Source: Heptranchias perlo (lineage: Eukaryota). Taken from it: a stretch of 64,000 nucleotides of DNA. Both the position numbers and the translations under genes were made by a program. Below, piece by piece: positions 1-64,000 of this stretch. The stretch spans positions 35,278,001 through 35,342,000 of the forward strand of contig NC_090349.1 in NCBI RefSeq assembly GCF_035084215.1. Direction: 5' to 3'. Numbering within the stretch: position 1 is the first letter of the stretch; every line of letters starts with the position of its first letter. Under the pieces are notes generated by a model, which was not told where the DNA came from, searched no databases, and was given only the letters and a program-made list of their open reading frames with translations.

Positions 1-1487
1 AGTCTGTAAAGATCTTCCCCAGCCATCGAGGAAGGGTATACAACCAATAATGGCAATATTCATGACTTTTCAAACAACTGCGTGTACAATTGCTTGTCTG
101 TTCACAGCCAGTGCTATCGATTCAGTTCCACAATTCAATGCGCAGATTCCATAAACTGGGAGCCCCAGCATTTTAAAGAGGATCCTCTTCATAAAACAAA
201 AACCATGCTGACAGCAGAAATATCAACACAACCAGGATATTGCAAAGCAATTATAAAAAGTGATTCTCAGGCAGGTACAATAATAGAATTTTCCATATGG
301 AAATAAAATTATATGGTTAAAGACAATAAAGTCATAACATAATTGTGATTGTTGCAAACCCAAGTTCACAGGTTACAAAGGTCTGCATTAAGACATTATT
401 TATATTGTGGTTTATAAGGTGGGTTCAACTTGATACTGTAAACAAGTCATTTTAAAAAAGTGCTTATAACAGTTAATTAGAACATATTTCAAAAGGATAG
501 AACTAATGTGGCTACTGGTTACCAATTCAAAAATGGTATCCCGATTAGGACATTGGAACCGAAGGTATCCAAGATTGGACTCATTTGTGAAAGAAGGTGC
601 AGAGCAGAAACCATGATGTTTCCGAACATGGTGGAGGAAGGAAAAACAGGGCATGTGATCCTAGCCCCTCTAACACACCTTTTAACAGCCAGTTCAAGAG
701 TGGCATTGTCAAGAGGTAGGAATAGATTATTGTGAGAGCACCATCACAAAGACTGTAGAAGGACCACCGCCACCTTCTCAGGGAAACAAGGGATGGGTAA
801 TGTATGCAACCTTGCCGGCATAGCCCACATCCCGAGAACATGCATATATTAAAAAGAAATCTGCAGAACTCTTCAAATTCAGTTGCCAGAGAAAGACACT
901 TTACTTTCAGACAAAGTGCTCTAACAAAGAGTCTACTACACCTGAAATATTATCCTGTCTTTTCGCTTTACAAATTCTTTCAGACTTGTGTACTTCCAGT
1001 ACCATCTGTTTTTATTTCAGCTTTTCTCTTTACATTTACTTTCAGACAAGCCTGGAGCTAAACTAGACACCAATTGTGTGCTTGAATTATACTTAGACAG
1101 CCTGTCTCACTCTTTATGCATTCGAAATTAATGAAAGCAGCAGATAACCTGCACATAATGCAATGGACCTATTTTGCTCCACAGACAGACAAAGTAAGTA
1201 TATCACTTCAGTATGATCCAGGTGCATTTTATCTGTAAAGTTGCAGCTCAGCTACATTTCTTTCTATGGTTTTGCCTTCTCCAGACAACTATTTGATTTT
1301 GTACCTGGTCTCAACGGAAAGGTTACAAAACCCAAGGGGATCCTTGGAGGATTCCAGAGGTGATGGTGCAGGATAGGAAGAGAAGCAATAGCATATGGTT
1401 GTTCTGGTTACAATCAGATAGGTAAAGGTGGAACCAAGCAAGGGCAGTCCCAAGGAGCTGGACAGTGGAGGAGAGATGTTGGAGGAT

Positions 1488-1812
1488 GGTGTGATGGCCT
1501 AGTGTTATGGTAGCGGACTAGAAATCCCGAGATCATGAGTTAAAATCTCACTAGGGAAAGTTGTGAAACTAAATTCAGTTAACCTGGTAATTTGTGAGCG
1601 AGCACCAGAAAAAAGCTGCAGATTATTGTAACAAATCAACTGGTTAATTTATGTCTTTGAGAGAAGGAAAGCTGCCATCCCTACCCAGTCTGGCCTAAAT
1701 GCGACTGCAGTCCCTCAATATATGGTTAACTTAGCGCAGTGGTCCCCAGTAACTTCTCAGGGCAACTAGGAATGGGCAATAACTGCAGCCTTGCCAGTAT
1801 CACCTACACTCC
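1488..1812 (+). mobile_element. HE1-type (V-SINE-like) tRNA-derived SINE, diverged
   Basis: tRNA-like head, a central body homologous to 29227-29530, and a 3' tail homologous to the LINE tail at ~32445-32500. Confidence 0.75.
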
Positions 1813-4800
1813 GAAGACAAGAAGGGATAACGCATCACGGTCACAGAGAATGTTGTATGTCACTTTGGTTAGGGTCATTTTGGTGCTGTGGGAGCGGTGG
1901 AAATCTCATTGGAAGGATTCAATCAGTGGTGTAAAAGAGATGGGCACATGCTTGGGAGGTGACAACTATAACACTCAGTGGTTCATCCTGAAAATGGGAG
2001 TGACTCTTGTTGTGAACATCTTACCATTTAACTTCAGAAAATGTACACTAAAATGTAAGTGCCAATATTCTGGAAAGCAACGATTGCTGTAAACCTAGTG
2101 TTTCAGAACAAAACGGACTACTCATTCATTCTTAAACAGCACAGCCTTTAATACTGTGCAAAAAAATGTAACAGATGCCTCCTTTGCCCAAATGCCTACA
2201 TGTTCTGAACAAGAAACGGGTATCTTTCTTGTTCAGAACATGTAGGTATTTGGTACCAAGCCTTCCAACAGACTATATTCAACTTACACCATCAATGACT
2301 CTTGAAATCTATTAATTTCAAGTTCCACACTGCTCGATCTCCACCTCAAAATGATTCCTACATATTCTGTGCAACCTCTCGAGAGGATTCCCTTCTCTTC
2401 ACCTTCAATCCATTTAGCTTTGGCCTCAACAAGATGCCACTGCATTTGGTTATGTCTCACACAGCTCCAAGTCACAAGACTATCACATCCAGTCTCATTT
2501 CTTGAGGGTCCATTAGATTCAGCTCTTCTATCCAGCTTAACATTCAACAGAATTTACTCGTGAGTCCACTACACATTCACAATGGCAGAGTACAGAACCA
2601 CATGTTTACAGAGCAAATGGTTGGCAAAAGTTTCAACTCTGCAGTAAAAACTAATGGGCTGCCAACAAAACAGAACTTAAAAAGATACTTACTGTTCCTT
2701 ATTACACATATGCATATGTTAGAAACAAACTGTTGACAAAAAGTTCAAAGTAGAAGCTTCTTCAACATGGGATCAGAGTCCAATGAATGAATCTTGGCAC
2801 CGAGATACTCTTCCTAGTTTAATGAATCAGTTACTCTCCTACAATAAATGGTCCACTATCGGTGTGTACTGGTATCCATTAGAAAACTAGTGTTAACCTC
2901 AAGTCTTGCAACGATCCACTTGAATTACATCTATTCATTACCTCCATCAAGCTCAACTTTTCTCTCCATAGCTCCAATCAATGGTGCTCCACTAGTGTCA
3001 ACTCTAGATACACTTGTCCCTGCAAATGTATACTTTATTACCTGCACTTGATCAGATATCTTCACAACGTAAACAGTTTGATGAGAAACTGTTCTTCCCA
3101 AGCAGAGGGAAGCGATATAGGGTAAATGATCAAGAATGATGCAACATAAGCTTATAACTTACGCACTCAACAATCACCTCCTCTCCTGGATGGTCTATTC
3201 TCTTAGGACAATTACTGGGGCCTCCTGTGTAGAAAATTTCAGCTTCGGTTGTCTGGCACCAATTTTTAATTAGCCTTGTAAGCAAGCAATGAAAGGAATA
3301 ATCTTAATCCAGAGGGCCTTCAGTATCTCTCATATTAATAAAGAGTTCCATACAAATGCCACCTTTAGCTTTCGCCAGCAATGTTTCAAAATTTCAATGT
3401 CTTTTCTGAACCCAATACATGTTTGGACCTCAACACACATCCCCCTCCATTTTAAGACAAACACTAAATTTCTGGCAACCACTTATTACATCTGTAAATA
3501 GCAGCAGAGACTGCACACTAAGTGCGATAATGGCAGCTGCTGTTGAGATCTAACTAATCCATGATCTGTGGAACTAGTTCCTTGAAATCTAAGACAGTTT
3601 TCTCACATGAAAGCTGTCTCAAACAAAATACATATTTGCCTGTTGTATCAGTTAATACTCACTTATGGGGAAAAATCATGATGTTGGCTGGGGGCTGTAT
3701 GCACTGTACAGCACAGTACCAAACTACAAATCAAGAAAATCCCATGTTCACTTTCTAGTCTGTGCTTAGTTAGCCCCAGTGCCCACAGGAGCTAGGGCCC
3801 CCACTCCTGATTGCTATACAAGGAACTTTTGGAAAGTTCACTTGACATCCGGAAAAGACAGGACCAGACTTGCCATGATGCCCTCCGCAGAATGACATTT
3901 TGGTTAGATACTACAGAGCTCCTGGTGCCTATAGTCGCATCCCTTCACAAATCATTGTTTTAAGAGTGGGGGGGGGAGGGGGAGAAAGTTGAAAGAATTG
4001 ACATTGTTGCACTTGTCTTGCGGCTATATCACCCATGCTTATTCAAAATATGCAATCTCTAAACAAATCCAAGTCTTCTGATCTCATCACAGCACCAATT
4101 ATGGATATGCTCCTTGGGATTTTTTTTTACTAGGCGCTATATAAATGCAAGTTGTTGATTATACTAACCAATTAAGCTGAATGCCAAATATTTCATTTAA
4201 ATAAGGTATTCTGCTCCATCTGGAGTTTTCCACATGGTTTACCTTACAGATGAACCACAAACAATTTTGTGACTTGATACAAAGTTACAATTTCATCTGC
4301 TGGAAAAAAATGTTTATATCGCCAAGAAAGAAAGTTGGCCTCCAGTGTCCCTATTTCAAAATATATATGAGAACACAAGCCAATTCTTTTGGCTGAAGAA
4401 TTGACATGTACACCTGCCATTTCTGCACCATTTTCACATAAAATAAGGACCAAAAAAAACATAAATTAGGTACATAAAAGAACAGAGTGGACAAAATAAA
4501 TTAAACTAAGCAACTAAACAGTTGACAACAAGCATGAACATCACCAGCACAAAATAAACACCAGCGAATTAGACAGTCTTCACACCACTCGTGTGGAGAG
4601 AGCTCACAAGCAATTTTGAAGTTTTGATTTCTTATGTCTATCATTTTGTCAAAAAGCCAGCTTAACAAAATGCAGATTCAAACTGATTATTCAACATGAG
4701 AGACTGAGGTCTTCAACTATAAATTTATAGTCATCTCTCAATTGCAAATTATGCTAATCTACATAAAGCTTTAGCAATCTTTAGGTTAGTCAGAAGAGCT

Positions 4801-5149
4801 TCTAGGTTAACAAGTCGTTGTCCCACCTTGCAGACAGCATCCTGCCTTGACAGAAATTGGTCTTTCTTTTGGTGGGCTCCAATAGATCCACACTTATGTT
4901 ATATATGTATATATCTCCAGTCTCTACAGATTAAAATATGTATATTAGTCTACTTCTGATAATTCAAAATTCTTTTACCCTAAAAAAAAATTTGAATTGA
5001 ACATCTTAGAATTGAGTGGAATATATACAAAAAAATAGAAATGTATAAAGTGCGAAAATATATTTAATGTATTTTTTAAGAAAACTGTGTTTTTTTTAAT
5101 ATATATATATTTTAAGTTGCACTTTCAAAAAAAAAATCCATGTATTGCT

Positions 5150-5720
5150 TTAACCTTAGCCCTGATACAGAGGCGTTTCTCTCTCGCCCTATCCGGATAC
5201 TCACGAGTTGGTGTGCAGGTATTCGAAGGTCAGTTGTGCTCGGTTTAGGCAATTGTAATTGGTACCAGCCATGGCGCCTTCCCTTCTCTCCTAACGCAGC
5301 ACCCGGGCTTCCGAACGCCTCCGCCGCGCTCAAGCTCAGGCTCTCCCTCAGGCTGCGAAACTCGGGCCTCTCTCGCTCTATCTTCGTGTATAAATATCCC
5401 AGCCACATTTATCGTTCATTTATTAACTAACGTGTTGGGGTTAAATCTAACCCGCCGCCTTTCTCTTTTCCTCACCCCTCGGCCCGGCTTCGGTGCCTCA
5501 GTCGACCGACCGGTTGCCGTGCCGTGCCCTACCCTGCCCGGTTACCTCACAGCTTTTCCCTCTAGCTCCCACGACCGCATCACCACGACACTCTTTCAAA
5601 AGTAACTGCAGCCACCGGCCGGACTGCGCAGGCGCGGCGCCTTTCCGCCGCTCCTCCCGAAAACTCGCGCGTGCGCCTCAGCAGCTCCCTCTACCAGAGT
5701 GCCAAGTCTCACTCCGTTTG
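5150..5720 (-). promoter_or_regulatory. CpG-island promoter of MORC2
   Basis: Sharp local CpG/GC enrichment. NRF1-like TGCGCAGGCGCG (~5625-5636) and CGCGCGTGCGC (~5666-5677). Possible upstream non-coding exon donor GAG|gtaacc at ~5541-5546. Confidence 0.75.
5205..5272 (-). CDS. MORC2: MORC family CW-type zinc finger 2, first coding exon (gene continues left of window)
   Basis: Minus strand ATG GCT GGT ACC ... AAC TC|gtgagt translates [22 protein letters not shown](S), matching the vertebrate MORC2 N-terminus ([23 protein letters not shown]). Strong Kozak context (GCCATGG), 68-nt phase-2 exon with canonical donor. Exon 2 (TTHEFLFG) was not found in 1-5200. Confidence 0.93.
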
Positions 5721-5821
5721 GAGAGAAATTCGCTCATTTTGTTTTTTTTTATAAAAAAAAAAGAGACAGAGAACTTGAACGTATTTTAAAATGAACCACA
5801 GGCAGTGCTGCATCATGCATT

Positions 5822-6045
5822 AACTTGGGCTCAGTTAGCTGCACTCTCGCCTCTGAATCAGCAGGTGATGGGTTTAAGCCCCACTTCAAGATTTCCCTAC
5901 ATAATCTAGGCTGGCGCTTCAGTGCAGTATTGAGAAATGCTGCAATGACAAAAGATGCAGTTATTTGGACGAGGGATTTAACTGAACCTATGTCTGCCTA
6001 TCCTGATGGTTCAGGTGGAGGACAATGAAACCATCGCAATGAGGG
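5822..6045 (+). mobile_element. Deu-domain (SacSINE1/AmnSINE-like) SINE fragment
   Basis: tRNA-like head GGCTCAGTTAGCTGCACTCTCGCCTCTGAATCAG...GGGTTTAAGCCCCAC. Related minus-strand copies at ~22420-22860 and ~54050-54465. Confidence 0.65.
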
Positions 6046-6059
6046 ATAGAGATAAGGGG

Positions 6060-6247
6060 TGAGAAATGGGGGAGGTGAGAAATGGGGGAGAAGAGAAAGG
6101 GGGAAGTGAGAAACGGGCGAGAAGAGGCGGGGCGTGCAAAACGGGGGAAGAGGGGCAGGGCGTGCGAAACGGGGGAGAGCGGCGGGGCGTGCGAAATGGG
6201 GAGAGGGGCGGGGTGTGCGAAACGGGGGCGGGGCGTGCGAAACGGGA
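6060..6247. repeat. degenerate G-rich tandem repeat (core GGGCGTGCGAAACGGGGG, ~23-29 bp period)
   Basis: About 5 CpG-containing copies plus simpler GAGAAATGGGGGAG units, visible directly. Confidence 0.8.
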
Positions 6248-6939
6248 ACAGAGTTCGGTGGAGAGATGGTATTGAGCAGGTACCAGTAGAGGGGGAAAGA
6301 TAGATCAAGGAGGGGGATAATGGTAATGTGGCCACAGAGAGAGGTCAGTGGGAGGGTAGACATACACTAAGATCGGGAAAAAAAGAGAGGTTAAGTGACG
6401 GAGAAAAAAGGGTGAGATCATGTCGAGAAATCAGGGATGAAAGGGAGATTGGGGGGCCAGAAATACTGGGGCAACACGGGAGAGAGAGAGGTTATTGGAC
6501 AGTGAAGAAAAAAAATCAGGAAGGAAAGATTGAGGGGATGAAAGGGGTCCCACTGCTCTCTCCCCAATACTCCCACATCCCCAAATCACTACCTCTACTC
6601 TCAGATCTAAACCCACTGCACTTAGCCTTACACCCCAGTACCAATCTCCTAAATTTAACTCACACTCGCTCCCACACACACCTTCCCCCTGCCCCACCCT
6701 TTTCCTCCCACCATCCCTTCCCACCCCAAGCACTGAAATCTTCCCATCTCCACATTCCTCTACTTTTTTCTACTCTCACCCTGAATGCTAACATCTTCCC
6801 AGTCACCACTCCCTCCTGCCCAAGCAATCATAAGTTCCCCATTCCATCTCTCTCTCGTATCTTTTCTGGCTTCCATCCTAAATGCACATATCTTCTTGCC
6901 ACACCACAGGCCCTTATCATTCCCCTTCTCTGCGCCCAT

Positions 6940-8953
6940 TCATAGAATCATAGTAAGGTTACAGCATGGAAGGAGGCCATTTGGCCCATCGAGTCCGCGC
7001 CGGCTCCATGCAAGATCAATCCAGCTGGTCCCACTCCCCCGCCCTATCTCCGTAGCCCTGCACATTTTTTACTTTCAAGTACTTATCCAGTTCCCTTTTG
7101 AAGGCCATGATTGAATCTGCCTCCACCACCCCCTCAGGCAGTGCATTCCAGATCCTAACCACTCGCTGCGTAAAAAAAACTTTGGTTCTTTTGCCAATCA
7201 CCTTAAATCTATGCCATCTGGTTCTTGACCCTTCCGCCAATGGGAACAGTTTCTATCCTGTCCAGATCCTTCATGATTTTGAATACCTCTATCAAATCTC
7301 GCAACCTTCTCTGATCCAAGGAGAACAACCCCAGCTTCTCCAGTCTATCCACGTCATTAAAGTCCCTCATCCCTGGAATCGTTCCAGTAAATCTCTTCTG
7401 CACCCTCTCTAAGGCCTTCACATTTTTCCTAAAGTGTGATGCCCAGAACTGGACACAATATTCCAGTTGTGGCCGAACCAGTGTTTTATAAAGGTTCATC
7501 ATGACTTCCTTACTTTTGTACTCTATGCCTCTATTTATAAAGCCCAGGATCCTGTATACTTTTTTAACCGCTTTCTCAACCTGCCCTGCCACCTTCAAGG
7601 ATTTGTGCACATATACCCCTTTTAGAGTTTATATTGCCCTCTATTTATATTGCCTCTCCTCATTCTTCCTACCGAAATGTATCACTTTGCATTTTTCTGC
7701 GTTAAATTTCATCTGTCCCATGCCACCAGCCTATCTATATCCTCTTGAAGTCTATCACTATCCTCCTCACTGTTCGCTATCCTTCCAAGTTTTACGTCAT
7801 CTGCAAATTTTGAAACTGTGCTCTATACTCTCAAGTCCAAGTCATTAATATATATCGAGCAAAGCAGCGGTCCCAGCACCGACCCCTGGGGAACACCACT
7901 GTATGCCTCCCTCCAGTCTGCAAAACAACCGTTCACCACTACTCTCTGTTTCCTGTCACTTAGCCAATTCTGTATCCATGTTGCTACTGCCCCCTTTTTT
8001 CTGCGGGCCACAATTTTGATGACAAGTCTACCATGCGGTACTTTATCAAACGCCTTTTGAAAGTCCACATACACCACATCAACTGCATTGCCCTCATCTA
8101 CCCTCTGTTACCTCATCAAAAAACTCTATCAAGTTAGTTAAACACGATTTGCCTTTAACAAATCCGTGCTGGCTTTCCCTAATCAATCCAAACGCGTCCA
8201 AGTGACTTAATTCTGTCCCGGATTATCGGTTCCCCACCACTGAGGTTAAACTGACTGGCCTTTGGTTCCTGGGTTTATCCTTACACCCTTTTTTGATCAA
8301 GGGTGTAACATTTGCAATTCTCCAGTCCTCTGGCACCATGCCTGTGTCTAAGGATGTTTAGAAGATTATGGCCAGTACCTCCACAATTTCCACCCTTACT
8401 TCCCTCAGCAACCTAGGATGCATCCCATCTGGACTGGGTGACTTATCTACTTTAAGTACAGCCAGCCTTTCTAGTACCTCTTCTTTATCAATTTTTAGCC
8501 CATCCAGTATCTCAACTGTATCTTCCTTTACTGAGACTCTAGCAGCATCTTCTTCCTTGGTAAAGACAGATGCAAAGTACTCATTTAGTACCTTGGCTAT
8601 GACCTCTGCCTCCATGAGTAGGTCTCCTTTATGGTCCCACCCCTCCTCTTACTACACGTTTACTGTTTACATGCCTGTAGAAGACTTTTGGATTCCCTTT
8701 TATGTTGGCCGCCAGTCTATTCTCATACTCTCTCTTTGCTCCTCTTATTTCCTATTTCACTTCCCCTCTGAACTTTCTATATTCTGCCTGGTTCTCACTT
8801 GTGTTATCAACCTGACATCTGTCATACGCCTCTTTTTTCCACTTCATCTTACTCTCTATCTCTTTTGTCATCCAGGGAGCTCTGGCTTTACTTGCACTCC
8901 CTTTCTCCCTCACGGGAATGTACATAGATTGTACCTGAACCATCTCTTTAAAG
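6940..8953 (-). mobile_element. CR1-clade LINE, 5'-truncated, degenerate RT
   Basis: Fragments [27 protein letters not shown] and LYKTLVRPQLEYCVQFW, with a (CTATGATT)-type 3' tail at 6940. Confidence 0.92.
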
Positions 8954-11900
8954 GTCTCCCCACCACTGTACTATCAGGCAACTGCAATGAAAGGAAAACT
9001 GCAGACTTTTCCCGTCTTCGGGCTGGGGATATGATCTGGATGCAGGATGATCAATTTTCTGCAGATGGAACTATAATGGATCTGTGGTCAGGTTGTTTGG
9101 AGGTGGAAGCGGAAGTAAATAATCATTGGGTTGCTTTGGAGATAAAAATGTAAGTTTAATTTTTTTGTGCAAACAGTGGGGACCTATGAGTGTGGATGCC
9201 AATATTAATATATTTCTCAATTTAAGATGACGCCAAGCAAATAGTTACACGAAATTCAAGCAGGACAAAATAAACTCTCCAGAAAGGTGCAGAGAACTGG
9301 GCAATAAAGTACTTTTTAAGGCCAAGACAAGTTTTTAACGGAGAGTTAAATGTCTAGCGACTCTAATCATTACGGGGACCCGAGCTCAAGAGGACTTCAA
9401 TCCACAGATTTGCAGAACTCTAGTTAAAGAACATTTTAACGGATTTTTGACGCAGTCACGGAGGTACTATCTTGCTGCTATTTATTTATTTATGGCAGCA
9501 GGGACCCCAGGGCCCATGAGCACTTCCAAAAGAAATGTATACTGTACAGAGGTACAGGCCAGAAGGCAAACTATTTTTTTTTAAACTGAAAGAAACACAT
9601 TTAAACTGAGTATAGAAAATACATGTAAGCTGAAATTGTTTGCAGGGGATGCCTGAGTTCTGGAGGGCAGAATCAGGAATCAGCCTCGAGGGGAGTGTTA
9701 CAGCGCTACCAATGGAGAAAATACATATTGCCAGCATTATCTGTTACTAAGTTACTGCAAGCGCCCTCTTGATAACCTCGTCACACACAGTTTGGGAACC
9801 TCAGACTTACAGGAAATGCATTTTGATCCAGTGAGCCTTTCAGTATAATTTAAATACTGGTTTCAATATTTCCTAATTATCTATCTATTTGGCTAATTTG
9901 ACTTACCAATATATTCAATTTACAGTAGAAAAAATTAGGCATCTTTTTTCCAAAATAGCATCTAATCATAGAATAATGACCAAATTCTGGAACTAGATTC
10001 TGGAACATCTATGAGGAACAAATTCAGAAATCCAATTACCTAACTAATGCCGAAAGCGAGAGCACTATCAGAGGGAACTCTAGTGTAAACAACTTGGTGT
10101 CATTGCTATTGGAGACATCTGAAGCTCACTTAGGAAGTAATTTCCCTAGATTGTTCCCAATGGCAAAGATAATTGTCTGCCATCAGCCACACTGTGTTAT
10201 CTTGATTGTGGTTGCTGACAAGTGGAACTCTTTAGGAAGGTCCTAGTTAGAATGACAGTTGTACACTGGAGATTGCAGTGATTGTACATGCAATACAGTG
10301 ACAACTGGTGCAGTGGAAGCAGTTCTGTAATATAAAGAGGGCGTACATCTCCAAACCAGGGATAATCAAACATGAACATTTGCCGATGCTTAATGGACAT
10401 TACCAGACAATTCCATGCAACACACATTTTAAGAAATCCCTTTTGATCTTTGTTTGTAATAGAATTCATTCATGAGAACAGGCTGATTGTTTTAATAAAA
10501 CTGGCAATACTTGGCAGGGCAGAGCTTCAAAGAACAAAAACACAGCATTTTCTGAAACATTGATGCCTACTGATATATGTATGTTCCTGTGTCATTAGTG
10601 GCAGTATATATTATTTTTCTGGTAACTAATTAGATCATGTTTAGTTTTTATTTCGTCACCTTATTAAATGTTAATCCTGCCTGTGCAATTGCATTACAAA
10701 GGTTCCTGAGTTAAGCACCAGCCCAGAAAAATTAGTGAATAGACTAATCTCAAGTGGATCAGTCACTCTCAATACTGAGAAACCTATCTACAACCAAGAT
10801 TGGGAGAAAACTCACTGCAATAATTCACAAAGGGGTTTACAGGCTGCCGGGCCTTGAAGTAACACTCAAAGATACCAAGCAAGTGCCTATAATCGATGGG
10901 CCACAGTGGACAGTGTTTTAGGTCCTAACCAATCTGTACTGCCGGAAGGCAGCTGATTCCATCAATATGTCAAAGCCTTATATTGCATTTGGTGAATTCC
11001 AGTTTGCTTAGTATTGATTGTTTCAGTATACAAGCCACTTTATATAACTGGTTCTGTTGATGAGAACAGTCAACACTTATCACACGCCCAAGAAAATTAT
11101 GCTTTTATAGTTAGAAAACCACAAATATTAGATATTTAATCTTGGTTCTACCACAACACTGCAGGACATTTTTCCTTCCAATTTTCTCCTTTAAACATTT
11201 GACTCTTTGCTGGCATACAGTTTCACCAGCTCCCTCCAAGTGACCATTCTTCACGAGTAAGTCTAGACAGTGAATATATTAGAGTATTTTGCCATGGAAG
11301 GGTGAGCCAAATTTAATCATAGCCAACCCTTGACTGAAGTTTTCTAACACAGGAGTCCTGAGGCCAATTGTAGCACTTCTACCACAGTCCTGGCTAAGAT
11401 TAGCTAACTCAGCACAGTTTGGGGATCAAACCCACAGACTGTGTCTTTAATTCTTTTGGTAACTGTGTTCAGCAGTGTAAATTGGTAATGAAAATTAGGC
11501 ACTTTCCTTAAAGGGAGAAGAGGAAGATGCAACCTAAGCCACTTTTGCACAGTGCCTGCTAATTTGTTTAAATGCAGCATTGACAAAAGTCCTAAGAACT
11601 GTTTGTCAGAAGATGGTGCATGTTCCAGTGAAACCATGAAAAAGGAAAGAGGGAGTCTCACTTTAAAAACTAAATGGATTGTCATTCATAGAAAACAAAT
11701 TAAGCACACTCCTCATATGCAACTTGTATTGGTTTACTGTAAAAAAAATTATACTGCTCTGCATTACATTCTGTTGTCTTTAGGGTATGGTATAAGGAGT
11801 TAGAGTCTGAAACTGGGTGTTAGGCACAGCTTAGTTGCTTGCCAATAGAGGCTTTCTTTTTAAGACCAATGAGCGATGAAAAGCCTGCGGAAGCCCAAGC

Positions 11901-13804
11901 TTCCCTCGGTCAGCCCTTTCAGTTTTCAGCAAAGTGACATTAAAATAAAACCAACATTATAGTAATAAAGATCCACCGATCCCAGGAGTAGATATTTTAA
12001 CCTTTTACGACTAAAATAAACAGGATTTTTTTTAAATTTAAAATTAAGTGAATTAATTCTGCTTGCTGTATCCTCCATTCTCTCTCTCCTGTTGCTTCTT
12101 TAAAAAAAAATTGTGCTTACCCATTTTCTTCTGCTGTCCATTTCGGAGGTAAAACTTAATTCTTTTTTGATAATTAGCCTCTGAAAATGTTTTTTTTCAG
12201 CCAGAGATCATTACTCTAAAGATTTATGTTATTTTGATTCAATTTTTAAGTATTTTTGAGGTTTTCATTGGTGTCCCTGTAGTCCAATTATCAATAGCAA
12301 TCTCAAGTCTTAAAAGCCCTGATTTTTAATCTTTCAAAGCTCTGAAATAATATTAGAAGTTCTTCCACTGTTGTTGTCAGAAGGCTTTCAAACATAAATC
12401 CACATCACTCAATCATCTGGAGTATCAGCCTCTAATCTCCCTTCCATCAATAAGATTTACATCAGCTGACCTGCAACCTTAGGAACGACCAGAATGGACA
12501 TTGGGCTTGAATTCTGACCTAGTTTCAATATTATATTCAATTACATCAGAGTCCATGCACTTACACTGGGAATATTAACTAAGAATGGTTTGCAGCATGT
12601 GGAAGAAATAAAAGATTAAGGAGGAGGCAAAAAATGTAAAGAGGATGCTATTAGAGTTTTAATGTGGTAAGACGTAAATCCACACCTACAATTAGATCTT
12701 AGTGGTTGTCTCAAATTTGTTTTAGCAATTCACTCAAATACTGACACCGTGACCTGTACCTGCCAATATATCTGTGCCTCCACCACAAATTTGTTGCAAG
12801 GAGCCAGTATTGCACTACAGTTAAAACACACTTACGAGCCCAACTCCAAATAACCAACATGTCTTGGAACTGATTTGGCACGTGCCTCAATACCCTGAAG
12901 TGTGGTGACATTAAATTAGGCAAGAGGAACTGAAGCAATTTTTTAAAAAAAGAGCTTTGCCATAAAAAGAAATTAGGTATGCCTATGGAGCAACTATGTA
13001 ATATACAGACAGATTGAAGGGCATTTGCACATTTTATAGATCTTTCTCAGTATTATTACTAAACTTTTGTCACAAACATTTAATTTGAGTGTATTACCCT
13101 CCCACTAGGACATGTATCCTCTTTTTAATCCCCTCACATGAAGATTTTTGCAGGCTACTAGGAAATTCTCAAGAGATACCACATGGAGACACTGGAGCTT
13201 CAAACTTCCGCGCACATGGCATGCACAAATTGCAGATAATACTCATTTGGAACTTTCCACAGTATTCGAAACACACATCATCAGGATATTTGACAGTAGA
13301 GTTCTTTTATGGCAATACTTTACCTACATTCAAACACACAGGTCAAGTTAACAAAGTAATAAACTTATGAACAATCACTGCAACGACAGTAAAATTTTAA
13401 ATAAAATGAACAGAAAATAGTAGAACCTCTGAGTTTTCAAAGCAAATTGTAAATAAGTTATTACATTCAAGTTTTACCAAAACCGTTGCTAATTGTTTAA
13501 GACACTTTGGGGGGGTGGGTGGTGGGGGGGGGAGGAATGTATACAATTCAAATGTTCCAGTTACTGTTACAACCAGAGTACAATCATAACAGAACAACCA
13601 AAAAATGTTAAAGGCAAATTCAATTGGTTTCAAAAATAATTGTTTTTAGTAAAAGTGCACAAATTTAATGTGATCTTTCCCTCATTATGATGTTCATTTC
13701 CCTTTGGGAAACTCGCAAGAGATATTAAGAAGCTGGAGATTCTCCCATCTTCTAATACATTCCATAAATTTCTCCTCCCAACAAAGTGAGAGTTTGGTCT
13801 AATA

Positions 13805-13825
13805 TCACATCTCTAGAAGATGGAC
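13805..13825 (-). CDS. TMEM248-like, terminal coding exon (VHLLEM-stop)
   Basis: Strong polypyrimidine acceptor gtgtttctttgtttctgttctag|GTC CAT CTT CTA GAG ATG TGA. Six residues plus stop, like the TMEM248 C-terminal VALAEA. Total CDS 930 nt, 309 aa. Confidence 0.8.
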   Translation of the reverse strand, partial: VHLLEM

Positions 13826-15817
13826 CTAGAACAGAAACAAAGAAACACAGTAAATACCCATGAATGTCATGCCAATTTTCTCCCTCTCACCTCTCCTAAA
13901 GATACTATCTCATGCTGGAATCCAGTTCCACCAGTTTAATTGCCCTCCGGTACCTTGCCCATGTGGCCATTCTTCATGTGAGAGCCAACACAGTGAACCT
14001 TGTCAAGGTATTTTATTGTTGAGGGGACAGGGAAGGATGCTAGAGATGAGGGCAGTCCTATCCTCACTCATCTATCTGTGCACATATTCAGCATAAAAGG
14101 GTTGCAATCTTGAGCAAGAACCCTGGCTGATTTTTTTTCTTCCTAGTAAAGGATGCAGAGGCCAACTGTAGCACCCTTACTCTCACCACAGCTGAGATTA
14201 GCTAACTCAGCATAGACTGGGAAATGAAGCTGGAACCTTCTGTTGTATCTGCCTCAGCAACATGCTGAAGCCACGTGGGGACTGAGATTCTGTTTTGTAG
14301 CACAATGTACATGTTTCTTGTATCAATTCCTTTAAAAGTGTGCGTGTATAAGACTGCCATATGTATACGGCACTATCTTTTACAGCTTCATGCTGTCTAT
14401 ACAGATGAGTGTGTGCGTGTGCAGATATTTCTATTTGGAAATTTAAAACAAATAGTTACAATACAAATAGAAAATCAGTAAAATCCTAAACGACTATATT
14501 ACAGACAATCTGTAAACTGCTAACATTCCTGTGTTTCAAGAAGCAACTTATTTATCATAAATAGTATGATAAGTACCTTGGTAATATCAAACATTTTGAA
14601 TAGCTCTTTCTAAAACAATATTTATATAGCACCTTTCACGACCTCAGGACGTCCCAAAGCGCTTTACAGTCAATGAAGTACTTTTTTTTTGAAATGCAGC
14701 AATGTGATAATGACCAGATAATCTTTTTTTTTAAGACTTCTAGACAGAGACTGTCTGCAAGCACTCCAACATAGGGGCATCACATTCAAACCTGATCCTG
14801 TCCTTACTCTATATCAGGAATGCCCACTCTATTGGAGGAAGAGGGTGGATTAGTATACCAAAACTAGATTGAATTGCTTTTTGGTCAGGGAGAATCACGA
14901 ATTAACACATCCAACATAATGATCTCAATTTTAATGGGAGTAAGGGCGGTGGGTGAGGGGTGAGGTGGGTACAGTGCACACGGGCCCTGAAGTGGAACCC
15001 GGTCAGATCCCCTACCTTGCCGGCGGGAGTGGGAATTTGGCAGCAGGAGGCCGCAGCCGAGGACTGAGGTTAAGTGGTAAAGGGGGGACTCCAGACGCAA
15101 TCAGAGGGAGCCTGGGACAATGGAGGCCCAAGGCTTCCTTGTGCGGCCTGGAGGAGCATTCCTGCTCCTCCTGGTCTACAAGAAAACCTGATTAAATGTA
15201 ATTATTCATCTGCCTGGACCTCTTCTGGCCCACGATCCACCTCCTGGCAGGTCTGGCCTGACGGGAAAGCGGGGACTGCTCCCCAGCTCAGGCCTCCAAC
15301 TAATATTGCAGTCAGATTCAGATGACACCATTGGGACCCGATCTGCATATTTAAAGAAGTACCTCACTTCCTACCTGCAGGTGTCCCACTCACCTGCTCA
15401 AAACAGCAACATATATAAGACACAACATTCAGGACCCCCAAACACTGAAATTGGCTAAAGGGTGCACTCTGCTTCCTGGGCTACTCCATTCCATGCTGCT
15501 GCATCTGTGATCTTCTTTGCTGCCCACACCTCCCTCAATTGGCCTAGACTGAACCTGGAACCTTCCTGGTCTGCATGCCTCAGTACCATTACGGCATTGC
15601 ATTTTCCCACAGAATTATTGGGGTGCTCTTTTTAAGTTCATTTTTCCTAATGAACCAGTCACCTGCAGTACTACAATCCCCCGTACTGTACAAAAAGCTC
15701 AGTTCTCCCCATCTAAATCTACAGCACTGAAGATGAATGTCTTCCATGAAGAAGCTGTAAACTATTGAAGTCTAGTTTATTGATAAGAGTTAACTTTTCT
15801 CTAATGAGCCTGGTTAC

Positions 15818-15955
15818 CTTGTGTAGGTTCATTGCCTTGTGCCTCAGTCTCTTTCTCAGCCCACATGCTACAGACAGACAGAAAATAATGAGAGCCAGCA
15901 GAAGCAGAATGTAACTGGTCTTCAGTAAATGCTGACTGCAAAGAATACGGTCTTC
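15818..15955 (-). CDS. TMEM248-like, coding exon 5 (second TM helix)
   Basis: ccctgtag|EDRILCSQHLLKTSYILLLLALIIFCLSVACGLRKRLRHKAMNLHK|gtaacc. 138 nt, phase 0 to 0. Parallels TMEM248 DDRSLINLHLMHTSYFLF. Confidence 0.9.
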
Positions 15956-16444
15956 CTACAGGGAAAAAAACAACTGAAATATAAATGGCAATATGAATTA
16001 ATCAGTCCCCACTACCTGCTGAGTAAAGGCATCACCCAGTTTAGCACGAAACCATACAGACTAGAAGGCTGCAGATTAAATTCCTAACCTCAGCTAACAC
16101 CAATTGTGGTGCTACAATTTGCTTCAGTGCTCCTGGGCTGGGGGGAAAAAATCAGCTACACTTCCCACTCTGAATTCCTACTGGAAAGTGCACAAGTGGA
16201 TGTAGGTGAGGGTATCAGGTGAAGACAGGATCGTGTTTGGCTGTAATGATCTACATAGTTGAATAACCTTGTGGCACTCACCATTTAGGTTCTTGTATGA
16301 AGAATAGTCACTTAGGCAAGGTACTAGAGGGCTGTCAGTGCCTGCGCAACAGTGCCATAGCATGAATCAGCACCATCCAGCGAGAAGGAAAAGAGAAAGA
16401 ATGGCAAAAAAAAGTTCCAATAATCAAAAAAAAATCCAGTAAAG

Positions 16445-16570
16445 CAAAAGTAAAATACTGCAGATGCTGGAAATCTGAAACAAAAACAGAAAATGCTGGA
16501 AATACTCAGGCAGCATCTGTGGAGAGAGAAACAGGGTTAGTGTTTCAGGGCGATGACCATTCGTCAGTTG
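16445..16570 (-). mobile_element. older Penelope-like 3' end fragment with degenerate hammerhead
   Basis: Minus strand CTGACGAATGGTCATCGCCCTGAAAC followed by a T-rich ...CCAGCATCTGCAGTATTTT tail. Related scraps at ~36565-36605 and ~59550-59590. Confidence 0.5.
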
Positions 16571-17484
16571 TAGAGACCAGTTTCATTGCCATTGGAATAA
16601 GGCAGCCTGAAGCTCAAAAATACTGATGTAAAGGAGCCACTGAGGCACTTAAATTTTCTTCAGGGGTGGTGAGGTTAAGGCCTGCACCTCTCCCAACCCT
16701 GGGACACTTCAGCTGGACTTTCCAGCCTCTTCAGTGGAGGAGGGAACCCCAGATGTGCTCTTATGCCACTGGAGGCTTGCAGATCACAGGAGTATCTTGT
16801 GAACTTTGGGAGAATCAGCGGCAGAGGTCAGGGCAGGTGCATCTGGGCACTTTCATCAAGATGTGCTGTCCCACAGATTTTTGGGGTCTCTACATCTTTT
16901 TGAGTCAGTTACAAATGTACCCAACTTTCCTGATGATACACTGAGAAATGTAAGCTACTGTCGGTTACATTTTTGTAGACAATATTGAATAAATGTCTGA
17001 AAAGAGAGAGATAGCATAAATGAATATAATATACATAGGATAAATGCCATTAATCATTTAAAGGATCATTTAAAAGAGATATTTTTGTAAAAAAAAGTTT
17101 ATTTCTTTCCAAACTTATACCTGTAATTTACTTTCCTCCTTTAGTTTCCTATTGTGTCATGCACCATTTTCTGACCTGGTTCAAGGGTCTTTGCCCGTAC
17201 CTATCTTCATACACATGTTATGAGATGTGGAGGAATGGCCGTAGTAGACTTAGTCTCGATTTCTCCCTCTCTGTGACCAAGCACCCAGTCTCTACTTTGT
17301 ACTTTGCTCTTTTGGCATGATACGGATCAGAAATTTGACGCATGGGGTATTTTGAAAAAAAAATGATTTACATACACAGTTGATTAAATATTAGTATCAG
17401 ATATAGTTTTCTTCATAATAGATTTAGACAAATTGGTGACAACCAAGGTAGAGAAAAGCGTTTTTATTTGTCTCTGAGTCTCAC

Positions 17485-17644
17485 CTTTGACAGCACAATG
17501 GAAAATTTGGGTTCAGGTTTGTACTGTGCCTTGTAGCACTGAGCAGAAGTGAGATCTTGTGAAGTCTTTTCTGAACTCTCTGCCAATGTGGCTTGATACA
17601 ATGATGCATCTGTGAGATTCTCCAAGGTACAGGAAGGAAAGTAT
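17485..17644 (-). CDS. TMEM248-like, coding exon 4
   Basis: ctgtcag|(R)YFPSCTLENLTDASLYQATLAESSEKTSQDLTSAQCYKAQYKPEPKFSIVLSK|gtgaga. 160 nt, phase 2 to 0. Confidence 0.88.
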
Positions 17645-17885
17645 CTGACAGAAACAAAAGATGAAAATAAATTAAATGTCATCAACAACAATGAACATCA
17701 AGACATGAACATGTTTTGGGTTTTACTATGCCAGAGACCAATTTGACATGAAGCAAAGCAGATTGCTAAAATGATGAATGACATTATAAAAACTCCCAAT
17801 AAGTACATCACTTGGAGTCCACTATTGCCATTAAAGAATGATCTTGTTTTATTTGTGAGAAAATGTTGTTAATGATTGTTATATA

Positions 17886-19034
17886 CAGTCCCTATCATTT
17901 ATACCACCTGTGGTTATTGCGGGCAACCATCTATACTGGGCAAATAACGCTAGCCATTGCCATTTCCATAGATGTCAATTACAAAGGCACCGCTTATACC
18001 ATATTAAGCGCTCCAGCTATTTTGGGCAGACTCAGCTGTTCAATCGTTAAGGTGTGATTACCGTGGCTACTTAATTCCCTGTGATTAGTGTCTGGTTACA
18101 GCTTGCGCTAATCAGCACTGACTGCAGCAGCAAAAATGACTGGAAAGAGGAAAGCAATGAGCCTCAGCACAAAAACTGATCTCATAAACAAGATGGTTGA
18201 GCTGCTGAAGGTGAACCAGTGTGACCTAGTGCAGCACTAGTCTTCTAAAATCTACTGTCGCCAACTTACAGAGACATTGTGCACAGCTGTTCACTGAATG
18301 GCATCGAACTTCCAACCCAGACAGAAAGAGGAAGGATGGGGAAGTCGAGGAAACTACGCTGGTTTCAGAATGTGCGTGGGAGAGATACGCTTATCAGTGG
18401 CCCCCTTCTAGCCCAAAAAGCCAAGCAGTTGGCTGAAGGTTGTGGCAGGCCCGATTTTAATCCATCTGAAGGGTATCACCTTGCTGACCACGCACTTTGC
18501 CTGAAACTGACACCGACGACATAGGTACAATCCGAGCCGACGCCATGGACAATGACAATGAGGGAGAACAGGACCCGGATGAAAATAGTAAAGAGATTAT
18601 GGTAATGCTGGCTGATGTACGCTCAGCGGTTTTGACACTGCGGCGGGCTATGGAGCAGCGTTCCTATATAGAGCCAGACTGGGACACGCTAAGAAAAGTG
18701 AAGAAAGTTTGGCATCCATACTGCCAGAAAAAGACAGTCCAGGCGCGGATTACAGAGTTCTTCGCTGGAAACAAGCAGGAATGCTGTGTAACCTGTAAAC
18801 TTCAGTACAATGCTCTGAAGTATAAGTTACTGCTTTTTTGACTTTTTAGCAAGTGTGTCTCAAATGGAGTTTGTGAAACTGCATACATGTTGCTTTACTT
18901 TGTTCATTGGTGATTTGGGTGCATTTTAAATGTCAGGTTATTTGTTTGAGAAGCACTACTCATTTTACCGTCCATCTCATATAGCAGGCAAACCACATTA
19001 ACATGAACACAACCGATATAAGCGGTGGCGACTG
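17886..19034 (+). mobile_element. Tigger/pogo DNA transposon, internally deleted
   Basis: TA-CAGTC...GACTG-TA termini with imperfect TIRs. Transposase relics MTGKRKAMSLSTK, WFQNVRGRDTLISGPLLAQKAKQLA (CENP-B-type HTH) and C-terminal QARITEFF; DDE core absent. Confidence 0.85.
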
Positions 19035-20237
19035 TATTGCAGTTTTACCTCCAGGCAAGAGGTGTGGCAGGCAAGATAGAATCATTTGTGATAGTGAGTT
19101 ATTCTCCACAACAGCCTACTGGCGCTCTTCCAGGTTCACACACAAAAAATGGTCATATAGAGGATGCTGGACAATTGCTGCCACCCATGACCCAGCATAG
19201 GCCACCTTCAGGAGAGGATAAAACTGAGCAGAGTGGAGGTGGGGGGGTGGAGAATTCCTGGAAGCCCCTAGAATTAGTGGCATTTACAGGACATCAAGAT
19301 CAACTAAATTTATTTTGGGAACCCTATGATGTGGTTTACAGTTGCGCTGAATACAGTACACACTAAACAGGCTAGACTTGTTATCACTGAAATGCAAGTC
19401 ACTTTAAACACATCTACAATGTAAATAAAACAGAGTCCAAATTCAAATTCTGCTAATGTATACTGAATAGGTTCAATGAGAAAAGCTAGAAGTTATAGTT
19501 CAGTAGGTTTATAGCTTCAAACTACATAGAGAAGGAATGTAAATGGGCAACTGAGTCAAGCCTGCTCCCACCTCTTATCTAACAGCCAGCTATAGAGCAG
19601 TATAGGAACAGGTCTGAAAAATCACTTCGGCAAGATTGTTGCATAGACCAATAGGGACCTTAAAGAGGGGAGAGCTTGGCCCATGTAGAAAAATATTTTA
19701 GACACACCAGGAATAAGTAACTGATTGCAAAAGTTTAATCTTTTAACAGTTTTTCTCAATGATTTCTTCAGTCAAAGCAACAGAAACATGAGCAGTTATT
19801 GTAACTAACTCAATCTATGGAACAAACTGCCATGTAACTATTGTTGCACTCATTTACACATGCTTAGAGAAGGCACTTCTCCATCTTTCCTCAACTACTA
19901 CTACCTCACTTTCTTCATCTAATCCCCCGATTCTATCTGATTCAGTCTTTCCCTCTTGTCCGCCCGTTCCTCTCTCAGAGGTATCAGGGCATGCAATAAT
20001 GAAAACCTGTTTAAATATATGGAGGGTCTATTTATGACAGATATGCATCAAAAATTGGTTGTACTTTTAAAAGTAAAACAACTGATTGACATTCCTAATA
20101 CAGGTCTGCATCCATGCCTCCTTACCCCCTCAGTTTTGGTCATTATAAATTGCTCTGCTCAGATTTAAGAGTCAGAATTTGTATTACTTCAACCCAAAAA
20201 AACCAAACAGACCCTCCTCAACTCATTTGTCACTGAC

Positions 20238-20385
20238 CTTGCTTGGGGCAGGACATGTGCAGCTGCAGACATTGTGATACAGGTAAGGGGACTCTTGGTA
20301 TTTGTGGAGTTTATTTGTGAAAGGTAATGTTCAGGTGGCCATGGCGATGTCAGCATGATGTTAATCATCTCCTTTGCTTTAGACT
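20238..20385 (-). CDS. TMEM248-like, coding exon 3
   Basis: cttacag|(E)SKAKEMINIMLTSPWPPEHYLSQINSTNTKSPLTCITMSAAAHVLPQA(R)|gtcagt. 148 nt, phase 1 to 2. Confidence 0.88.
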
Positions 20386-21084
20386 CTGTAAGAGAAAGAA
20401 AGTGGCATTTAGCAAACAGTCTAAAATAATACCGGTAATTTCATGGAAACGGGCTGGGAATCTTCTGAAAAATCTCCCACAGAGGTAAGTTAAGAAATTG
20501 TTCCAATTAAAACTTGTAAGTGAAGAGGAAGGATCAGACACAGAATCTATAGGTCAGTGATTTTAGTTACCACAATATCACATTATATAGCCTTTTTTTT
20601 AACAGGAGACTGGAAAAAAGGCCCACAGTCTACTGACTCAGATTCTGGAACCGAATGCAAACTGGTCAAATTTATAGATGATACTAAAGTTAGATAGGGC
20701 AGGGAGAAGAACAGTTACGACAGAGGAAGCAGCCCAGAACTTACAAACAACAACTTGCATTTATGTAGTTCCTTCAACATAACAAAACTTCCCAAAGTCT
20801 TCCACAGAGGCATAATTTTAAAAAAGTGACACTGAGCTAAAGCAGGAGCTATTAGGAAAGATTACCAAATGCCAAAGAGGTGGATCACTATCCAAAAGAG
20901 AAAGTGTGTATCTATCCTAGCTTTAACTGACAGCTATACTAGATGGCCAGGGTTTTGCACTTTTGTGCTCACCAGCCTGTGATTTACCACCTCATTAAAA
21001 TGAATGCAGAAGCACAAAATTCCAGCTAATATTTTCCTTAGTTATTTAGTTCAGAAGGGATCTCCACTGTGCATTCGTGCTTAC

Positions 21085-21388
21085 CTTCCAGCCCCAGCAG
21101 ATTTCCAACCACCACAGCTTGAAGACGAGTTATGTTACTATAAAATCTTTTTAACGGCTCCTTTGAGTCAAAGCTCATTGGCACTAGCAGAGACACATTG
21201 ACTGGTATGCCAGCAGTGGCCAAGGGTTGCTGTGTTGTGGTATGAGCTGAAGGATCTGGGTCTGGTCGTCTCCTTACAGAACCACGTCCAACTTCAGGTA
21301 GAGGTCCTGTGTTAGACTGCCGCAGGCTTTCATTTTCAGACAGACAGAATTCCAGTTTACTGAGAGACTGCAGGACTGTATTCCAGGC
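21085..21388 (-). CDS. TMEM248-like, coding exon 2
   Basis: ag|AWNTVLQSLSKLEFCLSENESL...PVNVSLLVPMSFDSKEPLKRFYSNITRLQAVVVGNLLGLE|gtaagc. 304 nt, phase 0 to 1. Parallels TMEM248 WNTFL..LCVSENETL..PVNIS..NVTHL. Confidence 0.9.
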
Positions 21389-22419
21389 CTAATTCAGTAA
21401 ATAAAAACAAACATACACATTTAGGACCTCGCACGTAAAAAGGAGGGTTGTTCAACGACATTGCATCATAAGCTATTCCCCCCCAATTTCCTCCACTTCT
21501 TTCTTGAAGGTGGGTATAGTTTTATAGCTACCAGTAGCACACTGGTACCTCACTCACAAGGTAATTCTTTGTGTGAGCTGAGACAAGTGTTGGCAAACTA
21601 GTTAATTGTGGGACATCACCAAAGCTGATTCTGTCCAAGATATGTCCACACATGCAGGTATGCCAACAGGGAGCCCATAGGGTAGCGATCAACAACAGGA
21701 ATCCTAGCTGATTTCTTGTCTGCTCTGTTTGTGGCACTAAGCCATACTGACCAGGATGTTCCAGATTTGATCATTGGTCTATGCTGATCCCAGCTCGTTG
21801 AGGTGTTACAATTGGTCTCAATGACTCTGGGCTAGGGAAGGGAAAAATAAGTTAGGGTTCCCAGTTCACATCACTATCCAGTGATTACCCGCATGTTTAT
21901 GTGGGTATCATTGGTCTCCGCTGTGACGCTCCCAGTTGATTAGTTTGCTAGACATCACCATCTAGGATCATGCATGAAGTATGGCCACTTGGGCTGGGTG
22001 ACAGAGAACTGTCAGCTCCTATGAAACCATACCCCGGCATAAGTCATGGCTCTTCAGTAGATGAGCAAAGAAAGTTTGCGGGGTGGTAGGGGGGAGGGAA
22101 AAGAAAAAAGATTAGATCAATAAAGGGATTCCCCACCCCTGTTCCAGTTTTCTCTCCTCCTCTTCTGAAGGCACTGATTGTTAGGGTATCGTTCTGCTGC
22201 ACCATCCTGTACCTCACCTAGGTGGTATCCTTCATGTGTTAGCTAGTTAGTGGGTATTGGCAGACTTTTTCAACCATGGAGGGCAGCACAGCCAAGCTCA
22301 ATTCTGTCCTCGTCCAACATCCACACATAAGCATTTTTGGGGAAGGTCACTGGACAGCAATCAGAAATGGAAACCATACCTAATTTCTCACTACCCTATC
22401 CAAAGGACAGTGAAAGACA

Positions 22420-22862
22420 TGACTTTCATTTACATAATGTCTTTCACATCCTTAGAACATCCCAAAGTGCTTTGCAGAGCATGAAAGGTGCTACATAAGT
22501 GCAAGTTCAACACAAGCTAATGAATTAATTTTGAAGTGTAATCACTATTGTCTTGTAGGCAAACATAGTAGCCATTTTTCAGAGCAAGGTCCCACAAAGA
22601 GTAATGGGATAATCTGTTTCTGATGGTATCGGTTGAGGTATAAATATTGGCCAGGGCAACTCCCCTGCTTTTCTTCGAATAGTGCCCTGGGATCTTTTAC
22701 ATCCACCTGGCAGAGCAGACAGGTCTCGGTTTAACATCTCATCTGAAAGAAGATAACTTAAGTGTCAGACAAGATTATGCCCGCAAGTCTGTATTGCAGC
22801 TTGAACCCACGACTTTCTGAGATGAGGGGGTACTTAGCTACCACTGAGCCAAGTTTGACAGT
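22420..22862 (-). mobile_element. Deu-domain SINE inserted into an LF-SINE-like copy
   Basis: Reverse-complement similarity to 5822-6045 and 54050-54465. LF-SINE-like sequence lies on both sides (~22130-22400 and ~22863-22980). Confidence 0.65.
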
Positions 22863-23295
22863 GAAACCAATTGTAGTGACACTACTGCCACCACAGCTGA
22901 GATCAGCTAATTCAGCATAGATGAGAGATCTTCTGGTCTGTATGTTTTAGTGTTTCAACAAGGGAGTCAATCAGGGAAGCTGATAAGAAAATAAAACTTC
23001 AATAATTTCTGTTACAAATATACAGGGTCTAGACAACAAATAACAATCATCAGTTATTTTAATTATGGTGTACAGCTCCTGAAATATCTATATGCCGGTG
23101 CACAAATGCAAGGAGAAACTGATTTTGCACATATACACTGTTTTCTCCTCACATTTGCACATGCATGAACACTATGGCAGGCAGAGGGGAAGAAATTAGA
23201 CCAAAGGACTCCAGTTTGCCAGTAATGTGTAGCATCTAACAATCACGTGTGTAATTTTCACAGACTTGTTTTCTCGGTGCACTTTGTCAGCTTAC

Positions 23296-23454
23296 CTGAG
23301 GCACATCAGGGTTTGTGACTTCGTGTGAGCGGATGTAGATCCCGAGACTGAAGAAAGCGATGCCCAAAGAGCTGATGCTCAAAACAAACAAAACCAGTGG
23401 TGGCCGGTGGACAACAAAATACTTCACATTCTCCAACAGGTGCCATGTCACCAT
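23296..23454 (-). CDS. TMEM248/TMEM219-family membrane protein, coding exon 1
   Basis: GTCACCATGG Kozak with in-frame upstream TGA. MVTWHLLENVKYFVVHRPPLVLFVLSISSLGIAFFSLGIYIRSHEVTNPDVPQ|gtaagc resembles the TMEM248 N-terminus (LENLKVYISSRPPLVVF...); first TM helix. Acceptor tttaatctag just beyond 23472. Confidence 0.9.
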
Positions 23455-24639
23455 GGTGACAGCTAGTCACAACTAGATTAAAAAAAAACAAATTATTTAC
23501 ATACATATAAAAAGATTAGACTATGCTGGCTGCATCTGTACATACTGCCCAAAACTGAATTTGTATTGAATGGGAGGATTTGTTTTTTTTCTTGCCCATT
23601 TGCTAAATTGTTTTTTAAACCCAGAATTCCCAGCTCTACCTAAGCAGATGACCTGTTCCCAAGACTACAGCACTCGGAGCTGAGGCAGAATGGGCCCTAT
23701 TTGCTTCATCCTCTGATTTTTCCTTCCTGTGGAGGAGGGTCTATTCTGGGCTCAGATTCTCTTCCCAGTGGCACAGCTGAGACTGGAAATTTGCTGGACG
23801 TCGAAAATGGTAACCGTGAACCTGCTTCCCACCTCTCCCTGTGGCACAATCTGTTCAAGCCCCAATGAACTGCACTAATAATCTGCCCATGAAATAAAAT
23901 TCAATTCTCTTTCTCCCACCACCCCCATTCCATGTCCCAAACATGCTGATTCATGATGAGGTATTACATAGAATGTACAGCCATTCGGCCCAATAGGTCC
24001 ATGCCAGTGTTTATGCTTCACACGAGTCTCCTCCCTCCCTACTTCATCTAACCCTATCAGCATATGGTATGGATCCACAGGTGCCAGCAGCTACCCAGTT
24101 CCTCACCCAAGTGGCCAGACCCCATGTGTCAGTAAGTTATTTGACCATGTTAGAGGGATCACAGCTGTTCCTGCTACCATCTCAATAACATGTCCATGCA
24201 CCTGCACTTAACAGCAAGGGTCAGTGGGCACCAATCAAATGCAGGTTCCTGGTTTGATTTTTCTCCTCCAACATCTGAGGTTACTGAAGCCAATTGTAGC
24301 ATTCCTGTTGCTGCCCAATCAGAGATCAGCTAATTCAGCATGGATTAGGGATTAAACATGGGAGATTCCTGATTTGTATGGATCAGTATTATTACTCACT
24401 AAACCACCAGGGCAGCTCAGACTTCAATTTCAGTCCTATACTGTGTGCCTCACATTCCTTTCTTTTCAAATAATTTTTCAATCGTCCTGAACAAAAAGGA
24501 AAGAATTATTTCAAGAAATATTCTTCTTCTAAAACCCTCATTACAGGAGATGTCGATCCATTGTCCTTGCCAAATGGTCAATGGTTAATGACTAGTTCTC
24601 AATACTCACTGCAGCAACAAAGGTGTTAATATTGGTTCG

Positions 24640-25015
24640 CCCCATTGGTTCAGTTGGTAAAGGTAGTGTGTAATAAAGCCATACTAGACCACAAGATTCC
24701 ACACTGTGCTGAGTGAGCTGATTTCTGCCAGGGGTGAAGGAGGATTGTTAGGGAAGTGTCCCTGAGCTAAGGAAAGGAAATTCAACCAGTCTTCCTACTC
24801 CCAATTACTATGCAGTGACCTCTGCTGAAATACGCATGTTTGCAAACTTTGGCTGAGGACAGGATCAGGCTTGGCTGTGATGCCTCTCACAGTCAAATAC
24901 CATGCTGACACATAGGCTCAGCAATGAAGAATGGCCAATTGAGACAGGTATCCGCATGTGTGGAACCATAGCTCAGCAGGAATCAGCACTTCGAGGAGAC
25001 GCGGTAAGGAGAAAA
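24640..25015 (+). mobile_element. LF-SINE-like ancient SINE (representative of >15 copies in window)
   Basis: Recurrent motifs CTGTGCTGAG..AGCTGAT, GAGGACAGGATCAGGCTTGGCTGTGATG and ATGAAGAATGGCCA. Other copies near 3760, 11170, 13870, 16030, 21470, 21740, 24070, 26170, 27840, 38790, 43030, 57620 and 62480. Confidence 0.75.
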
Positions 25016-28000
25016 ATGTGTTTGTGAAAAAATCTGTAGCAACTTGCTGATTGAAGGAAGCTCAATGTGTTGACAAGCAGTGTCAATATCAAGGCTCTTG
25101 CAATTGCAAAACACATCTGTCTTTCTCTGCATGTTGTGGATTATTTTGTATTTGTGGGTATTGTATCAGCCTAAAATATTTTAAAAGACTTAAGGAAATA
25201 ATTTTTACGAGTCTTCTGGGATTTTCTTTTTTTAAAAAAGAGATTCTTTAAACGATTGGAATTTAAGCAGATCCCAGTCTTTGAAGAGGTCAAGATTCTT
25301 ACAGTTTAGGAAAGTAGCTGAGACATATGGCAGCCAAAATAGTAGTGTCGTTTTAAGTCAGCTCTTCCAAGCAACAAGCTTGTCCAAAAGTTCCAAATCA
25401 GGCAGCAACATACTTCTGAACACCAAATGGCCTTGGGGTATTTAAGTATGACTGGGGACGGTGATCTGACTGTAAACCGAATCAAAGAAGAGGACAGTTT
25501 GAGGTTACACTTTGCCCATTACTGCTTCCTTTTCTCTTGTGCTCTTCTCAGTCACAGCAACTCTCTCAGCTGTAGAATGGTGGAAAAAAAACTAGACCGA
25601 CCACAAAGCAGATCCCATCAGACAAACTTCACTGCAACCCATGTAACCGTTATACTTTCTGCACCTGGGTCACTGCAGTTTGGTCTGTAGCACAGATAGC
25701 CTTGCACTGACATGACAACCAAATCTGTGCCCCTCCCCCCAAAAGCAGTAATGTTTTCATCATAAAAACACAATCGTTGAAAAAGGTCTGTAAAGCACAA
25801 AATATCAGTTTCCACTTGGTTGCTTCGCATGCTGCTGGGACAGACACAATACTTATCACTTTAACAGTGTGGTCTTTGTGAAATCAGAGTCTGATCCTTG
25901 GATTGAGGATCACCTGACATCCAATCCAATCAGGATTTCTTAATATCCAATTCCACCAGTATAATTCCTGTTGTCTTAAGAAATTGAAACTCCCAAATTT
26001 ACACTCTTATCTCAATTTCCCCACAGACCAAGTCTATATAAGGAAAGTTTTTAAAAAATGTTATACAACCTACACTCCTATTTATACACAAGATAAATTT
26101 TCTTGGAAAACTGATACATTGCTTGAATATTTCTTCCAGCTCCTCTCTTGAATGCACTGAATCATGATAAAATATGCTTCCACTGGCACCAACAACCCTC
26201 CAGTACCTCCAAGTGTCCATTCTTCATGTAGGAATTTATAGAGTGAGTACTGGCAGGCTTATAGAGTGTTAGAGCTGGTCATCACCTGACACACACTTTC
26301 AGCAAGAGTCACTAGATATTGATCAGCGGGTGGGGGAAGAGTCTTGACTGTTTTTTCCCAACCTAGCCCAAGACATGGAGGCCAACTGTAGGCCCCCTAT
26401 CTCTGCCCTTGTAGAGATCAACAAACAGCACAAACCAGGGATCAAACATAGGACCTTCCTCCATGCCACACCACATGGTTACTTTACCCACTGAGCTATC
26501 GCAAAAAAGGAGTAATTCTAAACAAAAGGAAACGTCTCTGACTGGGTTCCTGAAGCCAGCAGTTCTGTGGAACGTGACATCCATCCATTTAGACTGGGAG
26601 CTGGCCTCTATAAGTCTGGTGGGAGACTAAAGAGCAAATTATGGGACCAGTTGCCTGCATCTACGTTACTAAAGCCAATTTTGTGGATCTATGATGCTGT
26701 CAGGATAAAGAAGCTGGAATTTTTACGCCATAGGTTGCAGGTGACAAAAGTAGACCTACATATTCGCAGTAACTTGCATTCTATAGTATAAAAGTTCTTT
26801 CAGACACAAGTGTACAGATATTTTCCATTAGAACATTTACGATACTGCGATATTCCATACATGTCCCTTTTAAAGAATGTGGGACAATGGTGATCGTCTG
26901 TTTTTCTGTATAATGAACAGAGCCAAATATTTAGTGACCAAATAAGTCAAATTTTGCTTTTATTACATGGGATTCTGTGATTGTTACTGATGTTTTGGTT
27001 GAATTCCATGATCCCTTCCATTTTTCAGTAAAAACCATAACCTTGATTATGAATATTTCCAGTTACCATTACCAAAACCTGCTCTCCTACTCAGAAAAAG
27101 GCTACACAATTTCATAACATCATTGTAGTTATATTATCTTGTGCCAAATGTGTTTATAGTAAATTATGTACAGAAAATATTCGACTGATTTAGTTAGACA
27201 AGTATTGGTATCCCAGTTACCCAAGGCACATACTAAAACACATATTACTAAAAGCTACCAGTCCTTTTGAAGGCTGTTATATAATTACTGGACCAAATCT
27301 ATCCATCTATTAAAACATTTTGTGTTATTAAAACATTATATCTGTCAATTTGATCAAGTTCAATTGATCTTCTGATAGTCTTTCATTGACAGGACTGTCA
27401 ACCAGTGAAGAGAGAGATGTGACAAGAGCCCAGACAGCTAAGACTTTTCACAAACCACAAACAAATGATAATGGTCAGAGCTACTACCAAAAAGGTTTTC
27501 AGCAACTGCTTTTTACACCCCAGATAGGGGCCACAGTGAAGAACAGATGTTAAGAATTAGTTATCACATTCTAATACAGCGTATTGCCACAAACAGCAGG
27601 AGACCCATAGGTGTTTTTTTAAAAAGGGTCAAAAACATCTTTTATATCTGCCTTTATATTTTTTTCTCCTTTTTCTGATTCTTTTCGATAGTGGAGGTGT
27701 CGCAGTTGCTAGAGGTTACTCATTTCTGATTTTCCCTTTGCACCTCCATCTTACGAAAATGCAATGTATCCCCTCCCCTTACATGCTCTGCTCAATACTA
27801 TGTGGAACTTTGAGTTTCCCAAATACTTAATGGGCAAATGCACTGTCTGGTGTGGTACCAACTCATACAAACCAAGGAGGCTCCTGGTTCAATTCCTGAT
27901 CTGTACTCAGTTAAGTGATCTCAGCTGAGATAGCAAGTGTGGTGCTACAACTGGCCTTACCACCCCAGGGCTGAAAAGGTTAATAAAATCAGCCCAGATT

Positions 28001-29226
28001 TCTACCCCCGATTGTAGTCCAGTAATTCCAGCTGGGAAGTGTGCAGTGTCCTTCATGGTAAAGTGGCCTGCAAATATTCAATGTCTAGAATAGCAACATG
28101 GGAGAGGTAACAGAGGTGAAATCTAGGACCGTCCTCATATTTCTTTCTAAAATAAATTCCTCAATTTACCATCAAATTTCAATTGTAGGATCAAAGGTCA
28201 GTTCTCCATGCGGCAGGTTGGATATTCACCTGATAGCAGATGAATATGAATGACAGTCCTGGCTTGGATTTGACCAACTCTCTTCCTTTATAGTTACTGG
28301 ATTGCACTATGCTCCACCATTTATTTACAGTGGGTTCTCAAAGCTTCATAAAAGCTCATAAACAGGCTGAGTGATATTGCCCCTCCCCCACTCCCTAAGG
28401 TTTACCACATGGAAAATTTACTTCCAGAGCTTCAGCACAACCTGATAGACTTTCCTCAGAGGGCAGGGACTATCAGCTGGGGAAAAAAAACAACAACCTG
28501 CAGAACTCAAGCAGAATCAAAGCACAAATCCAATCATCGTATAATTTAGCATCAGTGAAATTAAAACTTAACCTCAGGCTCTAGGACACCTGATGTAGAA
28601 TCAGTATGGGTGGAGGTAAGAAATAACAAGGAGCTGAAAACACTGGTGGGAGTAGTTTATAGGCTCCCTAGTAGTTATTTCTTGAATGATACTCTGTCCA
28701 ACAGTATAAGAGCAACTTGTAACAAAGGTAATGCAGTTATCGTGGGGGACTTTAACCTTCATATTGACTGAGCAAATCAAATTGGCAAAAGTAGTTTGGA
28801 GGACGAGTTCATGGAATGCATTCGAAACAGTTTCCTAGAACAATACATCATGGAACCAAGCAGGGAACAGGCTATTTTAGATCTTGTTTTGTGCAAGAGG
28901 CAGGGTTAATTAAGAATCTCATAGTAAGGGATCCTCTGGGGAAGAGTGATCATAATATGATAGAATTTCACATTGAGTTCGAGAGTGATGTACTTAAGTC
29001 CGAAACTAGAGTCTTAAACTTAAACAAAATCAATTACATAGGTATGAGGGGCGAATTGGCTACGGTTGATTGTGAAATTAGATTAAAAGATATGATGGTA
29101 GATAAGCAATGGCAAACATTTAAAGAAACATTTCATAATTCTCAACGAACATACATTCCATCGAGAAATAAAAACTCCACGGGAAAGTGATCCATCCATG
29201 GCTAACTAAAGAAGGATAGTATTAGG

Positions 29227-32200
29227 GTACGGTACGGTGGCATATTGGTTATGTTACTGGACTAGTAATCCGGAATCATGAGTTCAAATCCCGCCATGGC
29301 AGCTGGGGAATTTAAATTCAATTAATTAAATAAAATCTGGAATTAAAATACTCGTATCAGTAATGGTGGCCATGAATGTACCGGATTGTCGTAAAAACCC
29401 ATCTGGTTCACTAATGCCCTTTAGGGAAGGAAACCTGCCTTCCTTACCCGGTCTGGCCTATATGTGACTCCAGACCCACAGCAATGTCGTTGATTCTTAA
29501 TTGCCCTCTGAAATGGCCTAGCAGGCCACTCAGTTATAAAATCTCGCTAAAAAAAGTTACAATAAGAATAAAACCGAACGGACCACCCGGCATCAGAACA
29601 CTAGGCACCGGACACGACAAAGGCAAACCAAGCCCAGTCGACCCTGCAAAGTCCTCCTCACCAACATCTGGGGACTTGTGCCAAAATTGGGAGAGCTGTC
29701 CCACAGACTAGTCAAGCAACAGCCTGACATAGCCATACTCACAGAATCATACCTTTCAGCCAACATCCCAGACTCTTCCATCACCATCCCTGGGTATGTC
29801 CTGTCCCACCAGCAGGACAGACCTACCAGAGGTGGCAGTGCAGTGATATACAGTCAGGAGGGAGTGGCCCTGGGAGTCCTCAACACTGACTCCAGACCCC
29901 ATGAAATCTCATGGCATCAGGTCAAACATGGGCAAGGAAACCTCCTGCTGATTACCACCTACCGCCCTCCCTCAGCTGATGAATCAGTCTTCCTCCATGT
30001 TGAGCACCACTTGGAGGAAGCACTGAGGATAGCAAGGGCACAGAATGTACTCTGGGTGGGAGACTTCAATGCCCATCACCAAGAGTGGCTCCGTAGCACC
30101 ACGACTGACCGAGCTGGCCGAGTCCTGAAGGACATAGCTGCCAGACTGGGCCTGTGGCAGGTGGTGAGCGAACCAACACGAGGGAAAAACTTACTTGACC
30201 TCGTCCTCACCAATCTACCTGTCACAAATGCATCTGTCCATGACAGTATTGGTAGGAGTGACCACTGCACAGTCCTCGTGGAGACGAAGTCCCATCTTCC
30301 CACTGAAGACACCATCCAACGTGTTGTGTGGCACTTCCACCATGCTAAATGGGACAGATTCAGAACAGATCTAGCAGCTCAAAACTGGGCATCCATGAGG
30401 CGCTGTGGGCCATCAGCAGCAGCAGAATTGTATTCCAGCACAATCTGTAACCTCATGGCCCGGCATATTCCTCACTCTACCATTACCAACAAGCCAGGGG
30501 ATCAACCTTGGTTCAATGAGGAGTGTAGAAGGGTATGCCAGGCGTACCTAAAAATGAGGTGCCAACCTGGTGAAGCTACAACACAGGACTACATACATGC
30601 TAAACAGTGGAAGCAGCATGCTATAGATAGAGCTAAGCAATTCCACAACCAACGGATCAGATCAAAGCTCTGCAGTCCTGCCACATCCAGTCGTGAATGG
30701 TGGTGGACAATTAAACAACTAATGGGAGGAGGAGGCTCTGCAAACATCCCCATCCTCAATGATGGCAGAGTCCAGCACGTGAGTGCAAAAGACAAGGCTG
30801 AAGCATTTGCAACCATCTTCAGCCAGAAATGCCGAGTCGATGATCCATCTCGGCCTCCTCCCGATATCCCCACCATCACAGAAGCCAGTCTTCAGCCAAT
30901 TCGATTCACTCCACGTGATATCAAGAAACGGCTGAGTGCACTGGATACAGCAAAGGCCATGGGCCCCGACAACATCCGGGCTGTAGTGCTGAAGACTTGT
31001 GCTCCAGAACTAGATGCACCTCGAGCCAAGCTGTTCCAGTACAGCTACAACACTGGCATCTACCCGACAATGTGGAAAATTGCCCAGGTATGTCCTGTCC
31101 ACAAAAAGCAGGACAAATCCAATCCGGCCAATTACCGCCCCATCAGTCCACTCTCAATCATCAGCAAAGTGATGGAAGGTGTCGTCGACAGTGCTATCAA
31201 GCGGCACTTACTCACCAATAACCTGCTCACCGATGCTCGGTTTGGGTTCCGCCAGGACCACTCGGCTCCAGACCTCCAGACTTGGTCCAAACATGGACAA
31301 AAGAGCTGAATTCCAGAGGTGAGGTGAGAGTGACTGCCCTTGACATCAAGGCAGCATTTGACCGAGTGTGGCACCAAGGAGCCCTAGTAAAATTGAAGTC
31401 AATGGGAATCATGGGGAAAACTCTCCAGTGGCTGGAGTCATATCTAGCTCAAAGGAAGATGGTAGTGGTTGTTGGAGGCCAATCATCTCAGCCCCAGGGC
31501 ATTGCTGCAGGAGTTCCTTAGGGCACTGTCCTAGGCCCAACCATCTTCAGCGGCTTCATCAATGACCTTCCCTCCATCATAAGGTCAGAAATGGGGATGT
31601 TCGCTGATGATTGCACAGTGTTCAGTTCCATTCGCAAATAATGAAGCAGTCCGAGCCCGCATGCAGCAAGACCTGGACAACATCCAGGATTGGGCTGATA
31701 AGTGGCAAGTAACATTCGCGCCAGACAAGTGCCAGGCAATGACCATCTCCAACAAGAGAGAGTCTAACCACCTCCCCTTGACGTTCAACGGCATTACCAT
31801 CGACAAATCCCCCACCATCAACATCCTGGGGGTCACCATTGACCAGAAACTTAACTGGACCAGCCACATAAATACTGTGGCTACAAGAGCAGGTCAGAGG
31901 CTGGGTGTTCTGCAGCGAGTGACTCACCTCCTGACTCCCCAAAGCCTTTCCACCATCTACAAGGCACAAGTCAGGAGTGTGGTGGAATACTCTTCATTTG
32001 CCTGGATGAGTGCAGCTCCAACAACACTCAAGAAGCTCGACACCATTCAGGACAAAGCAGCCCGCTTGATCGGCACCCCATCCACCACCCTTCACCACCA
32101 GCGCACAGTGGCTGCAGTGTGTACCATCCAAAGGATGCACTGCAGCAACTCGCTAAGGCACCTCCCAAACCCGCGACCTCTACCACCTAGAAAGACAAGA

Positions 32201-32523
32201 GCAGCAGGTACATGGGAACAACACCGCCTGCACGTTCTGGAAGGGAGTTCCAGGATTTTGACCCAGCGACGATAAAAGAACGGCGATATGTTTCCAAGTC
32301 ACACACCATCCCGACTTGGAAACATATCGCCGTTCTTTTATCGTCGCTGGGTCAAAATCCTGGAACTCCCTTCCTAACAGCACTGTGGGAGAACCTTCAC
32401 CACACGGACTGCAGCGATTCAAGAAGGCGGCTCACCACCACCTTCTCAAGGGCAATTAGGGATGGGCAATAAATGCTGGCCTCGCCAGCGATGCCCACAT
32501 CCCATGAACGAATAAAAAAAAAA
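29227..32523 (+). mobile_element. SINE-headed single-ORF LINE (HE1 head + HER1-like APE-EN/RT ORF + shared 3' tail + polyA)
   Basis: TSD ATTAGG (29221-29226, 32524-32529). A box TGGCATATTGG 29238-29248 and B box GTTCAAATCC 29282-29291. EN motifs LTNIWGL, LTESYL, TYRPP, VGDFN, LDLVL, SDH; RT motifs NYRPIS, DIKAAFDRV, FADD; polyA end. Confidence 0.92.
29648..32240 (+). pseudogene. disrupted ORF2 (APE endonuclease + reverse transcriptase) of the SINE-headed LINE
   Basis: Open from KVLLTNIWGL to 31309. Frameshift near 31275, TAG at 31519-31521, further indels downstream. Confidence 0.88.
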
Positions 32524-35446
32524 ATTAGGTTAAAAGAAGAGGCTTATAATAAGAATAGTAAGTCTGAGGATTGGGAGAGTTTCAAAAACCAACAAACCAT
32601 GACTAAAAAATTGATAAAGAGGGAGAAAATAGAATGAGAGTAAACTAGCAAGAAATATAAAAATACATTGTAAGAGCTTCTACAAGTATATAAAAAGGAA
32701 GAGAATAGTGGAAGTAAACAAATGTGGGTCCCTTCGAGGCTGAGACAGTATAAATTATAATGGGGGAATAAGGAAATGGCAGAGACGTTGAACAGATATT
32801 TTGTGTCTGTCTTCACAGTAGAAGGTACAAAGAAAATACGAGAAATAGTGGGGAACCAAGGGTCTAATGAGAGTGAAGAACTTAAAGAAATAAATATTAG
32901 TAAAGAAATTAAAGGGACCAAAAGCCAACAAATCCCCAACACCTGACGGCCTACATCCTAGGGTTCTAAAAGAGGAGGCTGTAGAGATAGTGGAAGCATT
33001 GGTTGTGAACTTCCAAAATTTCCTACATTCTAGAACAGTCCCAGTGGACTGGAAGTTAGCAAATGTAACACCGCTATTCAAGAAAGGAGGGAGAGAGAAA
33101 ACAGGGAACTACAGGCCAGTTAGCCTGACATCAGTAGTAAGAAAAATGCTAGAACCTATTATTAAGGACGTGGTAACAGGCCACTTAGAAAATCATAATA
33201 TGATTAGACAGAGTCAACATGGTTTTATGAAAGGGAAATAATGTGTGACAAACCTATTAAGAGTTTTTTGAGGATGTAACTAGCAGGGTAGAAAAAGGGG
33301 AACCAGTGGATGTAGTATATTTGGATTTTCAAAAGGCATTCGATAAGGTGCCACACAAAAGTTTACTACACAAGATAAGGGCGCATGGGGTTGGGGGTAA
33401 TATATTAGCATGGATAAAGGATTGGTTAACAGTCAGAAAACAGAGAGTAGGAATAAACGGGTCATTTTCAGGTTGGCAGGCTGTAACTGGTGGGGTGCCG
33501 CAAGGATCGGTGCTGGGGCCTCAGCTATTTTACAATCTACATTAATGACTTACACGAAGGGACCGAGTGTAATGAATCCAAGTTTGCTGATGATACAAAG
33601 CTAGGTGGGAAAGTAAGCTGTGAGGAGGACACAAAGAGTCTGCAAAGGGATATAGATAGGTTAAGTGAGTGGGCAAGAAGGTGGCAGATGGAGTACAATG
33701 TGGGGAAATGTGAGGTTATTCACTTTGGTAGGAAGAATAGAAAAACAGAATATTTTTTAAATGGTAGGAAACTATTAAATGTTGGTGTTCAGAGGGAATT
33801 GGATGTCCTTGTTCATGAAATACAGAAAGTTAACATGCAGGTACAGCAAGCAATTAGGAAGGCAAATGGTATGTTGGCCTTTATTGCAAGGGGGATGGAG
33901 TACAAGAGTAAGGTAGTCTTGCTGCAATTGTACGGGGCTTTGGTGAGACCACACCTGGAGTACAGTTTTGGTCTCCTTACCTAAGGAAAGATATACTTGC
34001 CTTAAGGTGGTGCAACAAAGGTTCACTAGATTGATTTCTGGGATGAAAGGGTTGTCTTATGAGGAGAGATTGAGTAGAATGGGCCTATACTCTCTGGGGT
34101 TTAGAAGAATGAGAGGTGATCTCATTGAAACATATAAGACTCTGAGAGGGCTTGACAGGGTATATGCTGAGAGGCTGTTTCCCCTGGCTGGAGAGTCTAG
34201 AACTAGGGAGCAGTCTCAGGATAAGGGGTCAGCCATTTAGGACTGAGATGAGGAGAAATTTCTTCACTCAGAGGGTTGTGAATCTTTGGAATTCTCTACC
34301 CCAGAGGGCTGTGGATGCTCAGTCGTCGAGTATATTCAAGACTGAGATTGATAGATTTTTGGACTTTAAGGGAATCAAGGGATATGGGGATCGGGCAGGA
34401 AAGTGGAGTTGAGGTCGAAGGTCAGCCATGATCTTATTGAATGGCGGAGCAGGCTCGAGGGGCTATATGGCCTATTCCTACTCCTTATGTTCTTACGTAC
34501 ATTGCCCTGGAGGAAGTAGCAAATTCTTATTTGTAAGTAATACCATGGTTCCACACAACAGGAAGAGCTGGAAACAGCTCTTAGGCCTCCACAAAAGCCA
34601 AACTATAGCCAGCTGCTGAAAGGTATGAAAAATGGTTTGAGATGGCTGGCTCTCCAATTTTCCTTCCCTCTACATGGGGAGCAGATGATCGCCACAAAGC
34701 CTTTGGTAGCATGGCTAAGATGAGGAAATCATGGTGTACAAAATAGGTTTATATCTGCCATTCCCTCCCATTTTGTGTACAGCATGTTGAAATTCAAATA
34801 TGCTGTGAAACTGCATTTGTTTCATTCAGCAAAAGGCTTCCTTCAGTGTTCTCCACATTCCCTTGTTCTCTTCGAGACATGTGCAAATCATGGCTAACAG
34901 GGTCTATGAATTGCCCAGTCCCTGGGTCTGGCTGTTTTTCAGTGAAACTAGCCAGAAGGCGTCTGGTACACTCCCAGTGGGGAAGTGCCTGGCTCCCACT
35001 TACTATTGTCAACAACATACAGCAGCTTAACCATTGTAAATACATCCCGAGGTGTTTCAAAAAGTGGGGGTCAGACCCAAGCAGGAGTAGAAAGAGTTAG
35101 CAGAGGTGGCTGAAGGTATGGTCAGAAATCAGCGACTCAGCAGTGTGAGGGATGTGTAAATCCACATCTACAATATTATACTGATCATTGGTGTGGTAAC
35201 ATACTGTGGCACTGTGCTTCTATCATCCTATTCCACCATATTTCTAATTCTTTGTGCTTGACACTTACACCTGCTCCATCCAATCCCATTTAAAGCTGCA
35301 TCACTAAGATTTTGCAGAATTGCATCTGCCCTGACATATAGGGCATAGCTAAAGATTGTTACCGCCATTCTGGCAGCAGCCATAACAAAAATATTCACAT
35401 TCTTCGAGTGGAAGTTAATTTTAATTAATTGATGTGCATCTGCGTA

Positions 35447-35492
35447 TCTCTCTCTCTCTCTCTCTCTCACTCACTCACACACACACACACAC
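35447..35492. repeat. compound (CT)n(CA)n microsatellite
   Basis: Visible directly. Confidence 0.9.
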
Positions 35493-38400
35493 AACCCAGT
35501 GGCTAAAGACAATGAAATAAGAGCAAGACAAGTCTGTGATAATACTTGAGTGACCTTAAATGCCAATAGAACTCCTGTAAGTGTGTTATGGCCTATGTTA
35601 CACAATGCGCTATTCTGTGAAAGTTTACAAGTTTGATCATCTACCCGAGAGTCCGAAGGCAGCTGCTATAGTGTGTAGAGACTATTACATTATCATTTGG
35701 CAGCGAAGTGGTAGTGAGGGACACAGGTTCAATCCCCATTGCCAATTAATTCACAATCTCAGCTGTGCTGATGTGGGAGGTGCTGAGAGAAGCCAGATGC
35801 TTCCCAGTAGGGGAGAAGAGAGAAACCTGAGGACAGTTGTTTCTAGGCCACTGCTGTGTGTCCCACTCCAGTCCCTCTGTCTGGCTCATAAGTGGTATGG
35901 ACAAAGTAGTGGGAGCAAGTCCTATTGGCCAGGAATGTGCACAGTGAACACATAAAACTAACATTATTGTATAACGCTAGTGGTGAATTAGGCTGGTGAT
36001 GTAAATGTTGTCTCCTGATCAATACGCTTTCAGGTTTTGTCACAAAGTTTTATCCTAAGCCATGTGGCACTACTTCTTCGAGCATTGAAAATCCTCCACA
36101 ATGGAGAAGCAAATTACCAAACATCATTGCAATGGCAAGAAAACAAATTTTAAAGAAAAATCACTATGTTAAAAGGAATCATTCAGTGAATTTAAAATTG
36201 TACTCCAATTTCAGGGTACTAACAGCCTGAACCACTGAAGTTTTGTTCTTGAGCTTTATGACATTGCTTCAACCTTCAACTGAATGTCCATCTTTCAATT
36301 TTTTTTTTCGTTAATCAACTGTTGATTAGTACTCAATGAACTTGCAGTAAAATTATATCACTGTTGTTAACCCCACAGGTAAAGATAGCTGTGTGGGGAT
36401 AGGATGATGGTACAGAGTAGGGAAAATCAGAGAAGAAAAAAGGAAGAAAATATAAAATAACCCACAAAGCAAAAGATATATTGTTGTAACCATTGCAAAT
36501 GTTATTGACACCACAATGCTTGTTTTAAAAAATAAGTAAAAACTGACATTAAAAAGAAAAACTGAAAATGCTGTTTGTTGAAATAAAAACAGAAAATGCT
36601 GGAACTTTTCTCTTTCAGACATCGACAGGTGTATTTATAGCATCATCTCTTATTTCATCAGCCAGTATTCAGTTTTCCTTTTTGTTTTTCAAGCATCAGT
36701 TCAGAAACTATCACTATCAGAGTGGAGGAAAACATGATGATATCACTGCTTTTATACTAGGTTTAGGGGTGTCCTACTATCACCAGCTCATGACACTTGG
36801 GTCCCCTGCAACCAGCAGCAATGCCAAAATAAACCTGGGAAATATTTCATTAAGGCCAGCAACTACGTATCCACCAAGTTTACTTTGGAGTTGCCACCAG
36901 CTGCACAGGAAACATGTCAAGAGCTGACAGCAGTAGCATGCACTAAAGCCAATGTAAAAGCAGTTATAAATACAAAGAAGATCTAGTCACAATGGATCTT
37001 CAATTTTTTTTGGTCATTTTATATTTAATTGCCCAAAATTCATTGCTTGTAGGAGAACTATGAAATAATGTTAACCTGGTTTTTGTTATGATGGATATAT
37101 CACTAAGGCTTTGTGAAGTCTTGGGCTTCATTCATTTCAGTAAAATTGCAGAGACAAGACACGTCTACACAAGCAGAAATCAGAGCAGGACTCTGGGTGG
37201 GCAATTTTTACATAACTTCCAGCAGACATTGATAAAGGCCTAAGAGCAGGTTGCTCCATCCCTTCCCCCAGTCTCAGCTGAGCTAAGGTGTGCAACTCAG
37301 TTTCAAATTCTATTTTCTTTCTATAAAATTGCTAGGCTGGGGATATGAATCCTTTACCATCAACCTCACTGAGAGAAGTCACAGGATTTATACTATCACC
37401 TCTTACAGAGTGCTTGGGCTTGGGTTCATGCAAATCGCTACAGTGAGTTCCTAATTTCTGGCATGTCTTCGTGACTAGCAAAGGAAAGGGAATGGAGGAT
37501 CTTTTCCTGAAGGAGGTGGGATAAACAAGAGGACGAGTGCATTTATCCAAAGCTGTTAGGTGCAGAATAAAAATAAATTACACTAGCAAGACCTCTGTGT
37601 TGCTCCTTATGGGTAGTTCCTGGTCTCGAGCACGGTTGTAATGTTTAGTTGCTAACCTGACCTGCGCCTCCAAGGTCACTGCTCTAAATAGTCAAATGCA
37701 GGTAACAATTGTATCTATTTCAAATATTGTTTTCCATCTGTAACTAAGTATGACACTTTGGAATGTGACATCCAGTGACGGTTGCACACTAGATGCAAAA
37801 TATATACTGAATTTGTTTCATACACTGCACAGTATGGAGTATGCATGGTATGAAGAAGATACACGCATGGACTCACCGAGTGGTAGGACTGTCTGCCCAT
37901 CAGTCTAATCCTGAAACCTATGCCAGAGAGTTTGCTCAAAAGCCTGGATTGATCGAGAGTGCAGAATCTGCCCCTAGGTGTTTTTTCCAATTCTACCTCT
38001 GACCCCGAATGTAAAAATGGTCTATATATGACTACACTTCTAGGGTACGATTTCTAGCATTTGCCTCTGAAAGTACACAGAATTCTGCGACTGCTATTCC
38101 TGTAGTGGACAGATTATCAAACACACATATTTCATTTGATACATGTCTTAGAATTACCAATGTATTGCACAGGAACAAATCACACAGAGCTAGGTTCTAA
38201 AAAAGACATAGTCGGAGTAGCTATGTAAATAAAGTTATTTTCCTCTTATTTTTGTTTTGATAAGTGCAGATGTTAACCAGCAAAGGTTCTTTTTTAAAAA
38301 AAAACTTCAATAGACTTCAAACAGTCTTAGATCATAGATATCACCAAAGAACAGCCCTAGAAATGCAACACATTAAACAACATGCAACTAAAACCTCACA

Positions 38401-39199
38401 AATGAACATGTACACAAAGTAGTAAACACACACCTAGCATTAAATGCAAACCAATCACTGGGTCACACGTTAAGCAAGGATTCAGGATCTTCAGCCAACC
38501 GGAATGCACCAGCTGTGCTCCCAAACACTCTGATACACGTGGGAACATTGGAAAACCACAATGCAAAACTGTGCTGAGATTCCTCACAGTATGAATCCCA
38601 CTGGAACTAAATATATTTGAATAATACAGGGGCGTATAAATGTTATTGAATTATTATAGTTGCACGCGTGATTGCTAACCCATTTACCAAAAAAACCTTA
38701 CCTACTTACTATCCTTAGATATTTACACATGCTCAATGGGCATTAGTGTCTAGAAGGAAAATTGAAATATTATAATTGAAATTTCTAGCCTGTTCTGAGT
38801 TGGCTGTTCTCAGTTGGGACAGGGCTACAAAGGGGAAAGTCAGCCAGATATTGCACTCTTGATCCCCATCCTGTGATTTCAGCTGAGCAGTGCATGTGTG
38901 TGGACATCAATTGAGCAGAGGATTGGTATCAATCAGTGTGATGCTTCCCATGATTTAATAACTTGCTAAAATGTTTAGCCTCACATAGGCAGGGATAGAG
39001 GATGGCAGCTGGTGCTTTTGAAACCTTATCCAGCACGACTCAGCATCTTCAGAAAAGGAGGGGAGAAAATTGTAAGAGAATTTATTTTAAAGAAATATAC
39101 AATATAGTTTTAGTAATAAAATATCCACAGATTTACAGAAATATTTTGCAGATGTAGGATTTTACATGAAGTGTGGTAAATAACAAGTAAACAAATTAT

Positions 39200-40327
39200 T
39201 ACATAAGACATAAGATTACATAAGAAGCAGGAGCAGGACTAGGCCACAAGGCCCCTCGAGCCTGCTCCACCATTCAAGATCATGGCTGATCTTCTACCCT
39301 CAACTCCACTTTCCCGCCCTATCCCCGTATCCCTTGATTCCATTAGTGTCCAAAAATCTATTGATTTGAGTCTTGAATATACTCAATGACTGAGCACCCA
39401 CAGTCCTCTGGGGTAGAGAATTCCAAAGATTCACAAGCCTCCGAGTGAAGAAATTTTGCCTCATCTCGGTCCTAACTGGCCGACCCCTTATCTTGAGACT
39501 ATGACCCAATCCTCTAGACTCTCCAGCCGGGGGAAACGGACTCTCAGCGTCTACCCTGTCAAGCCCTCAAAGAATTTTATACATTTCAATAAAATCACCT
39601 CTCATTCTTCTAAACTCCAGAGAATATAGGCCCATTCTAATCAATCTCTCCTCATAGGACAACTCTCTCATCCCAGGAATCAATTAGTGAATCTTTGTTG
39701 CACCCCCTCTAAGGCAAGTATATCCTTCCTTAGGTAAGGAAACCAAAACTGTACACAGTACTCCAGATGTGGTCTCACTAGAGCCCTTTTTAATTGCAGC
39801 AACACCTCCTCACTCTTATACTCCAAACCCATTGCAATAAAGGCTAACATACCATTTGCCTTCCTAATTGCTTGTTGTACCTCATGTTAACTTTGTGATT
39901 TGTGTACAAGGACACCCAAATCCCTCTGACTACCAACATTTCTTAGTCCCTCACCTTTTAAAAAATATTCTGTTTTTCTATTCTTCCTACCAAAGTGAAT
40001 AAACTCACATTTCCCCACATTATACTCCATCTGCCACCTTGTCGCCCACTCACTTAACCTGTCTACAACCTGTCACTTTCCCACCTATCTTTGTATCGTC
40101 AGCAAACTTGGATACATTACACTCAGTCCCCTCATCTAAGTCATTGATATATATTGTAAACAGCTGAGGCCCCAGCACTGATCCTTGCAGGACCCCACTA
40201 GTTACAACCTGCCTACCCGAAAATGATCCGTTTATTCCTACTCTCTGTGTTCCATCCGTTAACCAATCCTCAATCCATGCTGATATATTACCCCCAATCC
40301 CATGAGTCCTAATCTTGTGTAACACCT
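39200..40327 (-). mobile_element. CR1-clade LINE 3' fragment
   Basis: [32 protein letters not shown] and NFFTRRLVNLWNSLP; ACATAAG repeats at the 3' end. Confidence 0.9.
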
Positions 40328-41049
40328 TAAATAATTTAATTTAATTTTGTAACCTGGATATTTTATCTGTTTAAAAATGTACAAAAATATTTAACAGCTT
40401 TAAAAAAAATAACTCTTTGCATGCAGTATCAGGATCAAGCAGTCCCAAGTCAGACACAGCCCAGATTAGAAACAAAATAAAGCTCCCTCAACTCTGTCCA
40501 AGAATGTGCTTTGAGCTACAGAACAGCACCACCTATTGCATCATTATGACAATTCCGTTTCACCACACTGGTCGATTTAATGCCAAATTATGACAAAACA
40601 TATATGAATAAGACAGGAGCACACAAATATTATTGAACTCTAAAGTATAGCTGTGAATAAGGTTGATAACCTCCTTACCACAAGGACCCTAGGAATTGGG
40701 GTATGTCTGCACAAATTCAATTTGCACAAGATGCTTACAGCCAGTTGAAGGTACTTTTTCAACCCATGACTAACCCAGGATTCGATCTGCGGAAGGGAAA
40801 AATGCTAATCTTCTGCCCGTTTCAGTTCTCATACACAATCAATATTTTTTTTAAAGTAAGCGACTTCCTGTGGCATTGTTTGGAGCACAGTTTAAATGTT
40901 TAGATGCTAACCTGGCTACTTCTCAGATTCTCTAGATTGGTAACTACTTGGCTCCTCTCACTGTTATCTCAACAACTTCACCGGGATATCGCAAGTTCAA
41001 AAAAGCAGAAAACACCTAGGTTTCTTACTCCTTTTTCTATGCCATTTTA

Positions 41050-41505
41050 AGATTTTATCGTCGTCGTTCATCATTCAATATCGAAAAAGGCAGCCAGAAT
41101 ATCATCTGAACTCTTGCAGCGAGTTCTTTGGTGACCGATGAGATCTATTCTTGCTTGGAATGGGTGTCCGCAGATCGAACAATGGATCACCTGGAAACAC
41201 CAGGTTGGGAATTTTGATTTTTCAAGCGAGACTTCCTCAGCCGGCGTTTACGTTCAGCATCAGCAATGCAACAGGCCTAATAGTAGGAGGTGCCTTCCTG
41301 GATGGTTTTTCGCTATGCTTTCTTATCTTGAGCAAGTTGTTCCCACTTATGGATGTCTATTTGGCACTGTTTCAGAGTAGCTTTTAAGCAGTCTTTATAT
41401 CTCTTTTGCTGACCACCACGAAATCACTTCCCAGTTGTCAATCTTCGGGATTCGTTCAGCAGATATTCGCATGGTCATGTGGTGCGAATGTCCGATGAAC
41501 GAAAG
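41050..41505 (-). mobile_element. RTE-clade LINE 3' relic
   Basis: Minus strand reads RISAERIPK...RGGQQKRYKDCLKATLKQCQIDIHKWEQLAQD...ADAERKRRLRK, typical of the RTE ORF C-terminus, with stops. Confidence 0.75.
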
Positions 41506-41599
41506 ATTGTATAAAACAACAGCAAACCATACCTGAACAAAGTGTGACAGACAGGCAGGCAGGCAGACAGACAGACAGAGATAATGTTGTATCAATTGA

Positions 41600-42954
41600 T
41601 TTTTTTATTTGTTCAAGGGATGTGGCCGTCGCTGGCAAGGCCAGCATTTATTGCCCATCCCTATTTGCCCTTGAGAAGGTGGTGGTGAGCTGCCTTCTTG
41701 AACTGCTGCAGTGAAGGTTCTCCCATAGTGCTGTTAGGTAGGGAGTTCCAGGATTTTGACCCAGCGACGATGAAGGAACGGCGATATATTTCCAAGTCAG
41801 GATGGTGTGTGACTTGGAGGGGAACGTGCAGGTGGAGTTGTTCCCATGTGCCAGCTGCCCTTGTCCTTCCAGGTGGTAGAGGTCGCGGGTTTGGGAGGTG
41901 CTGTCGAAGAAGCCTTGGCAAGTTGCTGCAGTGCACACTGCAGCCATGGTGTGCCGGTGGTGAAGGGAGTGAATGTTTAGGGTGGTGGATGGGGTGCCAA
42001 TCAAGCGGGCTGCTTTGTCCTGGATGGTGTCGAGCTTCTTGAGTGTTGTTGGAGCTGCACTCATCCAGGCAAGTGGAAAGTATTCTATCACACTCCTGAC
42101 CTGTGCCTTGTGGATGGTGGTAAGGCTTTGGGGAGTCAGGAGGTGAGTCACTCGCCGCAGAATACCCAGCCTCTGACCTGCTCTTGTAGCCACAGTATTT
42201 ATGCGGCTGGTCCAGTTAAGTTTCTGGTCAATGGTGACCCCCAGGATGTTGATGGTGGGGGATTAGGCAACGGTAATGCCATTGAATGTCAAAGGGAGGT
42301 GGTTAGACTCTCTCTAGTTGGAGGTGGACATTGCCTGGCACTTGTCTGTTGCGAATGTTACTTGCCACTTATAAGCCCAAGCCTGGATGTTGTCCAGGTC
42401 TTGCTGCATGCGGGTACGGACTGCTTCATTATCTGAGGGGTTGCGAATGGAACTGAACACTGTGCAATCATCAGTGAACATTCCTATTTCTGACCTTATG
42501 ATGGAGGGAAGGTCATTGATGAAGCCGCTGAAGATGGTTGGGCCTAGGACACCGCCTTGAGGAACTCTTGCAGCAATGTCCTGGGGCTGAGATGATTGGC
42601 CTCCAACAACCACTACCATCTTCCTTTGTGCTAGGTATGACTGCAGCCACTGGAGAGTTTTCCCCCTGATTCCCATTGACTTCAATTTTACTAGGGCTCC
42701 TTGGTGCCACTCTCGGTCAAATGCTGCTTTGATGTCAAGGGCAGTCACTCTCACCTCACCTCTGGAATTCAGCTCTTTTGTCCATGTTTGGACCAAGTCT
42801 GGAGGTCTGGAGCCGAGTGGTCCTGGCGGAACCCAAACTGAGCATCGGTGAGCAGGTTATTGGTGAGTAAGAGCCGCTTGATAGCACTGTCGATGACACC
42901 TTCCATCACTTTGCTGATGATTGAGAGTGGACTGATGGGGCAGTAATTGGCCGG
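41600..42954 (-). mobile_element. 5'-truncated second copy of the HER1-like LINE family
   Basis: High similarity to 31125-32523 (VQTWTKELNSRGEVRVTALDIKAAFD, same 3' tail and polyA). Confidence 0.92.
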
Positions 42955-44597
42955 TAAAATTTATGATTTTTGGCAAAGGTAGCAGAGTCAGATGACTGGA
43001 TTAATTTTATCCATTGTGTTTCCTTCTCCAATTCTCATGACTTTCTCACTTTAGCTCCTCTTGTAGTCCCAGGACGACACCTGCTGTTACCTCTCCCAAG
43101 TGCCCATTCTTCATGTGCAAACTTGAACATTGGTGGACAGTTCCACTGTAGGCGACCACAACCAGGCATGCCCATCTGATGTTCCCACAGGTGCACTTCA
43201 CAGCAGGATCACTGGCTAGTGATCTACCACAGAGAATCCTGGTCAACTAATTTAGGTTCTGGAAAATCACTTTTGGACTGATTAACTTGATTTCAGATCA
43301 AACTCACACCATACAGCAGTTTATCTATAGAATTTATCTTAACCATTGCCATATATAATGAGTTTAAACCCTCTTTATTCTACTCTGAAATTACCTGATC
43401 ACTCTGAACCAGATGCAGACTTACCCTGATCGGCTTCTATCGTGATACATTAAGTGAGATACACTCTAACACAACAACAGTTTTGCTACTGTTTACATGA
43501 ATGAAATGTCTCCATGAAATTAAATTTTGTGCAAAACTACAAGGAGCCTCAGATTGCATGGAATATTTTTCCATTATTTCCCAATTCACAGTAGAAGTTG
43601 GATGTGCAAAAATCAAGAAAAGGCAGGGTGGGGAGATTATCAGGGAAACCTGTATGACTTAAAGTAAATATAACCGGGGCAACCATTTCAATAAAACTAC
43701 CTACTCACTGCAGTTATGCCACGTCCAATGCTGCAACCAGATTCTCTCCCGTCCAACCTCAAGGATGGCAACAGAGATTTTGGCACTACCAGAGAAGGGG
43801 CATGGTGGAAAGTGTGCACCCAGGGCCTCAGGGTCAGGAATCAGAGAAGGAGGAGGCAGCAGGCAGTACTGAAAGAACTGCCTATCTTGGAGATCCAGTT
43901 GGGAGGTCTGAGGTTAGCAGCTTGGAAAAACTCAATCTGAGGTAAATAAATTGAATAGGTAAGTTGAATTGTGCACAAAAGTGTGACAGAATAGCCCGAT
44001 AAACAGACATGGTGGAAACAGCTTGAAAGGAGGAAGTAACTGTTACTTGAAATGAATAAAAACGAAACAACCAGCTGTGTTTTCCATCCTAATTTGAGCA
44101 TTACATTTCATGCAAATTTTTTGACATTGATTGACTCAAATTTCACCTTAATTAAAAAAGATCATGGGTTTTCATTTTATCTAGGTTAGGGGTGAACATA
44201 TCACAATTATTAAAATAGGGGTTTATACTGTTTTTCTTAAAACTCAAAGCTCACTCAAATTTTCCAATTTTATTGAAATGAGATGCACAAAATTCCTTCT
44301 CAATGCCACAATGACTTTGATAATGTTATTTCATAATTATAACACAAGTGATAAGATCAGCACAGTGAAATATGAAGTTATGTCATCAACAACCAAAAAG
44401 TAAAATTCTCAATTTCTTTACAGCTTGTTCTTGGTTTGAAAAGGTTACCGTCTTCACAAAATTATTTCATACAATTATAAAAGATTTGCCAAGGAAATTT
44501 GGTGAATGCACTATTTATATCACTCTGAAATCATTTGCAAATAGTCACGTTTGTAAATAAGGGAAAAAACTATGTGAAACTTTTTCATCTATCAACT

Positions 44598-45720
44598 AGA
44601 CAACTTGCATTTATTATATGTCTTTAACATAGGAAGCATCCCAAGACATTTCACAGAATAGGTATAAGCAGAATAGATGAAGACCTGGGAGAAATTAGGA
44701 GGGGTGACCAAAGCTTGATCAAATAGATAGATCTTGAGGAGGTCTTTGAAGGAGGTAGAGAAGTTTAACTAGGAAGCTTCAAAGAATAAGAACGAGTTGA
44801 CAAAGCTTTTCCACAGATGGCGAGGCAATGCACAAGTGGCCAGAAGGGTAGTGGGCCGGAAGATATTGCAAAGAAAGGTTGGGGCAAGACCCTGGAGAGA
44901 GTTATAGATGAAAGGATTATAAATGTAACGTATTGGGGCCTGAGAGACAATGTAGGTGAACAAGGATAGGGTGATAGATGAGTGGGTCTTGGTGCAGGAC
45001 AGGATACCTGCAGCAGAGCTTTGGACAAGTTATAGAGGGAGGAGGATGGGGGCCAGCAAGGAGAGCATTCGAATAGCAGAGTCTGGAAGTGACAACGGCA
45101 TATAAATAAGTTTCAGCAGCTGAAGGTAGGGACGGACAAGGGACAATATTGCAGAGGTGGAAATAAGCAGTCTTTGTGATGGAGAGGAAATGAGGGCTGA
45201 AGCTCAACTGAAAGTCAAACACGACGCGATGATTACAAACTATCTGTTTCAGCGTGCTTTAGGCTGAGAGTGTGGAAAGGAATCCGTTCCAAGGGAGAAG
45301 AGATTGTGGCGGAAGTAGAAGACAATGGCTTCAGTCTTCCCAATGGTGAGCTGGAGTAAGACTTGAAATCAGATAGGCAGCCTGACGGCATTGAGAGGTC
45401 AATAGAAGTGGTGAAGTACAGCTGGGTATCTGCATACATGTGAAACTGATACCGTCCCTGTGGATGATATTGTTGAGAGAAGAGGAGGGTCCACGGACAG
45501 ATCCTTGGGGAACCCCAGAGTTGACATTGTGGGCAAGGAAAAGAAACCATTGCTGGAGATGCACTGGCTGCATTCAGGCAGTTCAATGGAGATATATGAC
45601 AGAAGAGAGGGTTGGGAGGAGGATGGCATTGTCAACCCTACTAAAAGTTGCCAAAAGTTGAGGTAGATGAGGGTAAAGCACCAAGGTCACAGTCAAAGAG
45701 CAAGAAAGGAAGTTTGGAGA
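44598..45720 (-). mobile_element. L2-clade LINE fragment, old
   Basis: [33 protein letters not shown] and SRLCYSNALLAG; ATAAATGCAAGTTGT tail. Confidence 0.8.
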
Positions 45721-46185
45721 GAGCAGTCATTGAAACATATAAATTCTGAGGGGGCTTGACAGGGTAGATGCTGAGAGGTTGTTTCCCCTGGCTGGGGTGC
45801 CTAGAACTAGGAGGCATAGTCAGGGGATAAGGGTCAGCCTTTTAAGAGTGAGATGGGGAGGAATTTCTTCATGCAAAGGGTTGTGAATCTTTGGAATTCT
45901 CTACCCCAAAGAGCTGTAGATACTGAGTCATTGAGTATATTCAAATGTAAGGAATCTTACAACACCAGGTTATAGTCCAACAGTTTTATTTGAAAATCAC
46001 AAGCTTTCGGAGGCTTTCTTCTTCGTCAAGTGAGTGTCGAGATTCATTGAAAATTACTGCATATATAGTCATAGAACAATGCCTGGTGATTACAGTCATG
46101 ATGTGGAGATGCCGGTGATGGACTGGGGTTGACAATTGTAAACAATTTTACAACACCAAGTTATAGTCCAGCAATTTTATTTTAA

Positions 46186-46226
46186 ATTCACAAGCTTTCG
46201 GAGACTTCCTCCTTCCTCAGGTAAAT
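46186..46226 (-). ncRNA. minimal type I hammerhead ribozyme (inverted copy)
   Basis: Exact reverse complement of 46899-46939. Confidence 0.78.
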
Positions 46227-46898
46227 GTTCAGGAGCTCCTTGAAGCCTACGCATTTATACATATAGAACAATACATGGTGTTTACAGACTGCCCCTGCAA
46301 CTGCCCGTTGCCAAGGCAATCACCGTGTTCAGACAGAGAGGTGTCACCTGCAGAACCCCCGAATACACATTCAACAAAAAAACAAACAGGAAAACGCTGC
46401 GACAACGGATGAACGGACACCGCGCAACAATCGCCAAACAGGAGGGTTCCCTCCCAGTCGGGGAACACTTCAGCAGTCATGGACATTCATCCACCGACCT
46501 TCGGGTAAGCGTACTCCAAGGCGGCCTTCGAGACACACGACAACGCAAAATCGTCGAGCAGAAATTGATAGCCAAGTTCCGCACCCTTGAGGACGGCCTC
46601 AACCGGGATCTTGGGTTCATGTCACGCTACACGTTACCCCACCAGCGAACAAATGTTATCTGTTTTTAATATAATGGGTCATTTGCTGGCTTTCTCTGCC
46701 TTCCGGATGTTTCTGCCTCTCTCTGTTTTTTTTTCCTGTTTGTTTTTTTGTTGAATGTGTATTCGGGGGTTCTGCAGGTGACACCTCTCTGTCTGAACAC
46801 GGTGATTGCCTTGGCAACGGGCAGTTGCAGGGGCAGTCTGTAAACACCATGTATTGTTCTATATGTATAAATGCGTAGGCTTCAAGGAGCTCCTGAAC

Positions 46899-46939
46899 AT
46901 TTACCTGAGGAAGGAGGAAGTCTCCGAAAGCTTGTGAAT
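46899..46939 (+). ncRNA. minimal type I hammerhead ribozyme (PLE-type)
   Basis: ATTTAC-CTGAGGA-A-GGAGG/aag/TCTCC-GAAA-GCTT-GTGAAT. Confidence 0.78.
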
Positions 46940-47973
46940 TTAAAATAAAATTGCTGGACTATAACTTGGTGTTGTAAAATTGTTTACAATGGTGATTACA
47001 GATAATCTTTCCAACTGCCCGTTATCAAGGCCATCAAATTAATTGAATAGTGTTCAGACAGAGAAACCTTAGATACCCCAGACAACTGAATATACAAACG
47101 GCCAGAACCAAAGAAAGAGAGGGAGAGAGAGAGAGAAACATCCAAAAGGAAGAGAAAGAGAGAGAATGACCAGTTGTATTAAAAACAGATAACTTTTTCC
47201 CCCCCTGGTGGGGTTACATGTAGCGCGACATGAACCCAAGATCCCGGTTGAGGCCGTCCTCATGGGTGCGGAACTTGGCTATCAATTTCTGCTCGACGAT
47301 TTTGCGTTGTCTTGTGTCTCGAAGGCCGCCTTGGAGAACGCTTACCCGAAGATCGGTGGCTGAATGTCCTTGACTGCTGAAGTGTTCCCCGACTGGGAGG
47401 GAACCCTCCTGTCTGGCGACTGTTGCGTGGTGTCCGTCCAGTGGCGAGACCATGCAGACACAAGACAACGGATGAACGGACACCGCGCAACAATCGCCAG
47501 ACAGGAGGGTTCCCTCCCAGTCGGGGAACACTTCAGCAGTCAAGGACATTCAGCCACCGATCTTCGGGTAAGCGTTCTCCAAGGCGGCCTTCGAGACACA
47601 AGACAACGCAAAATCGTCGAGCAGAAATTGATAGCCAAGTTCCGCACCCATGAGGACGGCCTCAACCTGGATCTTGGGTTCATGTCGCGCTACACGTAAC
47701 CCCACCAGGTGGAAAAAAAGTTATCTGTTTTTAATACAACTGGTCATTCTCTCTCTTTCTCTTCCTTTCGGATGTTTCTCTCTCTCTCTCCCTCTCTTTC
47801 TTTGGTTCTGGCCGTTTGTATATTCAGTTGTCTGGGGTATCTAAGGTTTCTCTGTCTGAACACTATTCAATTAATTTGATGGCCTTGATAACGGGCAGTT
47901 GGAAAGATTATCTGTAATCACCAGGCATTGTTCTATGACTATATATGCGGTAATTTTCAATGAATCTCGACAC

Positions 47974-48010
47974 TCACCTGACGAAGGAGAAAGCCTCCGA
48001 AAGCTTGTGA
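47974..48010 (+). ncRNA. minimal type I hammerhead ribozyme (PLE-type)
   Basis: TCAC-CTGACGA-A-GGAG/aaagc/CTCC-GAAA-GCTT-GTGA: conserved core, stem I TCAC/GTGA, stem II, and palindromic AAGCTT in place of stem III. Confidence 0.8.
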
Positions 48011-48399
48011 TTTTCAAATAAAACTGTTGGACTATAACCTGGTGGTGTAAGATTCCTTACATTTGTACACCCCAGTCCATCACCAGCATCTCCACATCAG
48101 GAGTATATTCAAGGCTGAGATTTTTGGACTCTAGGGGAATCAATGGATATGGGGATCCGGCAGGAAAGTGGAGCTGAGGTCAAAGATCAGCCCTGATCTT
48201 ATTGAATGACGGAGCAGGCACGAGAGGCTGTACGGCCTACTCCTATTTCTTATGTTCTTAGACGGTTCGAGGATGGGTATTTTGAGAAGTGGGCTGACAG
48301 ACGATTGACAATATCAGCTAGCATAGAGCCCAGGAAGGTGAGGAGAGTTGGAGGGAGGAGATCGCTCCCAGAAATTGGTTCCCCGAACGCTAATGTTTC

Positions 48400-48810
48400 G
48401 CACAAAAACGGGCGATAATTTCTCCCCTCTGTTTCGAGTGCAGTCTGCATCTAATCAATTTAAAATCTAACAGCGGAGCGAGCGTCTGTCACCAGGCAGG
48501 GCCCCGCATCCAGGCCCAGGCTCCTCCAGCTTTCACCGCCGGGTCTGAAATCTGTATCGTTTCTTTGAGTAAAACGCCCCGTCTGAAGAGAACACAAAGG
48601 GACACGTCTCCTCACTGAAGTTTTGGGTTTTCTTACTTCTGTAGTTCGGCTACTGAACGCCCCGCCCGCCAAGTCACTCACCTCAGGCGCTGCGCCATCA
48701 AACCCCGCCTGCCGTCGTGGCGGATCGCTCCGCCTTGCTGCAAAACACCGGATATTGCGACTGGTCACCAGCGGGGCACGTGGCTCACAACCTAGAGCGT
48801 GCTAATAGCA
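48400..48810 (-). promoter_or_regulatory. CpG-island promoter and probable 5' exon of the TMEM248-like gene
   Basis: CpG-rich island. Consensus donor CTGAG|gtgagt at ~48676-48681, E-box CACGTG at 48777-48782, GC boxes. The next identifiable gene downstream on this strand is the TMEM248-like gene; the link is inferred. Confidence 0.6.
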
Positions 48811-48999
48811 GGCAGAGAGGGTCAGTCGGTGCAGTGAGACCATTGCCAGGGCAGAGAGGGTCAGTCGGTGCAGTGAGACCATTGCCAGGCAGAGAGGGTC
48901 AGTCGGTGCAGTGAGACCATTGCCAGGGCAGAGAGGGTCAGTCGGTGCAGTGAGACCATTGCCAGGCAGAGAGGGTCAGTCGGTGCAGTGAGACCATTG
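48809..48999. repeat. minisatellite, 5 copies of a 38/39-bp unit GCAGAGAGGGTCAGTCGGTGCAGTGAGACCATTGCCAG(G)
   Basis: Unit starts at 48812, 48851, 48889, 48928 and 48966. Confidence 0.95.
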
Positions 49000-51900
49000 T
49001 GGGCAGTGGATCTCTCAGTTCAGTCCACAATGTTAACCAGTCTTTTCTATTTCAGAAGCTACATTATATGTGTATTTCCAGCAATTTGTTTTTATTTGAC
49101 TTTTCTGGGTGGTCATCTGTAAAGTTGCTCAGATATTACACATTTAGCTGGGAACAATGATTTGTAGCATTTAGGGCTGCTTTTATATTGATCTTAATTT
49201 GGATTCTGGGAGACTAGCATCCATGATCCAGCTCCTGACGTTTACACTGCTAAATCTATCTCATCCTAGCAGCAGACTTGTAAAGCCAGCATAAAGATGG
49301 CAGTGACTATCTTTGGTCTGAGAAAGGGAGACAGACCCAGAATCAAGATGTAAGTGTTAATGGCAGTTTGAGATGTACAAAGCATCTACCATACAAATAG
49401 TGGTCATCTTGTCCAAAATGAAAGTTACAAATTACAGATCTGTTTTTACATTCTAACATCTTGTTCATTGTCCCAGTACAGATTGAGGCATACAGAATCT
49501 ATGTCTAAACAGTTCTTTCGTGCTTTGGAACTACTTTGTATTCAGTAAAAATGCTTCCTTTGACTCTTATGCAAGGGCCAGGAACAAGCTGTGGGGTTTA
49601 GCAAAAAAGGAATTATGGTCTTAGCCTACATCCATCTATCACTCAGAAACCTGGAGTAGTCATCTCTCTGATTAAGCAGTCAGCTATGAGTAAGCCTGTA
49701 ACACAGCATTTGACTTTGACATGCAGAATATCAAGGTAGCTGGTACATCATAAACCGTCAAGCATAAGTTGTTCCTCTATGCTGAAACTAGCATTCATTG
49801 TATAATTGATGTGGAACAGGCTTGGCATAACATCCACAGGCTAGCTATAAGCTTACCTACTCGGATCCAGGATTCGGTGTCTATTGGGATTGCAGAGACA
49901 AGCAGTTGCCCTCGAAATAGAGGAACCACCATTCAATACTGTAGGATGTATGGCTATGCTTTGGTTAAGATAGTGAAAATGCATTCACATATTATGATGA
50001 GTTGTGCTCTCAAATTTCTGATATCCACGTGATGACTCAGACCTGCACGTGTTGGTCATCTAATGACTAAAGTTCTTTGCGATCAAGTTGATGTTAGATG
50101 ACACAGCTGACAATGAAAGATTTAGAACGGAATCAACCCTCAGTAGCAATGACAGATCTTACTACAGGTAGGCTCAATCATTCCATGTCCCACTAGTGAT
50201 CCTTAATGAGGTGGTAAGCAGGGTCTCTTTGGGATGAAGCAAAGATGATGTATTTGTCAATGGAAGATCAATACCAAGTCAATCTTCTATGGCAGACTTA
50301 GTAATTGAACATATGGGCAAGGTAAGGATAAAGTATTCTAGGGGACTGTTGATTTATACACCAATCTTGCTCACTAATGGGATCTGGATCTGGAGCAACA
50401 GACCCATGACTGGGTTTCTTTCGACATGGTTCAAGATAATCTTGCAAGCCAATCCCCTAATGGGTAGTGGCCTCACTGGGCATGCAGCAGAAAGCTTACA
50501 AGTGCTCCATTGTGGTTAAGCTGCAGTTTTAGATGGTTACACAACAGTACACTTGCATATCTCCACCCCCCCAAATGTCTTGGCTTATCAACCTGTGCCT
50601 AATCCCTCTAGATTTATGTAAGTGGGGTGGATGTGTCCCTATGTAGGGGAGTACACTCCATAATCAAGTAAACAAAATCTTGTGTCGATTAGTTGGCGAC
50701 TCAGCCATACTATTGTGTTTGCATGTCTCTCAGCTGACTACAAAAATGAATACCATACTTTGGGGTATGTATTGGATTGCTATGGGCAAATATCCACTTA
50801 AATGTCATTCTGCTCAGAGAAAGGATAAGTTTCTTCAATGGCTCCATGACATGAAGGTATTTACCAGCTGAAAGTAGATTTATAATATCAAATACCCCTG
50901 CTATATTTGGAATATTTTTGAAAATGTAATTTCCCCTCTGATCATGTCAACATTTTCCATTATAAATTACATCTGTACAACCTGATCCAATTATTCTCCA
51001 CCCTCAAATTCTGCTTGAACTGAAGACTGTACTTGGTCTTGACTCCCACAGATTGACTAGTTGCAATAAATTTTAAACTGCTTTAAAAAGCAAAAATAGT
51101 TTTCCAATACAATGACAAACTTCCAAGTCATGTGTATATTTCTCTAACTATGCCAGTGATTTATTTTAAGGCTCAGCTTTATGATGAAATAATTAGTTCC
51201 ACAAAAATTAACATCCCAACCCAGTAACAGCTGAAATTTCCTACGACAGTGGAAAACAAACTCAGTTATGTAGCACCAGCATTCCGGCCATTTTTATGAA
51301 TCATATTTTAAATCCAATACTTCAAAGAAAGAACTGTACTTTTGGCAAGCATGTGGGAGTGGCTTAGGGAGTAGGTTTCACTGGCAGGAGTTTTGAGCCT
51401 GGCTAACCTAAGGTGCATTCATATGCAAACGGACATTTTACACTGAAACTGGGTGGAAAGGAACCCAGGCCGATTGATGTCATCACCATTTAACATGATT
51501 ATTGGAAACAATACCCAAAGAGGTAACTCAGACACTCAGTCCCAACTTAAACTGGTGGAAGGCAGATTGCTGGGCGATTGTCTTCCAGGAGAGAAGCAAG
51601 TTATGCAAGATCGGCTTGATATCGAAACCCATTACCTGCTAATGGGGGCCATCAACTCAGGAAACGACAGACGCCCAGTAATCAGCACCCATAGTCTCTC
51701 CAGCTGCAAGGCCTGGAAGCGGGAACACAAAATAGCATTTTTCACAAAGATTTCAAAGATTATGAGTCACTCCAGGCCACCGGGGAGGGGGGGGGTGTCC
51801 AGACAGATCACCTGAGTCAATACGTCGATCAGTATTGGCGGGAGAAAAGGTGAATGGTTTCTGGCTCGGCTCTGTTCTCCTTGGCATTAATCTACAGCGA

Positions 51901-52915
51901 GTCTCCCGAGTGGGGCTCAGCTCAATTCAACATAACATGCTCTTCATTCCTCATCAACAGACCTCAACTCAAACTGGAACCTGGATACTGTGTCGGCGGT
52001 ACGGGACCAGGACCGAGATGTGCAGGAAGAAGCTGCAAGCAACAACGGGCAATCGGGGTGAGCATATTGCCTGCGCCTACACATCCACAAGACCACTTAG
52101 CTGTGTGAGGGGGTGTCTGTAAGTCCCAACCAAACCTTAGAGGGTTTTAGTGCTGGGGGTGGGGGCGTCCTGTGTTAAGTTTATTTCATGGGAGGGTTCC
52201 CTTATTAGGCTGGGGTAATTTAGCATGGTACAGCTTATTGGACAAGCCAGGGTTGTACTGTTTACTAGTGTTATTGTTAATCTTATTAAACACAATACGG
52301 TTGAGCCTGAAAACATGTCAGAGTCTGATTTGTCCTTATAATCCCTATCGTTCCAGAACTTAAAGGTGTGTTTTTGGTACGCCCAAGAAAACCACTTACA
52401 GTTAAAAGCAAATAATGGATACAATGCTGTTGCCCATTTTGTAAACCACATATGCATTTACCCATGTGGTTTATGGCAGTGTTCAAGTTTCTTATTTCTA
52501 TGGATTGCTTACGTGCACCATGGAGCCTTAGGGGCCAATTTTTTTTAAAAATCCATGCTCGTTCTAATTTAGGTATATTTAATCTGCAGATACTAAACAA
52601 ATCTTGGTGTTCGGATTTAGGCTTTATCCAACAACGAGGCAACTTTACAACAGCCCTTTGCAACCCTCCAGCCTCAAGAAATTCAAATGGAGCAAATAAG
52701 AAATACCAGCACAAATAGCAGTGGGGGAAAAGTGGCTCACAGTTGGCTTTGGTTTATGCTTCCTTGGATCCTCAACAGCATCTTCCACAGCAAACATCTG
52801 GTGTAAAAATAAAACTAAGCTTTTAAGTTTTAAAAAAAAAAATCTATAAAACATTTTCACTTTTGAATCCTGTAATTAGAAACATAATAGGAGGCAGCAC
52901 TGTTCAAATCCCAGT

Positions 52916-52921
52916 TTTAAT
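52916..52921 (-). terminator. RPL6: RPL6 polyadenylation signal ATTAAA
   Basis: ATTAAA 23 nt after the stop codon; a short 3' UTR is typical of ribosomal protein mRNAs. Confidence 0.7.
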
Positions 52922-52944
52922 AAATGACACTTTTTACAGCTTGT

Positions 52945-53097
52945 TTAGAATACCAATTTATGTGGGTAAACGCCCTTAGACAGAGAGAATGTGCAGCGGA
53001 GGTAGCCACGGAGCTGTGGGGTCTGTCTGATAATGGGCAGGAGTTGGGAATCCACAGCCTTCTGGTCTTCCTTCCGCTGTTCTGTTAGCTGATATTT
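52945..53097 (-). CDS. RPL6: RPL6 exon 7 (terminal)
   Basis: ttcacag|[53 protein letters not shown]. Total CDS 804 nt, 267 aa. Confidence 0.97.
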
Positions 53098-54054
53098 CTG
53101 TGAATAGAGAAGAGTGCAAAGATGAGTCGGAGCAAAATTTGACGTGGAATCACTGGAATTTCATAAAGTAATCACACATCTGGAACAATGGGACATTCAT
53201 CTGTTCTGTCAACTATTTCAATAGCATTATGGAGAGAGTGAAATTTCTGTACGATATCCACTATAACAGAACATCTAGCAGCTGTTATAGATGTTAGCCA
53301 TCCAAATGTTGAGAGCATTTTGAGCCATAAGGCGAAGTATTTGTAATTACCATTTCTGCTGCAATTTGAGGTGATTAACTGAGTTATCGCTTTAAAATGT
53401 GTTGACTTAAGTGCAACTTTTTCTTAAGCACATTGGTACCAGTGCATTAAACATGTCTAGCATCAACACTGTCAGTTTTTGCCAAATACTGTAGAATGGG
53501 TTAATTCCTCAAAAACTATCGCAATATTCACTGCATGAACCCCACAAAACTACTGCAAAGTATATGTTCATAGAAAGGTTACAGCACGAGGCCATTCGGC
53601 CCATTGAGTCCACGCCGGCTCTATGAAACAGCAATCCAGCTAGTCCCTATGTTGTATTAAACGGTAAAATCTGCAGTCATGATCCACAGGCTCAACAGCA
53701 CTTGAACCAGTAGCTAAGTACTAGTATTCTGCATTTCTTTGGTCACCTGAACACACAGACAAGATTACCAGCACGCCCTGCACGTTAAACAGGCTCTTGA
53801 TTAAAATCAAAGGGCTGGTGAGGCAGAGAAACATACCAGCAGACTGTAACAAATAACCCTAGTTTGTAAGACCAGGGATCCAGGACCTAAAGTGAATTTT
53901 TGTTGTGCTTAAATCCCGGGACAATATATGCAGTAATTTCCATTATACAGATTCCCTAAATCAGCAATGAAGGAGACCCTTTCAAGAAAAAGGTTAAATT
54001 GATGTAAGACACTTGTACTAAAAGGAATCCCTGTATAGCACACTAATTATAAAG

Positions 54055-54465
54055 AAAAAACTTGTATTTTATATAGTGTCTTTCATGACCTCAGGATATC
54101 CCAAAGGTCTTCAGCTACCGAAGTACCCTTTGAAATGTTGTAATATAGGGAAATACAGCAGCCAATCTGCACATGGCAAGATTCCACAATGAAATAAGTG
54201 ATCAGATAATCTATTTTTAAAAAAGTTAGTTGAGGGATAAATGTTGACCAGAACATGAAGAACTCCCCTGCTCATCTTCAAATAGTGCCTGGGATCTTTT
54301 ATGGCCACCTGAGAGGGGGGACGGGGCTTTGGCTTAACGGCTCATTCGAAACACTCCAGTGAAGTGTCAGCCCAATTATGTGCTCAAGGCTCTGGAGCAG
54401 GGCCTGAACCCACGACCTTCTGTATTAGAAAATCAAGATGGTACTACTGAACTAAGGCTGAAACT
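54055..54465 (-). mobile_element. Deu-domain SINE in RPL6 intron 6
   Basis: Homologous to 22420-22860; tRNA-like head at the right end. Confidence 0.7.
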
Positions 54466-56029
54466 ACATCTGTGAAAGACACACAAAACTCTTGTTCTAA
54501 TTGTGAAAAATATAATATGCAGCTTCCAAGGGAACTAAAATACAATCAATCCTCCAACCCAAGGTATACAGAAATGGTCTGCCTTTGATTTACCATCAGC
54601 AGGACCCATCTAAATCTGCAGTGAGTCTACCTGTCTAGAAACATATCACCAATTCAAGTGCTCCTCTTCTGCAAGACATTCATTTTTATGCTGGTGACAA
54701 TTCCAGATACACATCATCCCCGATCTACCATTCTCAAACCACACAACTATGTGAAACACTGGGATTAATCACAGTGCCTTTGTAAGTCAATAAAAGCCCC
54801 ACAGTAAGTCTCATGGAGAACAGACTACTCAATGGGATAAGACAGCTGTTACTATAGCAAGCAGAAATTGTGCCACATCATTGTTGGAGTCAACTTCTGA
54901 CACAGAGTGTAGCTTGCATCCCCCCCCCTCCCCCCAGTAGGAGCCATATCAGGTACCTGCACCGCCCAATTACAAAAACAAACTGACTCTATCTTCCTAT
55001 CGGTTGGTTGAGAATGAGAAAACAAAACAGCCAATGCCCGCTCTTAAATCACTTGCCAGCAACCCTTGCTTGAAAGCACGTGTTTGTGGATGCCAGGCAA
55101 GGACAAAAGCAGATTTGGTTGTGATACCCAACACACTGTCCACGCTCACAAAATGGCCAAGTTCAGAGGACCATATACATGGAGCTACACACCAGCATGT
55201 ATCACCTTTAGGAAAGAAGTTCTGGGAAGGGGAGAAAAGCCCATATGGGCTTCTACAAGCAGCTTTTGAGGAATCTAAGTCGTATTTCAAATAATCATTC
55301 CCTTTTACTGCAAGTAATTCACCTGAAGGTACAACTGACGATTAAGCCGTCCAGCAAATGTGCATTATAGACCAATTTAATATACAATCTATAAAGAAAG
55401 TTTGTGTCCACCCATCCCGTGTCTTGTTCCCCCGCCATCATGTGCCGTGCCACGGATAGTCCCCAGAAAATCCTGGAAATTTGCTGTAATCATTTAATAA
55501 AAATGGTCCTAATCATAAAACAGACAGGATGTGATCCAAAATATCAGCAAAAGTTCCAGAATCCCATGCAATAAAAGCAGAATTCAACTTTCAGTTACTG
55601 CAAGACAGTTGTCCTGATCAGGGAGTCTAGCAGCAAGACTTTAGTCTGTCATGCCACCTAACAAGGAGCAAGGTTGTACAACCTGGATTTGGGGCATGGC
55701 ACCAAGATAAAGCACTGGGGCAATAAGCCACATCAGATTGCGTGCACCAAAGAGGTACTTAACCATATACAACTGCTACACTGCTACTGGTAGGAGGGGA
55801 GAGAGCAGCAAATAACCTGAAGCTTAGTCACTACCATATGCTCTCAAGACATAACGCCAAGCAACAACCCGAAGAGCATCAACAGGGCAAAAACAAAAAC
55901 CCAGTCCATTTTCTCAATCAGGAAAGATTTGTAATGCAGGAAGCAATTGTGACCTGAACAGCCATCATGTACTACAAATGGCACAAGCGATCAAAGAGCT
56001 GAAGTACCAGAGCACAGTGCAGCATCTAC

Positions 56030-56214
56030 CTCTTTCTCAGTGTCAAAGATCTCGCCCTCCTGGTGCTTGGGCCTGCGCAGCTTCTTCTTCTTGAAGTAGG
56101 AGTCAGTCAGATGCTTGGGGATTTTCATGGTAGACAGGTCAATCTTTGTGGACGTCGAGATGACAAATTTCTGGTGAACTCTACGCAGAGGGACACGGTT
56201 GAGAACCAGAGGGC
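56030..56214 (-). CDS. RPL6: RPL6 exon 6
   Basis: ttgtag|(G)[61 protein letters not shown]|gtagat. 185 nt. Confidence 0.97.
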
Positions 56215-56918
56215 CTACAACAAACGAGAGAATTCAGAAACAACCTAGAAAAGCAGATATGTCAACATGAAAAGCAAACTAGAAAAGGAACACAAAAACC
56301 AAGAAATGCCTTCTAACAAAGATAAATGCAAACACATCTTGGGAATATTTTAAATAATGTTGCAATGTGCCTCACTGCTGCTCCAGCATGCTGTACCACT
56401 GAGAGGCAGGATCCAGGTCTGGTCCCATGATTCCTCTCAGCAGTTCTGTATCTGTGTAATAAGATACACGGCAGACATCATTGGGAAGTAATAAGGACAA
56501 AAGTAATACTCAAAACAGAATGGAATCAAAACCATAACTTGCTGTGGGAAGGTCTGTTGGGGAGACATTATCTTTGCACCACTTCATATACAAAACGCAA
56601 AACATGCTGCAGGAAAATTTACTATTGTGGCAAAGGCTTTTTAAAGGGTAAAGCAGGGACACAATTAGATCACATGACTTAAGCTTGCAAAACGCCTTCC
56701 AAGTTGGCTTGCTTGTTTGCATAAATCCATTACATGGAAGTTGTAATTATGAACAAGAGTACATGCAAAATACCCCAGCCAAATAGAAGACAAGGGAAGA
56801 AACATGCCAGATGCAATATACAGTCAAGTATTTTTTTTTAAAATCCTATAGTTGTTCCCTCGGTCTCCTCTAACAGATGTAATTTAAGTGAAAACATCAT
56901 TAAAGGAACTGTACTCAC

Positions 56919-56967
56919 CAGTGACCAGCAGCAGGCCACTGTTGAGCTGCTTCAGGAAAAGCACACG
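56919..56967 (-). CDS. RPL6: RPL6 exon 5
   Basis: ttgcag|RVLFLKQLNSGLLLVT(G)|gtgagt. 49 nt. Confidence 0.97.
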
Positions 56968-57207
56968 CTGCAACGAAAAAGGAAAGTCAAAGTCAATCTT
57001 TATGGAAATGATTGCCTGCAAACTAATTTTTAAAAATGTATTATCCCAGACATTAAAAGGAAGAAAAGCCACATGTTAACAGTATTGTTTTCTTTTGCGC
57101 TCCATATGTAAACAGGAGCCTAACCCACCCATCTCTTTCACTGCAGTTGCAGACTTCAGCAAAAAGACAAGCACTGCTATTTGATTAGTTAATCCATAGA
57201 CCCCCAC

Positions 57208-57351
57208 CTTACACCTGTGACGGCCAGTTAGCAGGATAAGCACTGTCCCTGGGGTGATGGATGCACGCAGATGCCTCTTGTGCTGGCTGAAAGGTTTGTT
57301 ACCGTGGCTAATCTTCTTGCGGGGGACATCTTCAGTGGGGTAATACCTTGG
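57208..57351 (-). CDS. RPL6: RPL6 exon 4
   Basis: ttacag|[48 protein letters not shown]|gtgggg. 144 nt. Confidence 0.97.
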
Positions 57352-58238
57352 CTGTAAAAACAAACAAGACCAATATGCAGAAATATTATATTGTATAGTC
57401 ACTAGTAGACAACTGCGTTCCATAAAATCTCACGGTGGTGATGTGTTTTTTGAAAAAATATAAAGGGATAGTTTTCATTCTGGTTGTGCTACTAAGTAAC
57501 TTTGTTACTAAAAATTCAATTTAATATGGGTATGTACCATTCATTAACAAAAAGACACTGGAACTTTAGTGTTCTGACTTTCAGAATCTGACCCAAGTTT
57601 TTAAAAATAACGCCCCCCCCCCCCCCTCCGCTGAACTCTTCCCAATTCCTCACTGTTCCATGAGCATCACCTGCCCTGCAGTACCATACCTGAGCTATCA
57701 TTCAGGTACAAGCCTCAGCATTGACAGCACCTGTCAGCAGATTCCATGACTGCAAGGAGCATCACATCCAAGTCTGATCCGGTCCTCATTTGCACATGTG
57801 CAGTCAACAGGGATTGCTAGATAGCAAACAGGAGTGGGAACCCTAATCCATTTCCTGCTCCCACTGCCCTAGCTAATTTAGGACATACCATGGATTGAAC
57901 CCAAGATCTTCTTGATCTGTATGGCTCAGCTATTAACCAGATAAACTCACCATGTTATGGGGGGGGAACAGAACTACAGTTAACCTAACATTACACCACC
58001 GCACTACCAGGGCTGTCATTTGGAATCAGAACCCCTAGCAGCCAGGCAATTCCAACACAGAACTGCTGTAATAGCACATCAACCTCATTTGGAATAAAAG
58101 TCACTAGGGCACTGTAAAAATGCTCCCAGCATTACACAACACCTCAATTTAAAAAAACCACAAGGCTGAAATGAAATCTAAATTCTTCCCACCCAAGAAC
58201 ATTTAAAAAAATCTCAAAATAGGAGGGATTTGAGTTAC

Positions 58239-58337
58239 CATTTTCCGGACTTTGACTACACGGCTACCACCATTTTTGTCTCCTCCAACAGGCTTAGTGA
58301 TTGTAAAGGGCGTTTTTTCCTTCAGCTTCTTCTCGAT
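58239..58337 (-). CDS. RPL6: RPL6 exon 3
   Basis: tttcag|[33 protein letters not shown]|gtaact. 99 nt. Confidence 0.97.
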
Positions 58338-58597
58338 CTGAAAAGGAATGATGCAAGCCGTTAACTTTTCCTTTTCTGTGATTTGTTCGATCACAAAACA
58401 CGTAAAACCAACCTCCAGGATCAGCACCAATCAAATGTACAGAACTGCACACAAAGATCAAGCGTCCCAACAATTTAACTAAAATCCTTTTGGGCGTCAA
58501 GTTAAATGACTCCACTGCAGATTACTACACTGGTGTGCTTTATTCCACGGTACACTCCCAACTTTCAGAGCCCATTCAAGATCTGATTTCTCCTTAC

Positions 58598-58771
58598 CTT
58601 GGTCTCAGGAGCCTTGTATTTGCGCTTGTACAGGGCTCTCCTAGCATACATGACAGAGCGGGAATATCTGCCAATGCCCCGGGCCAGCACAGGGTTGCGA
58701 CTAGCATGGCGCCGCGGTTTCTTCTGTTCCTTTTTTTCATCTGCCATCGGTTCCTGTTTCTCTCCTGCCAT
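58598..58771 (-). CDS. RPL6: 60S ribosomal protein L6 (eL6), coding exon 1 (gene exon 2)
   Basis: ggcag|[61 protein letters not shown]|gtaagg; the [15 protein letters not shown] motif of eL6. 174 nt. Confidence 0.97.
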
Positions 58772-59191
58772 CTGCCAAAGAGAGAAAACTTGGGCTTTAA
58801 AATAGGCATGCACAAAAAATAGTGACTTGAAGGCAGTGTATGCCAATGTGCCACCAGTACAATCAACAAATACGGTGAAATTTGGAATTTAAGTTCAGAT
58901 GTGCAAAACAGACCCTTCTGGAGCATTCAATCAGTCCTGTGAGAAGCACTTAGTGATGAAAGATCGTGGGTATTTTGAAGGTTGAATACACCAAAACCAA
59001 ACACCAATCACACACAACTGAGTAGCAAAGTCCCGAATTAACCAATTATCAATTGTCAGACAACCTGTCTTGAAAATTGCCATCTAAATAATTTTGAGGC
59101 CATAGGGAGAACAATTTGGAGAAGGAATGTGCATTGGCTTGCGGTGATCCACAGGGATGCTTAGATGCAACTTTCTGTCCTAGATTGTCAA

Positions 59192-59320
59192 GATGTGGAG
59201 ATGCCGGTGATGGAATGGGGTTGACAAATGTAAAGAATCTTACAACACCAGGTTATAGTCCAACAATTTTATTTGAAAATCACAAGCTTTCGGAGATTAC
59301 CTCCTTCGTCAGGTGAGTGA
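59192..59320 (-). mobile_element. 129-bp Penelope-like 3' end insertion in RPL6 intron 1
   Basis: TSD CTAGATTGTCAA (59180-59191, 59321-59332); homologous to 47970-48098. Confidence 0.9.
59280..59316 (-). ncRNA. minimal hammerhead ribozyme, sense to RPL6 pre-mRNA
   Basis: TCAC-CTGACGA-A-GGAGG/taa/TCTCC-GAAA-GCTT-GTGA. Confidence 0.78.
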
Positions 59321-60206
59321 CTAGATTGTCAATACAGAGGGTTGTCACTGCTTTGTTCATACAGCTTAGTATTTTATCAGTTAAATCCCACACATCATCT
59401 TCTCTATGCAGAAAGCACAAAGGAACCATTTCTCAGCCTAAAACATTTTATTGTGTATACTTCACCAAATAAAATTTAAAGTTGAGCATCTACAGAATAT
59501 GGGGAGACATATTAGCAGGTACTACTCATCCAAGCAGTAAGGGAGAGATAAAATCAGAAAATGCTGCAAACATCCAGCAGGTCAGGTAATAAGATCTTTG
59601 TTCAGCAAATTGGCCACATAAGAATTCCAGTGTCAATTAGCATTGATTATTCAGCATGGAAAATGGAATGAAATAATTGTACATATTGGAAAGGGGAGCA
59701 GTTTACTATAGTTGATTAAAAATTGTAAGACTTGATACAGGGCACTCACATTCAGGATAGCTTATACCCTTCGCATTGGGAGCATTAAAGACATTAATAT
59801 TTTAATGTTAAGGGCCAGTCCCCACGCGCAACAGTAGCACTGGCTAACCCCATGCAAGAAGACTCCCAGCCCCTGGCTGCTCCTACTTCCAGTCGCAGGC
59901 CTCTCCCTCACACACCGGTAACTCCTTTTCTACTCCACCCACCGAGATTTCTAGCATAACACATGGCTCAGAAACCGCCATTACACCGCTTCTCGCACCG
60001 TACCCTGCCGCTTCCCCCACTACCTCCAAAAAGAGCCCCACAAACATCACCATAAATCCTCCTTAACCACAAATATAGGCTAATCCGAACAGCTGACACT
60101 GCGCACCGCGCTTTCCGTGTGGTGCTAGATGTTAACAAAGCTTCCCAGCCCCGATGGAAACCGATGCTCTGTCCCATAGTTCGTAACAAAACTCCGCCAT
60201 TCTTAC

Positions 60207-60225
60207 CTTAAGTCAAAAGGAAGGG
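60207..60225 (-). other. RPL6: RPL6 non-coding exon 1 with 5' TOP/TCT initiator
   Basis: CCCTTCCTTTTGACTTAAG|gtaaga: a polypyrimidine start and consensus donor, followed by YY1-like AATGGCGG in intron 1. Confidence 0.85.
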
Positions 60226-60335
60226 CCTAACATCCGGGGCACGGTGGTATAAGCGCCTCCGGGGTTACGTCACGCAACTTCCGGCAAGTGCCAAGTATTG
60301 GCTGCAAAGCATTGTGGGAGTTGTAGTCGCAGGCG
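60226..60335 (-). promoter_or_regulatory. RPL6 promoter: CRE-like, ETS/GABP and ZNF143(SBS)/THAP11 motifs
   Basis: Minus strand TGACGTAA (~60265-60272), GCCGGAAGT (~60277-60285) and GACTACAACTCCCACAATGC (60309-60328). Confidence 0.8.
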
Positions 60336-60627
60336 TTAAACTGTACTGGTCTTAAAGTTAACCAAGTCTCATAGTACATTTCAGTATAGTCTGTATTAAT
60401 TAAATATTTTTGATTAATTTTCAGCTTCAACATTAATATAAAAAAGTCATGGGACTAGGTGACGGGTTGGACTTGGACTTGGGACACCATCTTTTGCTTC
60501 TACGCCCTAGGGGTGAATCCACACCAGATAAATCACAGTGAAAAACTCGTCTGTTAAAGTCCAAGGTGAAATGAATTTGGGCACTATTGAGCATAAGCCT
60601 CGAACTAAACTAATCTTAATTAACTGC

Positions 60628-60836
60628 TGTAAACAATTTTACAACACCAAGTTATAGTCCAGCAATTTTATTTTAAATTCACAAGCTTTCGGAGGCTTCC
60701 TCCTTCCTCATTTACCTGAGGAAGGAGGAAGCCTCCGAAAGCTTGTGAATTTAAAATAAAATTGCTGGACTATAACTTGGTGTTGTAAAATTGTTTACAA
60801 TTGTCAACCCCAGTCCATCACCGGCATCTCCACATC
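60628..60836 (+). mobile_element. 209-bp palindromic Penelope-like insertion upstream of RPL6
   Basis: TSD TTAATTAACTGC (60616-60627, 60837-60848). Perfect inverted arms 60628-60710 and 60717-60799 plus a unique 3' tail. Same family as element B. Confidence 0.92.
60710..60750 (+). ncRNA. minimal hammerhead ribozyme
   Basis: ATTTAC-CTGAGGA-A-GGAGG/aag/CCTCC-GAAA-GCTT-GTGAAT. Confidence 0.75.
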
Positions 60837-61027
60837 TTAATTAACTGCCTCAAGATCACAATATGACTTGTATGAGAAATGGAAAAATTCAACATTGGTG
60901 CACTAGGTGTTCTAAAGCACATGGTTGGGGATTTTTTACTCTACAATCAACTTTTTTATATTTGACCGGAAAGTGCTTAATGCTAACAGTGGATGTCCAA
61001 AGTGGGCACTGTTGTAAGGTGAGCTTG

Positions 61028-61550
61028 TAGAATCATAGAAGTTTACAACATGGAAACAGGCCCTTCGGCCCAACATGTCCATGTCGCCCAGTTTATACCA
61101 CTAAGCTAGTCCCAATTGCCTGCACTTGGCCCATATCCCTCTATACCCATCTTACCCATGTAACTGCCCAAATGCTTTTTAAAAGACAAAATTGTACCCG
61201 CCTCTACTACTGCCTCTGGCAGCTCGTTCCAGACACTCACCACCCTTTGAGTGAAAAAATTGCCCCTCTGGACCCTTTTGTATCTCTCCCCTCTCACCTT
61301 AAATCTATGCCCCCTCGTTATAGACTCCCCAACCTTCGTGAAAAGATTTTGACTATCTACCTTATCTATGCCCCTCATTATTTTATAGACTTCTATAAGA
61401 TCACCCCTAAACCTCCTACTCTCCAGGGAAAAAAGTCTCAGTCTATCCAACCTCTCCCTATAAGTCAAACCATCAAGTCCTGGTAACATCCTAGTAAATC
61501 TTTTCTGCACTCTTTCTAGTTTAATAATATCCTTTCTATAATAGGGTGAA
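61028..61550 (-). mobile_element. CR1-clade LINE 3' fragment
   Basis: YRKDIIKLERVQKRFTRMLPG...RGDLIEVYKIM...FFTQRVVSVWNELP; CTATGATTCT tail. Confidence 0.9.
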
Positions 61551-64000
61551 CATCTTGCACCTGCTAAGCTTTTGTACATTGTGGAGTCAAATAAGACCTG
61601 ACTCCAAAGTTATACTAGCATCTTCTCACCAGTGAGCACCATCATTGCAAGAGTAGCAGTATAAGTGCAGTTTTATGATATCTTCCCAGTCTACTACTTG
61701 TACTGTTCCTTAATGCTTTTTTTTCCTACTGTGCTGATTTTGGGTCTAAATTCTCTATTGTATCTCACTTCTTCCCAGTCATTCCTTTTTCTTTTAATTG
61801 TGTTTATACCCTTAACTTTGGTCAAATAATTCTATTCTTTTCACTTCTATTTGTTTTCATCTTCTACCTTTTTGTTCTGTCTTCAGTCCTCTTGGCTCAG
61901 ATGTGTTGCATAACTATGGACCGGTCTTCTACCTTTGAACATCACAAGAAGTGTTGATCACTCTGCCATAATCCACGAAAGTTGTACTTGTGCTATAGTC
62001 CTAAAAACATTGCAAAAGGCAGTACAACACAATAACCAGAGTTTAGGGAAAGAGTTAAATGCAGACTAAGGCTGGTAAGAAAGGGTAGGCTTACGACCGC
62101 TGAAGAAATATAACAGCAGGGGACAGAGGTAGATCATGTAATCAAAATTTCCATGTGTCTATAAAATGGTTGGGAGGTAGAGAACTAAAAGAAATCTGTG
62201 CCACCCAACAGCTTTCTTGCTTTTTTCTGTGGGATGTGATTATTTCCTTTTTCATGTGAATAGGAATTTTTAAGCGAAGGGCACTGTGCATTTGCAATCT
62301 CTGAAGTATTTGCTGATTGGCTCAAAGTTCAGATTCATCAAAAAGCAACCAATTGGTTTGCTTCATGTCCAATAAACACACAAGACATTTTCCCACACGG
62401 ACAGTACAAACTTTAATTATACAGGTAGATTTACAAAGACACCTCATTGTTGTGTCAGCAGGTTTTGCACACTAGAAACACAGACCATGACTGCCTCAGG
62501 TTTGATCTCTAATCTGGGCTGAGTTGATTTCAGTTGGGATGGCAGTAGGAGCGCCATAAATGATCCCTGGGGGAAGGAGGGGAAAAAAATTGGCCAGTGG
62601 TCCTGCTCCAGATAACTATCCCTTGGCCCCTGCTGGAAAATCTGTGTGTGTGTGGATCTTTGGCAAGGAATCAGCTACAACGCCCTCCACAGTGAATTGC
62701 GGTGGCCACACATAATGGCCACTTGAGTGAGGTTCTGAAGACACTTGCACCAATGATACAGTCGCTCAGCATAAGTTAGAGCCTGTAGAAGGCTTGGGGA
62801 GGAAATTGTTGAGGAAAAAACATAATTATTTACAAAGAAAACGATACATTCGACATAATCAACTTCCCCTCAGTACAAGATCTTTGTTGTTAGGCAAAAT
62901 CAGCCAAGAAGATGGATGTGTGGGAACTGCAACCACTATTTTTTAAATAATGAAGGGAATCGATTATAAGAATTTAGAGAAGCACTTTGTGTAAAACTAA
63001 GTCAGAAGAGTTTAAAATCAGGGTGATAAACTAAAGGAGCTACAAACTGAATCAGCATAAGGAGCAACTTCTACAGGCTTAAAATGTCAGTTTACAAAAC
63101 AAACTGATACCTAGTGCATAAATATTAACTGAAGTGTTCAAAGAGGATTCAGCTGATTCCGGATTCAGCTGGGAGTAAAAGGAGTCTGTCATTTAATAAG
63201 TATAAAGCCTGGCTATTATAATATAATCTCATTGCCAAACATCTGTTCTATATATAAATCATCCAAATCCATTGATTGAATTCCCACCTGTAATCTATTC
63301 CCAGGTATCCATAATTCTACTTATAAATGATCCAAACTATTTGACTAGGTCAAAGGTTTCCCAAGTTTGGCACGCACACCATTTATCAGGGAAGGGGTGG
63401 GGGACCTGAGCAGGATGTGCTGGCCAAGAACAAGAGCCACCGATGCAGCCTCGCATAGCCAACTGTAATCAGTTACTAAGCACCAGAAGCAGCTCTGATA
63501 CGTTTCACTGCACCAGCGTGACATTTCCCACACCAACCACCCTGTGGACTCTTCAGACTGTCGATATTGTGCTATATGTGGGCAGATGCATGGAGAACAG
63601 ATAGAAATTAGGGAAAAATTATGTCCGCTATGTTTTCAGCCATTTGGCCTGCTTGAATACTGAGCATCAGGGCCACCTTTTAGGCCCTGGTGTCTAGTGT
63701 TCAAAGAGTCAGAAGAGGAGGTCTTGGAGCTGTAATCAAAGAGTGGCCTCTGCAAACATTTTCTGTGGCCTGCCGCAGCAAATTTCTAGCCCCATTTGGA
63801 TGACTCCATAAGCAGGGGCCAGAATGCCACCTCCAGCATGCAAATGATTGCAAGACTGGAAAGTCATCCGGGATCCAGGGTCATCTCCAAGGCAGGTAGA
63901 AATACTGCCCTGCAAGAGATGCGGTCCAATCAGAAAGTCTAGGCCAGTGTTTTCAACCCACTACAACAGTCTAGTTTCAAGTTACCTTGGGTTTGATCTG

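What the first reader, a model, noticed from the sequence alone, without database searches (positions are those of the whole stretch)
29227..32523. Candidate Pol III-driven LINE: tRNA/SINE head fused to an EN+RT ORF, no ORF1, moved as one unit
Seen: a single 6-bp TSD (ATTAGG) brackets a tRNA-derived head with A box (29238-29248) and B box (29282-29291), ~300 bp of SINE body, ~110 bp of linker, then an APE endonuclease starting at motif I (KVLLTNIWGL), RT, 3' tail and polyA. The interrupted host CR1 rejoins cleanly across the insertion. Established: CR1/L2-group LINEs normally use Pol II 5' UTR promoters and an ORF1, and SINEs normally borrow only the LINE 3' tail. Inference: this family may be an autonomous retroposon that uses a SINE-type internal Pol III promoter, in effect a protein-coding SINE. 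I cannot tell from the sequence whether this architecture has already been described for shark HER1.
Basis: partly seen in the sequence, partly recalled or inferred. Interest (0 to 1): 0.9.

Follow-up and report, generated by a model that had tools for sequence, protein, structure and literature searches.

The report
tRNA-headed, AUG-less Zenon LINE of sharks
An abundant shark jumping gene encodes its own copying enzyme yet begins with a tRNA-type promoter, avoids the T-runs that stop RNA polymerase III and has no normal start codon, which suggests, without experimental proof, that it is read like a non-coding SINE and translated by an unusual route.

Summary
82 head starts share a sharp 5' end with no common upstream sequence. 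Young copies keep an intact 973-codon EN+RT frame. It matches the elasmobranch Zenon LINE of PMC13343379: ORF1-less with polyA is normal there, and the published shark and ray consensuses start with the same head, though the paper never mentions tRNA. This scan noted the family before in other genomes (e1-8041298, e1-8042209). New here: (1) the sense strand lacks TTTT, and synonymous T is avoided where it would make TTT (5/41 vs 190/480, p=0.0002; 106 relatives pooled OR 0.97), as Pol III read-through predicts; (2) the first in-frame Met is residue 250, after the endonuclease; (3) a conserved anticodon-like hairpin could pair with an in-frame GCT just after the stop, resembling dicistrovirus IGR-IRES initiation. 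Against: 9 of 13 parsed ancient copies have T4+ behind the head, Rfam finds no IRES, and no transcript data exist. Best reading: Pol III-driven autonomous LINE with non-AUG initiation (0.6); IRES-like mechanism about 0.25.

The parts
29221..29226 (+). 5' copy of 6-bp target-site duplication ATTAGG (host CR1 sequence)
   Evidence: empty site exact in 79 CR1 copies
29227..29301 (+). tRNA-derived head; family 5' end lies 8 nt before the A box; this copy has a few extra duplicated bases at the junction and the short head variant
29238..29248 (+). Pol III A box
29280..29291 (+). Pol III B box
29302..29361 (+). AT-rich variable spacer with AATAAA; no T4 in recent subfamily consensuses, T4+ common in ancient copies
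29362..29549 (+). conserved ~190-nt leader ('body'); 92% identical between ancient and young consensus against 76% for the segments on both sides; candidate translation-initiation RNA
29402..29474 (+). 5-bp helix 29402-29406 with 29470-29474 carrying one compensatory pair (T-A in 71 of 80 recent, A-T in 13 of 21 ancient copies)
29508..29533 (+). hairpin shaped like an anticodon stem-loop (7-nt loop CU-AGC-AA in the family; last base mutated in this copy)
29546..29548 (+). in-frame GCT, third codon after the in-frame stop; GCTA is the only 4-mer in the 24 nt after the hairpin that can pair with the loop
29540..32459 (+). single AUG-less ORF: Arg-rich N-terminus, APE endonuclease from 29648, RT (FADD at 29600+2000, i.e. 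31600), C-terminal domain; frameshifted here, intact (972-974 codons) in 9 of 20 young copies fetched
32239..32301 (-). locus-specific inverted duplication of 32307-32369
32460..32523 (+). 3' UTR, AATAAA and short polyA tail
32524..32529 (+). 3' copy of the TSD
28560..34490 (+). host canonical CR1 copy, interrupted by the element (28560-29226 and 32524-34490)

Best explanation
An autonomous Zenon-type (CR1-group) LINE of sharks and rays that took up a tRNA-derived head before sharks and rays split and uses it as an internal Pol III promoter. Steps: (1) shown: full-length copies start 8 nt before the A box and carry one EN+RT frame under purifying selection; (2) inferred: TFIIIC/Pol III transcribe the 3.3-kb unit, which is possible because the sense strand has been cleared of T-runs, and read on through the encoded A-tail into the flank; (3) shown: no in-frame AUG precedes the endonuclease; inferred: the uncapped RNA is translated from a non-AUG codon just after the in-frame stop, placed by the conserved ~190-nt leader, most simply by an anticodon-loop/GCU pseudoknot as in dicistrovirus IGR IRESs; (4) established for LINEs: the protein copies its RNA by target-primed reverse transcription from the A-tail; internal deletions give head+body+tail SINE-like forms that keep the promoter.
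For: Sharp 5' end: majority base falls from 0.72-0.99 to background at position -9 in 82 head starts, and 0 of them share head-adjacent upstream sequence. Head present in all 7 elasmobranch Zenon consensuses of 5 species incl. a ray; by eye the boxes vary only at degenerate positions (one ray B box lacks a base) while the leader and A-B spacing drift. No T4 in both recent consensuses, in 2 kb of the ancient consensus, or in 23 of 30 full-length copies. T3+ runs 7 vs 21.5 expected while TT is normal and the host CR1 is normal. Synonymous T chosen 5 of 41 times where it makes a run of 3+, 190 of 480 elsewhere, OR 0.21, p 0.0002; 106 relatives pooled OR 0.97, lowest single OR 0.34. All relatives with long frames hold T4 (40 of 40; 64 of 64) and none of 160 loci matches the head/body model or an A...B box pattern. 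Purifying selection: 18 synonymous vs 7 replacement codons young/old, 20 vs 16 young/ancient. First Met at 250, catalytic GDFN at 175; Met upstream of EN in 19 of 22 and 29 of 34 relatives. GCT-to-EN distance is a multiple of 3 in 79 of 94 recent and 14 of 21 ancient copies despite subfamily length changes.
Against: No transcript, cap or ChIP data; the runs laid were contigs and cannot show starts. T4 absence alone is weak against dinucleotide- or codon-aware nulls (p 0.08-0.13). 9 of 13 parsed ancient copies have T4-T7 just behind the head; tails show such drift in only 6 of 44, so the ancient master may have had a T4 there. Two headless or head-unknown relatives are also nearly T4-free (L286: 1, L356: 1). 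Pol III retroelements described so far are at most about 1.3 kb (PMC10886601). Leader folds no better than shuffles (z 0.41); Rfam finds no IRES; the loop/GCTA pairing never varies, so there is no covariation for it; SquAca_Zenon-1 is one base out of frame after GCT by my reading; the one compensatory pair has simulated chance 0.04 (helices of 5+ bp) or 0.24 (4+ bp). Subfamilies share ancestry, so they are not independent samples.
Confidence: 0.6

Rival explanations
1. Pol II LINE (internal promoter in the leader or host read-through) with a captured tRNA head that is only a passenger; the AUG-less frame is reached by reinitiation after a uORF or by a -1 frameshift from the overlapping +1 frame.
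For: LINEs are held to be Pol II transcripts (PMC10886601, PMC5786205). AATAAA directly precedes the A-tail. An AUG-started open +1 frame overlaps the ORF start in recent subfamilies and in the five published species by eye. T4 in ancient copies.
Against: The +1 AUG is ACG in the ancient consensus and no slippery site is shared; main-frame AUGs in the leader are each followed by stops; two further AATAAA lie in the first 380 nt; a passenger head would not keep its boxes or explain synonymous T-run avoidance.
Confidence: 0.2
2. The tRNA-like fold acts on the RNA, not as a promoter: it is cut out of host read-through transcripts (RNase P-like), as HDV-like ribozymes free R2/RTE RNAs, giving an uncapped 5' end.
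For: The 5' end sits at about tRNA position -1/+1; anticodon and variable arms stay hairpins across species by eye; would also call for cap-independent translation.
Against: The acceptor-stem 5' strand is the most variable part of the head across species, head folds no better than shuffles; does not explain T-run avoidance.
Confidence: 0.08
3. Split labour: Pol III makes the template RNA that is copied, while the protein comes from a few copies transcribed by Pol II inside host transcripts, so most mobilisation is in trans.
For: Explains head conservation and T-run avoidance without a 3.3-kb uncapped mRNA; short forms dominate an ancient sample (21 of 30).
Against: Still needs non-AUG initiation; the ORF stays under purifying selection together with the head; one frameshift tested had not spread beyond two neighbouring copies.
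Confidence: 0.11
4. One-off template-switch chimera of a SINE and a truncated LINE.
For: None left.
Confidence: 0.01

Closest known systems
Elasmobranch Zenon (CR1-Zenon) LINEs: CarCar, RhiTyp, ScyCan, HypSab, SquAca _Zenon (Stuart et al. 2026, PMC13343379)
   Same: Same 5' 400 nt by eye (head, leader, ORF start), 3.2-3.3 kb, one APE+RT ORF, no ORF1, polyA tail.
   Different: The paper has 0 hits for tRNA, promoter, polymerase, IRES, translation, start codon in the main text and 0 for tRNA in the supplement as held. Supplement cells are cut at 400 characters, so the rest could not be compared.
Lepidopteran Zenon and its SIDE Persaeus (PMC6740152); hagfish and coelacanth Zenon
   Same: ORF1-less, polyA, ~3.3 kb, internally deleted derivatives.
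   Different: Persaeus has no tRNA homology or Pol III promoter; hagfish and coelacanth consensus 5' ends lack the head and hold T-runs.
tRNA-derived SINEs (SINE2), bipartite SINEs such as Bov-tA, and TRIMp3 (Cassandra, Helenus)
   Same: tRNA head with A and B boxes on a retroelement.
   Different: These are short and non-coding; PMC5786205 states SINEs cannot encode a protein.
RTE-1_DAn and relatives (Drosophila ananassae)
   Same: LINEs with a tRNA-like sequence, mentioned in one sentence of PMC5786205 section 7.
   Different: Other clade; position and function of that sequence are not given there, and I could not see the element.
Type 6 (dicistrovirus IGR) IRES
   Same: About 160-190 nt, ends in an anticodon-stem-loop mimic paired to a codon mimic, non-AUG start, GCU the commonest first codon and ACA commonest in type 6f (PMC12221177, PMC10275262).
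   Different: No Rfam match, named loop motifs not recognised, only 3-4 bp of loop pairing, no covariation for it; known only from RNA viruses, and PMC3894237 treats IGR IRESs in non-LTR elements as hypothetical.
HE1 V-SINE / HER1 LINE of sharks and rays
   Same: Shark SINE/LINE pair sharing a tail (table in PMC3747384).
   Different: HER1 is a canonical CR1 (recalled from Ogiwara 1999, not seen); this ORF is only 23-44% identical to the host CR1 in matching segments.

Membership tests
Zenon (CR1-Zenon) LINE | single APE+RT ORF, no ORF1 | tested here: met
Zenon (CR1-Zenon) LINE | polyA tail | tested here: met
Zenon (CR1-Zenon) LINE | sequence match to named elasmobranch Zenon consensuses | tested here: met
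   first 400 nt compared by eye only
Zenon (CR1-Zenon) LINE | RT groups with Zenon in a tree | not tested
   no named reference RTs in session; nearest proteins 36-40% identical, named ones from a moth and amphioxus
SINE2 (tRNA-derived SINE) | tRNA head with A and B boxes at the 5' end | tested here: met
SINE2 (tRNA-derived SINE) | short, non-coding, non-autonomous | tested here: not met
   3.3 kb with intact 973-codon frames under purifying selection
SINE2 (tRNA-derived SINE) | transcribed by Pol III | not testable with these tools
   indirect support only
HER1 / canonical CR1 | close similarity to shark CR1 ORF2 | tested here: not met
   23-44% to the host CR1; HER1 itself not available
Type 6 IGR IRES | match to Rfam IRES models | tested here: not met
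Type 6 IGR IRES | PKI anticodon-codon mimic directly before an AUG-less frame | tested here: inconclusive
   possible and invariant, no covariation
Type 6 IGR IRES | upstream PKII/PKIII pseudoknots | tested here: inconclusive
   candidate crossing helices, one compensatory pair
Type 6 IGR IRES | factor-independent ribosome binding and initiation | not testable with these tools
   needs toeprinting and reporters

The most novel reading that the evidence does not exclude
A vertebrate LINE that has fully switched to Pol III: a 3.3-kb uncapped protein-coding transcript, cleared of terminators at the codon level, whose enzyme is made by a factor-independent, tRNA-mimicking IGR-type IRES that arose in a cellular retroelement, and which spawns its own SINEs by internal deletion.
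Probability: 0.25. Interest if true: 0.92.

Novelty: new variant of a known kind. Interest (0 to 1): 0.74.

Why it matters
The working rule is that LINEs use Pol II and SINEs use Pol III and cannot code. A large, long-lived, recently active family that crosses this line would be a natural Pol III protein-coding unit, would show a second route to SINEs (LINE gains a head, then loses its middle), and would give a direct test of IGR-type IRESs outside viruses. Intact young copies make each step testable. AUG-based ORF calling truncates this protein by about 250 residues, which may be why published top ORF lengths for the family are at most 747 aa (my inference).

Tried and rejected
HER1 identity: rejected on similarity to the published Zenon and distance from the host CR1. 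Longer ORF1-bearing form: none; 11 pairs of upstream flanks shared sequence but 0 next to the head. Long-range pairing of leader and tail (15 nt, 87%): one of 99 inverted pairs, and by eye weaker, not compensated, in ancient copies, so not used. -1 frameshift from the +1 uORF: AUG missing in the ancient consensus. Scanning at a near-cognate codon: none shared at one position. Head or leader outside elasmobranchs: 0 hits in viral and prokaryote contig collections, none in 160 relative loci, ARAGORN 0 of 60 metagenome loci; ARAGORN at lowered stringency gave only noise. A coral metatranscriptome run had cover in 30 of 30 bins at mostly under 95% identity; source organism unknown, not used as evidence. 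Contigs of three other coded organisms cover all 30 bins, two with many loose ends at the head start: consistent, but no contig spans the element. Not in print: paper searches found no description of a Pol III-driven or tRNA-headed shark LINE; Repbase, Dfam and subscription journals were not searchable, and bioRxiv supplements were not seen.

Full report
Observation. The element runs from 29227 to 32523 between two ATTAGG copies. The host CR1 site without the insert occurs exactly 79 times elsewhere in the genome. The window copy is dead: frameshifting deletions near 31277 and 31635, a stop at 31519-31521 and a private inverted duplication near 32239-32301. It is 96.9% identical to the consensus of an older subfamily.

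It is a family. In the 3.25-Gb own genome the head-ORF junction has 2586 candidates, and all 40 scored (self included) match at 95% or more. Of 29 other loci found with the head and body, 26 run on into the ORF, 2 are short head+tail forms and 1 stops after the body. The endonuclease region has 11849 candidates. These are best-hit samples, not copy numbers. In 82 distinct head starts the majority base drops to background 9 nt before the A box and no two share upstream sequence next to the head, so there is no longer ORF1-bearing form among them. Of 20 copies fetched as best matches to the endonuclease, 9 keep a 972-974-codon frame, 4 of them with a matched head; 11 young full-length copies are 97.8-99.4% identical to their consensus. 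An ancient subfamily, about 81-86% identical to the young one per copy, has the same head and junction. Replacement changes are under-represented between subfamily consensuses (7 vs 18 synonymous; 16 vs 20). TSDs are mostly absent or at chance level in the 30 copies with both ends.

What it is. Nearest proteins are 36-40% identical, mostly unnamed on 3.3-4.3-kb contigs; named ones are from a moth and amphioxus. Fragments appear in gene models of three shark species at 77-82%. PMC13343379 (abstract, passages, section 15, supplement rows seen) reports Zenon LINEs in five elasmobranchs, all without ORF1 and with polyA. The first 400 nt of its seven elasmobranch consensuses, one from a ray, match this element by eye and all begin at the tRNA-like head; hagfish and coelacanth Zenons do not. 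The paper does not mention tRNA, promoter, polymerase or translation. So the family is published and the lack of ORF1 is ordinary; the head is unremarked in what I could search. Two earlier notes of this scan reached the same family in other genomes; I saw them after forming my reading and count them as leads, not support.

Evidence on the polymerase. Pol III stops at runs of four or more T on the sense strand (established knowledge). Both recent consensuses (3.3 kb) and 2 kb of the ancient one have none, nor do 23 of 30 full-length copies, while A4 runs are common. Alone this is weak: 0 vs 4.2 expected (p 0.01) by base shuffling, p 0.08-0.13 by Markov or codon shuffling. Runs of three are the stronger sign: 7 vs 21.5 (p 0.0003) or 14.4 (p 0.025), with TT normal and the host CR1 normal. 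At synonymous T/C sites T is chosen 5 of 41 times where it would make a run of three or more, against 190 of 480 elsewhere (OR 0.21, p 0.0002); 106 related LINE frames give OR 0.97 pooled and 0.34 at lowest. These relatives are distant (24-37% identity) and mostly T-richer; all hold T4, but two have only one. Against: 9 of 13 ancient copies that my pattern could parse (of 30) have T4-T7 in the spacer behind the head, more than the 6 of 44 tails that drifted to T4+. That T4 in A-rich context is a leaky terminator is recalled, not checked. PMC10886601 (passages) gives Pol III retroelements as 100-1263 bp and LINEs as Pol II. That Pol III can make functional mRNA in reporters is recalled.

Translation. 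In intact copies the first Met is residue 250, beyond the catalytic GDFN at 175; relatives have an upstream Met in 19 of 22 and 29 of 34 cases. An in-frame stop lies 37 codons before motif I in the young subfamily, so the start must fall in a short Arg-rich stretch like the basic N-termini of relatives. The ~190-nt leader before it is 92% identical between ancient and young consensus, against 76% on either side and 91-95% in the ORF. Its last hairpin has a 7-nt loop CU-AGC-AA on a 4-5-bp stem in all folds. The only 4-mer in the next 24 nt that can pair with the loop is GCTA, whose GCT is in frame, and is kept in all three subfamilies and the five published species while neighbouring bases change. 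From GCT to the endonuclease the distance is a multiple of three in 79 of 94 recent and 14 of 21 ancient copies, with several common lengths. This is the geometry of PKI in type 6 IRESs (PMC12221177, PMC10275262, passages). It was noticed after the fact, the pairing is short and invariant, the leader is no more stable than shuffles, Rfam finds nothing, and one published consensus is out of frame by my reading. One other helix shows a compensatory pair (chance 0.04-0.24). I put non-AUG initiation at about 0.85 and the IRES-like route at about 0.3.

Short forms. 34 exact pattern hits join the body end to the tail with many different breakpoints; in an ancient sample 21 of 30 are short and 5 long; similar joints appear in contigs of other organisms. 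This fits repeated internal deletion of the headed LINE, as Persaeus arose from lepidopteran Zenon (PMC6740152, part 2 read), but here the products keep a Pol III head. The direction is inferred; a SINE that swapped its middle for the ORF is not excluded.

Verdict. A known family with an undescribed architecture and two new lines of sequence evidence. [quoted passage not shown] Other papers seen: PMC7245038, PMC11481361, PMC3894237, PMC3747384, 10.1101/443036 (passages), PMC5499810 (part 2 of 6). Pol III-driven autonomous LINE 0.6; new variant of a known kind; interest 0.74.

Noticed in passing
window 41594-42954 (-): 5'-truncated second copy of the family, inverted relative to the main copy; the two share a frameshifting lesion found nowhere else in the genome (2 exact hits), pointing to local gene conversion or rearrangement between the inverted copies.
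   Followed up: partly
window about 1490-1800 (+) and 765-833: Very old SINE-like short form (head, partial body, tail) and a lone tail of the same family.
   Followed up: partly
window 45900-48100, 59190-60840: Nest of long near-perfect inverted repeats (451 nt at 98%, 263 nt at 100%), like foldback or MITE-type DNA elements.
   Followed up: no
window 11236-11431, 13959-14229, 22861-22934, 24284-24357: Dispersed old repeat family with shared core blocks, possibly a Deu-type SINE (label recalled).
   Followed up: no
window 39298-40321 (-), 7662-7980: Further CR1 copies related to the host element.
   Followed up: no
L096, L092 5' junctions: Short inverted or direct duplications of head sequence at the 5' junction, as from template jumps at the end of reverse transcription.
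   Followed up: no
L356:3501-5549, L201, L340: Other LINE frames with marked T-run depletion (L356: 1 T4 vs 10.2 expected) and no head found; worth a look for further Pol III-like cases.
   Followed up: no
L286-L365: Many animal-type LINEs sit in bacterial and archaeal MAGs, most likely host contamination.
   Followed up: no
window 29255-29271 and 29513-29529: The leader's anticodon-like hairpin resembles the head's own anticodon arm, so the leader may hold a second decayed tRNA copy.
   Followed up: no

Follow-up and report, generated by a model that had tools for sequence, protein, structure and literature searches.

The DNA analysed here (the window) is a 64,000-nt stretch of Heptranchias perlo contig NC_090349.1, in which a LINE of the CR1 group lies inside a canonical CR1 on the plus strand. 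A second, 5′-truncated copy of the LINE and an old SINE-like element with related ends are also present. The features used below are listed with their window coordinates and strand.

1484–1815, plus: old SINE-like element in which the head, the 5′ body and the 3′ tail are all those of the Zenon LINE (bounds approximate)
28580–34485 (28580–29226 and 32525–34485), plus: host canonical CR1, split by the Zenon insertion and used as a control (bounds approximate)
28891–32255, plus: T4-free stretch, also TVTTT-free over 28887–32256, the longest of its kind on either strand of the window
29221–29226, plus: left target-site duplication, 5–6 bp, the first A ambiguous with the tail
29227–32524, plus: full-length Zenon LINE, copy 1, decayed, bracketed by the target-site duplication and of a length that fits published consensuses
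29231–29301, plus: tRNA-derived head (Thr-AGT-like, called by ARAGORN), with A box 29238–29248 and B box 29280–29290 placed by pattern
29302–29539, plus: conserved 5′ UTR body, common to Zenon and the older SINE-like copy in the window
29540–32459, plus: single endonuclease-RT ORF, without ORF1, ending in TAG at 32457–32459
32239–32374, no strand assigned: inverted duplication of local extent, not present in copy 2, which gave rise to the T4 at 32256 and a TGTTT near 32289
32457–32524, plus: short 3′ UTR containing a stem-loop, two AATAAA motifs (32468, 32511) and a poly-A run at 32514–32524, without an internal terminator
32524–32529, plus: right target-site duplication
41600–42954, minus: second Zenon copy, 5′-truncated, 94% identical over 1320 aligned columns

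Identity and layout of the inserted LINE

Judged by its sequence, the element at 29227–32524 is an elasmobranch Zenon LINE (CR1 group), rather than a canonical CR1 or L2; the family itself, Zenon of sharks and rays, is already known. Three lines of evidence lead to this assignment. Two 5′ motifs of the window match 6 and 7 consensus rows, which are exclusively elasmobranch Zenon; the named close homologues are shark and ray proteins, 65–87% identical; and the structure is ORF1-less and poly-A-tailed. In a tree constructed without any Zenon-labelled sequence, the RT falls in a 23-row clade (FastTree support 96) together with lepidopteran single-ORF proteins, with the host CR1 placed elsewhere, and a quick IQ-TREE run is concordant on this grouping (support 89–92). 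Zenon of sharks and rays has been described as ORF1-less and poly-A-tailed, and its consensuses (CarCar, HypSab, RhiTyp, ScyCan and SquAca) resemble the window element in both respects, in the shared 5′ motifs and in a length of about 3.3 kb, the published range being 2.9–3.3 kb and copy 1 measuring ∼3.3 kb (PMC13343379). Lepidopteran Zenon and its SIDE Persaeus present a comparable arrangement of a single-ORF element of 3.1–3.7 kb with a poly-A tail and a short derivative that carries both ends (PMC6740152).

The 5′ UTR extends about 350 nt beyond the head, for a total of about 420 nt before the APE domain, which lies at about 29663–30274 (Pfam Exo_endo_phos). No long ORF is found upstream of the APE-RT ORF, in keeping with the single ORF of Zenon, as is the poly-A tail, which is A11 at 32514–32524 in copy 1 and A7 in copy 2. 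Two frameshifts, one near 31277 and the other near 31637, interrupt the ORF of copy 1, as do a stop codon and the inverted duplication. The 3′ stem-loop has a fold z of −3.0 in copy 1 and −3.7 in copy 2. The 5′ UTR fold is ordinary (z −0.7), and neither a ribozyme nor another known RNA family was identified in the 5′ UTR with Rfam. A perfect 10-bp complement between 29498–29507 in the 5′ UTR and 32449–32458 at the ORF end could pair the RNA ends and so close the Zenon RNA.

A target-site duplication of 5–6 bp brackets 29227–32524, which is a single insertion inside the canonical CR1. This bears on the possibility of a chance chimera at one locus, in which a SINE inserted beside a truncated LINE. 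A SINE-like element with the same head does exist in the window, but a single target-site duplication runs from head through tail, and the same head is joined to the ORF in seven consensuses from five species, structures that already contradict a local chimera; we find this explanation hardly credible.

The tRNA-type head and its distribution

The head of copy 1 is called as tRNA-like by ARAGORN at 29231–29301 and can be aligned with a tRNA-Thr(AGT) gene from one of the related LINE loci described below (L071), although the Rfam tRNA match is weak (16.8 bits, E 1.3, below gathering). By ARAGORN and by pattern, with Rfam below gathering, the element thus carries the tRNA-derived head with A and B boxes that typifies SINE2 elements; its ORF of about 920 codons in 3.3 kb is at odds with the short, non-coding character of that class. 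The A-box motif is located within the first 25 nt of all seven elasmobranch Zenon consensuses, which represent five species. Six B-box 11-mers, compared with the first 400 nt of each of about 1,000 CR1-group consensuses, match five rows, all of them elasmobranch Zenon. Three other Zenon heads, two from hagfish and one from coelacanth, lack the tRNA-type head and contain T4+ runs (by eye, first 400 nt). As far as consensus sequences can tell, the A-box/B-box head is family-wide in elasmobranch Zenon. It looks like an elasmobranch acquisition, because the lepidopteran Zenon derivative Persaeus, which carries the Zenon 5′ end, is described as having neither tRNA homology nor a Pol III promoter (PMC6740152).

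The first 400 nt of the seven elasmobranch consensuses contain no T4 or TVTTT, as counted in the three Squalus heads and judged by eye in the other four. We give the T4-free heads little weight by themselves, as 5 of the 19 non-Zenon rows among rows 896–917 are also T4-free over this length. ARAGORN was also run on 60 of the 80 related loci, where it found one tRNA (L071), with many contigs beginning too near the ORF for a head to be judged. That tRNA is about 1.9 kb upstream of the match and is followed by a T5, and was taken as an ordinary tRNA gene.

The head and body of the LINE align with 1470–1760, within and just before the old SINE-like element, at 74% column identity. The A-to-B box spacing of the SINE-like element is short, like that of the window LINE, at about 20 nt below the Squalus consensus (by eye). 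A separate tail fragment lies at 765–839.

Among known systems, the SINE2 group, including the bipartite RTE/Vingi SINEs (PMC5786205) and the T+ SINEs B2, Dip and Ves (PMC8466645), shares the tRNA head with A and B boxes, the LINE-type 3′ tail, and AATAAA with an A tail. These SINEs are short and described as non-protein-coding, whereas here the head sits on a 3.3-kb coding element whose tail has no terminator. RTE-1_DAn and related elements are LINEs noted as containing tRNA-like sequence, but belong to the RTE clade (PMC5786205). The Cassandra, Helenus and Ajax TRIMs are retroelements with Pol III promoters from small-RNA genes but, unlike Zenon, are non-autonomous LTR elements without an ORF (PMC10886601). 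The main text of PMC13343379 describes neither the head nor a terminator deficit in elasmobranch Zenon, and mentions tRNA, Pol III or a promoter nowhere. The literature searched, which excluded Repbase and Dfam entries, deposited full consensuses, preprint supplements and subscription papers, yielded no account of an autonomous LINE transcribed by Pol III, nor of any tRNA head in shark Zenon. Within that literature, the Pol III-type promoter and the terminator deficit described next would be new for elasmobranch Zenon.

The sense-strand deficit of T runs

The shortest working Pol III terminators in experiments on mammalian SINEs are TTTT and TVTTT, while TTT alone terminates poorly (PMC8466645). 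The sequence-only reading had reported no run of four or more T on the plus strand at 29227–32255, which is correct: the gap runs from 28891 to 32255, or 3365 nt, where the next-longest is 1141 nt. Its statement that the second copy is also free of sense-strand T4 holds as well, with no A4+ on the plus strand over 41517–42955 (1439 nt, next 969). When TVTTT is included, the longest motif-free stretch on each strand is found at the same two locations, with lengths of 3369 and 1441 nt against 746 nt for the next, and the sense strand of copy 2 has neither motif. A-runs are indeed common in the element (16 A4+ runs), and the flanking CR1 does carry T-runs, with two T4+ in 647 nt on one side and nine in 1961 nt on the other. 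Within the element, T4 occurs at just two positions, 32256–32259 and 32336–32339, as reported, the first in the inverted duplication and the second where copy 2 differs.

The depletion of T4 that these counts were taken to imply did not withstand codon-shuffled controls. Up to 32255, an end point defined by the first T4 and so chosen after the fact, the observed zero compares with 1.5–2.1 expected under four codon-aware nulls (P 0.09–0.17); a base shuffle gives 3.9 expected (P 0.016) and a dinucleotide shuffle 2.0 (P 0.11). Over the whole ORF to the stop at 32459, with the T4 at 32336 included and the inserted arm 32237–32291 (one T4, one TGTTT) left out, one T4 is observed against 1.8–2.2 (P 0.32–0.43). 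The absence of T4 alone is not significant, and one copy provides too little power.

The wider deficit is clearer. The combined set of T4 or TVTTT, to which TVTTT was added after the T3 deficit had been seen, occurs 0 times in 811 codons against 2.6–4.8 expected (P 0.0015–0.034, four nulls), and once over the whole ORF, counting the T4 at 32336, against 3.3–5.0 (P 0.017–0.098). The antisense strand has 16 such motifs against 15.8–17.6 expected, and the host CR1 has 4 against 5.2–6.0. With amino-acid class, third-base pools and CpG context fixed, T3+ runs number 6 against 13.4, and none of 2500 shuffles is as low; the whole ORF has 7 against 11.5–17.2 (P 0.0004–0.03). The weakest T3 null shuffles synonymous codons within next-base class; its P is 0.057 for 811 codons and 0.03 for 916. 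At silent T/C sites not before G, T is used at 2 of 37 sites where it would make a T3+ run and at 81 of 306 elsewhere (P 0.002), and the same test is not significant in the host CR1 (13/25 vs 54/86). The broader T-run deficit is real and confined to the sense strand. Degenerate windows of 5-of-6 and 5-of-7 T are not significantly depleted (P 0.19–0.40). An amino-acid-level signal was rejected as evidence: the Phe content of 2.5% is close to the lowest among 70 homologues, yet near relatives are similar, with 2.7–3.1%.

Other LINE ORFs served as controls. A contig scan gave 80 loci with related LINEs, of which the 74 with at least 450 codons were kept and 6 dropped, with 150 shuffles each. As these loci (L001–L080) show, intact animal-type CR1-group LINE ORFs are present in many species-representative microbial assemblies, probably through host contamination; the control loci are most likely animal-host contigs binned into microbial assemblies. 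None of the 74 control ORFs is free of T4, nor is any free of the terminator set. Terminator density in the controls, which are mutually related and not independent (six within Zenon's own clade), has a minimum of 1.85/kb and a median of 10.0, compared with 0–0.36 in Zenon copy 1. The T3 z averages −0.03 in the controls, with a minimum of −2.1, and is −2.8 to −3.2 in Zenon, and the NTT odds ratio is 0.53 in Zenon against a control minimum of 0.56. On all T-run measures other than T4 itself, Zenon ranks as the most extreme of the 75 LINE ORFs. The synonymous-shuffling null is somewhat liberal: for the terminator set, 9 of 74 controls have P ≤ 0.05 and for T4, 10 of 74 do, and the stratified null puts 1 of 74 controls at this level for the terminator set. 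The T4 comparison is limited by L074, whose match at 3501–5426 is 30% T and has a single T4 in 1755 nt (7.1 expected), and L052, L071 and L076 are also below their expected T4.

These comparisons bear on an alternative in which the element is an ordinary Pol II LINE from a lineage of T-poor, C-rich composition, its tRNA head a captured passenger or of service to a SINE derivative only, and the T4 gap the product of composition and chance. The T content of the Zenon ORF, 19.7%, is the lowest of the 75 ORFs, and the T4 tests (P 0.09–0.43) agree with such an account. A fit on T content predicts about 8 terminator motifs for the Zenon ORF, a value extrapolated in a set where only one locus (L001, a relative within the clade) matches the T content and no control is a vertebrate LINE of such composition. 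L001 can be read in both directions: its 2.7-kb ORF has a single T4 at the same composition, but also 15 T3 and 5 terminator motifs, with a T5 and a T6 in the 3′ UTR, where Zenon has 6–7 T3 and 0–1 terminator motifs. Some nulls also show a shortage of C-run and G-run motifs (C3 P 0.025, G4 P 0.047; P 0.004 for the C motif by dinucleotide shuffle and 0.035 for the G motif), and the host CR1 is itself T3-poor under plain synonymous shuffling (P 0.013–0.015). The T3 deficit, however, survives fixing amino acids, third-base pools and CpG context, and a passenger head need not retain both boxes in five species. Even with the AATAAA motifs in its favour, we judge this alternative unlikely.

Selection against U runs for some other RNA-level reason, under Pol II transcription, is a further alternative; candidates are splice-acceptor tracts, proteins that bind or sense U-rich RNA, RT slippage, and avoidance of the element's own endonuclease target. 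TT and TTT are depleted too, beyond runs of terminator length, and TTT alone is a poor terminator (PMC8466645); the mild C-run and G-run deficits suggest some general avoidance of runs. Avoidance of TTT would, however, also follow from TVTTT being a terminator. Slippage or self-targeting predicts a loss of A-runs, yet A3 and A4 are at expectation, and the 74 relatives, which are under the same pressures, centre on the z of −0.03 given above. Since such a pressure also leaves the head unexplained, we regard it as improbable.

What stands of the earlier proposal, that the ORF was purged of terminators as Pol III transcription of it would require, is therefore its broader form: the T4/TVTTT set and T3 are depleted on the sense strand only, the ORF leaves 74 others behind in terminator density, T3 z and NTT avoidance, and the head is family-wide. 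The argument as written, from T4 alone, was underpowered.

The second copy and the T4s near the 3′ end allow some of this history to be followed. Taken alone, copy 2 is weak evidence (terminator set P 0.04–0.11, T3 not significant) and is not independent of copy 1. The 72 differences between the copies within the ORF are spread evenly across codon positions (24, 21 and 27) and thus indicate neutral decay. The arms of the inverted duplication, 32239–32301 and 32312–32374, are identical at 62 of 63 positions, so the duplication is probably younger than the Zenon insertion. Two synonymous C/T changes separate the T4 at 32336–32339 from the sequence of copy 2; this T4 predates the duplication, as its complement sits in the duplicated arm. 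It is compatible with a post-insertion change, since simulated neutral decay of 3% produces 0.46 new T4 per copy, where 1 and 0 are observed. It may also belong to the source lineage, the ancestral state being one that two copies cannot show. A frameshift near 31277 is common to both copies, in a tract (31124–31410 and about 42670–42954) that is low in divergence (6/286 vs 73/1034 mismatches, P 0.001, with a post hoc boundary). Gene conversion between inverted neighbours and a defective subfamily moved in trans are alternative explanations of this tract.

Proposed Pol III transcription of Zenon

We propose that Pol III transcribes the full-length 3.3-kb Zenon LINE RNA, a reading to which we attach a probability of roughly 0.6. 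Its observed basis is the head at the 5′ end of the insertion, the single ORF, the poly-A tail and the sense-strand T-run deficit. The tRNA-derived A-box/B-box head would be the internal promoter of this single-ORF element, where TFIIIC is predicted to bind and Pol III to start. The polymerase would read through the ORF and tail and stop at the first flanking T run, which for copy 1 would be 32797–32802. Alu transcription by Pol III ends in the same way. Copies with an internal T4 or TVTTT would lose the 3′ RT-binding hairpin from the truncated RNA, and master lineages would in this way be purged of such motifs at silent sites. A SINE with the same ends as Zenon may then ride on the Zenon enzyme. 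In the published view, transcription of non-LTR elements is by Pol II, and the length of SINEs is limited by the processivity of Pol III (PMC10886601), and the AATAAA at 32468 fits Pol II polyadenylation equally well.

In a more far-reaching form of the proposal, one uncapped 3.3-kb Pol III RNA would be both the endonuclease-RT mRNA and the insertion template, with cap-independent translation, across sharks and rays; this is tentative, and we lean somewhat against it. The least supported step in the scheme is protein synthesis, as the RNA would be uncapped and copy 1 has no in-frame AUG before the endonuclease. In the endonuclease frame of copy 1, 29540–30395 is without AUG, and the first, at 30395, is past the domain. 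Six of the seven consensus heads have an upstream AUG, which by eye lies out of frame in HypSab but seems to be in frame in SquAca-2; copy 1 reads ATA at this position, in the +1 frame. Inspection of the seven heads by eye showed no conserved signal for frameshifting from the frame of the upstream AUG into that of the endonuclease. Pol III promoters can drive some reporter expression, with uncapped RNA (PMC5703244). The protein could instead derive from Pol II read-through of other Zenon copies.

LINEs are set apart from SINEs on the premise that LINEs are mRNAs made by Pol II, and SINEs short, non-coding RNAs made by Pol III. If Pol III transcription of Zenon is correct, this rule would be broken by an abundant LINE family of vertebrates whose Pol III promoter is conserved and whose ORF is purged of terminators. 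In the more far-reaching form of the proposal, Zenon would be SINE and LINE at once and its transcript a natural Pol III mRNA in a vertebrate. The family would also be a natural system in which to examine Pol III read-through over long distances and the translation of uncapped RNA, and SINEs could arise when a Pol III LINE undergoes internal deletion, instead of by addition of a head.

Elsewhere in the window, ribosomal protein L6 exons lie at 57079–58888 on the minus strand. A cluster of related repeats, both direct and inverted, occupies 45942–48111, 59187–59327 and 60628–60838, with near-palindromes at 46990–47923 and 60628–60799; its ORFs, which have no Pfam match, resemble a Penelope-type endonuclease. 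A very homogeneous tandem array of five copies of a 38–39 bp unit is located at 48809–48999.
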